Source of the DNA: Acetobacteraceae bacterium
GTDB lineage: Bacteria; Pseudomonadota; Alphaproteobacteria; Acetobacterales; Acetobacteraceae
NCBI GenBank assembly: GCA_025055335.1
Contig: JANWXJ010000255.1
Location: forward strand, 1-57,196
Direction of reading: 5' to 3'
DNA: 57,196 nt
The notes under the pieces are model-generated. The model was given only the letters and a program-made list of their open reading frames with translations. It was not told the DNA's origin and did not search any database. Made by a program: the position numbers and the translations under genes. Shown piece by piece: positions 1 to 57,196 of this stretch (positions within the stretch are counted from its first letter, which is position 1; every line of letters starts with the position of its first letter).

Positions 1-1250
1 CCGCCGGCGGCACGCTCCTCCCGCCGGGCGCCGTCGCGCGCTGGCCGCAACGGCATGGCATCCTGCGGCCGCCGGCCGCGGCCCTGGCGCTGCAGGATCG
101 GCCGTGGCGCGCCGGGCGGTTCCGTGCGGCGGTCGGTCGCCGGGATCTGCTGGCGGATCAGCCTCTCGATGTCGCGCAGGAAGGGCACCTCATCCCCGTC
201 GCAGAGCGAGATGGCGATCCCCTCCGCCCCCGCCCGCGCCGTGCGGCCGATGCGGTGGACATAGGTTTCCGGAACATTCGGGAGGTCGTAGTTCACCACA
301 TGCGACACGCCGGAGACGTCGATCCCCCGCGCGGCGATGTCGGTGGCGACCAGGATCGGCGCCTTTCCCTCGCGGAAGGCGGCAAGCGCCCGTTCGCGCT
401 GCCCCTGGCTCTTGTTGCCGTGGATCGCGCCGGCGGCGATGCCGGCGCGCTCGAGGTCCCGCACCACCTTGTCGGCGCCGTGCTTCGTGCGGGTGAAGAC
501 CAGCGCGCGGGAGGGCTTCTCCTCGGTCAGCAGCTCCACCAGCGCGGCCGGCTTCGCGCCGCGGTCCACGTGGATCAGGCGCTGTTCGATGCGGTCGGCC
601 GTCTTCGCCACGGGGGTCACGGCCACACGCGCCGGATCCCGCAGCAGGGTGGCCGACAGTTCGGCGATCGCCTCCGGCATGGTGGCCGAGAACAGCAGCG
701 TCTGCCGCTTCGGCGGCGTCCTGGCGATGATGCGCTTCACGTCGGGCAGGAAGCCCAAGTCGAGCATCTGGTCCGCCTCGTCGAGCACCAGCGCTTCCAC
801 CTGGTCGAGCCGCGCCGCGCCTTCGGCCACAAGGTCGAGCAGCCGGCCCGGTGTGGCGATCAGCACATCCACGCCGCTGGTCAGCGCCCGCAGCTGCCGG
901 CCCATGGGGACGCCGCCGATGAGGAGCGCCGTCGTCACGCGCAGGCGCTTGCCGTAGCTGCGGATGCTCTGCTCGATCTGGGCGGCGAGCTCGCGCGTCG
1001 GGCTCAGCACAAGCATGCGGGCGGCGCGGCGTTCCGGCCGGCGCGGCGCCTCTGCCAGCCGGTGCAGCAGCGGCAGGGAGAAGGCGGCCGTCTTGCCCGT
1101 GCCGGTCTGGGCGATGCCGACGATGTCGCGGCCGGCCATCGCGAGCGGGATGGTCTGCGCCTGGATCGGGGTCGGGGTGTCGTAGCCCGCCTCGCGGAGG
1201 GCGGAGAGGATGGGTTCGGCCAGGCCGAAGGTGGAGAACTCGGTCATCAT
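1..1250 (-). CDS. DEAD-box ATP-dependent RNA helicase (RhlE-like); C-terminus runs off the left edge
   Basis: Absent from the ORF track because it has no stop inside the window. Translating the minus strand from ATG 1250..1248 gives MMTEFSTFGL..., Walker A AQTGTGKT (1089-1112), DEAD (771-782), SAT (~676-684) and HRIGRTAR (~238-261). Track ORFs 190..1386(-) and 255..1328(+) are off-frame or antisense to it. Confidence 0.88.
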   Translation of the reverse strand, partial: MMTEFSTFGLAEPILSALREAGYDTPTPIQAQTIPLAMAGRDIVGIAQTGTGKTAAFSLPLLHRLAEAPRRPERRAARMLVLSPTRELAAQIEQSIRSYGKRLRVTTALLIGGVPMGRQLRALTSGVDVLIATPGRLLDLVAEGAARLDQVEALVLDEADQMLDLGFLPDVKRIIARTPPKRQTLLFSATMPEAIAELSATLLRDPARVAVTPVAKTADRIEQRLIHVDRGAKPAALVELLTEEKPSRALVFTRTKHGADKVVRDLERAGIAAGAIHGNKSQGQRERALAAFREGKAPILVATDIAARGIDVSGVSHVVNYDLPNVPETYVHRIGRTARAGAEGIAISLCDGDEVPFLRDIERLIRQQIPATDRRTEPPGAPRPILQRQGRGRRPQDAMPLRPARDGARREERAAG

Positions 1251-1494
1251 TCGCCTTTCGGGCGCCTGTTGCCGGCGCCCGGGCGCAGCCCGGGAACGCG
1301 GCGGGGGTTGTGCCAACACCCCGCGTGAAAAGGGCTGTCTGCGACGGAAGCGGGGGAGGTGCAGGCGCCCGGAGGGCGCCACTCACGCGACCTGGATCGC
1401 CCGGACCACCGGGCGCCCCTTCGCTGTATGCCGCGCCGGCGGCCCGCGCGCAACGGCCGCCGCCTGCGCCCGGCGCGCGGCTGCCCCGCGCCCC

Positions 1495-1950
1495 TCAGGG
1501 ATGCCCGCCGCCGATCACCGCCCGGATGGCGAAGGAGGAGCGCAGCCGCGCCACCCCTGGCAGGCGAGAGAGGCGCTCCTTGTGCAGCCGCTCGTACTCG
1601 GCCGGGCCGCCCGTCTCGACGCGCAGCACATAGTCCGGGTCGCCCGCCATCAGCAGGCAGTCGCGCACCTCCGGCACGCGGCGCACCGCCTCCTCGAAGC
1701 GGCGGAGATACTCGTCCGACTGGCGTTCGAGGCTGATCTGCACGAGCACGATGGAGCGCCCGGCCGGGGCGGGTTCATCGACCAGCACCGTGTAGCCGCG
1801 GATGACGCCGCGTTCCTCGAGCCTGCGCACCCGCCTCAGGCAGGCGGATTGCGAAAGCCCGACCGCTGCGGCCAGCGCCGCGTTGGTGATCCGGGCATCC
1901 TCCCGCAGCAGGGCGAGGATTCGGTCGTCAAGCGGATCCTGCGTCGGCAT
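1495..1950 (-). CDS. Lrp/AsnC-family transcriptional regulator
   Basis: C-terminal 151 aa of track ORF 1495..2064. MPTQDPLDDRILALLREDARITNAALAAAVGLSQSACLRRVRRLEERGVI is a typical Lrp HTH, followed by an RAM/AsnC_trans_reg domain. I chose ATG 1950 because upstream residues are Arg/Gly/Cys-rich junk. Divergent from dadA, a classical arrangement. Confidence 0.85.
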   Translation of the reverse strand: MPTQDPLDDRILALLREDARITNAALAAAVGLSQSACLRRVRRLEERGVIRGYTVLVDEPAPAGRSIVLVQISLERQSDEYLRRFEEAVRRVPEVRDCLLMAGDPDYVLRVETGGPAEYERLHKERLSRLPGVARLRSSFAIRAVIGGGHP

Positions 1951-2007
1951 GGGGCATCCCGGCATGAAGCATCCTGCGCAAGATCCTGCGACTCGGCCGC
2001 AGGATCT
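1935..2007. promoter_or_regulatory. Operator-like cluster: four copies of ATCCTGCG, including a perfect 10-bp inverted repeat
   Basis: AGATCCTGCG (1981-1990), 7-nt spacer, CGCAGGATCT (1998-2007). Further direct copies of ATCCTGCG lie at 1971-1978 and 1936-1943. All sit in or next to the lrp-dadA divergent intergenic region. Confidence 0.45.
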
Positions 2008-2107
2008 GCCACGCGTCCAGGGTAGCGCGGCAGGCCCCGCCGCACAGCGGCGAGTCCCGCCCACGCGGCCGCGCTAAGGTCCGCCCATCCGGAGGGAGCG
2101 GGCACAG

Positions 2108-3364
2108 ATGCGGGTCGTCATTCTCGGCGCGGGCGTGGTCGGCGTGTCCACCGCCTGGCATTGCGTGCGGGCTGGCCATGAGGTGACGGTGGTGGACCGC
2201 CAGCCCGGCGCGGGGCTCGAGACCTCGTTCGCCAATGCGGGCCAGCTCTCCTACGGCTTCGCCGCGCCCTGGGCCGCGCCGGGCATGCCGCTCAAGGCGC
2301 TCAAGTGGCTCATGATGAAGCACCGGCCGCTCGTGCTCTGGCCGCGGCCGGATCCGGCCATGCTCGGCTGGCTCTGGCGCATGCTCGGCAACTGCACGGC
2401 CGAGGCCTTCGCCCGCAACCGCGCCCGCATGCTGCGGCTGGCCGAGTACAGCAGGCGGGCGATGGCGAGCCTCCGGCAGGAGACGGGCATCGCCTATGAC
2501 GGGCGCAGCCGCGGCACGCTGCAGCTGTTCCGCAAGCCGGAGCAGCTCGAGGAGGCCGCGCGCGGATCGGCCGCCCTCGCCGCCCTCGGGCTCGAGCACC
2601 GCCTGCTCGACGCCGAGGGCTGCATCGCCGCCGAACCCGCGCTTGCCCTGGTGCGCGAGCGGATCGCCGGCGGCCTCTCCATGCCCGGCGACGAGACCGG
2701 GGATGCGCATCTGTTCACCCGGCGGCTGGCGGAGCTTGCGGCAGACGCCGGCGCGACCTTCCGCTACGGCACGCCGGTTGCCGGCATCGTCACCGAGGGC
2801 GGCCGCGCGGTCGGCGTGGCGACGGGGCAGGGCACGCTCCGCGCCGATGCGGTGGTGGTCGCCGCCGGCAGCTACTCGACGGCGCTGCTCGCGCCGCTCG
2901 GCGTTGTAATCCCCGTCTATCCGGTCAAGGGCTATTCGCTGACGGTGCCGATCGAGGACGAGGCCTTCGCCCCCGTCTCCACCGTGATGGACGAGACGTA
3001 CAAGGTCGGCATCACGCGGCTCGGGGACCGCATCCGCATCGGCGGCACGGCGGAACTGGCGGGCTTCTCGCTCCGGCTGCGCGCGCCGCGCCGCGCCACG
3101 CTGGAAGCCGCGCTCACCACCCTGTTCCCGCGCGGGGGCGATGCGGCGAAGGGCGTGTTCTGGACCGGCCTGAGGCCGATGACGCCGGACGGCACGCCGA
3201 TCGTCGGCGCCACACCCGTCCCTGGCCTTTTCGTCAATACCGGCCACGGCACGCTCGGGTGGACGATGGCGGCAGGGTCGGGGCGGCTGCTCGCCGACCT
3301 GATCTCGGGCCGGGAGCCGGAGATCGCGGCCGGGGATCTGTCGGTTTCGCGCTACGCCGCCTGA
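2108..3364 (+). CDS. dadA: D-amino acid dehydrogenase small subunit
   Basis: [20 protein letters not shown]-binding GxGxxG N-terminus, then [12 protein letters not shown] and full-length DadA-like sequence (418 aa). GGAGGGA Shine-Dalgarno (SD) at 2091-2097. Confidence 0.9.
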
Positions 3365-5226
3365 CCGCGGGCGCTACGACGCCGCGCCAGGATCTGCGCC
3401 GCCGCGACCAGCCCCGCAAGCCCGAGGCCGATCAGGTCGGTGATCGCTCCCGGCTGGATCAGCGACAGGGCGGCGGCGAACAGCACCGCGCGCTGCCACA
3501 GGCCCGCCGGGCCGAACAGCCAGCCATGGAGGGCGGCCGCAAGCAGCGTGGCGCCGAGGAAGGCAGAGGCCGCGGCGTGCAGGCTCTGCGTCAGCGGCCC
3601 GATCAGCAGCAGAGACGGCTCGAAGACGAACATGAACGGCACGATGAAGCCGGCCGCCCCGATCTTCACCGCCGCCCAGCCCGATTCCCACAAATCGGAT
3701 TTCGCGAGCCCCGCCGCGGCGAACACGGCAAGCGCCACGGGCGGCGTGATGGCGGATAGGATCGCGAAGTAGAAGGCGAACATGTGCGCCGCCGGCGGCT
3801 CGACGCCGAGGCGGATGATCGCCGGCACGAGAAGCGAGACCATGACGATGTAGGCGGGCGTCGTCGGCATCCCCATGCCGAGGATGATGCCGGCCGCCAT
3901 CGTCAGCAGCAGCGCGAGCAGCAGGCTGGAGCCCGAGATGTTGACGACGAGCTGCGTAAACACGATGCCCACCCCGGTCAGCGCGATCAGGCCGATGACG
4001 ATGCCGGCGCAGGCGCAGGCCATCGCGACGCCGATCGCCCCCCTCGCCCCCTCCACCAGCGCGTCCCACAGGTTGCCGAGGGTGACGTGCCGGCGCGTCG
4101 TGCGCCGGAGGAACGCCACCGGGAAGCACAGCGCGGTGCCGACGAGCGCGGCGTAGGGCGCCGAATAGCCGGCCGCCAGCATCGCGAGGATGGCGGCAAC
4201 CGGCAGGAACAGGTGCCCGTTCTCGGCCAGCACGCGGGAGAGCTTCGGCACCTCCTGCTCCGGCAGCCCGGCGAGGCCGCGGCGCTTGGCCTCGAAATGC
4301 ACCGCCATGAAGGTGGCGGCGTAGAACAGGATGGCCGGGATCAGCGCCCATCCGAGCACCGTGAGGTAGGAGACCTGCAGGAACTCCGCCATCACGAAAG
4401 CCGCCGCCCCCATGATGGGTGGCATGAGCTGCCCGCCTGTGGAGGCGACCGATTCCACCCCCGCCGCGAAGGGCGGGCGGAAGCCCGTGCGCTTCATCAG
4501 CGGGATGGTCACCTGCCCCGTCACCATCACGTTCGCGACCGCACTCCCCGAGACGGTGCCGAAGAGAGAGGAGGAGACGACCGCCACCTTCCCCGGGCCG
4601 CCGGCGCTGCGGCCCGTCAGCGCCAGCGCGAACTCCATGAACAGGCGGCCGGTGCCGGAGCGCTCCATGAACGCCCCGAACAGCACGAACACCACGACGA
4701 AGGAGGCCGACACCGCGAGCGTGGAGCCGAACACGCCTTCGGTGGTGAGGAAGAGCTGGTCCACCACCTGCCCCCAGGTGACGGAGGTGAAGCCGAACGT
4801 GTAGACGAGGAAGGCGATCGCCGTCAGCGGCAGCGCCCAGCCGATCGCCCGCCGCGTGCCCTCGAGCACGAACAGCACGCAGAGCACCGCCATGACCTGG
4901 TCCCAGAAGGTGGGATCGTCCACGTAGATCATGCGGTTGACGAGGTAGTCGTAGTTCCAGAACAGGTAGGCGATCGGCAGCGCTCCGAGGGCGGCGAACA
5001 GCCAGTCGGAGGCGGAGGGCAGCCCGTCGGCGCGGCGGAGCGGCCAGCCGCCGATGGTGAGGAACACGAGGAGGAGCGCGAAGAGCAGATGGGTCGCGCG
5101 GAAGATCACCGCCTCCGGCGGGCCTACGACGATGACCCAGACGTGATAGGCCGACATGGCGACGGCAAGCGCCGCCACGCCGCCGCGGATGATCCGCGGC
5201 GCAACCCCGCCTTCCGCACCCCGCAT
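3352..5226 (-). CDS. TRAP transporter fused permease (TAXI-type 4TM/12TM fusion)
   Basis: 624-aa polytopic membrane protein with normal hydrophobic composition. It lies 4 nt downstream of a TAXI-type binding protein gene. Its 3' end overlaps dadA convergently by 13 nt. Confidence 0.85.
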
Positions 5227-5230
5227 CGGC

Positions 5231-6163
5231 TCACATCGCGCCGATCGAGCGGAAGTAGCGCGCCGCCCCAGGGTGCAGCGGCACGCCGATGTCGGCCGCC
5301 ATGTCGCGCGGCGTGGTGCGCGCGAGGTCTCGCGTGACGTTGGCCAGTTCCGCGAGGTTCCGGTGCAGCAGCTCCACCATGCGGAACACCCGCTCCTCCG
5401 GCTGGTCGCAGCGCACGATCAGGTGCGTGGCGTAGCCGATCGTCGTCACGTCCTGCGTCTGGCCGGGATAGGTGTTGGCCGGGATCGTCACGCCGACATA
5501 GCCCGGGTTGATCCGCCGCATCGGTTCGATCGAATCCCGCAGATCCAGGATGGTGATCCGCCGCGCCGAGCCGAGATCCATCACCGAGGAGGCCGGGATG
5601 GCGGTGCCGAGGGTGAACACCTGCGCCTGCCCGTCGCGCAGCATGGACACCGCATCGTTGTAGGAGGCCTGGAAGGAGGCGCGGATGTCGCTGTAGGAGA
5701 GGCCGTGCGCGCGCAGCCAGTGCTGCGTCACCACCTCGGCCGTGTTGCCGCGCGGCTGGATGGCGACACCCCGCCCGCGCAGGTCGGCGGCGGTGCGGAT
5801 GTTCGCCTCCGCCAGCGCCACCACCTGGAAATACTGCGGATAGAGAGAGGCGAGGTTGCACACCTGCGTCGTCGCGCGCGGGAAGGGCGGATTGCCCTGC
5901 ACCCCGTCCACGGTCGAGATGGTGTTGCCGAAGCCGATCTCGGCCCGCCCCTCGTCCAGCGCGCGCACATTGGCGATCCCGGCGCCGGGCAGGTTCTGGA
6001 AGGTGATCCCGGGGATGCTCTGCTCCCACAGGTTCTTGAGAGCGCCGCCGAGCGGCACCCACACCCCGCCCTGCGGGCCGGTCATGAAGCGGAGGGTCTG
6101 CGCCTCGGCGGGCACCGCCGCGAAGGGCAGGCAGAGGGCGGACGCAAGCAGCAGCGCGCGCAT
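5231..6163 (-). CDS. TAXI-family TRAP transporter solute-binding protein
   Basis: Last 310 aa of track ORF 5231..6754. MRALLLASALCLPFAAVPAEAQ signal peptide, then TLRFMTGPQGGVWVPLGGAL..., typical of TAXI receptors. ATG at 6163 is preceded by GGAGGA. The upstream part of the ORF is Arg/Pro/Gly junk. Confidence 0.85.
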   Translation of the reverse strand: MRALLLASALCLPFAAVPAEAQTLRFMTGPQGGVWVPLGGALKNLWEQSIPGITFQNLPGAGIANVRALDEGRAEIGFGNTISTVDGVQGNPPFPRATTQVCNLASLYPQYFQVVALAEANIRTAADLRGRGVAIQPRGNTAEVVTQHWLRAHGLSYSDIRASFQASYNDAVSMLRDGQAQVFTLGTAIPASSVMDLGSARRITILDLRDSIEPMRRINPGYVGVTIPANTYPGQTQDVTTIGYATHLIVRCDQPEERVFRMVELLHRNLAELANVTRDLARTTPRDMAADIGVPLHPGAARYFRSIGAM

Positions 6164-6264
6164 CGGTGATCCTCCCGGTATTCTGGTTCCTGGACGGGCG
6201 CAGTCTGGCCCGCGCGCGGCGGCGCGGCAACCCGGGCGGTGACGGGGCGGGCGGATGGTGCCAC

Positions 6265-8592
6265 ATGCGCCGCATGCGCCACCTGTTCCGCCTGCTGCGC
6301 CGGGGCTTGGCCGGGCTGGCCGGGCTCGTGCTGCTGCTGTCCGCCCTGCTCGCCGCGGCGCTGTGGGCGACGCTTCCGGCGGAGGAGGAGGAGGCGGCGA
6401 TCCCGGGCCTCTTCGCCCCCGTCGCGATCGGTCTCGACTCCCACGGGATCCCCCGCATCCTCGCGGCAAGCGAGGCCGATGCCGCCCGCGCCCTCGGCTG
6501 GCTGCACGCGCGGGACCGCATGTTCCAGATGGAGATGATGCGCCGCGGCGGCGCCGGGCGTCTGGCCGAGATCCTCGGCCCCTCGGCGCTGCGGCTCGAC
6601 CGCTTCGTCCGCACCCTCGGCCTCGCCCGCGCGGCCGAGGCGGATCTCGCCGCCCTGCCCGGGGAGGTGCGCGCGATCCTCGAGGCCTACGCAGAGGGCG
6701 TGAACGCCCGAATCGCCGCCCGCGGCCGGTGGATCGCGCCGGAGTTCCTCGCACTCGGCCCGCCCGAGCCCTGGCGGCCGGCCGACAGCCTGCTGTGGGG
6801 CAAGGTGATGGGCCTGTGGCTTTCCGCCAACTGGCGGGAGGAGCTGGAACGCGCCCGCCTTGCCGCGCTGCTGCCGCCCGAGCGGATCGCCGAGCTCTGG
6901 CCCGAGGATGCCAGCGCCGGGCGGCCGGACGGCGGGGCCTCGCTCGATCCGGCGCGGGTGGCGGCGCTGCTTTCGGCCCTGCCCCGCTTCCCCGAGGACG
7001 GGACGCTGCCGCCCTCGGCCTCCAACGCCTGGGCGCTCGCGCCGTCCCGCTCGGCCAGCGGCGGGGCGCTGCTCGCCTCCGATCCGCATCTCGGCTTCTC
7101 GGCGCCGATCCTGTGGTATCTCGCGCGCATCGAGCTGCCGGGCGGGCGGTTCCTCGCCGGCGCCACCGCGCCCGGCGTGCCGATGGTGGTGATCGGCCGG
7201 AACGAGCGCCTCGCCTGGGGCTTCACCACCACCCACGCCGACACGCAGGACGTGGTGGTGGAGCGCCTCGCCGGCCCCAACACCTACGAGACGGAGGACG
7301 GCCCCCGCCCCTTCGCCCTGCGCGAGGAGCGGATCCGCGTCCGCTTCGGCGCCGAGGAGGTGCTTCGGGTGCGCGAGACCCGCCACGGCCCGGTGGTGAG
7401 CGACCTCGAGCCCGGCGCGCCGGCGGGCAGCGTGCTGGCGGTGGCGATGACGGTGCTTGCACCCAACGATACCGCCGCCGCGGGGCTCTTCGCGCTCAAC
7501 CGCGCCCGCAGCATCGCCGAGGCGCGGGCGGCGGCGGCGCTGATCTCCGCACCCTCGCAGAACCTCGTGGTGGCCGACGCCGAGGGCGGCATCGCCCTCT
7601 ACATCGGCGGACGCATCCCGCTGCGGCGCACGGGCGACGGCGCCTGGCCCGCCAAAGGCGCGGCCGGCCCCGTCTGGCGCGGCTTCCTGCCCTTCGACGC
7701 CCTGCCGCATGTGGAGAACCCGGCAAGCGGCCTCGTGCTCAACGCCAACAACCGCGTGGTGCCGCCCGGGCATCCGGCCTTCCTCGGCCGCGACTGGCAC
7801 GGGGACTGGCGCTTCCGCCGCATCCTCGAGCTGCTTCCCGGCGCCGACACGCCGGCGGCGCAGGCGGGAATCCAGGCGGATGCCGTCAGCCTGCTCGCAC
7901 GAGAGCTGCTGCCGCTGCTGCGCCGGCTGCCGCGCCCCGCCGGCACGGCCGGCGAGGCCTTCGACCTGCTCTCCGCCTGGCAGGGGGAGATGGCGGCCGG
8001 CCTGCCGCAGCCGCTCGTCTTCCATGCGTGGCTTTCCGCACTCGGGCGCGCGGCGCTCGAGGCGGGCGGCGTGCCGCCTGGGGCTGCCCCGGCGCGGCCG
8101 GAGTTCCTGCGCCATGTGTTCGCCGAGGGGCGGGGCGCGCACTGGTGCGGCGAGCAGGGCTGCGAGGCGCTCGCCGCCCGCGCCTTCGCGGAAGGCGTGG
8201 CGTCGCTCGCCGCGCGCTTCGGCGCCGACCCCGCGCGCTGGCGCTGGGGCGATGCCCATCGCGCCCGCTTCCTCCACCCGCTGCTGCGGTTCGTGCCCAT
8301 CCTCGGCCCCTGGCTCGGGGCGGAGGTGCCGACGCCGGGCGACGGCCAGACGGTCAACCGCGGCGGCATGGCGGCGGATTTCTCCCACATCCACGGCCCG
8401 GGGCTCCGGCTGGTGGCCGATCTCTCCTCGCCCGACGGGCTGTGGGCGATCATCGCCACCGGCCAGTCGGGGCACCCGATGTCGCGCCACTGGCTCGACC
8501 TGACCGGGCGCTGGGCGGCGGGCGGGCTGCTGCAGCTCGGCGCGGCGGCCGATCATGAGGCGGGGAGCATCCTCCTACTGCCGCCGCGCTGA
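6265..8592 (+). CDS. Penicillin acylase family Ntn-hydrolase (possible acyl-homoserine lactone acylase)
   Basis: N-terminal membrane/signal segment. WLHARDRMFQMEMMRR alpha-subunit motif and SNAWA beta-subunit nucleophile context (PPSASNAWALAP...LLASDPHL). Start set at ATG 6265 (alternatives GTG 6166, ATG 6274). Confidence 0.85.
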   Translation: MRRMRHLFRLLRRGLAGLAGLVLLLSALLAAALWATLPAEEEEAAIPGLFAPVAIGLDSHGIPRILAASEADAARALGWLHARDRMFQMEMMRRGGAGRLAEILGPSALRLDRFVRTLGLARAAEADLAALPGEVRAILEAYAEGVNARIAARGRWIAPEFLALGPPEPWRPADSLLWGKVMGLWLSANWREELERARLAALLPPERIAELWPEDASAGRPDGGASLDPARVAALLSALPRFPEDGTLPPSASNAWALAPSRSASGGALLASDPHLGFSAPILWYLARIELPGGRFLAGATAPGVPMVVIGRNERLAWGFTTTHADTQDVVVERLAGPNTYETEDGPRPFALREERIRVRFGAEEVLRVRETRHGPVVSDLEPGAPAGSVLAVAMTVLAPNDTAAAGLFALNRARSIAEARAAAALISAPSQNLVVADAEGGIALYIGGRIPLRRTGDGAWPAKGAAGPVWRGFLPFDALPHVENPASGLVLNANNRVVPPGHPAFLGRDWHGDWRFRRILELLPGADTPAAQAGIQADAVSLLARELLPLLRRLPRPAGTAGEAFDLLSAWQGEMAAGLPQPLVFHAWLSALGRAALEAGGVPPGAAPARPEFLRHVFAEGRGAHWCGEQGCEALAARAFAEGVASLAARFGADPARWRWGDAHRARFLHPLLRFVPILGPWLGAEVPTPGDGQTVNRGGMAADFSHIHGPGLRLVADLSSPDGLWAIIATGQSGHPMSRHWLDLTGRWAAGGLLQLGAAADHEAGSILLLPPR

Positions 8593-8635
8593 CCCTCTTG
8601 CGGCGCGCCCGCCGCCGCCGACATGATCGGCCGCG

Positions 8636-9403
8636 ATGCACCGCCCGGCGAAGCGCCCCCAGTTCTTCTACACCACCGCCGCCCTGCCCTGCCCCTATGT
8701 GCCGGGGCGGACGGAGCGCAAGCTGGTGACGGAACTCGGCGGACCGGAGGCCGAGGCGCAGCACGACCGCCTCTCTCGCGCCGGCTTCCGGCGCAGCCAC
8801 AACATCGCCTACGCGCCCGTCTGCCCCGGCTGCAACGCCTGCGTGCCGATCCGCATCCTGGCCGACCGCTTCGCGCCCGACCGCACGCAGCGCAAGATCG
8901 AACGCCTGAACGCCGACCTGTCGGGCCAGGAGACCCCGGCCCGCGCCACCGCCGAACAGTTCGCCCTGTTCCAGCGCTACCAGCAGGCCCGCCACGGCGA
9001 CGGCGACATGGCGGCGATGGGCTTCTACGACTATCGCGCGATGGTGGAGGACACGCCGATCACCACGGCGCTGATCGAGTTCCGCGATGCTTCCGCGCGG
9101 CTTGTCGCCTGCTGCCTGACGGACTGGCTCTCCGACGGGCTTTCGGCCGTCTATTCCTTCTACGATCCGGCGCAGCCGCGCCGCTCGCTCGGCACGGCGG
9201 CCATCCTGTGGCTGGTGCGGCGGGCGCAGCGCGCGGGGCTGCCCTATGTCTATCTCGGCTACTGGGTGCCGGAGAGCCGCAAGATGGCCTACAAGGCCCG
9301 CTTCCGCCCCTCCGAGGTGCTTTCTGGCGGGCAGTGGCGGCCGGCGGAGGAACATGCCGCGGCCGGCGGCTGCGGCGTGCTGCTGCCCGAGAGCGTCGGC
9401 TGA
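8636..9403 (+). CDS. bpt: Arginyl-tRNA-protein transferase family (bacterial Bpt leucyltransferase)
   Basis: PQFFYTTAALPCPYVPGRTERK...CPGCNACVPIRI...SAVYSFYDP...YVYLGYWV...KMAYKARFRP matches the ATE/Bpt family end to end. Confidence 0.88.
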   Translation: MHRPAKRPQFFYTTAALPCPYVPGRTERKLVTELGGPEAEAQHDRLSRAGFRRSHNIAYAPVCPGCNACVPIRILADRFAPDRTQRKIERLNADLSGQETPARATAEQFALFQRYQQARHGDGDMAAMGFYDYRAMVEDTPITTALIEFRDASARLVACCLTDWLSDGLSAVYSFYDPAQPRRSLGTAAILWLVRRAQRAGLPYVYLGYWVPESRKMAYKARFRPSEVLSGGQWRPAEEHAAAGGCGVLLPESVG

Positions 9404-9445
9404 CCCCCTTGCGCGGCGCGCGCGGCGCTGCCATCCATCGAGCGT

Positions 9446-9533
9446 CATTGAGGGGGAGCCCATCCCGGGCTGAGAGGCGCTCACGCGCGACCCCTTGAAC
9501 CTGATCCGGTTAGCACCGGCGTAGGGATCAATG
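9446..9533 (+). promoter_or_regulatory. TPP (THI-box) riboswitch
   Basis: P1 arms CATTGA (9446-9451) / TCAATG (9528-9533). Conserved GGGGAGCC, CTGAGA (9470-9475) and ACCCCTTGAACCTGATCCGGTTAGCACCGGCGTAGGGA. Sits directly upstream of the thiZXY-like ABC genes. Confidence 0.9.
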
Positions 9534-10265
9534 GACCATCGCGCGCCCGCGCTCGACATCGCGATTCCCGGTCTCGCCTTCGGCGGGCGGCAGGTGCTCG
9601 GCGAACTCCGGCTGCGCCTGCCGGCGGGGCATTGCACGGCGCTGCTCGGGCCTTCCGGCGTCGGGAAATCGACGCTGCTGCGGCTGGTCGCTGGGCTGCT
9701 GCCGCTGCCTGAGGGCGCCTGGATCGCCGCCGAGGACGGCGCGCCTCTGACCGGCCGCGTGGCCTGGATGGCGCAGCAGGATCTTCTGCTCCCATGGCTG
9801 CGGCTGCGGCAGAACGTGCTTCTCGGCGCGCGGCTGCGCGGCGAGCGCACGGACGTCGCGCGGGCCGACGCGCTGATCGCCTCGGTCGGGCTGTCGGGGC
9901 GGGAAACGGCGTGGCCGTCAGAACTGTCCGGCGGCATGCGGCAGCGCGCGGCACTCGCCCGCACGCTGATGGAGCAGAGGCCCGTCGTGCTGATGGACGA
10001 GCCGTTCTCGGCCGTGGACGCGCCGACGCGCCATCGCCTTCAGGACCTGGCTGCGCGTCTCTTGGCCGGCCGCACGGTGCTGCTCGTCACGCATGATCCG
10101 CTCGAGGCGATGCGGCTCGCGCACCATGTCGTGATGCTGCGCGGCGCGCCGGCGACGGCGGAGGAGATCAGGGTGCCGGCGGCCCCGCCGCCGCGCGACG
10201 CTTCCGATCCCGCGGTCATGGCGGCGGCGGCGGCGCTGCTCGAGAGCCTGGCGGCGGCGGCATGA
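9531..10265 (+). CDS. thiZ: ABC transporter ATP-binding protein, thiamine-pyrimidine (HMP/FAMP) uptake type
   Basis: Walker A GPSGVGKST, signature LSGGMRQR, Walker B VLMDEPFSAVD. Riboswitch-controlled. ATGA overlap with the next gene. Confidence 0.85.
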   Translation: MDHRAPALDIAIPGLAFGGRQVLGELRLRLPAGHCTALLGPSGVGKSTLLRLVAGLLPLPEGAWIAAEDGAPLTGRVAWMAQQDLLLPWLRLRQNVLLGARLRGERTDVARADALIASVGLSGRETAWPSELSGGMRQRAALARTLMEQRPVVLMDEPFSAVDAPTRHRLQDLAARLLAGRTVLLVTHDPLEAMRLAHHVVMLRGAPATAEEIRVPAAPPPRDASDPAVMAAAAALLESLAAAA

Positions 10266-11035
10266 GAAGCGGGGCGCTTTCCCGCGGCCTCGTGGTGGCG
10301 GCAGGGCTCGTGCTGCTGTGGCAGGCCTTCGTCTGGATCACCGCGGCGCCGCCCTTCCTTCTGCCCTCCCCCGGCCGTGTCGCGCTCGCGCTGTGGGACC
10401 GCGGAGACATCATCCTCGGCCATGCGGCGGTGACGCTGTCCGAGATCCTGGTCGGCCTCGGGCTCGGGGCGCTGGCGGGCGTGCTCGCCGCGCTCCTGCT
10501 CGCCGCCTTCGCCCAGGCGCGGCGCTGGCTGCTGCCGGTGCTGCTCGTGTCCCAGGCGGTCCCGGTCTTCGCCATCGCGCCGCTGCTGACGCTCTGGCTC
10601 GGCTTCGGAATGGCGAGCAAGGTTGCGATGGCGGCGATCATCATCTTCTTCCCCGTCGCCTCCGCGTTCCTGGATGGCCTCCGCCGCACCGACCCCGGCT
10701 GGCTCGAGCTTGCGCGCAGCATGGGCGCCTCCCGCGCCGCCATCCTGTTCCGCCTGCGCGTGCCGGCGGCGCTGCCAGCGCTGGCGTCCGGCCTGCGCGT
10801 GGCCACCGCCGTCGCGCCGATCGGCGCGGTGGTCGGCGAATGGGTCGGCGCCTCCGCGGGTCTCGGGTTCCTCATGCTGCACGCCAACGCCCGCAGCCAG
10901 GCGGATGTGATGTTCGCGGCGCTCGCCGTGCTCGCCGCCATCGCTCTCGCCCTGTGGTTCGCGATGGACGCGCTGCTGCGCGCCGCGATCCCCTGGAGCC
11001 GGGAGACCTTCCCCGACGAGGAGACACAGCCATGA
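10262..11035 (+). CDS. thiX: ABC transporter permease (NitT/TauT-type), thiamine-pyrimidine uptake
   Basis: 257-aa six-TM-type permease. ATGA overlaps at both ends (10262-10265 and 11032-11035). Confidence 0.82.
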   Translation: MRSGALSRGLVVAAGLVLLWQAFVWITAAPPFLLPSPGRVALALWDRGDIILGHAAVTLSEILVGLGLGALAGVLAALLLAAFAQARRWLLPVLLVSQAVPVFAIAPLLTLWLGFGMASKVAMAAIIIFFPVASAFLDGLRRTDPGWLELARSMGASRAAILFRLRVPAALPALASGLRVATAVAPIGAVVGEWVGASAGLGFLMLHANARSQADVMFAALAVLAAIALALWFAMDALLRAAIPWSRETFPDEETQP

Positions 11036-12009
11036 CGGAAATCACCCGCCGCGCCTTGCCCGCCCTCGCCTCCCTGCTGCTGCCGGGCGCCGCCGCGGCT
11101 CAGACCGCCGCTCCGGCGACGACGGGGCGGCTGACGCTGATGCTCGACTGGTTCGTCAACCCGGACCACGCGCCGATCATCGTGGCGGAGGAGGCGGGCA
11201 TCTTCCGCGCCGCGGGGCTTGAGGTGCGGATCGTCGCGCCCGCCGATCCGAACGAGCCGCCGCGCCTCGTCGCCGCCCGGCAGGCGGACATCGGCGTGTA
11301 CTACCAGAAGAACCTGCATCTCGCGGTGGACCAGGGGCTGCCGCTGCTGCGCGTCGGCACCCTCGTCGGCACGCCGCTCTCCACCGTGACGGTGCTGCGC
11401 GACGGCCCCATCCGCACGCCCGCCGACCTGCGCGGCCGCACCATCGGCTACTCGGTGGCGGGGTTCGAGGAGGTGATCCTGAACGCGATGCTCGCGCCGC
11501 ATGGCATGAGCGTGCGCGACGTCCGGCTGGTGGCGGTGAACTTCGCGCTGTCGTCGGCGCTGATGTCGGGGCAGGTGGATGCGATCATCGGCGGCTTCCG
11601 CAACTTCGAACTCCACCAGCTCGACATCGAGAACCGCCCGGGGCGCGCCTTCTACCCCGAGCAGCACGGGCTGCCGATCTACGACGAGCTGATCTACGTC
11701 GCCCACCGCGACCGCGCGCGCGACCCGCTGATCCGCCGCTTCCTCGATGCGATCGAGACCGCGACGGCCTTCCTCGTGAACAACCCCGACGAAGCGTGGC
11801 GCATGTTCATCGCAGGGCCGCGCCGCGAACTGGATAACGAGTTGAACCGCCGGGCCTGGGGCAGCACCATCACGCGCTTCGCCCATTCGCCGGCGGCGCT
11901 CGACCAGAACCGCTACGCGCGCTTCGCCCGCTTCCTCCACGAGCGGCGGATGATCCGGAGCATCCCGCCGCTCGAACGCTACGCGGTCGAGGTGCCCCCG
12001 GCGGCGTGA
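11032..12009 (+). CDS. thiY: NMT1/THI5-like periplasmic binding protein (ThiY-type)
   Basis: Second half of track ORF 10318..12009. MTEITRRALPALASLLLPGAAAAQ signal, then LTLMLDWFVNPDHAPIIVAEEAGIF, typical of the NMT1/THI5-like fold. Confidence 0.82.
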   Translation: MTEITRRALPALASLLLPGAAAAQTAAPATTGRLTLMLDWFVNPDHAPIIVAEEAGIFRAAGLEVRIVAPADPNEPPRLVAARQADIGVYYQKNLHLAVDQGLPLLRVGTLVGTPLSTVTVLRDGPIRTPADLRGRTIGYSVAGFEEVILNAMLAPHGMSVRDVRLVAVNFALSSALMSGQVDAIIGGFRNFELHQLDIENRPGRAFYPEQHGLPIYDELIYVAHRDRARDPLIRRFLDAIETATAFLVNNPDEAWRMFIAGPRRELDNELNRRAWGSTITRFAHSPAALDQNRYARFARFLHERRMIRSIPPLERYAVEVPPAA

Positions 12010-12015
12010 GGCGCC

Positions 12016-14226
12016 TCAGCCGCTGAACGGGCGCCCCTTCGGCAGCCCGTGCGGCGGCGCCTTCCCCGCGCCCGCGCGGTTGCCGCGCCAGGGGGTGATG
12101 TCGGTCTCGGTGCGGATGCGGGCACCCTGCTTCCAGGAAAGGCCGTCCGCCTTGCGGAACACCGTCACGTCGGCCATGCCGCCGTCCCGGTAGCCCTGCA
12201 GCGCGACGCCGCGGCCGCGCGCCATCTCCGGCACCTGCTCGAGCGGGAAGACCAGCAGCTTCCGGTTCTCCCCGAGGGCCGCCACCATGTCGCCCTCGGC
12301 CGGGATGCAGGCGATGGCGCGCGCTGGCGGCTCCACCAGCAGCACCTGCCTGCCGGTGCGCTTCTCGGCGAGCAGCGAGTCGGCGGCGGCAAGGAAGCCC
12401 CTGCCGTCGCTGGCGGCAAGCAGGAAGCGCTGGCCCTCGCGTGCGACGAACAGCGCGATCGGCTCGTCCTCGGGCGGGAGATCGATCAGCATCCGCAGCG
12501 GCTGCCCGTCGCCGCGGCCGCGCGGGATGGCATCGGCCTTGATCGTGTAGGCGCGGCCGTTGGAGGCGAAGAGCGTGAGACGATCGAGCGTGTCGCAGCG
12601 GAGAAGGAACTTCGGCCCGTCACCCTCCTTGAAGCGCAGTTCCGCATCGTCCGGAAGGTGCCCCTTCTGCGCGCGTATCCAGCCCTTCTCGGAGAGGATC
12701 ACGGTGATCGGCTCGCGCTCGACGAAGGCGCTTGCGTCGATCGCTACGGGGACCGGCGCGGCCTCGATGGCGGTGCGGCGGGCATCGCCGTGCCTCGCCG
12801 CGGCGGCCTCGATGTCCTCGGCGATCCGCGCCCAGCGCCGCCGCTCGTCCTTGAGCAGCGCCTCGAGCCCCTTGCGCTCGGCGGAAAGACGCTTGTGCTC
12901 GCGCCGGATCTCCATCTCCTCGAGCCTGCGCAAGGACCGCAGCCGCATCTCCAGGATCGCCTCCGCCTGCGCGGGTGTGAGGCCGAAGGCCGCGATCAGC
13001 GCCTCCTTCGGCTTGTCCTCCTCGCGGACGATGCGGATCACCTCGTCGAGGTTGAGATAGACGGTCAGGAAGCCGTCGAGGATCTCGAGCCGCTTGCCGA
13101 CCTGCGCGAGGCGATGGGTGGAGGTGCGCACCAGCACCTCGTGCCGGTGGTCGAGCCAGGCGCGCAGCACGTCCTTCAGGCCCATCACCCGCGGCGTGCG
13201 GTCGGGCTCGAGCACGTTCATGTTGAGCGGGAAGCGGATCTCGAGCGCGGTGGTGCGGAACAGGCTCTCCATCAGCACCGCGGGCTCGACGCTGCGGGAT
13301 TTCGGCTCGAGCAGGATGCGCACCTTCTCCGCGCTCTCGTCCCGCACATCGGCCAGCAGAGGCAGCTTCTTCTGCTCCAGCGCCTCGGCGATCTGCTCGA
13401 TCAGGCGCGACTTCTGCACCTGGTAGGGGATCTCGGTGACGACGATCCGATACCCCCCGCCCTTCTGCCGCTCCACCTCCCAGCGGGCGCGCAGGCGGAA
13501 GCCGCCGCGGCCGGTCTCGTAGGCGGCGGCGATCGCCTCGGGCGGCTCGACCAGCACGCCGCCCGTCGGGAAATCCGGCCCGGGCAGATGGGCCATCAGC
13601 TCGCGCGCCGTCGCCTCCGGATGGCGGATCAGGTGCAGCGCCGCGCGGCAGAGCTCGCCCACATTGTGCGGCGGGATCGAGGTGGCCATGCCGACGGCGA
13701 TGCCCGATGCGCCGTTCGCCAGCAGGTTCGGCACCGCGGCCGGAAGAACCACCGGCTCGCGGTCCTCGCCGTCGTAGGTGGGGCGGAAGTCCACGGCGTC
13801 CGCATCGAGCCCATCGAGCAGCGCGACGGCGAAGGGTGTGAGGCGCGCTTCCGTGTAGCGCATGGCCGCGGCGTTGTCGCCGTCGATGTTGCCGAAGTTC
13901 CCCTGCCCCTCCACCAGCGGATAGCGCGCGGCGAAATCCTGCGCGAGCCTGACCAGCGCCTCGTACACCGAGGCGTCGCCATGCGGATGGTATTTGCCGA
14001 TCACGTCGCCGACGACGCGGGCGCATTTCTTGAAGCCGCCCTCCGGGTCGAGCTTGAGCTGCCGCATCGCCCACAGCACGCGGCGGTGCACGGGCTTCAG
14101 CCCGTCGCGCACATCGGGCAGGGAACGGGCGGTGATGGTGGAGAGAGCGTAGGCGAGATAGCGCTGCGACAGCGCCTCCGTCAGGCGCGTGTCGCGGATC
14201 TCGCCGCCCTCGGTCTCGGTCGCCAT
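12016..14226 (-). CDS. parC: DNA topoisomerase IV subunit A
   Basis: LPDVRDGLKPVHRRVLWAM, GKYHPHGD, AAMRYTEARL active-site Tyr region. The 736-aa length fits ParC rather than GyrA. Confidence 0.85.
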   Translation of the reverse strand: MATETEGGEIRDTRLTEALSQRYLAYALSTITARSLPDVRDGLKPVHRRVLWAMRQLKLDPEGGFKKCARVVGDVIGKYHPHGDASVYEALVRLAQDFAARYPLVEGQGNFGNIDGDNAAAMRYTEARLTPFAVALLDGLDADAVDFRPTYDGEDREPVVLPAAVPNLLANGASGIAVGMATSIPPHNVGELCRAALHLIRHPEATARELMAHLPGPDFPTGGVLVEPPEAIAAAYETGRGGFRLRARWEVERQKGGGYRIVVTEIPYQVQKSRLIEQIAEALEQKKLPLLADVRDESAEKVRILLEPKSRSVEPAVLMESLFRTTALEIRFPLNMNVLEPDRTPRVMGLKDVLRAWLDHRHEVLVRTSTHRLAQVGKRLEILDGFLTVYLNLDEVIRIVREEDKPKEALIAAFGLTPAQAEAILEMRLRSLRRLEEMEIRREHKRLSAERKGLEALLKDERRRWARIAEDIEAAAARHGDARRTAIEAAPVPVAIDASAFVEREPITVILSEKGWIRAQKGHLPDDAELRFKEGDGPKFLLRCDTLDRLTLFASNGRAYTIKADAIPRGRGDGQPLRMLIDLPPEDEPIALFVAREGQRFLLAASDGRGFLAAADSLLAEKRTGRQVLLVEPPARAIACIPAEGDMVAALGENRKLLVFPLEQVPEMARGRGVALQGYRDGGMADVTVFRKADGLSWKQGARIRTETDITPWRGNRAGAGKAPPHGLPKGRPFSG

Positions 14227-14286
14227 GCTGCGATTCGCGGTCCTGCTGCGTTCCGGCGAGGCGCTAGCAGAGCCGCCCCCCGACCG

Positions 14287-15033
14287 TCATCCCCCGCCTT
14301 CGACGATGGCGGCAAGCCTGTCCTGCAGCCGCTGCCGCGCATCCGGCAGGGCGCGATGCGTGGCGGCGAACAGGCGCTTCTCGAGGAAATGGCCGGTCAG
14401 CCGCAGCCCAGCGAGCCAGTCCTGCGGCTCCCCCGGATCGCCCTCCTGCAGCAGGAAGGGCGGCAGCACGAGCAGACGGTCGAGGTAGTGCACCGCCGCG
14501 CGCATGGAGACGGCGCGGCCCGATCTCGGCGAGACATGGGTGAGATCCCGCGTCTCCCCCGTCGCCGCGCAGGCCGAGAGGTCGAGGCCGTAGCCGAGCT
14601 CGGCCAGCAGCAGCGCCTCCCAGCGCACGAGGTCGGCGAACACCTCCTCCGGCCCCTGCACGAGCCGCGCCAGGATGGAGACGAGGCCACAGAACACCGC
14701 CGGATGCGCCTCCCGCTCCGGCAGGGCGGCCTCGGCCAGCGCGGTGGCGGAAGAGAGCAGCGCGAGCGCCAGCGGATCCTCCATCGCGAGCGCCGCCGTC
14801 GCGTGCACGAGTTCCCCGGCCAGCGCGCCGAGCTGCTCGGGCAGCCGCGCGAGCCAGCGCGCCTCCACGAGGTTGCCCGCCTGCCAAAGCGCCGCCTGCG
14901 CCCGGGATGCGCCGCCCTTCGCCAGGCCGGCATGGCGGCCATAGGCTTCCGTCAACAGCGTGACGAGGGCGGCGCCCTCGCCATAGGGACGGGCGGACAG
15001 CACGACGGCCGGCGCCTGCCACTCGACCGGCAC
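14287..15033 (-). CDS. recO: DNA repair protein RecO
   Basis: 248 aa. N-terminal OB-fold pattern (WQAPAVVLSARPYGEGAALVTLLT). Position immediately after era is conserved. GTG start. Confidence 0.85.
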   Translation of the reverse strand: MPVEWQAPAVVLSARPYGEGAALVTLLTEAYGRHAGLAKGGASRAQAALWQAGNLVEARWLARLPEQLGALAGELVHATAALAMEDPLALALLSSATALAEAALPEREAHPAVFCGLVSILARLVQGPEEVFADLVRWEALLLAELGYGLDLSACAATGETRDLTHVSPRSGRAVSMRAAVHYLDRLLVLPPFLLQEGDPGEPQDWLAGLRLTGHFLEKRLFAATHRALPDARQRLQDRLAAIVEGGG

Positions 15034-15040
15034 GGCGGGG

Positions 15041-15934
15041 CTACTCCGGATCCTCGAGTCCGAGGGCGCGGATGCGCCCGCGTTCCTCGTCCCAGCCCGG
15101 GCGGTCCTTGACGTTGAGGAAGAGGTGCACGGGCCGCCCGAGCAGCGCCGTGAGTTCGGCCCGGGCGCGGCGGCCGATCTCCTTGATCTTCGCCCCCTTC
15201 TCGCCGATCAGGATCGCCTTCTGGCCGGGGCGGGAGACGTAGACCGTGCAGTCCACCCGCACGCTGCCGTCCTCGCGCTCCTGCCAGGATTCCGTCTCGA
15301 CGCTCGCATGGTGCGGCACCTCCTCGTGCGTCAGGCGCAGGATCTGCTCGCGCACGATCTCGGCGGCGAGCATGCGGTCCGGCAGGTCGGACAGCTCGTC
15401 CTCCGGGAACAGGTACGGGCCTTCCGGCATCGCCTCGGCCAGCCGGTCGAGCAGGCGGTCCACGCCGTCGCCCGTCTCGGCGCTGACCATGAAGGTCTCG
15501 CGGAAGGGGGCGAGCGCCGTGATCTCGGCCGCGAGAGGCAGCAGCCGCTCGCGCGGGATGAGGTCGATCTTGTTCAGCACGAGCCACAGCGGCACCCGCC
15601 CCGAGGCGAGCCGCGCGAGGATCTCCCGCACCGGTTCCGTCAGGCCGGCCCGGGAGTCGACGACGAGGCAGTCGAGATCCGCATCCTGCGCCCCGCCCCA
15701 GGCGGCGGCGACCATGGCGCGATCCAGCCGCCGGCGCGGGCGGAAGATGCCGGGCGTGTCGGTCAGGATGATCTGCGCCTCGCCCCGCATCACCACCGCG
15801 CGGATGCGGAAGCGTGTCGTCTGCGGCTTGGGCGAGACGATCGTCACCTTGGCGCCGGCGAGGCGGTTCACCAGCGTGGATTTGCCGGCGTTGGGCGCGC
15901 CGAGCACGGCGACGGTGCCGCAGCGGGTCGTCAT
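15041..15934 (-). CDS. era: GTPase Era
   Basis: Last 297 aa of track ORF 15041..16438. GAPNAGKSTL (G1), DTPG (G3), NKID (G4), C-terminal KH domain. The ATG at 15934 overlaps the rnc stop. Confidence 0.93.
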   Translation of the reverse strand: MTTRCGTVAVLGAPNAGKSTLVNRLAGAKVTIVSPKPQTTRFRIRAVVMRGEAQIILTDTPGIFRPRRRLDRAMVAAAWGGAQDADLDCLVVDSRAGLTEPVREILARLASGRVPLWLVLNKIDLIPRERLLPLAAEITALAPFRETFMVSAETGDGVDRLLDRLAEAMPEGPYLFPEDELSDLPDRMLAAEIVREQILRLTHEEVPHHASVETESWQEREDGSVRVDCTVYVSRPGQKAILIGEKGAKIKEIGRRARAELTALLGRPVHLFLNVKDRPGWDEERGRIRALGLEDPE

Positions 15935-16602
15935 GCCGCGTCCTCCGCCTCGAGCCAGGCCTGCGCCGCCGCCTGCTGCGCCGCCTGCTTGCTCTCGCCG
16001 CTTCCCTGCGCGCTGCGTCCGGCGGCCACGACCTCGACGGTGAAGAGCGGCCGGTGGTCCGGCCCCTCGGCCGACAGCAGCCGGTATTCCGGCAGCGGCA
16101 GCCCGCGCCCGAGCAGGTATTCCTGGAGGCGGGACTTGGCGTTGACGGGCGGCGTCGGGTCGGCCGCGATGCGGGCGGCCCATTCCGCGCGGACGAAGCG
16201 GCGCGCAGCCTCCAGCCCGCCATCGAGGTAGAGCGCGCCGATCACCGCCTCGGTGGCGTCGGCCAGCACGTTCTGCCCGGCGCGCAGCCCGGCCTTGCCG
16301 CCTGCCTTCTCGACCCGCAGCGCCTCGCCGAGGCCGAGCGCGGCGCCGATCTCGGCCAGAACCGGAGCGGAGACCAGCACCGACAGCCGCCGCCCGAGCG
16401 CCCCTTCCCGCTCCTTCGGGAAGCGCTCGACAAGCCACTCCGCGATCAGGAGGCCGAGCACGCGGTCGCCGAGGAACTCCAGCCGCTCGTTGGAGGCGAG
16501 GCCGCCGCGCCCGGCCGCCGAGCGGTGCGTCAGCGCGCGGTCGAGCAGCGCCGGGTCGCGGAAGCTGTGGCCGATGCGGGCGGCGATCGCCGCGTCCGTC
16601 AT
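15931..16602 (-). CDS. rnc: Ribonuclease III
   Basis: NERLEFLGDRVLG signature and C-terminal dsRBD (KSRLQEYL...). ATG 16602 forms an ATGA overlap with the lepB stop. Confidence 0.93.
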   Translation of the reverse strand: MTDAAIAARIGHSFRDPALLDRALTHRSAAGRGGLASNERLEFLGDRVLGLLIAEWLVERFPKEREGALGRRLSVLVSAPVLAEIGAALGLGEALRVEKAGGKAGLRAGQNVLADATEAVIGALYLDGGLEAARRFVRAEWAARIAADPTPPVNAKSRLQEYLLGRGLPLPEYRLLSAEGPDHRPLFTVEVVAAGRSAQGSGESKQAAQQAAAQAWLEAEDAA

Positions 16603-17336
16603 CTCACCCCCATCAGCAGGCGGTTCCAGCGGATCGCGAAGGGCCAGGTCCAGGGCTGCCACCACACCGCCGTCTCGTCCACCGAGAAGAAGATGATCTC
16701 GGCCCGCCCGAGCAGGTTCTCGAGCGGGACGAAGCCGACAGCGCCCATCGCCCGCGAATCCAGGCTGTTGTCCCGGTTGTCGCCCATCACGAACACGTGG
16801 CCCGGGGGCACCAGGAACTCGGGGGTGTTGTCGAAGGCGCCGTCGTCCTGCATCTCCAGGATCTCGTGGCTGCGGCCGCCGGGCAGGATCTCGCGGTAGC
16901 GGCGCACCGTGATCCGCGGCCCGTCCCCCTCCACGGTGAAGGGGCCGAGGCTCTCGCGCCGCACCGGCTGGCCGTTGATGTGCAGGATGCCGCCGCGCAC
17001 CTGCACCCGATCACCGGGCAGGCCGATGATCCGCTTGATGTAGTCTGTCGCGTTGTCGCGCGGCAGCTTGAACACCGCGACATCCCCGCGTTCCGGCAGG
17101 CGGCCGAGGATGCGGCCTTCGAACAGGTTGGGGCTGAAGGGCAGAGAGTGGCGCGAATAGCCGTAGGAATACTTCGAGACGAACAGGTAGTCGCCGACCA
17201 GCAGCGTCGGGATCATGGAGCCCGAGGGGATGTTGAACGGCTCGAACGCCACCGTGCGTATGCCGACGGCGATCAGCGCCGCGTAGAGGATGGTCTTGAG
17301 GCTCTCGCCCCAGCCGCCGGACTGCTTGCGTGGCAT
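16599..17336 (-). CDS. lepB: Signal peptidase I
   Basis: IPSGSMIPTLLVGDYLFVSKYSYG (catalytic Ser box), KRIIGLPGD, GDNRDNSLDSR boxes. Confidence 0.93.
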   Translation of the reverse strand: MPRKQSGGWGESLKTILYAALIAVGIRTVAFEPFNIPSGSMIPTLLVGDYLFVSKYSYGYSRHSLPFSPNLFEGRILGRLPERGDVAVFKLPRDNATDYIKRIIGLPGDRVQVRGGILHINGQPVRRESLGPFTVEGDGPRITVRRYREILPGGRSHEILEMQDDGAFDNTPEFLVPPGHVFVMGDNRDNSLDSRAMGAVGFVPLENLLGRAEIIFFSVDETAVWWQPWTWPFAIRWNRLLMGVR

Positions 17337-17422
17337 GGTGGTGTTCGCGCCCCCGGTCTCACCCTGGCCGCGGGACGCGGCGGTTCAGGACGCGGCGGAT
17401 AGAGCGCGGCCCCCCCGCCCTG

Positions 17423-17830
17423 TCAAGGAAGCCGCACGGCGGTGATCATCACCACCGCCTGGGCGTAGGGCGGCTCGTCGGTCATGGTCAGCGCGATCTC
17501 GGCCGCATGGCCGGCAGGCGTGATGGCCGCAAGCCGCGCCGCCGCCCCGCCCGTGAGCCGGAGCGTCGGCCGGCCGGAGGAGAGGTTCACCACGCCGAGA
17601 TCCCGCCAGAACACCCCCTCGCTGAAGCCGGTGCCGAGCGCCTTGGCCGCCGCCTCCTTGGCCGCGAAGCGCCGGGCATAGGTGGCGATCCGCGCCCGCC
17701 CGCCGCGGCGTTCGGCCTTGGCGCGTTCCTCGCGCGTGAAGATGCGGTCGAGGAAGCGGTCGCCGTGGCGGGCGATGACGGCCTCGATGCGGCGGATGTC
17801 CACGATGTCGGAGCCGAGGCCGATGATCAT
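17423..17830 (-). CDS. acpS: Holo-[acyl-carrier-protein] synthase
   Basis: Last 135 aa of track ORF 17423..18631. [16 protein letters not shown]...[19 protein letters not shown] overlap with the spoT stop. Confidence 0.9.
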
Positions 17831-20088
17831 GCCCGGGCGCGCTCCACCTGCTCGATCCCCGGGCAGGCCCGCAAGGAGGCCATGATGCCGGCGAGGTGCC
17901 GGGTGTCCCGCACCTCCACATCCACCAGCAGCTCCGCCGAATCGCTGTGGCGCCCGACGAAGCGCACCGCCTGCAGGCGGCCTTCCTGCTTGGCGATGGC
18001 GAGCGTCAGCGCGGCGAGCGCGGTATCCTCGGCGTTGGTCACCACCGACAGCCGGCCGAGATGCGGCGTGCCCGCCGCCTCGGGATCCCACTCGATGTCG
18101 AGGAAGCGCTCGGGCGTGGAGGCGAAGGCCTCGAGGTTGTGGCAGTCCGCCTTGTGGACCGTTACACCGCGCCCGGTGGTGACGATGCCGACGATCCGGT
18201 CCCCCGGCACGGGGTGGCAGCAGCCGGCGAAATGCACGACCATCCCGGAGATGAGGCCGGCGATCCCGTGGCTCGCCTCCCGCCGGGCGGAGGACACAGG
18301 CACCGTCGCGCCAGGCTTGCCGCGCGCGCGCGTCAGCGCCGTGGCGTCGAGCGGACGGGCGGGGCCGCGCAGTTCGGGGAAGGCGGCCAGCACCACCTCC
18401 TTCGGCCCGATCTGCCCCTGGCCGACGGCGGCGTAGAGATCCTCGAGGCTCGCCTGCTTCAGCGGCTTCAGCGCGGGTTCCAGGAGCTTCTCGGCAAAGT
18501 CTATCCCCTCGGCGCGGAACGCCTTGACGATCGCGCTGCGGCCCTCGAGGCGCGCCTGCTCGCGCTGGCGGGCCAGCACGAAGCGGCGGATGCGCGCCCG
18601 CGCCTTGCCGGTGACGACGAAGCGCTCCCATGCCGGATTGGGCGTGCCGCCGCGGGCGGTGATGATCTCGACCTGGTCGCCGTTCTCGAGCTGGTGGCGC
18701 AGCGGCACGATCCGGCCGTTGATCTTGGCGCCCACGCAGGAATCGCCCACCTCGGAGTGCACCTCGTAGGCGAAGTCCACCGGGGTCGCGCCGCGCGGCA
18801 GCGCGATCAGGTCTCCCTTCGGGGTGAAGCAGAACACCTGGTCGCGATGCAGCTCGAGCTTGGTGTGCTCGAGGAACTCCTGCGGCTCGCTCGCGTGGTC
18901 GAGGATCTCGAGCAGCGCCTTCACCCAGGGGTAGCGGGTGCGGTCGCGCGCCGCCGCCTCGCCCTGCTTGTAGATCCAGTGCGCCGCGACGCCGAGCTCG
19001 GCCACCTCGTGCATCTCGGGGGTGCGGATCTGCACCTCGATCTTGGCGTTGCGCTTCTCCGGCACCGTCACGCCGGTGTGCAGGCTCTGGTAGCCGTTCG
19101 GCTTCGGGGTCGAGATGTAGTCTTTGAAGCGGCCGGGAACCACGCGGTAGGCCGAGTGCACGGCGCCGAGCGCGGCGTAGCAGGCGGCCTTGTCCGGCAC
19201 GATCACGCGGAAGGCCATGATGTCCGAGAGCTGCTCGAACTCGACCTTCTTCTCGTGCATCTTGAGCCAGATGGAGTAGGGCGACTTCTCGCGCCCCGTC
19301 ACCTCGATCGCCTGCACCCCGGCCTCGGTGACGACGCGGCGGATGTCCTCGCGGATCTCCTCGATCAGGTCCGCCCCCTGGCCGCGCAGGAAGGCAAGGC
19401 GGGCGGTGATCGTCTGGTACGCGTCGGGCTGCAGCTCGCGGAAGGCAAGCGTCTCGAGCTCGGTCTTCAGCGCCTCCATGCCGATGCGCTCGGCCAGCGG
19501 GGCGAAGATCTCGATCGTCTCGCGCGCCGTCTTCTTCCTCCGCTCCGGCTGCGGCACGTGGTGCAGCGTGCGCATGTTGTGCAGCCGGTCGGCGAGCTTG
19601 ACGAGCAGGACGCGGATGTCCTCGCTCATCGCCAGCACGAGCTTGCGGAAGTTCTCCGCCTGCTTGGTGCGTTCCGACTGCAGCTCGAGGCGCGTCAGCT
19701 TCGTCACGCCGTCCACGAGCTTCGCCACGTCGGGTCCGAACTCGGCCTCGAGCTCCTTCAGCCCGAGCCCGGTGTCCTCCACCGTGTCGTGCAGCAGGGC
19801 GGTGGCGATGGTGGCCGCATCGAGCCGGTAGCCGGCGAGGATCTTCGCGACCGCGACGGGGTGCGTGAAATAGGGCTCGCCGTTCTCCCGCGTCTGGCCT
19901 TCGTGGGCGCGCTGCGCGGCGGCGTAGGCGCGCAGGATCAGGCTGCGGTCGGCGCGCGGGTCGTAGGAGGTGACGTCGGCGGCGAGGGCTTCCGCCTCGG
20001 TCGGCCCTGCGGCCGGCCGCGCCGCGCCCCGCCCCCCCTCCGGGGCGCGGCTCGCCGCCCGGAAGAGGCGGGGCGCGCCCTCGGCCAT
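17827..20088 (-). CDS. spoT: Bifunctional (p)ppGpp synthetase/hydrolase (RelA/SpoT homologue)
   Basis: HD domain (HDTVEDT), synthetase domain, TGS and ACT regions, 753 aa. The exact start is uncertain because the N-terminal ~30 aa are low complexity. Confidence 0.92.
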
Positions 20089-20095
20089 GGCTGCC

Positions 20096-20476
20096 TCAGT
20101 CCTTGCCGCCGAGCTCGGCGGCGATGGCGGCTTCCATCTCCTCGGGCGTCAGGCCCTCGGCGGCGCCTTCCTCGGCGACATCCATGACGCCGAAGATGTT
20201 CTCGTCGGTGGCGATCAGGTCGATCACCTCCTCCTCGACCGGCTCCGGCTCCGGCGCGCGCAGCTGCGCCTTGATCAGGTCGGCCTCGAGCGCGGCGAGA
20301 TCCACCGTGCCTTCGGCGATCTCGCGCAGGGCGACGACCGGGTTCTTGTCGTTGTCCCGCTCGACCGTGAGTTCCTCGCCGCGGCTGATGTTGCGCGCGC
20401 GCTGGGCGGCGAGCAGCACGAGCTCGAAGCGGTTCGGAACCCGGAGGATGCAGTCTTCGACCGTGACGCGGGCCAT
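20096..20476 (-). CDS. rpoZ: DNA-directed RNA polymerase subunit omega
   Basis: [28 protein letters not shown], with the acidic C-terminal extension common in alphaproteobacteria. Confidence 0.93.
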
Positions 20477-20592
20477 GGCAATCCTGTGCGATGCGGCGGA
20501 ACCCGTCAGATAGCCACGGGGGGCCGTTTCCGCAAGTGCGAAGCGCCCCGCCCCCCTTGCGCCGCAGGCGGGGCCGTCGCACCTCCCGCGGC

Positions 20593-21489
20593 ATGGACGA
20601 CACGCCCCTGCTTGTTCAGCCCGACCCGGCCGACCCGCGCCTGACCCGGCGCGTGACCGGGATGGACCAGTCCGGACAGCCTGTCGAGTCGAGCGTGACG
20701 GTCGAGCGCCCCCTCACCCTCTACCTCAACGGGCAGGAGATCGTCACCATGATGACGATCCTGGACCGCCCCGAGGATCTCGCCCTCGGCTACCTGCTGA
20801 ACCAGGGGATGCTGCCTTCGGCGGATGGTGTCACGGGGATCGACTACGACGAGGATCTCGGCGTCGTCGTCGTCCGCACCCGGGAGAGGACGGACTTCGA
20901 ACAGAAGCTGAAGAAGAAGACGCTCACCTCCGGCTGCGCCCAGGGCACCGCCTTCGGCGACCTGATGGAGGGCTTCGCCCAGGTCCGCCTCAACCCCGAG
21001 GCGGTGATCCGCACCTCCTGGCTGTACCGCCTGCTGCACCGGATCAACACCCTTCCCAGCCTCTATCTCGAGGCCGGGGCGATCCATGGCTGCGCGCTGT
21101 GCGAGGGGGATCGCCCCCTCGTCTACATGGAGGATGTCGGCCGCCACAACGCGGTGGACAAGATCGCCGGCTGGATGGCCCGCAACGGCGTGCGGGGAGA
21201 CGACAAGATCTTCTACACCACCGGCCGGCTCACCTCGGAGATGGTGATCAAGACGGTGCGCATGGGCATCCCCATCCTCGTCTCGCGCTCGGGCTTCACC
21301 GCCTGGGGCGTGGATCTCGCCCGCGAGGCGAACCTGACGCTGATCGGCCGCTGCAAGGGCAAGCGCTTCCTTGCGCTGGCGGGCGAGGGGCGGATCGTGT
21401 TCGACGCCGACCTCTCCTATGTGCCCGAGGAATCCGCGAAGCACTGGCGGAAGAACAGCCGCGAGGCGGAAGCCGCCGATGCGGGCTGA
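20593..21489 (+). CDS. fdhD: Formate dehydrogenase accessory sulfurtransferase FdhD
   Basis: SGCAQGT cysteine loop, [16 protein letters not shown] motifs. ATG 20593 chosen inside track ORF 20491..21489. Confidence 0.9.
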
Positions 21490-22138
21490 CACGCTCGGGC
21501 TCATCCTCGCCGGCGGCCTCGCCCGGCGCATGGGCGGGGGCGACAAGCCGCTGCGCGAGGCAGGCGGGCGGCCGCTGCTTGCGCATCTGATCGAGCGCCT
21601 CGCGCCGCAGGTGAACGGGCTGCTGCTGAATGCGAACGGCGACCCCGCCCGGTTTTCCGCCTTCGGCCTGCCGGTCGCGCCGGACGGCATCGCGGGCTTC
21701 CCGGGGCCGCTCGCCGGGGTGCTGGCGGGGCTGGATTGGGCGGCCGCCCACCGGCCCGACTGCCCCTGGGTCGTCTCCTGCCCAGGCGACACCCCCTTCC
21801 CGCCCGCCGACCTTGTGGCGCGCCTCCACGCCGCGCGCGAAGCGGCGGGCGTGCCGCTGGCCTGCGCGGCCTCGGGCGGGCAGACGCATCCGCCGGTCGG
21901 CCTGTGGCCGGTCGCGCTGCGCGAGGCGCTGCGCGCGGCCCTGCTGGCGGGCGAGCGGAAGATCGACCGCTGGACCGCCGCGCATGGCTGCGCCGTGGCG
22001 GAATGGCCCGCCGCGCCCACCGATCCGTTCTTCAACGCGAACACGCCCGAGGATGTCGCGGAAGCATCCCGCATCTTGCAAGCGGCGGGGAATCCGGGCG
22101 AAATCCGGCCATCCGAACCGGGAGGAGTTGCGCCATGA
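21479..22138 (+). CDS. mobA: Molybdenum cofactor guanylyltransferase
   Basis: [19 protein letters not shown]-terminus and DTPF motif. ATG 21479 overlaps the fdhD 3' end by 11 nt. The upstream part of track ORF 21371.. is junk. Confidence 0.88.
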
Positions 22139-22260
22139 AGTCCGTTCTGCTTGGCTTCGGCATCAGCGTCGTAATCGCCATCGGCGCGTGGTTCTACCTC
22201 GAGAACAACCTGCAGAAGACGGCGGAGACCGCCTTCGCCACCACCGGCGTCCGCCTCTGA
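22135..22260 (+). CDS. Small (41-aa) single-TM membrane protein, function unknown
   Basis: [45 protein letters not shown] overlap with the mobA stop (22135-22138). GGAGGA at 22121-22126. Third codon positions are mostly G/C, as in the real genes here. Confidence 0.55.
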
Positions 22261-22273
22261 CCGGCGCCACCCG

Positions 22274-22308
22274 TCCGCCCCGCGGGACCGCCCGGCCCAC
22301 GGGGCGGA
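22274..22308. terminator. GC-rich hairpin between convergent genes (possible bidirectional terminator)
   Basis: TCCGCCCCG (22274-22282) pairs with CGGGGCGGA (22300-22308) around a 17-nt loop. No clean U-run, so this is a weak call. Confidence 0.25.
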
Positions 22309-22314
22309 AATGCC

Positions 22315-23562
22315 CTACAGCACCGCCTCGAACGGCAGCACCCGCAGCGGGTCGCCCGGCGCGACGGCGGTGGCGGTCTCCGGCAACTCGGCGAAGCCGT
22401 CGGTCTCGGTGAGCGAGGTCAGCAGCCCCGCCCCCTCCCGCCCGAACTTGCGGGCGACCAGCCCAGCTCCACTCTCCGCCAGCGACACACGCACATATTC
22501 CCGCCGCCCAGCCTTCTTGCGGTAGGCGAAATCCGCCACCGCCGGCACCCGCAGCAGGGGCTTCGCCCGCGCCCCGGCCAGCCGCAGCAGGAGCGGCCGC
22601 GCAAGATGCAGGAAGGTTACGAAGGCTGCCACCGGATTGCCCGGCAGCCCGACCACCGGCACGCCGCGCACCACCCCCATCGCAGCAGGCCGCCCTGGCT
22701 TCACCGCGAGCCGCCAGAACACCAGCCGCCCGCCGGCCTCGATCGCGGCGCGGACATGGTCCTCCTCGCCGGTCGAGACTCCCCCGGTCGTCAGCAGCAG
22801 ATCGTGGCCGGCGGCGGCCTCGGCCAGCGCCGCGGCCGTCCTGTCCCGCCGGTCCGGCAGGATGCCGAGATCCCGCGCCTCGGCGGGCAGGCGAGTCAGC
22901 AGGGCGAGCAGCGCGAAGCGGTTGGCGTCGTAGGTCTGCGCCGGGCCGAGCGGCGCGCCGGGCGAGGCAAGCTCGTCCCCGGTCGAGAACACCCCGACAC
23001 GCACCCGGCGGCTCACCGGCAGCGCCGGCAGCCCGAGCGCCGCGGCGAGGCCGATCTCCGCCGGGCCGAGAACGGTGCCCGCCGCCAGCGCCACCGCCCC
23101 GCGCGCCACGTCCTCCCCGGCCGGCCGGCAGTTGGCGCCGCGCTTCAGCCCGGGCGGCAGGATCACGGCATCCCCCTCGGTCCGCACATCCTCCTGCATC
23201 ATCACCGTGTCGGCGCCCTCCGGCATCGGCGCACCGGTGAACACCCGCATGGCCGAACCGCGCGGGAGGGCTGGCGGCACCGCCCCGGCCGGGGCGCGGC
23301 CGATGACGGGCAGCCGCGTCTCGGCATCCGGTGAGAGGTCGGCGTGGCGGATGGCGTAGCCATCCACCGCGCTGTTGAAGAAGGGCGGCAGCGGCAGCGG
23401 CGCGACGAGATCCGCGGCCAGCACCCGCCCGCGCGCGGCGGCGAGCGGCACCGTCTCGACGCCCCCGAGAGGCGGCACGCGCTCGGCGATCAGCGCCGCC
23501 GCCGCCTCCACCGACAGCAGCGGGCCGCCGAAGGCGAAACAGTCGTCGGAAAGCTGCGCCAT
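22315..23562 (-). CDS. moeA: Molybdopterin molybdotransferase
   Basis: 415-aa full-length MoeA pattern (SAVDGYAIR, FTGAPMPEGADTV, TTGGVSTGEEDH, PGNPVAA). Confidence 0.9.
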   Translation of the reverse strand: MAQLSDDCFAFGGPLLSVEAAAALIAERVPPLGGVETVPLAAARGRVLAADLVAPLPLPPFFNSAVDGYAIRHADLSPDAETRLPVIGRAPAGAVPPALPRGSAMRVFTGAPMPEGADTVMMQEDVRTEGDAVILPPGLKRGANCRPAGEDVARGAVALAAGTVLGPAEIGLAAALGLPALPVSRRVRVGVFSTGDELASPGAPLGPAQTYDANRFALLALLTRLPAEARDLGILPDRRDRTAAALAEAAAGHDLLLTTGGVSTGEEDHVRAAIEAGGRLVFWRLAVKPGRPAAMGVVRGVPVVGLPGNPVAAFVTFLHLARPLLLRLAGARAKPLLRVPAVADFAYRKKAGRREYVRVSLAESGAGLVARKFGREGAGLLTSLTETDGFAELPETATAVAPGDPLRVLPFEAVL

Positions 23563-24104
23563 CAGGCCGACGCCGGCAGCAGCACAGACAGCGGCACGGC
23601 GTGGCGCAGCACGAGGTCGGCGACGCCCTCGATGTCGTCCAGCGCGACATGAGGCAGGTCGCAGGGCGGCGGCACGTCGGCGGCGATGCCGCGCACCAGC
23701 GGATCCTCCGGGAAGCGCCAGGGCTTGCCGTTGGCCGCGCGGTGGATCTCGATCTTCGGGATCGGCTCGCGCTTGAAGCCCTCGACCAGGATGAGATCCA
23801 CCGGATCGAGCCGCGCCAGCATCTCGGCCAGAGTCGGCTCCGGCGCGCCGCGCAGTTCCGTCAGCAGCGCCCAGCGCAGGGCGGAGCCGACGAGCACCTG
23901 CCGGGCGCCGGCGTGCCGGTGCTCGTAGGAGTCCTTGCCGGGGGTGTCGAGGTCGAAGGCGTGGTGCGCATGCTTGATGGTGGAAACGGAAATCCCCCGC
24001 CCGGCCAGGCAGGGGATCAGCCGCTTCACCAGGGTGGTCTTGCCGGCGCCGCTCCAGCCGGCAAGACCGATCACGCGCGTCCCGCCCGTCCTGCGGGCGT
24101 TCAT
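23562..24104 (-). CDS. mobB: Molybdopterin-guanine dinucleotide biosynthesis adapter protein
   Basis: GWSGAGKTTL Walker A, STIKHAHH, LVEGFK. 1-nt TGATG overlap with the moeA start. Confidence 0.9.
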   Translation of the reverse strand: MNARRTGGTRVIGLAGWSGAGKTTLVKRLIPCLAGRGISVSTIKHAHHAFDLDTPGKDSYEHRHAGARQVLVGSALRWALLTELRGAPEPTLAEMLARLDPVDLILVEGFKREPIPKIEIHRAANGKPWRFPEDPLVRGIAADVPPPCDLPHVALDDIEGVADLVLRHAVPLSVLLPASA

Positions 24105-24114
24105 GGCGGCAGGC

Positions 24115-25125
24115 TCAGTCTCCCGCCGCCGCCGCGCCGGCGGGCGGCGCCGAGACGCGGCCGCGCGCCATCTCCTGCTCCACCCACAGGGCGTGGTGCT
24201 CCTTCGCCCAGTTCAGGTCCACCTGGCCGGAACCCATGGCGTCGAAGGCGCCCTCCATGCCGATGGAGCCGATGTAGATGTGGGCCATGATGGCGGCGAT
24301 CATCAGCACCGACAGCAGCCCGTGGACCATATGCGCGAGCTGCTGCCCGGCGATGTCGGTGAAGGCGAAGGGGAACACCAGGATGTAGCCCGAGACCGCG
24401 ACCGCCGCACCGCCCAGCACCGTCAGCCAGAACACCATCTTCTGGCCGCCGTTGAAGCGGCCAGCGGGCGGCGGATGCGCGCCCTTGCCGATCAGGCCGC
24501 CGCCCGCCTTGAACCAGGCGATGTCGCGGCCGTTCGGGATGTTGTCCTTCGCCCAGAGCAGGAACATCAGCACGATGCCGAGCGTGAAGGGGAAGGCGAG
24601 GAAGTTGTGCGCGATCTTGCCCCACAGCGAGAGCGTCGCGAACGCCTCCGGCCCGATCAGCGGCAGGATGAGGAAGCGCCCGAAGGTGAGATTGAGTCCC
24701 GACAGCGCCAGGATGACGAAGGTGGAGGCCGTCATCCAGTGCACGCTGCGGTCGAGCAGGTTGAACCGTTCGATCGTGCGGCCCGACGGCCCGCCCTCGA
24801 TCGGGATGCGCCCGCGCGTCATGTAGAACAGCGCCAGCACCGCGAGCACGCCGAGGATGGCGATGCCGCCCACCCAGGTGAGCGTGGTGTTGTGGAAGTC
24901 CCGCCAGGACTGGCCGGCGGGCTGGATCAGGTTGGCCGCCCGCTCGTCCGGGATGGTGACGCGGCCGGCGATGCGCCCGCCGGTCAGCATCTGCTGCATC
25001 TCGAGCTCGAGCGCACGCGGCGGCACCGGCGCAGGATTGGCAGGCGTACCGACGACGTTCTGCGCCGAGGCCGGCGCCGCGGCGAGGAACGCCGCGGCGA
25101 ACAGGGCAAGGAGGAGGCGGCTCAC
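24115..25125 (-). CDS. Formate dehydrogenase gamma subunit (cytochrome b, membrane anchor)
   Basis: Signal/anchor segment, then four TM helices with conserved His residues (RSVHWMT, KIAHNFL, HMVHGL, MAHIYIG). GTGA overlap with the beta-subunit stop. Confidence 0.85.
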   Translation of the reverse strand: MSRLLLALFAAAFLAAAPASAQNVVGTPANPAPVPPRALELEMQQMLTGGRIAGRVTIPDERAANLIQPAGQSWRDFHNTTLTWVGGIAILGVLAVLALFYMTRGRIPIEGGPSGRTIERFNLLDRSVHWMTASTFVILALSGLNLTFGRFLILPLIGPEAFATLSLWGKIAHNFLAFPFTLGIVLMFLLWAKDNIPNGRDIAWFKAGGGLIGKGAHPPPAGRFNGGQKMVFWLTVLGGAAVAVSGYILVFPFAFTDIAGQQLAHMVHGLLSVLMIAAIMAHIYIGSIGMEGAFDAMGSGQVDLNWAKEHHALWVEQEMARGRVSAPPAGAAAAGD

Positions 25126-25718
25126 GACTGCACCTCAAGGCGATAGGCGGTGCGCCAGCCCCAGGCGCCGGAACCGTAGCCGCGCTGCTGCACGCGCTCG
25201 CGGTAGATCTGCGCGATGATCTGCCCGTCGCCGGCCAGAAGCGCCTTGGTCGAGCACATCTCGGCGCAGAGCGGCAGCTTGCCTTCGGCGAGCCGGTTCG
25301 AGCCGTACTGCGCGTATTCGGCCGCCGTGTTGTCCTGCTGCGGGCCGCCGGCGCAGTAGGTGCACTTGTCCATCTTGCCGCGGCCGCCGAAGTTGCCGAC
25401 GCGCGGATACTGCGGCGCGCCGAAGGGGCAGGCGTAGAAGCAGTAGCCGCAGCCGATGCAGGTGTCCTTGTCGTGCAGCACCACGGCGTCCGCCGTGGTG
25501 TAGAAGCACGACGTCGGGCACACCGCCGCGCAGGGCGCATCCGTGCAGTGCATGCACGCCATCGAGATCGAGCGCTCGCCCGGCTTGCCGTCGTTGATCG
25601 TCACGACGCGCCGGCGGTTGATGCCCCAGGGCACCTCGTGCTCGTTCTTGCAGGCGGTGACGCAGGCGTTGCACTCGATGCAGCGCTCGGCGTCGCAGAG
25701 GAACATCATGCGGGCCAT
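25122..25718 (-). CDS. Formate dehydrogenase beta subunit (four [4Fe-4S] clusters)
   Basis: CIECNACVTACK, CMHCTDAPCAAVCP, CIGCGYCFYACP, CTYC...CAEMC. 198 aa. GGAGGA SD. Confidence 0.9.
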   Translation of the reverse strand: MARMMFLCDAERCIECNACVTACKNEHEVPWGINRRRVVTINDGKPGERSISMACMHCTDAPCAAVCPTSCFYTTADAVVLHDKDTCIGCGYCFYACPFGAPQYPRVGNFGGRGKMDKCTYCAGGPQQDNTAAEYAQYGSNRLAEGKLPLCAEMCSTKALLAGDGQIIAQIYRERVQQRGYGSGAWGWRTAYRLEVQS

Positions 25719-25736
25719 GGTTCTCGTCCTCCCCTA

Positions 25737-28679
25737 TCAGGCCGCGCGGATCTGGCAGAGCGTGACCTTCGTCTCCTGCATGAAGGTCACGGGGTCGTAG
25801 CCGTAGGTGGTGACGGCGTTCACGCTCTCGCCGAGGACGATCGGGTCGGTGCCCTGCGGGTACTTGCGCCGCTGGTCCTCCTGCATGAACCAGCCGGCGA
25901 AGTGGAAGGGCATCCAGGCCACGCCGCGGCCGACGCGTTCCGTCACCAGCGCCTTCACGCGCACCCACTTGTCGCGCGGCATCTCGGGGCCCTGCACCAG
26001 CACCCAGGCGCCGTCGCGGATGTTGCGCGCCGCGGCGTCGGCCGGGTTGATCTCGATGAACATGTCCTGCTGCAGTTCCGCAAGCCACTTGTTGGACCGC
26101 GTCTCCTCGCCGCCGCCCTCGTATTCCACGAGCCGCCCGGAGGAGAGGATGATCGGGTAGTCGCGCGCGATGTTGCGCTCGATCGCCCGCTGCTGCACCG
26201 AGACGCCGAGATGCGGCAGGCGGAAGGCCCGCCGGTCGGGCAGCGTCGGATACTGCGCCACCAGGTCGGTGCGCGGGGTGTAGATCGGCTCGCGGTGCAC
26301 CGGCACCGGATCGGGCAGGTTCCACGCCACCGCGCGGGCCTTGGCGTTGCCGTAGGCCATCACCCCGTGCTCCATCGTCACGCGGATGATGCCCATCGAG
26401 AGGTCGGTGGCCCAGGAGACGTTGCCGCCGATCCGCTCGATCACCTCGCGCTCGGCCGGCGTCAGCTCCTGGTCCCAGCCGAGCCGGCGCATCACTTCCA
26501 TGGTGAACTCCGGATAGCCGGTGGTGAGCTCGGAGCCGCGGCTCGCGGAGCCGTCCGCCAGCAGCGACACGCCGTTGCGCTCGACCCCGAAGCGGGCGCG
26601 GAAGGTGCCGCCGCCCTCCTTCACGTGCAGCGCCGTGTTGTAGAGGATGTGCGTGCCGGGATGCCGCCATTCCGGCTTGCCCCAGCACGGCCAGGGCAGG
26701 CCGTAGTAGTCGCCCCGCACCTCGGGCGGCGCGTCGGGGCCGGCGCGCAGCGTCGTCAGGTCGAAGTGCTGCTGGTTCGCCATGTGCGCCTTCAGGCGCT
26801 CCGGCGAGATACCCGAGTAGCCCGAGGCGATGGCGCCGCGGTTGATCTCGCGCAGGATGCTCTCCGGCGTGGGCTCGCCGTTCACGATCTCGAAGTTCTT
26901 GAACATGTCCGCCTGGAAGCGGATCGGCATGTTCCGCCGCTCGGCGGCGCGATCGAGCGCGCCGGCAAGCTGGTAGATCGCGTAGTAGTCGCTCTTCGAT
27001 TCGAAGATCGGCTCGACGATCTTCGAGCCCCACTGTACCGAGCGGTTGGACGCGGTGCGGCTGCCCGAGCACTCGAACTGTGTGCAGATCGGCAAGAGGT
27101 AGGTGTTCTCCCGCCGGTTGTGCAGCACCGCGAAGGTGGTGGGGTGCGGGTCCGCCACCACCAGGAGATCCAGCGCCTCCAGGCCGCGCACCGCCTCCGG
27201 CATGCGGGTGATGGTGTTGCCGCCGTGGCCGAACACGATCATCGCCTTCAGCCGGTCGCGCTGGGCAAGCCCGGTCTGCGGGTTCACCTCGGCGGTCGCG
27301 GCGTCGAAGTAGCGCGTCGAGGGGATGCCCGGCATGGTCATGAACTGCGGGCTCTCGAACCGCGCGACCATGCTCTCGTAGGAGACGCCCCACACGCGGC
27401 TCCAGTGCCGCCACGCCGTCTCGTCGATGCCGTAGTAGGCCGGCAGGTTCGCCACATCCAGGCCGAAGTCGGTCGCGCCCTGCACGTTGCAGTGGCCGCG
27501 GAAGATGTTGGCGCCGTTGCCGGGGCCCCCGACATTGCCGGTGGCGAGCAGCAGCACGGAGAAGGCCCGCACATTGGCGGTGCCGACCGTCTTCTGGGTG
27601 GCACCCATGCACCACACAAGGGTGGCCGGCTTCTCGGTGGCGAACTTGCGCGCCACCTCGCGCAGCTGCGCCCCGGGCACGCCCGTCACGCGCTCCACCT
27701 CGGCCGGGTTCCACTTCGCCACCTCGGCGCGGATCTCGTCCATGCCGAACACGCGCTGGCGGATGAACTCCCGGTCCTCCCAGCCATTCTCGAAGATGTG
27801 CCAGAGGATGCCCCAGGTCAGCGGGATGTCGGTGCCGGGGCGGAAGCGGATGTAGTCGGTCGCGTGCGCCGCCGTGCGGGTGAAGCGCGGGTCGGCGACG
27901 ATGACGTTGGCGCGGTTCTTCTCCTTGCCCGACAGGATGTGCTGCAGCGACACCGGGTGCGCCTCGGCGGCGTTGCTGCCGATGAACAGCACCGTCTTGG
28001 CGTTGCGGATGTCGTTGTAGGAGTTGGTCTGCGCGCCGTAGCCCCAGGTGTTCGCCACGCCCGCCACGGTGGTGGAGTGGCAGATGCGCGCCTGGTGGTC
28101 CACGCTGTTGGTGCCCCAGAAGGCCGCCAGCTTGCGGAACAGGTAGGCGCCCTCGTTGGAGAACTTGGCGCTGCCGAGGAAATACACCGACTCAGGGCCG
28201 GAGGCCGCGCGCACCGCCATCATGCGGTCGGCGATCTCGTTCAGCGCGGTCTCCCAGCTGATGCGCTGCCAGCGCCCGCCGGCCAGCTTCATCGGGTAGC
28301 GCAGCCGCCGGTCGCCGTGCACCAGTTCGCGCACCGAGGCGCCCTTGGCGCAATGCGTGCCGCGGTTGATCGGGCTCTCCCACGCGGGCTCCTGACCCAC
28401 CCACACGCCGTTCTGCACCTCGGCGATCACGGTGCAGCCGACCGAACAGTGGGTGCAGATGTTCTTGATCCGCTGCACCGGCGCCGCGTGGTTCACCGGC
28501 CCTGCTTCGGCCTGGCGCGCCACCGTCAGCGGCATGGCGCCGAGCGCGGCGAGCCCGGTGGCCCCGAGCCCGGCGTTGCGCAGGAAGGCACGGCGGTCGA
28601 GCCCGCCGGACGAGAGGCCCTGATAGACGGATGCGAGGCGGGCCTTCGCCGCGATCCGGTCGCTGCGCTTGATCAGCAT
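25737..28679 (-). CDS. Formate dehydrogenase alpha subunit, Tat-exported molybdopterin enzyme, Cys-type
   Basis: Twin-arginine signal (DRRAFLRNAGLGATGLAALGA). N-terminal FeS motif CTHCSVGC. ARICHSTTVAG at the position that holds selenocysteine in E. coli FdnG. Uninterrupted 980-aa ORF. GGAGGA SD. Confidence 0.92.
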   Translation of the reverse strand: MLIKRSDRIAAKARLASVYQGLSSGGLDRRAFLRNAGLGATGLAALGAMPLTVARQAEAGPVNHAAPVQRIKNICTHCSVGCTVIAEVQNGVWVGQEPAWESPINRGTHCAKGASVRELVHGDRRLRYPMKLAGGRWQRISWETALNEIADRMMAVRAASGPESVYFLGSAKFSNEGAYLFRKLAAFWGTNSVDHQARICHSTTVAGVANTWGYGAQTNSYNDIRNAKTVLFIGSNAAEAHPVSLQHILSGKEKNRANVIVADPRFTRTAAHATDYIRFRPGTDIPLTWGILWHIFENGWEDREFIRQRVFGMDEIRAEVAKWNPAEVERVTGVPGAQLREVARKFATEKPATLVWCMGATQKTVGTANVRAFSVLLLATGNVGGPGNGANIFRGHCNVQGATDFGLDVANLPAYYGIDETAWRHWSRVWGVSYESMVARFESPQFMTMPGIPSTRYFDAATAEVNPQTGLAQRDRLKAMIVFGHGGNTITRMPEAVRGLEALDLLVVADPHPTTFAVLHNRRENTYLLPICTQFECSGSRTASNRSVQWGSKIVEPIFESKSDYYAIYQLAGALDRAAERRNMPIRFQADMFKNFEIVNGEPTPESILREINRGAIASGYSGISPERLKAHMANQQHFDLTTLRAGPDAPPEVRGDYYGLPWPCWGKPEWRHPGTHILYNTALHVKEGGGTFRARFGVERNGVSLLADGSASRGSELTTGYPEFTMEVMRRLGWDQELTPAEREVIERIGGNVSWATDLSMGIIRVTMEHGVMAYGNAKARAVAWNLPDPVPVHREPIYTPRTDLVAQYPTLPDRRAFRLPHLGVSVQQRAIERNIARDYPIILSSGRLVEYEGGGEETRSNKWLAELQQDMFIEINPADAAARNIRDGAWVLVQGPEMPRDKWVRVKALVTERVGRGVAWMPFHFAGWFMQEDQRRKYPQGTDPIVLGESVNAVTTYGYDPVTFMQETKVTLCQIRAA

Positions 28680-28697
28680 CTTGGTTCCTCCCCGGTC

Positions 28698-28913
28698 TCA
28701 GCCGCCGCGATTGGTGCGGTAGAAGGCCTGCACATGCGGCGAGTTCGGCTGGTAGCGCGCGGCGGTGCGCTCCTGCGCGTTCTCCTTGCGGGCCGGCGGG
28801 CTGGTCTGCGCCGCGGCCGGCGCGACCGCCGCGGCCGCCATGCCGACGCCGAGCCCCAGCGCCTTCAGGAAGCCCCGCCGCTCCTCGCGCCCCGTCTCGT
28901 TCTTCTCGCTCAT
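28698..28913 (-). CDS. Small Tat-signal protein of formate dehydrogenase regions (about 71 aa)
   Basis: MSEKNETGREERRGFLKALGLGVGMAAAAVAPAAAQ..., with a predicted mature part of only about 36 aa. ATG 28913 has GGGAG 8 nt upstream. The track start at 28928 is a GTG inside that SD. Confidence 0.75.
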   Translation of the reverse strand: MSEKNETGREERRGFLKALGLGVGMAAAAVAPAAAQTSPPARKENAQERTAARYQPNSPHVQAFYRTNRGG

Positions 28914-28937
28914 GTTTGTCACTCCCACCTGATGTCT

Positions 28938-29543
28938 TCAGGCCGGCAGCTCCGCCGCCGCCGACTCGATCTCCACCGCCAGCCGCCCGAGCCGGCCGAC
29001 CGCGCGGTAGAACCGCGCCGATTCGGCCGCCTCCAGGTCGGCGAAGAACCGCCCGGCCCATGGCTTCATGTGCCGCGCGAAGAAGGCGCCGGCCTCCGCC
29101 GGCAGCGCCGGGAAGGCGCCCGCCAGCAGCCCGGCGAAGGTCTCGCAGACGAAGGCGATGTGGTCCTCGGGCTCCGAGACGCCGGGTGCGCGCTCGATGC
29201 CGAGCCGCGCCAGATCCCCCCGCAGGTCGGCCAGCGGCCGCTCGTGCAGGAAGCCCGTCAGGTAGTAGGAGGCGAAGGGCAGCAGCTCGCCGCGCCCCAC
29301 ACCGATGAACAGGTCGAAGAACTCGCGGTCGGCGGACTCGGGGTCGGTCGCGCGGGCCGCCTCGGCCAGGGCGGCGAAGGCCTCGCCGAGCGGCCCGCCG
29401 CCGCCGAGCGCGCCGAGCCTCCCGAGCAGCCCGGCATCCGGCGGGCCGGCCAGCAGGCGGCCGAGAAGGGCGAACAGGCGCGCGCGCTCAAGGTCGAGCG
29501 GGTCGACACGCCGTCCTTCCGCAGCCGCAAGCGGGACGTTCAT
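28938..29543 (-). CDS. TorD/DmsD-family redox enzyme maturation chaperone
   Basis: 201 aa. FDLFIGVGRGELLPFASYYLTGFL...PEDHIAFVCETFAGL is the TorD-family core. GGAGGG SD 8 nt upstream. Confidence 0.8.
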   Translation of the reverse strand: MNVPLAAAEGRRVDPLDLERARLFALLGRLLAGPPDAGLLGRLGALGGGGPLGEAFAALAEAARATDPESADREFFDLFIGVGRGELLPFASYYLTGFLHERPLADLRGDLARLGIERAPGVSEPEDHIAFVCETFAGLLAGAFPALPAEAGAFFARHMKPWAGRFFADLEAAESARFYRAVGRLGRLAVEIESAAAELPA

Positions 29544-29652
29544 CGCCCCTGCCCTCCGTCCCCGTCGTTAGCGCCCGGCACCGGCCCTGGCCCCAGCGTA
29601 ATCCTCTCCGGGTATACCAAAGCCCGACGCTCGGCTTTCCGCAAGCCCCAAG

Positions 29653-30297
29653 TCATGCCGGCAGGGCGGAGCCGTGGCGGCGGCGCGGCATCGGCGTGGC
29701 GGCGGGTTGTTGGGGGGCGGATTCCGGGGCGGCTTCGGCCGGGGGGACAGGCGCGGCGTCCGGCGGCAGGAAGGCGGGCGGCGGCGTCTCCGGCGGGATC
29801 GCTGCGGCCTGCTGCGGCGCGCCGGGCGCCTCCGCGGCGGTCGGCGCGGCAGTCGCCGCGGCGGCGGCGCGCTCCGCCTGGTCCTGCTCCTCCCGGTCCA
29901 CCCCAAGCAGGCGCCTTGCCAGCGCCTTCGCCTCCTCCGGCAGGTCGAAGCCGAAGCCGGGCACGCCGTCGGGGGCGTTGAAGTCCCAGGCGTAGTCGGC
30001 GGGGCCGACGAAGTCGCGGATCGCCGGGTCGAGGCTCCAGATCCGGCTGAGCGCCGCCTGGCGCAGCGCTGCGGGCACGCCCTTGGCGAAGAACGGGCGG
30101 AGGTCCGATTCGGCGGTCAGGTCCTCGATCTTCGGCAGGGAGGAGAGGTCGAACTCCGGCTCCTCCGCCGCGGCGGGCGGCGTCTCCGGCGGGGGCGGTG
30201 GCGGCACGGCCGGCTCCGGCGTCTTCCCGGCCTCGGCCGCGCGCTTCCGGCGGGACCAGCGGGCAAGGAACCCTTCGCGCTCGCCCTCGCCGCTCAT
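29653..30297 (-). CDS. Uncharacterised protein, DUF3306-like
   Basis: Last 214 aa of track ORF 29653..30735. Basic N-terminus (GFLARWSRRKRA), conserved core (LPKIEDLTAESDLRPFFAKGVPAALRQAALSRIWSLDPAIRDFVGPADYAWDFN), Pro/Ala-rich tail. The family name is from memory of FDH-neighbourhood annotation. Confidence 0.7.
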   Translation of the reverse strand: MSGEGEREGFLARWSRRKRAAEAGKTPEPAVPPPPPPETPPAAAEEPEFDLSSLPKIEDLTAESDLRPFFAKGVPAALRQAALSRIWSLDPAIRDFVGPADYAWDFNAPDGVPGFGFDLPEEAKALARRLLGVDREEQDQAERAAAAATAAPTAAEAPGAPQQAAAIPPETPPPAFLPPDAAPVPPAEAAPESAPQQPAATPMPRRRHGSALPA

Positions 30298-30815
30298 TCC
30301 GCCTCCTCCGCCCAGCGCGGCCGACGCTGCGCCAGCGCCTCCGGATCCGCCCGGTCGCGCTTGCGCTTGTGGAACACCCGCTCCTTGTGGTGGCGCGCGA
30401 CATACTCCTCGAGCAAGGCAACAAGCGGGGGCGGCAGCGGCAGCGGCTCCACGAGGTCGGAGGGCGATTCGCCGTAGATCTCGGCCTCGCCGGCGTCCAC
30501 CGTCACCGCCTGCAGCTTCCACCCGGCCGGCGCGGACGGATCCGGCCGCAGCACCACCCACAGGAGCGGCGGTTCCTGCTGCAGGGTGTGGCGGTAGTTG
30601 TCGGTGTCGGTCGGGAAGAGCGCGATCTCCGCCGCCCCGGCGTAGAACAGCGCGGCGTCCCTTTCCTCCCGCAGCAGCGTCCAGGGCTCGGCCTCTGGCA
30701 GGTCGAGCAGCACGGCGACGGGGCGCCAGACCCATTCCGCCCAGGGTGTCGCGCCGCGGCGGCGTTCCACCACCACGCCGACCGGCACGCGCACGCTCTC
30801 CGGATGCGCCGTCAT
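30294..30815 (-). CDS. Uncharacterised protein, DUF3305-like
   Basis: 173 aa, starting MTAHPESVRVPVGVVVERRR...WVWRPVAVL. ATGA overlaps at both ends. The family name is from memory. Confidence 0.7.
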   Translation of the reverse strand: MTAHPESVRVPVGVVVERRRGATPWAEWVWRPVAVLLDLPEAEPWTLLREERDAALFYAGAAEIALFPTDTDNYRHTLQQEPPLLWVVLRPDPSAPAGWKLQAVTVDAGEAEIYGESPSDLVEPLPLPPPLVALLEEYVARHHKERVFHKRKRDRADPEALAQRRPRWAEEAE

Positions 30816-31840
30816 GCCGCCTCCTCCGCCGCCAGGAGCGGCAGCCCGGCGAGCAGGTTCTGCGGCTTCATGCGCACGCGCCTCGCCCCGTCCATCGCCA
30901 GCGCCAGATGCACGGGCAGCCCCCGCATGCGCGGCAGCACGCGCGAGGGATCGGCGAAGTCGAGCCGCGCGAGCCAGATCAGCCGCGCCAGACGCTCCTG
31001 CGCCACCTTCTTCCCCCGCCACAAATCGTTGGCGATCGCCGTCGCCTCCGCATCCAGCCCGACATGCCAGTGCCAGTTCTGGATCGTCTCGACCGGCGTG
31101 ACGGTCACCTCCTCCCCCAGCATGTGCTTGAGGAAGCGGGCGATGGCGGTGCCGAGGGCGATCTGCCCCGGGCTGTCCTTCACGATGTCGAGCGCGAAGT
31201 CGTGCGCGTCGGAGCGGCCGCGGTAGAGGTGGGCGTTGCCCTCGTTCAGCACATCGAGCTCCACCTCGCGCGGCGGGGCGCCCGCCTCCACCAGCAGCTG
31301 CCCGAGCGCGCCGAGGCCGCCGTCTTCCGCCCGCGCCTCGATCGTCTCCTCGTCGGCCAGAAGCAGGCTGCCCTGGTGGATGCCCACGCGCTGGGTGCGG
31401 AAGAACACCTCGCCCGCGCGCAGCACGAAGGGATCGCCTTCTCCGTCGAGGGCGGCGCGCATCACGAGATGCGTCAGCATCTGCAGGAAGATCGGCGGGA
31501 TCCCTGAAACCCCCTCGCGGAACAGCGCGGCATAGGCGGCCTCCAGGGTGGGGTGGCGCGCCACCCTGTCGCGGAAGGCAAGGAAATGCCGCCAGTTCTC
31601 CCGCGCCGCGGGATCAGCGAGCGCGGCCGGATCGGCCGGGGCGAGCGGATTCTCCATCAGCCGCGCATGCAGCGCGCGCTCGGCCTCGCAGGCCTCCTCG
31701 GGCGGCAGCAGCTCGGGCCGAGCAAGGAAGGCGCGCCAGAGATCGGGGGTTGGCACCACCCGCCCCGACTCGTCGCGGTCGCACAGCAGATGGCCGGAGG
31801 CGACCCAGAACTCGCTTGGCATCAGGGATGCGCCGCTCAT
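30812..31840 (-). CDS. Uncharacterised 342-aa protein (possibly DUF6352 family)
   Basis: Last 342 aa of track ORF 30812..32302, with balanced composition (FWVASGHLLCDRDESGRVVPTPDLWRAF...TIQNWHWHVGLDAEATAIANDLWRGKK). ATGA overlaps at both ends. No motif I can assign. Confidence 0.7.
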   Translation of the reverse strand: MSGASLMPSEFWVASGHLLCDRDESGRVVPTPDLWRAFLARPELLPPEEACEAERALHARLMENPLAPADPAALADPAARENWRHFLAFRDRVARHPTLEAAYAALFREGVSGIPPIFLQMLTHLVMRAALDGEGDPFVLRAGEVFFRTQRVGIHQGSLLLADEETIEARAEDGGLGALGQLLVEAGAPPREVELDVLNEGNAHLYRGRSDAHDFALDIVKDSPGQIALGTAIARFLKHMLGEEVTVTPVETIQNWHWHVGLDAEATAIANDLWRGKKVAQERLARLIWLARLDFADPSRVLPRMRGLPVHLALAMDGARRVRMKPQNLLAGLPLLAAEEAA

Positions 31841-32379
31841 CGCGGAAGCCTCGTGAGGTCGGGGCGTTCCACCGGCTCCTCCTCGCCCGCCACCTGCACG
31901 ATGCCGAACACCGGCAGGCGGCCGAAATCGTGGTGCGGCGTCTCGCGCCGGTGCAGCGTGCGGAAGCGCTCGCGCACCCGCCCCTCCTCCAGGCTGCGGG
32001 AAAGCGCCAGCACCGTCCCGGGCGGATGGCCTTCGCACAGGCTTTCGGCGAAGGCCACCTCCTCCTCGGCGGCGGGGCGGGCGGCGGCCTCGTCGGGCGC
32101 GCCATAGGCCGCGACGAGATGGGCGGCAAGCGAAGCCACCGCCGCCTCGCGCTCGGCGGCGGTGGCCTCCGCCACCTCGACGAGGGTGGACCAACCGAAG
32201 GAGGAGAGCCCGAGGAACCCCGCCCGGAACGCCTGCCGCCGCTTGCCCGGCATCGCCTCGGGCGATTCGTCCCAGAAGGCGAAACCGCCGGGCACGGCCC
32301 ATTCCCCGGGCTCGGCGGCGCGCTCGAACACGATGCTGTCCGACGGATCGAGCCGGATGGTGCGCGGCAGCAGCGGCAT
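31837..32379 (-). CDS. Uncharacterised 180-aa protein (possibly DUF6505 family)
   Basis: MPLLPRTIRLDPSDSIVFERAAEPGEWAVPGGFAFWDE... The start shares 1 nt with the upstream stop (TGATG at 32377-32381). ATGA overlap downstream. Confidence 0.68.
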   Translation of the reverse strand: MPLLPRTIRLDPSDSIVFERAAEPGEWAVPGGFAFWDESPEAMPGKRRQAFRAGFLGLSSFGWSTLVEVAEATAAEREAAVASLAAHLVAAYGAPDEAAARPAAEEEVAFAESLCEGHPPGTVLALSRSLEEGRVRERFRTLHRRETPHHDFGRLPVFGIVQVAGEEEPVERPDLTRLPR

Positions 32380-33077
32380 CAGGCGGAGTCCTTCAGGGGC
32401 ACGGTGCGGCGCGTGCCGCCCTCCTCCAGCACGAGGTCGAAGGTGACGGGATCGAGCCCCCGCCGCGCCTCGCCCATCCACGGCTCGCGCAGAAGGCGCG
32501 GCAGCACCCGCTCGGCCAGCCGCCTGTGCCCCCTCTCCTGCCAGTCCGACAGCACGGCCATCAGGTGCCGCGCCCAGGCGGCGACGATCTCGGCGGGCGG
32601 CACGTCGAACCCCTCGCCCTCGAGGGTGGTGCGCTCCGGCATCTCCCCCGGCTCGACGCCGCGCAGCACGGCGTAGCGGCACTCGAGGCCGAGCACGAGC
32701 CACTCCGGCACCGCATCCTCCGCGGCCCCCTCGGGCGAGACGAGCCTGAGCCGCCCGACCTCCCCCGCGTTCACGAGAAGCGTCGCCGGCCAGCGGATCT
32801 CGACCGGCAGCTCGGCCGGCCCGAGTGCGGCGAAGGCATCGGCCAGCGCCGCCGCACCGGCCAGCAGCACGGGGCGTGCGGCGCTGAGCGGCTGTTCCGG
32901 CTCCAGCACCACCGCGGCCTCGACGCGGGCAAGCGAGCGCACCCAGAACAGCGCCCCCGCCCCGGCGCGCGGCGCCTCGGCCACGGCGCGGGCCAGCGCG
33001 TCCTGGCCCTCGCGCAGCGCCTCCGGGCGGAACAGGGTGGGCAACGGGGGCAGCCCGTCATCCAGTCTGGTCGGCAT
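32379..33077 (-). CDS. Biotin/lipoate-protein-ligase-like domain protein, probably non-catalytic
   Basis: 232 aa. VEIRWPATLLVNAGEVGRLRL resembles, by eye, the BirA segment KWPNDLYLQDRKLAGILVE, but has Glu/Val where the catalytic Lys sits. The protein has a single Lys near its C-terminus. First gene of the minus-strand string. Confidence 0.6.
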   Translation of the reverse strand: MPTRLDDGLPPLPTLFRPEALREGQDALARAVAEAPRAGAGALFWVRSLARVEAAVVLEPEQPLSAARPVLLAGAAALADAFAALGPAELPVEIRWPATLLVNAGEVGRLRLVSPEGAAEDAVPEWLVLGLECRYAVLRGVEPGEMPERTTLEGEGFDVPPAEIVAAWARHLMAVLSDWQERGHRRLAERVLPRLLREPWMGEARRGLDPVTFDLVLEEGGTRRTVPLKDSA

Positions 33078-33168
33078 CCTCGGTCCCGGCCCTTCCCCCC
33101 CGTTCGCCGCCCCCGCATATAGCGCGCGCCGCCGGGGTTGCAGAGGGATGACGGCGGCGGGGGGAGCC

Positions 33169-35226
33169 ATGGCCGAGCGACTGATCTTCGTCTGTTCCTG
33201 CGAGGACAGCATGGCCCCCGACGCCGCGGCGATCGGCAAGGCCTGCGGGGCGGAGGCGCGGGGGGCCGACCAGCTCTGCCGCCGCCAGCTCGACCGCTTC
33301 CTCGCCGCGCTGCAGGAGGCCCCGCCCGCGATCACCGTCGCCTGCCGCCAGGAAGCGCCCCTGTTCGCGCAGGAGGCCGAGGCGGCGGGATACGCGGGCG
33401 CCCTCTCCTTCGCCGACATCCGCGAATCGGCCGGCTGGTCGGACGAGAGCGCCAAGGCGGGCCCGAAGATGGCGGCGCTCGTGGCCGCCGCCGCCGTGCC
33501 GATGCCGCCCACCCCGCTGGTCAGCCTGGAAAGCAAGGGGGTGGCGCTGCTGCTCGGCCGCGACGGGGTGGTGCTCGCGGCGGCCGTGGCGCTGAAGGAC
33601 CGGCTCGACATCACCGTGCTGCTGACCGGCGCCGAGCCGGTCGCGCCGCTTCGGCGCGCCGAATACCCGGTGATGCGCGGGCGGGTCCGCGCCGCCACCG
33701 GCTGGCTCGGCGCCTTCGAGGCGGTGGTGGACGGTTTCGCCGCCCCCGCCCCCTCCTCGCGCGCGCAGTATGTGTGGGGCCCGGCCAAGGACGGGGCGAG
33801 AAGCCGCGCCGACCTGATCCTCGACCTGTCCGGCGGCGCGCCGCTGTTCCCGGCGCATGAACTCCGCCAGGGCTACCTCCGTGCCGACCCGGCCGACGCC
33901 GCCGCGGTGGAACGCGCGATCCGCGCCGCCGCCGACCTGACGGGCGTGTTCGACAAGCCGCGCTTCGTGCAGTTCGACGCCGGCCTCTGCGCCCATGCGC
34001 GCAACCGCAAGGTGGGCTGCAGCCGCTGCCTCGATCTCTGCCCGACCGGCGCCATCACCCCGCCCGACGGCAGGACGGTGAAGGACCATGTGCTGATCTC
34101 GGCCGAGATCTGCGCGGGCTGCGGCGCCTGCGCCGCCGTCTGCCCGACGGGGGCCGCCACCTACACCCTGCCGCCGGCCGAAGCCGTGCTGAAGCGCCTG
34201 CGCGCCCTGCTGCTCACCTACCGCGAGGCCGGCGGGCGCGACCCCGTGCTGCTGCTGCACGACCAGCGGCACGGCGAGGCGCTGATCGACGCGCTCGCCC
34301 GCCATGGCGACGGCCTGCCCGCCCGCGCGCTGCCCTTCGCGCTGAACGAGGTGACGCAGGCCGACCTGTCGCTGTTCGCCGCCGCCTTCGCCTATGGCGC
34401 CTCGGCGGTGCGGGTGCTCGGCCGCGGGCGCCGCGCCGAGGGGTGGGAGGGGGTGGCGCGCAACATGGAGATCGCGAACGCGGTTCTCGCCGGCCTCGGG
34501 CTTGCGGGGCCGGCGCCGCACACAGCCGCGATCGAGACGGAGGATCCCTTCACCCTCGGCGAGGCGCTGCGGGCCATCCCCGCCATGCCGTTGGCCTTCG
34601 CGCCCGCCACCTTCCTGCCGCTGGGCCGCCCGCGCGAGATGACGCTCGCCGCCTTCCGCGCGCTGCGCGAGGCGGCGCGCGCCCCGGCCGCCGCCATCGC
34701 CCTGCCCGAGAAGGCCCCCTTCGGCCGCGCGCGGGTGGACACGGAAGGCTGCACGCTTTGCCTCTCCTGCACGATGGTCTGCCCGACGGGCGCCTTCGCC
34801 GCCAACCCCGACCGGCCGCAACTGTCGTTCCTCGAGGATGCCTGCGTGCAGTGCGGCCTCTGCGCAGTCACCTGCCCGGAGAAGGTGATCACGCTGGAGC
34901 CGCGCCTCAATCTCGCGCCAGAGGCGTCGCAGCGTGCCGTGGTGAAGGAGGAGGAGCCCTGGTGCTGCCCGCGCTGCGGCAAGGCCTTCGGGATGAAATC
35001 CTCGATCGAGCGGGTGAAGGCGAAGCTGACGGCCAGCGGCCACTGGATGTTCGCCGACCCGAAGCGCCTTGCCGTGCTCGAGCTCTGCGAGGATTGCCGG
35101 GTGGTGGAGGCGACGGTGGGCGGGATAGACCCCTTCGCCGGCCCGCCCCGCCCGCTGGTGAAGACGACGGAGGACTACCTGCGCGAGGCCGAGCGGGCGA
35201 AGCGGCGGGAAGAGGGCGGCGGCTGA
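33169..35226 (+). CDS. Large polyferredoxin-like 4Fe-4S binding protein (685 aa)
   Basis: Motifs CSRCLDLCP, CAGCGACAAVCP, CTLCLSCTMVCP and CVQCGLCAVTCP. N-terminal FVCSCEDS. C-terminal CCPRCG...CEDC ribbon-like pair. ATG 33169 is preceded by GGGGGA (alternative ATG 33148). Confidence 0.8.
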   Translation: MAERLIFVCSCEDSMAPDAAAIGKACGAEARGADQLCRRQLDRFLAALQEAPPAITVACRQEAPLFAQEAEAAGYAGALSFADIRESAGWSDESAKAGPKMAALVAAAAVPMPPTPLVSLESKGVALLLGRDGVVLAAAVALKDRLDITVLLTGAEPVAPLRRAEYPVMRGRVRAATGWLGAFEAVVDGFAAPAPSSRAQYVWGPAKDGARSRADLILDLSGGAPLFPAHELRQGYLRADPADAAAVERAIRAAADLTGVFDKPRFVQFDAGLCAHARNRKVGCSRCLDLCPTGAITPPDGRTVKDHVLISAEICAGCGACAAVCPTGAATYTLPPAEAVLKRLRALLLTYREAGGRDPVLLLHDQRHGEALIDALARHGDGLPARALPFALNEVTQADLSLFAAAFAYGASAVRVLGRGRRAEGWEGVARNMEIANAVLAGLGLAGPAPHTAAIETEDPFTLGEALRAIPAMPLAFAPATFLPLGRPREMTLAAFRALREAARAPAAAIALPEKAPFGRARVDTEGCTLCLSCTMVCPTGAFAANPDRPQLSFLEDACVQCGLCAVTCPEKVITLEPRLNLAPEASQRAVVKEEEPWCCPRCGKAFGMKSSIERVKAKLTASGHWMFADPKRLAVLELCEDCRVVEATVGGIDPFAGPPRPLVKTTEDYLREAERAKRREEGGG

Positions 35227-36084
35227 GTGCGCGGCCGGCTCGACTGCGACACGCTGCTGCTGCGCGCCTTCGTGGCGGTGGCCGAGAGCGGCTCCTTCAC
35301 CCGCGCGGCCGAGCGGATCGGGCGCAGCCAGCCCGCCGTGACGCTGCAGATCAAGCGCCTCGAGGAGCTTCTCGGGCGGCCGCTGATCGCGCGCTCCTCC
35401 CGCCACGTCGCGCTCACGGCGGCGGGCGAGATCCTGCTGCCGGCGGCGCGCGCGGCGATCGCCGCGCTCGACCAGGCCGCGGGCCGCCTCGCCGGCGGCG
35501 AGATCGGGGGCGAACTCCGCTTCGGCAGCCCCGAGGATTTCGCCACCGCCTATCTGCCGGCCATCCTGGCCCGCTTCGTCGCCGCCCATCCCGGGGTGGT
35601 GCTGCGCACGAACTGCGAACTGACGCGGCCGCTGATCGAGGGGCTCTCGCGCGGCGCCTATGACCTTGTCGTGATCAAGCAGGCGCCGGGGCAGGCGGTG
35701 GCCGGGGCGCGCGAGATCCGACGCGAAACCCTCGTCTGGGCGGAAGCCGAGGGGTGGGGCCGCCCGCGCGCCGCGCCCCTCGATCTGGTGCTGTCGCCCG
35801 AACCCTGCGTGTACCGGGAACGCGCGATCGCCGCGCTGGACGCGGCCGGGATCCCCTGGCGCGTGGTCTACACCTCGCCCTCGCTCGCCGGCGCGGCGGC
35901 GGCGGTGCGCGCGGGCCTCGGCATCACCGTGCTGCCGCGGCGCATCCTGCCGGCAGGCCTCGTGCCGGCCGCCGATCCGGCGCTGCCGCCGCTTGCCGAC
36001 ACCGCGATCTGCCTCCTGCTCCGCCCCGGCGCGCCGGCCGCCGCCGAGGAACTCGCCGCCGAGATCGCCGCCGCCCTCGGCTGA
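35227..36084 (+). CDS. LysR-family transcriptional regulator
   Basis: LLRAFVAVAESGSFTRAAERIGRSQPAVTLQIKRLEE HTH followed by a LysR substrate-binding domain. The GTG start immediately follows the TGA of the polyferredoxin gene. Confidence 0.88.
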   Translation: MRGRLDCDTLLLRAFVAVAESGSFTRAAERIGRSQPAVTLQIKRLEELLGRPLIARSSRHVALTAAGEILLPAARAAIAALDQAAGRLAGGEIGGELRFGSPEDFATAYLPAILARFVAAHPGVVLRTNCELTRPLIEGLSRGAYDLVVIKQAPGQAVAGAREIRRETLVWAEAEGWGRPRAAPLDLVLSPEPCVYRERAIAALDAAGIPWRVVYTSPSLAGAAAAVRAGLGITVLPRRILPAGLVPAADPALPPLADTAICLLLRPGAPAAAEELAAEIAAALG

Positions 36085-36400
36085 AAGGCGAAGCGGGCAC
36101 GGCCGCCCCGGCGCCCGACCGTCCCGCAGGGCAGGGACGGGCGCGGAAGCACGGCCGCAGCCTGTCCGACCGGGGGTGATCGCCTCGCCCCGGGAAGGGG
36201 CCCATTGGCCGCGCTTATGGCCGGAGCGGCGCTTTCTCATTTCCGCTCCGCCGCGGCCGCTGGCAGAGCGCCGGCGATGACGCTCCGCCACGCCAGACGA
36301 CGACGCCGCGCCTGAGCCGGAGGCGTCCCTCCACCCCTCCCCCGTCCCAACCACCCGATCGCCGATGCGGGCGCCCGGCCCGCCGGAAAGGAATGCCGCC

Positions 36401-37369
36401 GTGAACGGACTGGATCTGCTGATCACCAACCTGCTCTCGCCGATCGTGCTCGCCTTCCTGCTCGGCACGCTCGCAGGCTTCCTCCGGAGCGAGCTCGAGC
36501 TGCCCGAACCCGTGCTCAAGCTGATCTCGATCTACCTGTTGTTCTCGATCGGGCTGACGGGCGGGCGCGAGCTTGCCCATGCCGAAGGCGCAACCCTCGG
36601 GCCGCTGATCGGCGTGACCGTGCTGCTGACGGTGGCGCTGCCCGTCGTCACCTTCCTCGTGCTGCGCCGGCTCGGGGGCTTCGATGCGGCGAACGCCGCA
36701 GCGGTCGCGGCGCATTACGGCTCGGTCTCCTCCGTCACCTTCTTCGCCGCCCTCGCCTTCGCGCGCAGCGTGGAGGCGGCGCCGCAGGCGCCGATGGCGG
36801 CCGTGGTCGCCATCATGGAATGGGCGGTGATCATCTCGCTGCTGCTCGCCCGGCTCTCGATGGGGAAGGGCAACGGCAGGGGCCTGCAGGCGGTGCTGAT
36901 GGACACGCTGCGCGGGCGGGGCATCCTGCTGCTGACGGGGGGGATGCTGATCGGCGCGCTCGCCACCGACTCGCAGTGGCGGCAGATCGCGCCGTTCTAC
37001 GAGGGGCTGTTCCGCGGGATGCTCATGCTGTTCCTGCTCGAGATGGGCATGACGGCGGCGCGCCAGGTGCGGGACTTCGCCAAGGTTGGCGTGTTCCTCA
37101 CCGGCTTCGCGGTGGCCGCACCGGTGTGCTTCGGGCTGGCCGGGCTGCTTGCCGGACACATGATCGGGCTCGACAAGGGCAGCGCCTTCGTGCTGGCCGC
37201 CGTCTGCGCCTCCTCCTCCTACATCGACGCGCCGGCGGCCTGCCGGGCGGCGCTGCCGGAGGCGAGCCCGGGGATCTACCTCACGGCCTCGCTCGGCATC
37301 ACCTTCCCGTTCAACCTGCTGGCCGGCCTGCCGCTCTACTGGGCGGCGGCGGGGTGGCTGTACGGCTGA
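36401..37369 (+). CDS. SbtA-like sodium-dependent bicarbonate transporter family permease
   Basis: Polytopic, about 10 TM. LLSPIVLAFLLGTLAGFLRSELELPEPVLKLISIYLLFSIGLTGG and AAHYGSVSSVTF resemble the Sbt_1 family. GTG 36401 has AAGGAA 7 nt upstream (alternative ATG 36365). Confidence 0.72.
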   Translation: MNGLDLLITNLLSPIVLAFLLGTLAGFLRSELELPEPVLKLISIYLLFSIGLTGGRELAHAEGATLGPLIGVTVLLTVALPVVTFLVLRRLGGFDAANAAAVAAHYGSVSSVTFFAALAFARSVEAAPQAPMAAVVAIMEWAVIISLLLARLSMGKGNGRGLQAVLMDTLRGRGILLLTGGMLIGALATDSQWRQIAPFYEGLFRGMLMLFLLEMGMTAARQVRDFAKVGVFLTGFAVAAPVCFGLAGLLAGHMIGLDKGSAFVLAAVCASSSYIDAPAACRAALPEASPGIYLTASLGITFPFNLLAGLPLYWAAAGWLYG

Positions 37370-37383
37370 GCGCGGGCCGACGC

Positions 37384-38052
37384 TCAGGCGGCGACGGCCA
37401 GCGCCGCTTTCGCCGCCTCCCACCGAGCCGCCCGCTCCTCGATCCCGCGCCCGGCGGGATCGAGCACATAGGCGATGCGGTCGAAATCGGCGCGGGTGCC
37501 GGAATCGGCCAACTCGTTCAGCCGCCGCCAGGCCCAGAGCCAGGCGGCCGCCTCGGCGGCCACCTCGGGCTCCGCCGCCAGCTCCGGCCGGGCGATCAGG
37601 TCCACCCCGATGTTGCGCGAGGCGAGGGCGTAGGCGTCGCGCCCCTCGAGCGGCAGCAGGCCGCGGCGGCGGAAGCGCCAGCCGTCATCCGAAGGCCAGG
37701 AGGCGTTGCCGAGCCGCCCGCCGAACAGCACCGAGGCGATCTGCCGCCGGTCGGCCCCGCCGAGGGCGGCGGCCAGCGCTTCGGCCTTCGCCTCGGGCGA
37801 GGCGCCGCCCATGAAGGGCGAGGCGGCGAGGGCCGGGCGGCAGCAGCCGAGGATCTCGGCCGTGTCGGTCCAGGCGAAATCCTCCTCGAAGCGGGTGAAG
37901 CCCGCCGTCTCGAAGGCGCATTGCGCGAGGAAGGCCGCCTGCCGCGCCGGCGTGTCCACGCCCCAGCGAGCCCAGGCGTCCTGCAGCGGCCCGAACAGCG
38001 GCACGGCGCCTTCCGCACCGCCGGTCGCCGCGCGAAACGTCGCGAGATCCAT
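37384..38052 (-). CDS. Glycoside hydrolase family 19-like (predicted chitinase/lysozyme)
   Basis: RQAAFLAQCAFETAGFTRFEEDF...GRGLLPLEGRDAY pattern of COG3179-type GH19 proteins. No signal peptide seen. Confidence 0.7.
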   Translation of the reverse strand: MDLATFRAATGGAEGAVPLFGPLQDAWARWGVDTPARQAAFLAQCAFETAGFTRFEEDFAWTDTAEILGCCRPALAASPFMGGASPEAKAEALAAALGGADRRQIASVLFGGRLGNASWPSDDGWRFRRRGLLPLEGRDAYALASRNIGVDLIARPELAAEPEVAAEAAAWLWAWRRLNELADSGTRADFDRIAYVLDPAGRGIEERAARWEAAKAALAVAA

Positions 38053-38167
38053 GTGCTTGCCGCTCCCTGCCGACCGGGGGGGGGCGCCGACTCGACGCCC
38101 CGCCCGCCGCAGCGTGGCAGGATTCAGGCGGCCCGCGCTACCGCGCGGCGGCGCGGCCGCCGGGTGG

Positions 38168-38875
38168 TCAGGCCGCCGCCTCCACCAGCACCACCTCGGC
38201 GTCCTCGGTGGCCGTCACGGTCAGCCGTTCCTCGTCGCGCACGGCCACCCCGTCGCGGGCGCCAGCGGCAATGCCGTTCACCGTGATCCGCCCCCTGGCG
38301 GGCACGAGGTAAGCGACCCGGCCCGGCGCCAGCGCAAGCGCCGCGCTCTGCCCGGGCTTCAGCGCCGCAGCCATCACCGCCGCATCGGCGTTGATCGGCA
38401 GCGCGCCCGAGCCGGCATCGGCCGCACGGCCCGAGGCCAGCACCTCGAACGCGCCGTCGCGGTTCTCCTTCGGGAAGCGCTTCGTGCCCCAGTTCGGCCT
38501 GGCGCCGCGCAGGTCGGGGATGATCCAGATCTGGAAGATCCGCGTCGGCACCGTCTCGAGGTTGTATTCGCTGTGGATCACGCCGGTCCCGGCGCTCATG
38601 ATCTGCACGTCGCCCGCCTCGGTGCGGCCCTCGTTGCCCATGCTGTCGCGGTGGGTGATGGCCCCCTCGCGGACATAGGTGATGATCTCCATGTCGCGGT
38701 GCGGGTGCGGGTCGAAGCCGGCGCCGGGGGCGATCTCGTCGTCGTTCCAGACGCGCAGCGCTCCCCAGTGGACGCGCCTCGGATCGTGGTAGGAGGCGAA
38801 GGAGAAGTGGTGCCGCGCCTTGAGCCAGCCGTGGTCGGCGCCGCCCAGGCTCGAGAAGGGGCGAAGCTCGATCAT
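38168..38875 (-). CDS. Pirin family protein
   Basis: GFDPHPHRDMEIITYVREGAITHRDSMGN cupin metal motif. Start moved to ATG 38875 (MIELRPF...), which has GGAGGA 7 nt upstream. The track start is 38890. Confidence 0.88.
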   Translation of the reverse strand: MIELRPFSSLGGADHGWLKARHHFSFASYHDPRRVHWGALRVWNDDEIAPGAGFDPHPHRDMEIITYVREGAITHRDSMGNEGRTEAGDVQIMSAGTGVIHSEYNLETVPTRIFQIWIIPDLRGARPNWGTKRFPKENRDGAFEVLASGRAADAGSGALPINADAAVMAAALKPGQSAALALAPGRVAYLVPARGRITVNGIAAGARDGVAVRDEERLTVTATEDAEVVLVEAAA

Positions 38876-39046
38876 GTCGGGATCCTCCATCCGGCCGGCG
38901 CTGGGCCGGCCGCCTTGTCCGGCGGCGGAGGTGGGGATCGCCGGGCGCCGCGGAACCCCGCTTCGGGCGATGACGGCGATCGGCGCCGGTGATGACGCGC
39001 CGGGCCGAGGGCGCCGCCGGCGGGCCGGGCGGGGCCGCCGCCCGCG

Positions 39047-40015
39047 CTACTGCTCGGCGCGGATGCCCTGGCGGCGCACGAGCGCCGTCGTCCGCTCCCG
39101 GTCGGCGGCCATGAAGGCGCCGACCGCCTCCGGGGTGGCCAGCATCGGCTCGATGATCAGGCTGCGCCAGCGCCCGGCCACCGCCGAGTCCGAGAGCGCG
39201 TCGTTGATCGCGGCATTGAGCGCAAGGATCGCCTGCGGCGGCGTGCGCGCCGGCGCCACGATGGAGGCCCAGCCGGGATGCACGAGATCCACCCCCTGCT
39301 CGCGCAGAGTCGGCACATCGGGCAGCACGGGCTGGCGTTCGGCGGTGGTGACGGCAAGCCCCCGCACGCGCCCCGCCTCGATCGCCCCGCGCGCGGCGGC
39401 GAGGCTGTCCACCATCGCCTGCACCACGCCGGCGGCAAGGTCGGCCTGCGCCTGCGCCGCGCCGCGGTAGGGCACATGCTCCATCCGGAGGCCGCCCGCC
39501 GCTTCCAGCACCAGCGCCATCACCAGGTGGTTCGTCGAGCCGATGCCGGCCGAGCCGTAGTTCAGCGCGCCCGGCCGTTCCCGCACGAGCGCGAGGAACT
39601 CGCGCAGGCTGGCCGGCATCGAGGGATGGGCGGTGATCACCAGCGGGAACAGCCCGAGCATCGCGACGGGCGCGAAATCCGCCGCCACGTCGTAGGGCAG
39701 CGCGACGCCGAGCGCGGGGGCGGCGGCGAAGCCCGCGGCGGTGGCGACCAGCAGCGTATGCCCATCCGGCGCGGCGCGCGCCGCCGCCTCGCCGGCCACC
39801 GCGCCGTTGGCGCCGGGGCGGTTGTCCACGATCACGGGCTGGCCGAGGCGCGGCGGCAGCACCTCTGCGAGCGCGCGGGCGGCGATGTCGGTGCCGCCGC
39901 CCGGCGGGAAGGGAACGATCAGCCGGACGGGGCGGTCGGGCCGCCAGCCGGGGGCCTGGGCGGCGGCGGCGAGCGGCGCGAGCGCGGCCGCGGCAAGCAG
40001 GAGGCGGCGACGCAT
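39047..40015 (-). CDS. Tripartite tricarboxylate transporter substrate-binding protein (Bug/TctC family)
   Basis: Signal peptide, then [22 protein letters not shown], the family hallmark. ATG 40015 shares 1 nt with the usp stop. The track start at 40024 is a GTG. Confidence 0.88.
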
Positions 40016-40890
40016 CAGCGGCACATCTGCACCGGCAGATCGGCGTTCTCGAGCACATGGCGCGTGACGCCGCCGAGGATCAGCTGGCGCAGGCGGGAAT
40101 GGCTGTAGGCCCCCATCACCAGCAGATCCGCCCCGAAATCGCGCGCCGCGCCGAGCAAGCCCGCGCCCACCTCCTTCGTCAGCGGCTTGAAGGGCATCAG
40201 TTCGCAGGAGATCTCGTGCCAGTGGAGATAGGCCGCGATGCCTTCGGCCGTCGGCCCGCGGCGCTGGTAGTCCTCGGAATGGAGGATGCGCACGGCGCTC
40301 GCGCGGTGCAGCCAGGGCAGGGCGGCGGCGACGGCGGCGGCGCTCTCGGCGCTGCCGTTCCAGGCGACGCAGACGCGGGTGCCGATGCTGGCGGGCGGCT
40401 CGCGCGGGGCCATCAGCACGGGCCGGCCGGAATCGAACAGCACGGCATGCAGCGCATCCGAGGAGGAGACGTCCTCCCCCGCCTCGGGATGCGCGACGAC
40501 GGCAAGGTCATAGAGGCGGGACTGCTGCGCGACCAGATCCTCCTCCCGGCCCGCGACGGATTCGAAGGAGAGCGTGGCTCCCGGCGCCTTGCGCGCCGCC
40601 TCGGCGCTCTCGGCGATCGTCACGTCCTTGCCTTGGACGAAGCGGTCGAAGAGGGCGCGCACGCGGGCGGCGCGCTCCCCGGCCTCGCGCTCGGTCGCGG
40701 CCATCATCTCCTCGATCATCGCGCCCGACAGGCCTTCGCCGGCAAGCGGCGCGACGTCCCGCGCATCCACCCGCACATGCAGGCAATGCACATGCGCGTT
40801 CCAGATCTTCGCCACCATCAGCGCCGTGTGCAGCGCCGCCTCGCCGGCCGCCGTGCCGGTGAGCGGCAGCAGGATCCTGCGGAATGCCAT
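40015..40890 (-). CDS. Tandem universal stress protein (UspA family)
   Basis: Two Usp domains. The C-terminal ATP-binding type motif is [22 protein letters not shown]. Confidence 0.85.
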
Positions 40891-40941
40891 GCGGATGGTC
40901 CCCCCTCTCCGCGCCTCGGTCGTGCCAACTCTAGCACAGGG

Positions 40942-42423
40942 TCAGCCGGGTTCGTCCAAGGGGAGCAGGCCGAGCGCGGCGCGCGCCGCGGGCAGCGGAT
41001 CCGACGTGGCGTCGAGCACCTGCCAAGACAGCGCCCCGGGATCGGCACGCAGCGCCTGCCGCAGAACCGTCACATCGGCGTCCGAGGCATCGCCGGAGCG
41101 GGCGGAAACCCTGGCTTCCAGCACCTCGGCCGGGGCCGAGAGCCACAGACCGTCGAAGCGCGCGGCACCCGCCGCCGCCTCGATGCCCGCGCGCATCGCC
41201 GGATCGAGGAACATCGCATCGGCGATCACCGACTGGCCGCCCGCAAGCGCGATGCGGGCCATCATGAAAAGTTCGTCATGCACGCGCGCGCTCGCCTCGC
41301 GCGTGTAGGCCGAGGGCGGCAGCCGCGTCTCGGGGGGGACGCCGTGCTGGCGCTTGCGGATCTCGTCGCTGCGCAGATGCAGCGCCCCGGGCGCGGCGCC
41401 GAGCAGCGGCGCGAGCGCGCGGGCGAGCCGCGTCTTGCCCGTGCCCGTCACGCCGCCGACGGCGACGAGGCGGGGCGGCACCGGCCGCAGCGCATCCTGC
41501 GCGAAGGCGAGGTAGCGCGCCGCATCCCGCCCCGCCGCGGCCAAGGCATGCGCCCGCACCATCGCGCGGGTGGAGAGCCACAGCGCCAGCCCCGCGCAGA
41601 GGCCGGCATCGCCGGTACGCGCCACGTAGCGGGCGAACACCCGGTTCGCCGCCGCGCGGCCGGCGCGCAGCTCGAGGTCCATCAGCAGGAACGCAAGGTC
41701 GTAGCCGGTGTCGGTGGTGGCGAGCGCCTCGTCGAACTCGAGCGCGTCGAACGGCACGGGCCGCCCCTGCCAGAGCGCGAGGTTGCCGAGATGCAGATCC
41801 CCGTGGCAGCGGCGGAGGAACCCCGCCGCGGCGCGGGCCGAAAGCGCCGGGGCGATGGCCTCGAGCCGCGCGCAGGCGGCGGCGTGCCACGCCCGCGCCG
41901 CCTCAGCCGGCAGCCCGGCGGCGAGCGCGCTGGCAAGGTTGCCGTCCAGCACCCGGCGGAAGGCGGCCGGCGCATCGGGCAGCGCCACGCGCGGGGCGGC
42001 GGCGTGCAGTGCTGCCACCGCATCGGCGAGCGAATCGAGGAGTGCGGGAGAGAGCCCCCCGCGCGCCGCCACCGAGTCGAGGAAATCCCCGGGCGGGATC
42101 GGCGCCATCTCGACCAGCGTCTCCACTGCCTCGCCCGCGCCGTCGAGCGAAAGCGCCCCGTCCGCCCCCCGCGTGACGCGCCGGAGCCCGCGGTAGAGCC
42201 CGGGCGCATGCGGGGCGTTGAGCGCGATCTCGCGCTCTGCGAGCGCGGCGCGGCGCGCGGGGTCGGTCTGGTCGAGGAAGGGCAGGCGCACCGCCTTGCG
42301 CAGCTTCAGCACCCGCCCGGGCCCGACGAACACCGCCGAGATGTGCGTCTCGACCGGCCGCGCCGCCCCCGTGGCCTCGGCGCAGAGGGCGGCAACCGCG
42401 GCCTGGGCGGGCGGGATCGTCAC
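40942..42423 (-). CDS. Fusion of an aminoglycoside-phosphotransferase-like kinase domain and a P-loop (AAA_33-type) kinase domain
   Basis: N-terminal half has [10 protein letters not shown] (APH/ePK catalytic loop). C-terminal half has [12 protein letters not shown] Walker A. GTG start forms a GTGA overlap with the pdxH stop. Confidence 0.8.
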
Positions 42424-43010
42424 GGGTAGAGAAGGCCGCTCCGCCAGCCCTCGCCCTCGCGGGTGAACAGCAGCCGCTCGTGCAGGCGGAAGGGCCTCTC
42501 GCGCCAGAACTCGATGCGCTCGGGCGTCAGGCGGAAGCCGGACCAGTGGGAAGGGCGCGGGATGTCCTCGCCGGGGAAGCGGGAGTCGAAGGCCTCGACC
42601 GCCGCCTCGAGCTCGCTCCGCGAGCCGAGCGGCTGCGACTGCCGCGAGGCCCAGGCGCCGATGCGGCTGAGCCTCGGGCGGGAGGCGTAGTAGGCATCCG
42701 CCTCCTCGGGCGCGACGGGGGCGAGCGGCCCCTCGATCCGCACCTGCCGGCCGAGGCTCTTCCAGTGGAACAGCAGCGCGGCGCGGGGGTTGGCCGCGAT
42801 CTCCCGGCCCTTGCGGCTCTCGAGGTTGGTGTAGAACACGAAGCCCCTAGCGGGCGCACCCTCGGGGTCGAGGCCCTTGAGCAGCACCATGCGGGCGGAG
42901 GGGGCACCATCGGGTGTCGCGGTGGCGAGGCACATGGCGTTCGGGTCGTTCGGCTCCGCCGCCTCGGCCTCGGCGAACCAGTCGGAGAACAGGGCGAAGG
43001 GATCGGTCAT
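42420..43010 (-). CDS. pdxH: Pyridoxamine 5'-phosphate oxidase
   Basis: [35 protein letters not shown] 43010 (MTDPFALF) chosen inside track ORF 42420..43079. Confidence 0.9.
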
Positions 43011-43111
43011 CGGCGGCTCCGGTGCGCCCCGGGCTTGCCGGGACATGGCGGGTGTGCCATTCGCCCCGGGCTCCGGCAACCGCCGCCCGCCCCTTCCGAC
43101 GAGCCACGACC

Positions 43112-43954
43112 ATGCCCGACGAGCAGCCGCTTCCCGCCCTCCCGACAGGTACGCTGATGCAGGGGCGGCGCGGGCTGGTCATGGGGGTGGCGAACGACCG
43201 CTCGATCGCCTGGGCGATCGCCCGCGCCTGCGCGGCGCAGGGGGCGGAGCTTGCCTTCACCTACCAGGGGGATGCGCTCGGGCGGCGGGTGAAGCCGCTG
43301 GCCGAGAGCGTCGGGTCCGACCTCGTGCTGCCCTGCGACGTGACGAGCGATTCCGAGATGGACGCCGCCTTCAAGGCGGTGGCCGAACGCTGGGGGCGGC
43401 TCGACTTCCTGGTGCATGCCATCGGCTTCGCCGACAAGCAGTATCTGCGCGGCCGCTACCTCGACACCCCGCGCGAGGCGTTCCTGCAGGCGCTCGACAT
43501 CTCCTGCTATTCCTTCGCCGCCGTGGGGCGCCGGGCGGCGGCGCTGATGGGCGAGGGCGGCGCGCTGCTGACCCTCACCTACTACGGCGCCGAGAAGTGG
43601 ACGCCGCACTACAACGTGATGGGGGTGGCGAAGGCGGCGCTGGAGGCGAGCGTGCGCTACATGGCCGCCGACCTCGGCGAGCGGGGGATCCGCGTGAACG
43701 CCATCAGCGCCGGCCCGATCAAGACCCTGGCGGCGAGCGGCATCGGCGATTTCCGCTACATCCTGAAGTGGAACCAGCACAACAGCCCGATGCGCCGCAA
43801 CGTCACGCTCGAGGAGGTGGGGGGTGCGGGGCTCTATCTGCTCTCGCCGCTGTCCTCGGGCGTGACGGGCGAGGTGCATCACGTGGACTGCGGCTACCAC
43901 ATCGTCGGCATGAAGCATCCGGACGCGCCGGACCTGACGGTGGAGCGGGGGTGA
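43112..43954 (+). CDS. fabI: Enoyl-[acyl-carrier-protein] reductase (NADH)
   Basis: [39 protein letters not shown] (Tyr/Lys catalytic pair), [16 protein letters not shown]. Start uncertain (ATG 43112 or ATG 43157). Confidence 0.9.
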
Positions 43955-44790
43955 ACGGCCGGACGGACCGCGCGCTCGGGGCGTTCCTCGGGCTTGCGGT
44001 GGGCGAGGCCGTCGGCACCACGCTCGGGTTCGCCGAGCGCGACCGACAGCCGCGGCTGACGGACATGGTGGGCGGCGGCCCCTTCGGCCTGCCCCCGGGC
44101 GGCTGGACCGACGACACCTCGATGGCGCTGGCGCTCGCCGACAGCCTCGCCGAGCGCGGGCGGCTCGATCCCGACGACGTGATGCGCCGCTGGGTCCGCT
44201 GGTGGCGGGAGGGGGCCTACAGCCACACCGGCCGCTACTTCGACATCGGCATCCAGACGCACAGTGCTCTGGCCGCCTATGAGCGGACCGGCCGCCTTCC
44301 CGCCCCGACCGACAGCGCCGGCAACGGGGCGATCATGCGGCTTGCCCCGGTGGTGCTGTTCGCGCCCGACGCGGGCGCCGAGGAGGCCGCGCGCCTCTCA
44401 GCCGCCCAGGCCCGCCTCACGCACAACACCGACGAGGCCGCCGACACCGCCGCCGCCATGGCGCGGCTGCTGCACGGCCTGATCGAGGGCGGCGGACGCG
44501 AGGCGGTCGGCCACATCGCCGCGCGTCGGGAGGAGGTGCGCGCCTCCGGCTGGGTGCGTCACACCTGGCACGCCGCCCGCTGGGCGGTGGCGACCACGAC
44601 GAGCTTCGAGGAGGCGGTGCTGGCGGCCGCGAACCTCGCCGAGGACGCCGACACCACCGCCGCCGTGGCGGGGCAGATCGCCGGGGCTCTCTACGGCCTG
44701 TCGGGCATCCCGCCGCGCTGGCTCGATCGGCTGCTGTGGCGGGCGGAGATCGACGCGCTTGCGCGGCGGCTGCTTCCGGCGGAAGCCTGA
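43951..44790 (+). CDS. ADP-ribosylglycohydrolase family protein
   Basis: Lies inside track ORF 42877..44790. GAFLGLAVGEAVG, GGWTDDTSMALALADSL, GNGAIMRLAP, DADTTAAVAGQIAGALYG. GTG start forms a GTGA overlap with the fabI stop. Confidence 0.82.
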   Translation: MNGRTDRALGAFLGLAVGEAVGTTLGFAERDRQPRLTDMVGGGPFGLPPGGWTDDTSMALALADSLAERGRLDPDDVMRRWVRWWREGAYSHTGRYFDIGIQTHSALAAYERTGRLPAPTDSAGNGAIMRLAPVVLFAPDAGAEEAARLSAAQARLTHNTDEAADTAAAMARLLHGLIEGGGREAVGHIAARREEVRASGWVRHTWHAARWAVATTTSFEEAVLAAANLAEDADTTAAVAGQIAGALYGLSGIPPRWLDRLLWRAEIDALARRLLPAEA

Positions 44791-44793
44791 GCC

Positions 44794-45900
44794 ATGTCCC
44801 ACAACACCCACGGCCATCTGTTCCGCGTCACCACCTGGGGCGAATCGCACGGCCCGGCCATCGGCTGCGTGGTGGACGGCTGCCCGCCCGGCATCCCGCT
44901 CTCGGAAGCCGACATCCAGCCCTTCCTCGACCGCCGCCGCCCGGGCCAGTCGAGGTTCACCACCCAGCGCCAGGAGGCCGACCTGGTCCGCATCCTCTCC
45001 GGCGTGTTCGAGGGCCTGACGACCGGCACCCCGATCGCCCTTTTGATCGAGAACACCGACCAGCGCAGCAAGGACTACGCCGAGATCGCCGAGCGCTTCC
45101 GCCCCGGCCACGCCGACCTGACCTACCACCTGAAATACGGCGTGCGGGACCATCGCGGCGGCGGCCGCTCCTCGGCGCGCGAGACGGCGATGCGGGTGGC
45201 CGCCGGCGCCATCGCGCGCAAGGTTCTGGGCAGCGGCGTGATCATCCGCGGCGCGCTGGTGGCGATGGGCGGCGACTGGGTCAGCCGCGAGGCGTGGGAC
45301 TGGGCGGAGACGGACCGCAACCCCTTCTTCTGCCCCGACGCCGCCGCCGCCGCGCGGTGGGAGGCGCGCCTTGCCGCCGCCCGCAAGGCCGGCTCTTCGC
45401 TTGGCGCCGTCATCGAGGTGGTGGCCGAAGGCGTCCCCCCCGGCCTCGGCGCGCCGATCTACGGCAAACTGGATGCCGACCTCGCCGCCGCCTTCATGGG
45501 GATCAACGCCGTGAAGGGCGTCGAGATCGGCGAGGGCTTCGCCGCGGCCGGCCTCTCGGGCGAGGAGAACGCCGACGAGATGCGCATGGACCCGGACGGC
45601 AGGGTGCGCTTCCTCTCCAACCGGGCGGGGGGGATCCTGGGCGGCATCTCCACCGGGCAGCCGATCGTCGCCCGCTTCGCGGTGAAGCCGACGAGCTCGA
45701 TCCTCTCCCCCCGCCGCTCGGTGGACCGGCACGGCCAGGAGACCGAGGTGGTGACGAAGGGCCGCCACGACCCCTGTGTCGGCATCCGCGCCGTGCCGGT
45801 CGGCGAGGCGATGATGGCCCTCGTGCTGGCCGACCACCTGCTCCGCCACCGCGCGCAATGCCCGGACGCGCCGGCCATCGCCCGGCTGCCGCGCAACTGA
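44794..45900 (+). CDS. aroC: Chorismate synthase
   Basis: [39 protein letters not shown] signatures. 368 aa. Confidence 0.95.
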
Positions 45901-45980
45901 GGAGTCGCATTCCGCCGCTTGACCGGGTGGCGCGGAAAGCCCTACTCCGGCACTCAACAACAAGAACACGGGATAGGGCC

Positions 45981-47177
45981 ATGCCGTTCCAGGATCCCCG
46001 CCCCTCGGCGGGGGCTGCCGCCAACTTCGCCTCGCTTGCGGGCAAGCGCGTCTGGCGCAAGCGTGCCGCGGAACTGGTCGGGCGGGCGGCGGCGCGTTCG
46101 CTGGAAGGCCGCGCCGCCAGGGCCCGGCACGCGCTTGAGCTGATGCTGGCCCGCGCCGCCGAGGCGCCGCCCGAGGCGCCCACCCTCGCCGAACGCCGGG
46201 CGCTCGCCTTCGCCGAGGAGGCGGTGCGCCTCGCGGCCAGCCTGCCCGCCCCGGCCCGCGCCCGGCTTCGCGCCCGGATCGAGGCGGCGCTGTCGGGCGA
46301 CGAGACGCTGATCCCGCTGTTTCACCTGCTGCGCACCGCGCTCCTGCAGCGCGCCCGCGGCTACGAGGTGGCCTTCACCGGCCTGACCGACGCCACGCCC
46401 TGGGATCTGACGATCCGCTCGGGCGACACCGTGGCCGAGATCGTCTGCGAGACCGTCTCGGCCGAGGACGGCCGCGCCCTCCATCGCGGCGCCTGGTGCC
46501 GCCTCGTGGACCGGGTGAACCCCGAGCTGCAGACCTGGCTTGCCGCCCATCCCGGGCGCTATGTGCTGAAGATCACGCTGCCCGAGGGGCTTTCGGGGCC
46601 CGAGGGGCTGCCCGCCCTGCAGCGGCGCATCCTCGACATGCTGGCCGCCGAGAAGCGCGCCGACCAGTCGGCGGACGCGATCCTCAAGCTCGACCCGCTC
46701 GTGCTCGGCGCAGCCCAGGCCGGGGCGGCGCTGCCGGCCGAGCTTCGCGCCCAGTTCGGCCCCGAGGCGCATCTTGCCGTCACCACCGCCCCGGGCGGCG
46801 GCGGGGTGTTCGTGATGGCCGCCCGCGCGGGGCGGGAGAATGCGATCAGCGAGGCGCTGGCGCGGCGCGCCGCCGCCGTCGCTCCGGTCCGTCTCTCCGG
46901 CGAGAGGCCGGGGATCCTCGCCCTGTTCCTCGACGAGGTAGAGCGCGGCGAATGGCGCGCCCTGCGCGAGAGCCTCGAGATCGAGGGGGCGGTGCGCCGG
47001 TTCCTGACCGGGGCGGCGGCAAGGCCGGTCGTGGCCGTCACCTGCGCGAGCAGGATGGAGCTGTTCGGGCTTGCCCCGCCCGATGCCGCGCCTGCGGGCG
47101 AACTCCGCTTCCGCAACCCGAGGCACCGCCTGGCGACGCAGCCGGACCTGCAGGCGGCGATCGCGCCGACGCTCTGA
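45981..47177 (+). CDS. Hypothetical protein, 398 aa, no recognisable domain
   Basis: Last 398 codons of track ORF 44736..47177. ATG 45981 follows the least GC-rich intergenic stretch nearby. Codon third positions are strongly G/C, and the composition is balanced in the middle (LIPLFHLLRTALLQRARGYEVAFTGLTDATPWDLTIRSGDTVAEIVCETV). Confidence 0.6.
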   Translation: MPFQDPRPSAGAAANFASLAGKRVWRKRAAELVGRAAARSLEGRAARARHALELMLARAAEAPPEAPTLAERRALAFAEEAVRLAASLPAPARARLRARIEAALSGDETLIPLFHLLRTALLQRARGYEVAFTGLTDATPWDLTIRSGDTVAEIVCETVSAEDGRALHRGAWCRLVDRVNPELQTWLAAHPGRYVLKITLPEGLSGPEGLPALQRRILDMLAAEKRADQSADAILKLDPLVLGAAQAGAALPAELRAQFGPEAHLAVTTAPGGGGVFVMAARAGRENAISEALARRAAAVAPVRLSGERPGILALFLDEVERGEWRALRESLEIEGAVRRFLTGAAARPVVAVTCASRMELFGLAPPDAAPAGELRFRNPRHRLATQPDLQAAIAPTL

Positions 47178-47190
47178 TCGGCGGCCGGAG

Positions 47191-48672
47191 TCAGCCTCTG
47201 ATCCCGGCCTCCTCCGCCTCCCGGAGCAGCGCCGACAGCCCGGCCAGGGTCTCGCGCGAGGCGTCCTCGAGCGCCGCCATCTCGCGCTGCATCGCCTCGT
47301 AGTCGCCGCGCTGGTGCGCCTCGGCCGCCGAACGGCCATGGACATGGACCCGCTTGTGCGGGCCGGCGAGCGGCGCGAAGGCCGGCAGCCGCCGGTAGGG
47401 GAGGCTGCCTGCGCCGTAGTACCACCGGCCGAGCCGGCACGCCTCGTCGGAGGCGAGCTCCTCCAGCCGGAGCGCCACGAGCCCGGCCTGCAGATCGCCA
47501 AGCCGCTTCTTCCACAGCAGGTGGTCAAGGCGCGCCATGCGCAGCACCTTGTGCGGGATCGGCGCCTCGAAGGCGGCGTTGACCTCGGCGAGGGCCAGTT
47601 TCTCGGCCCGGCGCCCGGCCTCGATGGCGGCTTCGGCCGCGCCGCGCGCCTCGCGGGCGCGGGCGGCGATCGCCGCCATGTTGCCGGCCACCTCGTCGGC
47701 GGCCTGGCGCTGCTGGTCGAGGATGCGAGAGATCTCCCCGACGCCCTCCGCCGCCGTCTCGATGCTGGCCGCCACACCCGCCGCCTCCTCGGCGACGCCG
47801 GCAAGCCGCCTATCCACCCCGCCCGCGGAGCCGGCGGCCTGCCGCATCGCCGCCAGCACGCCGGCCATGCCGGCGCGCATCTCCCCGATCACGTCGCGGA
47901 TCTCGTCCGTCGCCCGCGCCGTCTCGCGCGACAGGCTCTTCACCTCGGAGGCGACGACCGCGAAGCCCTTCCCGGCCTCCCCGGCGCGGGCGGCCTCGAT
48001 CGTCGCGTTCAGCGCGAGGAGGTTGGTCTGGCTCGCGATCGTCTCGATCAGCCCGGCCATCTCGTTCACGCGCTCGAGCGTGCGGGCCAGCGACTCCACC
48101 CGGGCCGCCGCGTCCGTCACCAGCCGGGAGAGCCCCGCCATCTCCGCCGTGGCCTCGGCGGCGGCGTGGCGGGCGCCGGCGGAGCGGCCGCGCACCTCCT
48201 CGACCTGCCGGGCGACGCGGGCCGCCTCCTCGGCGATGCCGCCGACCGAGGCGACGAGTTCCTGCGCCGCCGCCGCCGTGGCGGCCGAGCGCTCCGCCTG
48301 CTCGCGCAGCCCGGCGATGATGCGGGCATTCGCGATCGCTCCTTCCGCCAGCTCGCCGGCGAGCGAGACGAGCCGCTCGAACGCGGCAGGGTCGGCGTGC
48401 GTTCCGTCGGCGGCGGCGCCCTGCTCCGCGGACGGTGGCGCCGCGCCCGGCTCCTGCTGTGCCTGCGCCAAGCCGGCGAGCGCGTCGAGCACCGCGGCGA
48501 GCCGCCCGGCGTCTCGCCCGCGCCGGAGCGCCAGCGGCGAGGCCAACCGGGCGAGCAGGGCGCGGCCCTCCTCGGCGAGCGCGGCGGCCTGCCGCGCGGC
48601 GGATAGGGGCGGCGGGCCGCCGGAGATGGCTTGGGGCGTGGCGGGCGGGCGCGGGCGGGAGGATTCGGTCAT
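47191..48672 (-). CDS. Soluble methyl-accepting chemotaxis protein with C-terminal CZB (zinc-binding) domain
   Basis: Signalling hairpin [37 protein letters not shown]-terminal DHLLWKKRL...CRLGRWYY...HKRVHVHG. I see no hydrophobic TM segment. Confidence 0.85.
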
Positions 48673-48729
48673 GGCGGATCCGCAGGCTGGATGCTCCCGC
48701 CAAGCTGCGCGATCCCGGTTACCGCGCCG

Positions 48730-49464
48730 TTACGCCCGCTCGGCCCCGATCAGGAACTCGCGGTTGCCTTCGGGGCCGGTGATCGGGCTCTCGACCACCC
48801 CGGCCACGCGCCAGCCGGGCAGCGCCTCCCACCAGGCGCGGATCGTCCCGCACAGCTCGGCGTGCACCGCAGGGTCGCGCACCACGCCGCCCTTGCCCAC
48901 GCGTCCCGGCCCCGCCTCGAACTGCGGCTTGATCAGCGCCACCGCGAAGGCCCCCGGGGCGCAAAGGGCAAGCCCCGCCGGCAGCACGGTGCGCAGCCCG
49001 ATGAAGGAGGCATCGCACACCAAGGCGCCGAGCGGATCCGGGACCAGGGCCGCGTCCAGGTGCCGGGCGTTGGTCTTCTCGAGCACCACCACGCGCGGAT
49101 CGGTCCGGAGTTTCCAGGCAAGCTGCCCCTGCCCGACATCCACCGCATACACCTTCGCCGCGCCGCGGCCGAGCAGCACGTCGGTGAATCCCCCGGTCGA
49201 GGCGCCGATGTCGAGGCAGATGCGCCCCGCCGGATCGAAGCCGAAGGCGTCGAGCCCGTGCGCGAGCTTGATCCCCCCGCGCGATACCCAAGGGTGGTCC
49301 TGGCCCCGAACCGACAGCGGCGCATTGTCCGGCACCGGCTCGCCCGGCTTCTCGATGCGCGATGCGCCCGAGAACACGAGTCCGGCCATGATCAGCGCCT
49401 GCGCGCGGGCGCGGCTTTCGGCAAGCCCACGCTCGACCAGCGCGACGTCGGCGCGGCGCTTCAC
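48730..49464 (-). CDS. tlyA: TlyA-family rRNA (cytidine-2'-O)-methyltransferase
   Basis: N-terminal S4 domain ([22 protein letters not shown]), [24 protein letters not shown] motif. Confidence 0.9.
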
Positions 49465-51386
49465 GCCCGCGCCGGTTCCGCCGCCACCTCGCGCCCGAGC
49501 GCCGACAGCGCCGCCGCGACGATGTGCGGCGCGTTCAGCCCGGCCGTGTCGTACTGGCGGCGCGGGGTGTCGTGGTCGATCAGCCGATCAGGCAGCGTGA
49601 GGGTGCGTATCCTGAGCCCGCGGTCGAGCATGCCCCGCCCGGCCAGATGCTGCAGCACCAGCGCGCCGAAGCCGCAGAGCGCGCCTTCCTCGATCGTCAG
49701 CACCACCTCGTGCTCGCGCGCGAGGCGCTCGACCAGCGCGGTATCGAGCGGCTTGGCGAAGCGCATGTCGGCGATGGTGGTGGAGAGGCCCCGCGCCGCA
49801 AGATCCTCGGCCGCCGCGCGGCATTCCGCAAGCCGCGCGCCGTAGTTCAGGATGGCGATGCGGCTGCCCTCGCGCACCACGCGCCCGCGCCCGATCTCGA
49901 GCGGGCTGCCGCGGGCCGGAAGCGGCACGCCCACGCCCCCGCCGCGCGGGTAGCGGAAGGCGATCGGCCCCTCGTCATAGGCGGCGGCGGTGGCCACCAT
50001 GTGCATCAGCTCCGCCTCGTCGCCGGCCGCCATCAGCACGATGTCGGGCAGGCAGCCGAGATAGGCGATGTCATACGCCCCGGCATGCGTCGCGCCGTCG
50101 GCGCCGACGAGGCCGGCGCGGTCCATCGCCAGCCGCACCGGCAGCTTCTGCAGCACGACGTCGTGCACCACCTGGTCGTAGGCGCGCTGGAGGAAGGTGG
50201 AGTAGATCGCGACGAAGGGCTTCAGCCCCTCGGTCGCCATGCCGGCGGCGAAGGTGACGGCGTGCTGTTCGGCGATGCCGACATCGAAGCAGCGCTTCGG
50301 GAAGCGCTTGCCGAACAGGTCGAGCCCGGTGCCCGAGGGCATGGCGGCGGTGACGGCGACGATGCGCGGATCCGCCTCCGCCTCGGCGATGAGGGCATTG
50401 GCGAACACCCTGGTGTAGGGGGGCGGGCCGGGCGGGCCCTTCTGCTGTTCGCCGGTGATCACGTTGAACTTCTGCACGCCGTGGTACTTGTCGGCCGATT
50501 CCTCGGCAGGCGCGTAGCCCTTGCCCTTCTGCGTGACGACATGGACGAGGATCGGGTGCACGTCCTCGGCGTCGCGCACGTTGCGCAGCACGGGCAGCAG
50601 ATGGTCGAGCTCGTGCCCGTCGATCGGCCCGACGTAGTAGAAGCCGAGCTCCTCGAACAGCGTGCCGCCGGTGAGCAGCCCGCGGGTGTATTCGTCGGCG
50701 CGCCTCGCCATGCGCTCGATCGGCCCGGGGAAGCGGCGGGCGAGGCGGGCCATCCCCTCGCGGAAGGAGATGAAGGGGCGGGAGGAGATGAGCTTCGAGA
50801 GATAGGCGCTCATCGCCCCGGTCGGGGGGGCGATGGACATGTCGTTGTCGTTCAGGATCACGATCAGCCGGGCCTTCATGGCCCCGGCGTTGTTCATCGC
50901 CTCGTAGGCCATGCCGGCGCTCATCGCCCCGTCGCCGATCACGGCGATCACGTGGCGCGTCTCGCCCTTCAGGTCGCGCGCCACCGCCATGCCGAGGCCG
51001 GCCGAGATCGAGGTGGAGGAATGCGCCGCGCCGAAGGGGTCGTATTCGCTCTCGCTGCGCTTGGTGAAGCCGGAAAGCCCCCCGCCCTGGCGCAGGGTGC
51101 GGATGCGGTCGCGCCGTCCCGTAAGGATCTTGTGCGGATAGGCCTGGTGGCCGACATCCCAGATCAGCCGGTCGTTCGGGGTGTCGAACACGGCGTGGAT
51201 CGCGACCGTGAGCTCCACCACCCCGAGCGAGGCGCCGAGATGCCCGCCGGTGACGGAGACCGCCGAGATCGTCTCGGCGCGCAGCTCCTCGGCCAGCTGC
51301 TTCAGCTGCTCGGTCGAGAAGTTGCGCAGGTCGGCGGGGAACCGCACCCGGTCGAGCAGCGGGGTTACCGGCGTGACGGCCATCAT
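49461..51386 (-). CDS. dxs: 1-deoxy-D-xylulose-5-phosphate synthase
   Basis: Last 641 aa of track ORF 49461..51815. [43 protein letters not shown]. The start overlaps the ispA stop. Confidence 0.95.
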
Positions 51387-52297
51387 TTCCTCCGCGATAC
51401 GGTATAGTCGGCAAGCTGGCGCAAGAGATCGGCGCGCTCCCCGAAGCTGTCGAGATGCGTCCGCGCCTGGGCGGCCAGCCGTTCCGCCTGGGCGCGGGCG
51501 CGCTCCACCCCCCACAGCCCGACGAGCGTCGCCTTGCCGGCGCCCGCGTCCTTGCCGGTGGCCTTGCCGGTCTCCTCGGGGGTGGCGGTCGCGTCCAGCA
51601 GGTCGTCGGCGATCTGGAAGGCGGCGCCGAGTTCCCGCCCGTAGGCGGCGAGGGCGTGGCGCAGCGGCCAGGGCGCCTTGCCGAGGATGGCGCCGGCCTC
51701 GGCGGCGAACTCGATCAGCCGCCCGGTCTTGAGCAGCTGCAGGCGGGCGATCTCCGGCTCGCCGAGCGGCTCGGAGGCCGCTTCGGCCAGGATGTCGAGC
51801 ATCTGGCCGCCGCACATGCCCTTGGGCCCCGCGGCCAGGGCCAGCCGGTGCGCGAGTTCGGCGCGCACGGCCGGATCCGAATGCGTCTCCTCCGCCGCCA
51901 GCACCGCGAAGGCCTGGGCCTGCAGCGCATCGCCGGCCAGCACCGCCGTCGCCTCGCCGAACTTGACGTGCACGGTCGGCCTGCCGCGGCGGAGGGCGTC
52001 GTCGTCCATGCAGGGCAGGTCGTCGTGGATCAGGCTGTAGGCGTGCAGCATCTCGACCGCCGCCGCCGCGCGCCGTGCGGCATCGCGGGCCACGCCGAAC
52101 TGCCGCGCGCCCTCCATCACGAGGAAGCCGCGCAGCCGCTTGCCGCCCCCCATCGCCCCCCAGCGCATGGCCTCGGCCAACACCGCCTCCGGCCCCTCCA
52201 CGGGCGGCAGCAGCACATCGAGGGCCTCCTCGATCTCGGCCGCCGCCTCGGCCATGGCTTCGGCGAGGCTGCCGGCCACGAGGTTGCTATTCGACAT
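51383..52297 (-). CDS. ispA: Farnesyl diphosphate synthase / geranyltranstransferase
   Basis: [17 protein letters not shown] (first Asp-rich motif) and FQIADDLLD (second). Confidence 0.92.
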
Positions 52298-52547
52298 CGC
52301 GCAGCCCCGCGGGCGTGCCGCCCGCCGCCGTCACCACGGCCTGCAGCTTCGCCTCGGCCTCGGCGAGCTTGCGTTCGCAATGGGCGCGCAGCGCGGCGCC
52401 GCGCTCGTAGTCGGCGATCGCCTGCTCGAGCTTCCCCTGCCCGCCCTCCAGCCGCTTCACGATGGCTTCCAGTTCGGCGAGCGCGTCCTCGAAGGAGAGG
52501 GCGGCGATGTCCTCCGGCGTGTCCTGGGCCGGTCTGGCGGGCGGCAT
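52287..52547 (-). CDS. xseB: Exodeoxyribonuclease VII small subunit
   Basis: 86 aa. LSFEDALAELEAIVKRLEGG. Conserved xseB-ispA-dxs order. Confidence 0.9.
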   Translation of the reverse strand: MPPARPAQDTPEDIAALSFEDALAELEAIVKRLEGGQGKLEQAIADYERGAALRAHCERKLAEAEAKLQAVVTAAGGTPAGLRDVE

Positions 52548-52612
52548 GGCGTCTCCCGGTGCGTGTTGTCAGGCAGTCTAGACAGAGGGGTGGGGCGGGG
52601 GAAACCGTCGCA

Positions 52613-53542
52613 TCACAGCCCCATCAGGCCGCGCACATGGGCGGCGGCCGAGGCGGCGAGCGCCTCGAGGTCGTAGCCGCCTTCGAGCAGCGAGACGACC
52701 CGCCCGCCGCACAGCCTGTCCGCGGCGGCGCAGATCTCGGCCGTGAGCCAGGCGAAATCCGCCTCCCGCACGCGCAACTGCGCCAGCGGGTCGGCGGCAT
52801 GGGCGTCGAACCCGGCCGAGACGATGATCATCCCCGGGCCGAAGGCCTCGAGCGCCGGCAGCAGCCGCTCGGCCCAGGCGGCGCGGAAGGCCGCGCCGTC
52901 CGACCCGGGGGGGAGCGGCGCGTTGACGATGTTCCCAACCCCCGTCTCCGAGGCCGCGCCTGTTCCCGGATAGCAGGGCATCTGGTGGGAGGAGAGGAAC
53001 AGCACAGAGGGATCGCGCTCGAACACCGCCTGGGTGCCGTTGCCGTGATGGACGTCGAAATCGAGCACCGCCACGCGGGCGATGCCGTGCGCCGCCTGGG
53101 CGTGGCGCGCCGCCACGGCGGCGTTGGCGAACAGGCAGAAGCCCATCGGGCGGCCGGGCTCGGCATGGTGCCCGGGCGGACGGGTGGCGCAGAAGGCGCG
53201 CTTCATGCGGCCAGTCGCCACCTCGTCCACCGCCCGCACCGCCGCGCCGGCGGCGCGCAGCGCGGCCTCGGCCGAGCCGTGGGACATCCAGGTGTCCGGG
53301 TCCAGCGCGAAGCGATGCCCGGGCTCGGGGCGGATGCCGAGGATCGCGTCCACATACTCCGGCGGATGCACGCGCGCGAGGTGCCCGATGGTCGCGCGCG
53401 GCGCCTCGTCGCGCTGCAGCGGCAGGAAATCCGGGTGCTCGAGCGCGCGCAGCACGGCCCGCAGCCGGTCCGGGCATTCCGGGTGGTCGGCGCCCGCGTC
53501 GTGGTCGAGGCAGGCGCGGTGGGAGAGCAGCAGCACGCTCAC
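52613..53542 (-). CDS. Histone deacetylase family protein (acetylpolyamine/acetoin-utilisation type amidohydrolase)
   Basis: Only the last 309 codons of track ORF 52613..56173 are real. RPPGHHA, DFDVHHGNGTQ, SAGFDAH, EGGY. GTG 53542 forms a GTGA overlap with the upstream stop (alternative GTG 53536). Confidence 0.88.
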   Translation of the reverse strand: MSVLLLSHRACLDHDAGADHPECPDRLRAVLRALEHPDFLPLQRDEAPRATIGHLARVHPPEYVDAILGIRPEPGHRFALDPDTWMSHGSAEAALRAAGAAVRAVDEVATGRMKRAFCATRPPGHHAEPGRPMGFCLFANAAVAARHAQAAHGIARVAVLDFDVHHGNGTQAVFERDPSVLFLSSHQMPCYPGTGAASETGVGNIVNAPLPPGSDGAAFRAAWAERLLPALEAFGPGMIIVSAGFDAHAADPLAQLRVREADFAWLTAEICAAADRLCGGRVVSLLEGGYDLEALAASAAAHVRGLMGL

Positions 53543-53778
53543 GCAGCCGGTTCCCCGCGCTTCCTCAGCGTGAAGCGATAGACACCCTTGTCCTCGCTGA
53601 AGGCGACGAGGGCGTGCCCCGTCTCCTGTACATAGGCCTGGAAGTCCTTGACGGAGGCCGGGTCGGTCGCCACCACCGTCAGCCGCGCGCCGGGCGGCAG
53701 CGCGCGCAGGGCCTTGTTGGCCTTGAGGACGGGCAGCGGGCAGGTCAGCCCCTGGACGTCGAGGATCGTGTCGGACAT
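53539..53778 (-). CDS. TusA/SirA-family sulfurtransferase
   Basis: 79 aa. LDVQGLTCPLPVLKANKAL carries the CPxP active-site motif. Confidence 0.85.
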   Translation of the reverse strand: MSDTILDVQGLTCPLPVLKANKALRALPPGARLTVVATDPASVKDFQAYVQETGHALVAFSEDKGVYRFTLRKRGEPAA

Positions 53779-53857
53779 GGCCCCCGGAGTCTGGGGCGGC
53801 GGACCGCGCCCGGCAAGCCGCTTGCCCCGCGCGCCCTGCGCCGCCACCCTGCCGGGC

Positions 53858-54766
53858 ATGACGGACCGGATCAGGCTCGGGGTGGATCTCGGCGGCACCA
53901 AGGCGGAGATCGTGGCGCTCGGCCCCGATGGCGCGCCGATCCACCGGGAACGCGTGGCGACACCGGCCGAATACAAAGACATCGTAGAGGCCGTTGCCGG
54001 GTTGGTGGAACGCGCCGAAGCCGTGCTCGGCGCGCGCGGGACGGTTGGCGTCGGGATGCCCGGCAGCCTGTCGCCAGCCACCGGGCTCGTCCGCAACTCC
54101 AACACGCAATGTTTGAACGGCAGCCGCTTCGCCGAAGATCTTCAGGCGCGGCTGAAGCGGCAGATCCGCTTCACCAACGACGCCAACTGCCTCGCCCTCT
54201 CGGAGGCGGCCGACGGCGCCGCGGCCGGCCACCGCGTCGTGTTCGCCGCCATCCTCGGCACCGGCTGCGGCGGCGGCATCGCGCTCGACGGCCGCGCGCA
54301 TGACGGGCCGAACCGCGTCGCCGGCGAATGGGGCCACACCCCCCTGCCCTGGATGACCGAGGCCGAACGCGCCGAAGGCCACCGCTGCTGGTGCGGCCGG
54401 CCCGACTGCCTCGAGACCTGGATCTCCGGCACGGCGCTCGCCGCCGGCTGGAAAGGCAAGGGCAACCGCAGCGCCAAGGGCATCGAGGCCGCCGCGGCGG
54501 CGGGCGACAGGGCTGCGGCCCGGGCGCTGGCGAACCACGCCGACCGGCTGGCCCGGGCGCTCGCCATGATCGTCAACATCCTGGACCCCGACATCATCGT
54601 CCTCGGCGGGGGCGTGTCGAACCTGCGGCACCTCTATCGCGACCTGCCGGGGCTGATGCGCCCCTGGGTGTTCGGCGACGTGTTCTCCACCCCCGTCGTG
54701 CCGGCGAAGCACGGCGATTCCTCCGGCGTGTTCGGCGCCGCCCGGCTGTGGGACGAGGCCAGCTAG
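53858..54766 (+). CDS. ROK-family sugar kinase (N-acetylglucosamine kinase / fructokinase-like)
   Basis: LGVDLGGTK ATP motif, GEWGH, zinc motif CWCGRPDCLE. ATG 53858 lies inside track ORF 53648..54766. Confidence 0.85.
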   Translation: MTDRIRLGVDLGGTKAEIVALGPDGAPIHRERVATPAEYKDIVEAVAGLVERAEAVLGARGTVGVGMPGSLSPATGLVRNSNTQCLNGSRFAEDLQARLKRQIRFTNDANCLALSEAADGAAAGHRVVFAAILGTGCGGGIALDGRAHDGPNRVAGEWGHTPLPWMTEAERAEGHRCWCGRPDCLETWISGTALAAGWKGKGNRSAKGIEAAAAAGDRAAARALANHADRLARALAMIVNILDPDIIVLGGGVSNLRHLYRDLPGLMRPWVFGDVFSTPVVPAKHGDSSGVFGAARLWDEAS

Positions 54767-54802
54767 CCCCCCGCCCCGCGGGCGCGGAGGCGGCGTAGCC
54801 CC

Positions 54803-56056
54803 GTGCCCGCCCTCTGCCGCGACTGTTTCGCCTCGGCGGAGGCCCTGCCCTCCCCCTGCCCCGCCTGCGGTTCCCGCCGCGTCCTCTCCCACCCCGAACT
54901 CTTCCGCCTTGCGGTCGCGCATGTGGACGCGGACGCCTTCTTCGCCTCGATCGAGAAGCGGGACAGGCCGGAGCTCCGCGCGAAGCCGGTGATCGTCGGC
55001 GGCGGCAGGCGGGGCGTGGTGGCGGCCGCCTGCTACGTGGCGCGCCTGTCCGGCGTGCGCTCGGCCATGCCGATGTTCAAGGCGCTCGCCGCCTGCCCGC
55101 ACGCCGTGGTGATCCGCCCCGACATGGCGAAATACGCCGCCGCCGCCCGCGCCATCCGCGCACTGATGGAGCGGCTCACGCCGCTCGTGCAGCCGCTGTC
55201 CATCGACGAGGCGGTGCTGGACCTTTCGGGCACCGAGGCGCTGCACCGCGCCCCGCCCGCGCTCGTGCTCGCCCGCTTCGCGCGCGATGTCGAACGCGAG
55301 GTGGGGGTGACGGTCTCGATCGGCCTCGCCCCCAACCGGCTGCTCGCCAAGCTTGCCGCCGGGCGCGACAAGCCGCGCGGCTTCGCCGTGCTCTCGGCCG
55401 AGGAGGGGCGCGCCTGGCTCGCCGGCCAGCCCCCCGCCGTGCTGCCCGGGATCGGGCCGGCGCTGGCGCGGAAGCTCGCGGCCCAGGGCTTCGCCACCCT
55501 CGGGCAGATCGCCGCCCTCACCGAGGCCGAGGCGGCGCAGCGGCTCGGGCCCGAGGGCCCGGCGCTCGCCGCCCGCGCCCGCGGCGAGGATTCCCGCCCC
55601 GTCTCGCCGGAGCGAGAGACGAGATCCGTCAGCGCGGAAACCACCTTCGAGGCCGACCTCTCGGCCCTGCCCGACCTCGAGCGGGCGCTGTGGCGCATGG
55701 CCGAGAAGCTGGCCCGCCGGCTGGCCGAGAAGCGGCTCGCCGCCGCCGGCATCGTGCTGAAGCTGAAGACCGCCCGCTTCGCCCTCCGCACCCGCGCCAC
55801 CCGCCTGCCCGCCCCGACGGCGCTGCCCGAGACGCTCTTCGCCGCCGCCCGCCCGCTGCTTGCGCGCGAGGCGGACGGCACCGCCTTCCGGCTGATCGGC
55901 CTCGGCGCGCAGCCGCTCGCCCCCATCGAACAGGCCGACCGGGGCGACCTCGCCGACCCCGAGGCGCCCCGCCGCGCCGCCCGCCACCGGGCGATCGAGG
56001 CGCTGCGCGCGAAGTTCGGGGAGGATGCGGTGAAGCGCGGCCGGAGCCTGGGCTGA
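54803..56056 (+). CDS. dinB: DNA polymerase IV with an N-terminal CxxC...CxxC extension
   Basis: AHVDADAFFASIEKRD catalytic start, SIDEAVLD, SIGLAPNRLLAKLA. The N-terminus reads CRDCF-x12-CPACG. GTG start. Confidence 0.88.
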   Translation: MPALCRDCFASAEALPSPCPACGSRRVLSHPELFRLAVAHVDADAFFASIEKRDRPELRAKPVIVGGGRRGVVAAACYVARLSGVRSAMPMFKALAACPHAVVIRPDMAKYAAAARAIRALMERLTPLVQPLSIDEAVLDLSGTEALHRAPPALVLARFARDVEREVGVTVSIGLAPNRLLAKLAAGRDKPRGFAVLSAEEGRAWLAGQPPAVLPGIGPALARKLAAQGFATLGQIAALTEAEAAQRLGPEGPALAARARGEDSRPVSPERETRSVSAETTFEADLSALPDLERALWRMAEKLARRLAEKRLAAAGIVLKLKTARFALRTRATRLPAPTALPETLFAAARPLLAREADGTAFRLIGLGAQPLAPIEQADRGDLADPEAPRRAARHRAIEALRAKFGEDAVKRGRSLG

Positions 56057-56118
56057 GGCCCCTCGCCCCGCCGCCGGGCGCCTTGCGCCAAGCGGCCGCC
56101 CCGCGCAGCCTCCGCCCC

Positions 56119-56886
56119 ATGCCCCAGCCCCCGGAACCGGCGCGGATCTGCGGCGCGGCCGCCGTGGCCGCACTCTTCGCCCGCCGCCCCGCCACCATCC
56201 TGCGCCTGTTCTTCACCGCGGCCCGGCGCGCCGAGGCCGGGCCGATCTGCGCCGCACTCGCCAGGGCGCGGAAACCCTACCGGGAAGTGCCGCCCGAAGA
56301 ACTCGCCCGAATCGCCGGCACCCCGCATCATGGCGGGATCTGCGCCATCGCCCTCCCGCGCGTCGTGCCCAGCCTGCCCTGGCCGCCGCCGCCCGCCCTC
56401 TCGGCCGCCCCGGTGCTGCCGGTGCTGCACGCCGTCGGCAACCCGCACAACCTCGGGGCCATCGCCCGCTCGGCGGCGTTCTTCGGCTGCAAGGCGCTGC
56501 TCCTCTCCCCCGATCCGCGCGGCGCGGGGCCGACCGATTCGGCGCATCGCGTGGCCGAAGGCGGGCTCGATCTGCTCGATCTCTATCGCGCGCCGGAGTG
56601 GCCAGGGGTGCTGCGCGGGCTTGCGCGGACGCACCTGACGCTCGCCGCGGTCGCCGAGGGGGGCGAGCCGCCGGAGGCGATCCCCGCCGGGCGGCCGGTC
56701 GCGCTCGTGCTCGGCAACGAGGAGGAGGGGCTCGATCGCGCCACCATCGCCGCCTGCGCCCGGCGCGTCACGCTCGCCCGGCGCGGGCCCGTGCAGTCGC
56801 TGAACGTGGCGCAGGCGGCGGCGGTGCTGATCCACGCGCTGCTGCCGCCGCCGCGGTTGCGAAGCGCCCCGGCCCCGGCCACCTGA
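56119..56886 (+). CDS. TrmH/SpoU-family RNA 2'-O-methyltransferase
   Basis: Last 255 aa of track ORF 55690..56886. NPHNLGAIARSAAFFG, LVLGNEEEGL, SLNVAQAAAVL. Confidence 0.82.
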   Translation: MPQPPEPARICGAAAVAALFARRPATILRLFFTAARRAEAGPICAALARARKPYREVPPEELARIAGTPHHGGICAIALPRVVPSLPWPPPPALSAAPVLPVLHAVGNPHNLGAIARSAAFFGCKALLLSPDPRGAGPTDSAHRVAEGGLDLLDLYRAPEWPGVLRGLARTHLTLAAVAEGGEPPEAIPAGRPVALVLGNEEEGLDRATIAACARRVTLARRGPVQSLNVAQAAAVLIHALLPPPRLRSAPAPAT

Positions 56887-56891
56887 TCGGG

Positions 56892-57196
56892 ATGGACGCC
56901 GCCTCCCCGGCCGCCTTCCAGCGGGAAGGCAAGACCCTCCGCCTCTCCGGCCGGCTCGACACCGCGGCCGCCGCCCGCCTGTGGCGCCCGCTGACCGAGG
57001 CGGCGAAGGACGCCGAGGCGCTCGACCTCTCCGGCCTGATCCATCTCGACACCACAGGCGCCACGCTGGTGCTGCAGGCCGCCGCCCATGGCGCGCGGAT
57101 CGAGGGTGCCGGCCCGCGGATCGCCACGGTGCTGCGGCGCGTGCAGGCGGCGCTCGCGGCGCCCGCCCCGCCGCCCCCGCCGCCGCCGCTCTCGCC
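56892..57196 (+). CDS. STAS-like N-terminal domain, probably the start of an MlaE-family ABC permease; runs off the right edge
   Basis: Not in the track because it has no stop. ATG 56892 gives MDAASPAAFQREGKTLRLSGRLDTAAAARLWRPL...LDLSGLIHLDTTGATLVL, an anti-sigma-antagonist-like pattern. Only about 100 aa are visible. Confidence 0.4.
   Translation, partial: MDAASPAAFQREGKTLRLSGRLDTAAAARLWRPLTEAAKDAEALDLSGLIHLDTTGATLVLQAAAHGARIEGAGPRIATVLRRVQAALAAPAPPPPPPPLS

Follow-up and report, generated by a model that had tools for sequence, protein, structure and literature searches.

Five overlapping genes beside a periplasmic formate dehydrogenase operon in an Acetobacteraceae bacterium probably help to build the enzyme

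Results

The window, i.e. the whole stretch of 57,196 nt that was analysed, carries five adjoining ORFs on the minus strand with stop/start overlaps at every junction (TGATG at 32377-32381; ATGA at 31837-31840, 30812-30815 and 30294-30297). The ORFs were accepted as genes and not as chance ORFs, because Pfam matches were far above the cut-offs and a coding GC signature was present (GC of 0.90-0.94 at third positions vs. 0.47-0.62 at second positions; genome 73% GC). A sequence-only reading of the window had given the same lengths and overlaps, had likened genes 4 and 5 to DUF3305 and DUF3306 and had taken genes 2 and 3 for recently numbered DUF families, all of which was borne out. The genes and other features of the locus are listed in Table 1.

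Table 1. Features of the five-gene locus and its surroundings
Feature	Position	Strand	Basis or remark
MobA	21479-22138	+	TIGR02665, 214 bits
FdhD sulfurtransferase	20491-21489	+	PF02634, E 1e-75
MoeA, molybdenum cofactor gene	22315-23562	-	Pfam
MobB, molybdenum cofactor gene	23562-24104	-	Pfam
FDH gamma subunit, membrane cytochrome b	24115..25125	-	TIGR01583, 164 bits vs. cut-off 116; PF01292
FDH3 beta subunit, Fe-S protein, 18 Cys	25122..25718	-	NF038355, 332 bits vs. cut-off 240
FdhA, catalytic Mo/W-bisMGD subunit	25737..28679	-	Molybdopterin domains; own Tat signal RRAFLR
Small Tat-signal protein of FDH regions, 71 aa	28698..28913	-	RRGFLK motif; Tat domain TIGR01409 above cut-off
TorD/DmsD-type redox enzyme maturation protein (Tat proofreading chaperone)	28938..29543	-	PF02613, E 4e-29
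Spacer between gene 5 and TorD-like gene, 109 nt	29544..29652	-	Candidate internal promoter inside
Gene 5, DUF3306 protein, 214 aa	29653..30297	-	PF11748, E 3e-19
Gene 4, DUF3305 protein, 173 aa, beta-rich core and basic C-terminal tail	30294..30815	-	PF11749, E 3e-36
Gene 3, DUF6352 protein, 342 aa	30812..31840	-	PF19879, E 1e-60
Gene 2, DUF6505 protein, 180 aa	31837..32379	-	PF20115, E 4e-62
Gene 1, BirA-like biotin/lipoate-ligase-fold protein with SH3-like C-terminal domain, 232 aa	32379..33077	-	PF16917, E 7e-46
Putative divergent promoter region	33078..33147	.	Common to polyferredoxin gene and five-gene set
Cytoplasmic polyferredoxin, 685-692 aa	33148..35226	+ (divergent)	Fer4 domain matches

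All five proteins are acidic and soluble and contain 0-2 Cys each. Neither a signal peptide nor a membrane helix was found in any of them, in keeping with the proposed cytoplasmic location, and P-loop and CxxC motifs were absent from all five. In gene 1 and DUF6352, the two families with broad alignments, no Cys was conserved. For four of the five, structure and profile searches revealed no likeness to any protein with a known function. The earlier statement that the proteins lack a signal peptide thus held, but gene 1 has a ligase fold that had been overlooked. The profile of this family matched PDB 3BFM (E 5e-44) and residues 168-304 of Escherichia coli BirA (E 1.7e-5); the BPL fold and a C-terminal SH3-like domain are common to them and gene 1. 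The entry 3BFM is itself without an assigned function, being entitled 'biotin protein ligase-like protein of unknown function'. Unlike BirA, gene 1 lacks the DNA-binding domain; neither an invariant Lys nor the GRGRxGR loop was present in the family alignment, and the catalytic lysine K183 of BirA aligns with a variable column, which is E105 in the window protein. A biotinyl or lipoyl acceptor protein was not found near gene 1 in a domain scan of the neighbourhood. Judged by its sequence, the gene 1 product is a catalytically dead ligase-fold protein.

The AF2 model of DUF6352 (pLDDT 87, pTM 0.86) gave no fold match in the PDB, the best E value with Foldseek being only 0.26; a profile search of the PDB was likewise without a match and weak Pfam relatives were not found. 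The family has an invariant set of charged residues (E43, E54, R141, E144, R148, Q150, D163 and N328). The model of DUF3305 (pLDDT 88) is beta-rich and also found no fold match in the PDB. Gene 4 aligns to positions 214-371 of the NCBIfam model NF011058 ('MobA, DUF3305 domain-containing'), a curated model of a MobA-DUF3305 fusion; MobA of the window matches the N-terminal half of the same model, so that the two proteins map to its adjacent halves. In DUF3306, three motif blocks separated by Pro/Ala-rich linkers were observed among 24 orthologues: the basic motif FLxRWSRRKR at the N-terminus, a conserved block in the middle and RRHGxALP at the C-terminus.

The divergent polyferredoxin gene at 33148-35226, which had not been described in the sequence-only reading, accompanies the five genes more constantly than any other partner. 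Its product has two 2x[4Fe-4S] domains, Cys-rich ends and 26 Cys, and the second ATG at 33169 is favoured as its start, in line with gene calls of 684-685 aa in relatives. The intergenic region upstream of gene 1 showed 82% identity across three close relatives and contains a CTATAT-type box (minus strand: GCGCTATATGCGGG) at 33114-33126 that is invariant; in 33/35 loci the stretch between the polyferredoxin gene and gene 1 included an AT-rich run, 5 nt or longer and TATA-like in most cases. Downstream, the order TorD-like gene, Tat peptide, FDH alpha/beta/gamma, MobB and MoeA was as claimed before, but the string is interrupted by the spacer behind gene 5. That the five genes head the FDH operon is plausible and not more, because of this gap. 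No terminator-like site was found in the spacer, and a block at 29611-29649, which reads CTTGCR-N17-(C/G)TTTG(G/A), was conserved with fixed spacing in three close relatives, among which the rest of the spacer varied in length and sequence; from its sequence, this block is possibly an internal promoter. The TorD-like gene gave weak matches to the NCBIfam TorD and DmsD models, the 71-aa Tat protein scored 36.6 bits against TIGR02811 (cut-off 48.45), and the active-site Cys of FdhA is Cys200, within ARICHSTTV.

Conservation was investigated in loci anchored on DUF6352, taken from the 80 species that scored best out of at least 588, and 54 of the loci were informative. In 30 of them the complete five-gene set occurred together with the polyferredoxin, TorD and FdhA, and among the 38 loci with the ligase-like gene, 35 also had the polyferredoxin and 34 had TorD and/or FdhA within 10 kb; the proposed tie to a Tat-exported FDH3 is therefore strong. 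FdhD, MobA, MobB and MoeA were present in the same neighbourhoods, as were putative molybdate/tungstate-type ABC transporter genes, assigned by annotation and sequence. The overlap coupling was likewise conserved, in about 40 other species and in 28-42 of 45-53 loci per junction: genes 1 and 2 overlapped in 42/51 loci, and genes 4 and 5 in 50/50, by 4 or 1 nt in 36 of these. Overlaps were kept within the set and not at the junction to TorD, where a true gap was always seen, of more than 30 nt in 24/27 loci. Order and overlap persist in several alphaproteobacterial orders and in some contigs labelled Burkholderiales. Among 72,556 plasmids, including many near-duplicate records, the ligase-like protein was matched in 76, DUF3305 in 87 and FDH3 beta in 99 records, with nearly equal organism counts.

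The composition of the set varied between lineages. DUF6352 stood alone amid unrelated housekeeping genes in 15/54 informative loci, and a plasmid of Azospirillum lipoferum carried the DUF3305-DUF3306 pair without a nearby FDH. On Roseobacter plasmids, where DUF6352 is absent, an operon polyferredoxin-DUF6494-Mrp/NBP35-ligase-like-DUF6505 faces DUF3305-DUF3306-TorD-FDH3. In Azospirillum brasilense, FDH3 is accompanied by no more than the ligase-like gene, DUF3305 and DUF3306, while DUF6505 and DUF6352 are missing in cis. An FDH3 operon of Variovorax had none of the five genes and no TorD within 14 kb, indicating that the genes are not universally required in cis. Inserts of about 1-8 kb separated DUF6352 from DUF3305 in six loci; in four others DUF3305 and DUF3306, and in one DUF3306 only, accompanied TorD/FdhA on one strand while DUF6352 occupied the other. 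These rearrangements mark the boundaries of sub-modules. A natural fusion of the C-terminal part of the polyferredoxin with DUF6352 was observed in two proteins. A gene for an Mrp/NBP35 protein recurred in six loci from two orders and adjoined FdhD in three loci other than the Roseobacter plasmids; none was found near the five-gene cluster in the window.

Discussion

The locus resembles the known maturation systems of Tat-exported Mo/W-bisMGD enzymes (TorD/DmsD/NarJ; NapD; NapF with NapA; FdhD and FdhE with E. coli FDH-N/O), in which cytoplasmic proteins are likewise encoded beside the enzyme, and FdhD and a TorD-family chaperone are encoded in it as well. The families NarJ/TorD, NapD, NapF, FdhD and FdhE, however, have no member among the five proteins, and the folds of DUF6352 and DUF3305 are without a PDB counterpart. 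NapF is a cytoplasmic ferredoxin thought to serve NapA, and the polyferredoxin is similarly a cytoplasmic multi-[4Fe-4S] protein paired with an enzyme system, although it is about four times as long and scored 32.7 bits against the NapF cut-off of 102.2. In the MobA-DUF3305 fusion family, DUF3305 occupies the place, C-terminal to MobA, that MobB has in the sister families of bifunctional MobA-MobB proteins (NCBIfam NF011057/NF011058), which suggests that it acts as an adaptor when bis-MGD is made or delivered. MobB is a P-loop protein, whereas the DUF3305 model is beta-rich; in the window DUF3305 is free-standing and MobB has a gene of its own. Members of the Mrp/NBP35 family (ApbC, Nbp35, Ind1) are known [4Fe-4S] carriers, and the position of such a gene inside the Roseobacter ligase-like/DUF6505 operon and beside FdhD elsewhere suggests that it acts in the same pathway as the set, although the five proteins themselves lack the P-loop and CxxC motifs.

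We consider, with a probability of about one half, that the five are soluble, non-redox, cytoplasmic accessory proteins in the biogenesis of the Tat-exported, quinone-linked FDH3, acting before export and in two separable sub-modules. The identities of the genes, their conserved coupling, the statistics of their neighbourhoods, the fusions and the lack of catalytic and redox motifs were observed; that the proteins serve maturation, how they divide the tasks and any contacts between them are what we infer here. Since the proteins are soluble and acidic, with few Cys, and the ligase-fold protein lacks the catalytic Lys, scaffolds or adaptors fit better than enzymes or electron carriers; the low number of Cys, none conserved in gene 1 or DUF6352, also speaks against the earlier suggestion that the five wire FDH electrically. 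One sub-module would comprise DUF3305 and DUF3306, travelling with the TorD-type chaperone, and may help to pass W/Mo-bisMGD from MobA to chaperone-bound apo-FdhA, with DUF3306 as a flexible tether whose short binding motifs would lie at the N-terminus, in the middle and at the C-terminus. The other would comprise the dead ligase-fold protein, DUF6505 and DUF6352, partnered with the divergent polyferredoxin and in some lineages also with the Mrp/NBP35 carrier; by analogy with NapF and NapA, it might load or check the Fe-S clusters of FdhA and FdhB.

The sequence-only reading had proposed that all five assemble obligately, in a fixed stoichiometry, into a single cytoplasmic complex dedicated to the maturation of FDH. 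Overlaps at all four junctions, conserved in most loci that keep the genes together, and the identical gene order in 30/54 loci would agree with it, but translational coupling is evidence of co-expression and not of co-assembly. Membership varies by lineage, as seen from the solitary DUF6352 genes and from the genes missing in Roseobacters and A. brasilense, and several lineages show a clean break of the set between DUF6352 and DUF3305; such a complex is thus improbable. It is somewhat easier to imagine, though still unlikely, that the polyferredoxin, the ligase-like protein, DUF6505 and DUF6352 constitute not an assembly factor but a cytoplasmic redox enzyme, or a module for electron input, in its own right, metabolically coupled to formate oxidation, e.g. 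in reductive enzyme activation or as a formate-linked reductase. The polyferredoxin-DUF6352 fusions recall enzyme-plus-electron-carrier architectures, the invariant residues of DUF6352 could form an active site, and DUF6352 also occurs away from FDH. No cofactor-binding or catalytic motif is recognisable, however, candidate substrate-handling genes do not recur, the polyferredoxin nearly always faces an operon running into TorD-FDH, and assembly is suggested by the genes for Mrp/NBP35 and for Moco that these clusters also contain.

The genes might also be regulatory or quality-control neighbours (cofactor or metal sensing, Tat targeting) that insert no cofactor directly, or their linkage to FDH might be partly historical. 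DUF3306 is apparently mostly disordered with short motifs, of which the N-terminal, SRRK-containing one loosely recalls a twin-arginine motif; gene content is variable, DUF6352 and the DUF3305-DUF3306 pair each being found alone, and FDH3 exists without the five genes. Order and overlap across orders would, however, be hard to maintain without selection for joint function, and the MobA-DUF3305 fusion implicates the cofactor pathway itself, so that we regard this explanation, too, as improbable. The linkage would be expected equally if the set had a functionally coupled role other than maturation.

A DUF3305/DUF3306 pair with a 4Fe-4S gene has been reported upstream of about 60% of DmsD-linked FDH operons (dmsD-fdhGHI), where both were called putative membrane proteins (Bay et al. 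2015, PMC4464133); the proteins investigated here have no hydrophobic segment. That report describes neither the fusions and the conserved overlaps nor the genes for the ligase-like protein, DUF6505 and DUF6352. Our literature search found no functional description of these families, in agreement with the earlier reading. The five genes are best read as a loose kit of two sub-modules, and not as a fixed five-part machine, which probably helps to build the neighbouring periplasmic formate dehydrogenase.

Organization of the gene cluster

The five minus-strand ORFs upstream of the formate dehydrogenase genes had the coordinates and lengths claimed in the sequence-only reading, and their coding nature was borne out by G+C contents of 0.90-0.94 at third and 0.47-0.62 at second codon positions, which is the coding signature of this genome. 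Long chance ORFs are frequent on every strand of the window, the G+C content of which is 73%. Stop/start overlaps were found at all four junctions with exactly the sequences and positions described before. Pfam scanning agreed with the earlier assignment of DUF3305 and DUF3306 for the last two genes and of recent DUF families for the middle two, and all five proteins lay far above the thresholds of their families. The five proteins are acidic (pI 4.7-5.5) and contain 0-2 cysteines each. None of them showed a membrane helix or, as already stated in that reading, a signal peptide. A PF02613 (NarJ/TorD/DmsD) domain was matched by none of genes 1-5 and only by the next gene.

Features of the window (forward-strand coordinates) and, where a locus is named, of related loci
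Feature	Position	Strand	Length	Remarks
Gene 1, BPL_LplA_LipB_2 (PF16917), ligase-like	32379-33077	-	232 aa	Pfam E 7e-46
Gene 2, DUF6505 (PF20115)	31837-32379	-	180 aa	Pfam E 4e-62; 208.9 bits, gathering threshold 23.9
Gene 3, DUF6352 (PF19879)	30812-31840	-	342 aa	Pfam E 1e-60; 205.7 bits, gathering threshold 25
Gene 4, DUF3305 (PF11749)	30294-30815	-	173 aa	Pfam E 3e-36; 125 bits, gathering threshold 25
Gene 5, DUF3306 (PF11748)	29653-30297	-	214 aa	Pfam E 3e-19; 70.5 bits, gathering threshold 25
TGATG junction	32377-32381			stop/start overlap
ATGA junctions	31837-31840; 30812-30815; 30294-30297			stop/start overlaps
TorD-like gene	28938-29543			PF02613
Small Tat-signal ORF and gap to fdhA	28680-28913	-
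Conserved block, possible promoter	29611-29649	-		just past gene 5 stop
Gene 1-polyferredoxin intergenic region	33078-33147			probable shared divergent promoter
CTATAT-type box	33114-33126			GCGCTATATGCGGG
Polyferredoxin gene	33148-35226	+	~690 aa
LysR-family regulator and SbtA-like transporter (PF05982)	35227-37369	+
TPP riboswitch (RF00059)	9442-9544	+		73 bits, full-length
Mrp/NBP35, related loci	L085 8327-9397; L088 7841-8890; L089 13877-14941; also L036, L042, L058			recurs in FDH3 clusters
WD40-repeat/c-type cytochrome fusion, related locus	L002 7299-8549
DUF6494 protein, related locus	L016 11054-11257		68 aa

The genes named earlier as following gene 5 could all be recovered, i.e. those for a TorD/DmsD-type chaperone, a small Tat-signal protein, FdhA, an FDH3-type beta subunit, a cytochrome b gamma subunit, MobB and MoeA. 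FdhD and MobA are encoded just beyond MobB/MoeA on the opposite strand. FdhA has molybdopterin domains, its own RR motif and a cysteine as active-site residue. The beta subunit scored 332 bits with the FDH3 beta equivalog NF038355 (cut-off 240) and the gamma subunit 164 bits with TIGR01583 (cut-off 116); the small Tat protein reached 36.6 bits with TIGR02811, below the cut-off of 48.45. By its beta, gamma and Tat-signal alpha subunits, as judged from sequence, the enzyme is a periplasmic formate dehydrogenase of the FDH3 type. The neighbourhoods of the gene set also contain FdhD, MobA, MobB and MoeA, together with putative molybdate/tungstate-type ABC transporter genes recognized from annotation and sequence. 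The DUF6352 relatives place the organism in the Acetobacteraceae, near Roseomonas and Falsiroseomonas.

The small Tat-signal ORF and fdhA lie in a common frame, separated by a TGA and 18 nt, and each carries a twin-arginine motif. Joining of the two by read-through or selenocysteine insertion was rejected, since fdhA possesses a ribosome-binding site and a start codon of its own in addition to the RR motif, and the active site is a cysteine. The two look like separate genes.

Folds and motifs of the five proteins

Gene 1 has the recognizable fold of a BPL/LplA/LipB catalytic domain (PF16917), which the sequence-only reading overlooked. A family profile built from 16 diverse orthologues matched PDB entry 3BFM (E 5e-44), a structural-genomics entry titled 'biotin protein ligase-like protein of unknown function', and residues 168-304 of E. 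coli BirA (E 1.7e-5). The catalytic lysine K183 of BirA aligned (HMMER, 1BIA) with a variable column, which is occupied by E105 in gene 1 of the window, and no invariant lysine was present among the 16 family members. The GRGRxGR biotin/ATP loop was likewise missing from the family alignment, the match with BirA beginning at residue 168, past the loop. The missing lysine and loop indicate that gene 1 is, as far as its sequence tells, a ligase fold lacking ligase chemistry. In the gene neighbourhoods, a biotinyl or lipoyl acceptor partner was found neither among the genes of the window that were scanned with Pfam nor in the annotated related loci.

Confident AlphaFold models of DUF6352 (pLDDT 87, pTM 0.86) and DUF3305 (pLDDT 88) gave nothing significant in Foldseek searches against the PDB, and sequence-profile searches of PDB sequences yielded zero matches for both families. 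No weak Pfam relatives of DUF6352 emerged when 40 members were scanned against Pfam with lax settings. DUF3306 consists mainly of a low-complexity linker with three short conserved pieces, namely an N-terminal FLxRWSRRKR, a central block and a C-terminal RRHGxALP.

Polyferredoxin and fusion proteins

The most constant neighbour of genes 1-5, absent from the earlier note, is a divergently transcribed gene encoding a cytoplasmic polyferredoxin, which has a CxC motif near its N-terminus, CCxxC...CxxC near its C-terminus and two 2x[4Fe-4S] domains. It scored 32.7 bits with the NapF equivalog (TIGR00402; cut-off 102.2), and only generic 2x[4Fe-4S] domains were matched. P0311 and P0360, both metagenomic proteins, combine DUF6352 and the C-terminal part of the polyferredoxin in a single chain. 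The curated NCBIfam model NF011058 represents a MobA-DUF3305 fusion, adjacent halves of which are matched by MobA and gene 4 of the window; in its sister models the position of DUF3305 is occupied by MobB instead.

A further metagenomic protein (P0323, 403 aa) combines a DUF6352 part (3-206) and a DUF3305 part (315-384) in one predicted protein, which may be either a genuine fusion or the product of a frameshift in the gene call. The gene directly after that of the polyferredoxin encodes a LysR-family regulator, a pairing that three close relatives share. Next comes a gene for an SbtA-like bicarbonate transporter, which could be linked to the CO2/bicarbonate arising from formate oxidation.

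Candidate promoters and riboswitches

Gene 5 and the TorD-like gene are separated by a spacer of 109 nt (29544-29652). A terminator-like site was not found in it, the terminator scan being uninformative in GC-rich sequence; the sigma-70 promoter scan was uninformative as well in this GC-rich sequence. A block of the form CTTGCR-N17-(C/G)TTTG(G/A) had fixed spacing in three close relatives, among which the remainder of the spacer varied in both length and sequence. Such a conserved block in an otherwise variable spacer without a terminator-like site suggests that the TorD-FDH genes may have their own promoter here, besides read-through from upstream. Between gene 1 and the polyferredoxin gene, the intergenic DNA was 82% identical in three relatives, the proteins being ~85-87% identical, and contains an invariant CTATAT-type box. 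The spacing of these two genes is 70-90 nt, and an AT-rich, mostly TATA-like run was observed between them in 33 of 35 loci. This region is probably a promoter shared by both genes.

Rfam showed no Moco riboswitch in the 109-nt spacer or in front of gene 1. Across the window a single match passed the Rfam threshold, a TPP riboswitch just 5' of a gene (start ~9531) that clusters with ABC-transporter ATPases; this riboswitch is unrelated to genes 1-5.

Conservation and modularity of the gene set

A scan for DUF6352 with one genome per species was positive in at least 588 species. Loci of the best 80 of these were mapped by tblastn, a simple GC3-based gene caller and protein clustering; these best-scoring loci lean towards the Alphaproteobacteria and the gene caller is heuristic. 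Of the 54 loci with enough flanking DNA, 30 had the complete arrangement, in which the divergent ~690-aa polyferredoxin is accompanied by genes 1-5 in unchanged order and by TorD and FdhA, and 15 had DUF6352 alone. Two loci (e.g. L006) carried the polyferredoxin and all five genes with no FDH within 10 kb, and two others the ligase-like gene, DUF6505 and DUF6352 only. Lone DUF6352 genes were surrounded by unrelated housekeeping genes, judged from sequence (ribF, purD, mutL, ribonucleotide reductase, accA). In a distance tree they grouped in one clade, which also includes copies facing an FDH operon. Two contigs with MAG labels of Archangium gephyra (L052) and of an uncultured Enterobacteriaceae (L070) were organized like Phreatobacter and Burkholderiales loci, respectively, clustered with them in the DUF6352 tree and are probably mis-binned.

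With start codons chosen nearest to the upstream stop, overlaps of 4 or 1 nt were observed between genes 1 and 2 in 42 of 51 loci, between genes 2 and 3 in 42 of 53, between genes 3 and 4 in 28 of 45 and between genes 4 and 5 in 36 of 50, the remaining 14 of which overlap or abut. At the junctions, ~73-85% of loci retained the relative reading frame, as against one third expected by chance. The junction from DUF3306 to TorD had a gap of >30 nt in 24 of 27 loci. Three close relatives, analysed with independent gene calls and Pfam labels, showed the same organization, including the LysR gene. Among 72,556 plasmids, the ligase-like gene was found in 76 records, DUF3305 in 87 and FDH3 beta in 99, many of the records being near-identical strains; organism counts nearly match.

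Several lineages have inserts of ~1-8 kb separating DUF6352 from DUF3305, and others have DUF3305-DUF3306-TorD-FDH on the strand opposite to ligase-like-DUF6505-DUF6352. On Roseobacter plasmids of three genera, one operon comprising polyferredoxin-DUF6494-Mrp/NBP35-ligase-like-DUF6505 faces DUF3305-DUF3306-TorD-small Tat protein-FdhABC, and DUF6352 is missing. Azospirillum brasilense has ligase-like-DUF3305-DUF3306-TorD-FDH3, with DUF6505, DUF6352 and the polyferredoxin not in cis; in separate genomes of other Azospirillum species, covered by the species-level scan, DUF6352 lies amid housekeeping genes. Plasmid p4 of A. lipoferum carries a DUF3305-DUF3306 pair with FDH not nearby, and a Variovorax plasmid carries FDH3 without any of genes 1-5 and without TorD within 14 kb.

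Members of the Mrp/NBP35 family, known [4Fe-4S] cluster carriers, are encoded within the ligase-like/DUF6505 operon of the Roseobacter plasmids and next to FdhD in three Hyphomicrobiales loci; none was found near the cluster of the window. Replacement of DUF6352 by Mrp/NBP35, an idea raised by the Roseobacter plasmids, was rejected as a strict rule because both coexist in L036, L042 and L058. Absent from the window are the DUF6494 protein, which occurs in 17 related loci, and a WD40-repeat/c-type cytochrome fusion, which occurs in 32. The latter has an N-terminal hydrophobic leader, is probably periplasmic and is possibly an electron acceptor of FDH3.

Discussion

The families of genes 1-5 have already been catalogued as DUFs, and RefSeq annotation treats them likewise. 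The association of DUF3305/DUF3306 with FDH is partly in print: Bay et al. 2015 (PMC4464133) described these two, accompanied by a 4Fe-4S gene, upstream of FDH operons linked to DmsD, and called them putative membrane proteins, a location which the DUF3305/DUF3306 sequences here do not support. This was the only paper found when a paper library was searched for these DUF/Pfam names, 3BFM, DUF4444, DUF6494 and FDH3; that library contained nothing on the ligase-like, DUF6505 and DUF6352 proteins in an FDH context, and the conserved coupling and the fusions were not described in it either.

The obligate five-subunit complex postulated in the sequence-only reading accords with the overlapping junctions on which it was founded, but is weakened by its varying membership. 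The five genes do not always co-occur, DUF6352 standing alone in 15 of the 54 loci against 30 with all five, and the variants in Roseobacter, Azospirillum and Variovorax likewise deviate from it. Linkage, the fusions and the lack of catalytic and redox motifs point to cytoplasmic biogenesis factors for FDH3 organized in two sub-modules, a reading to which we assign a probability of about 0.5. Less likely rivals are a distinct cytoplasmic redox enzyme with the polyferredoxin at its core, and a regulatory or quality-control role.

If genes 1-5 are biogenesis factors, DUF3305 and DUF3306 would act with TorD and MobA in bis-MGD insertion and proofreading. The ligase-like, DUF6505 and DUF6352 proteins would act with the polyferredoxin, and with Mrp/NBP35 where present, on the Fe-S clusters of FdhA/FdhB before Tat export. 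NapF, which serves NapA, may offer a parallel to such a polyferredoxin-linked sub-module serving FdhA/FdhB. With odds somewhat against it, the wider proposal is that the five families and the polyferredoxin, joined by Mrp/NBP35 and DUF6494 in some lineages, constitute an undescribed cytoplasmic assembly line dedicated to a Tat-exported Mo/W formate dehydrogenase. Its building blocks would be two folds unmatched in the PDB and a ligase fold co-opted as a scaffold, and Fe-S loading and bis-MGD insertion would be coupled in it prior to export.

A maturation role would extend the enzyme-specific maturation factors and would not be a new kind of biology. For Tat proofreading and molybdoenzyme assembly, the points of interest are an apparently catalytically dead biotin-ligase fold, two folds without a solved relative and the fusions to MobA and to the polyferredoxin. 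Periplasmic Mo/W formate dehydrogenases attract study as catalysts of CO2 reduction and are difficult to make in foreign hosts, in part for want of a complete catalogue of their maturation factors. Five to seven accessory genes, conserved as a set in several hundred species or more, provide concrete candidates for deletion and co-expression.
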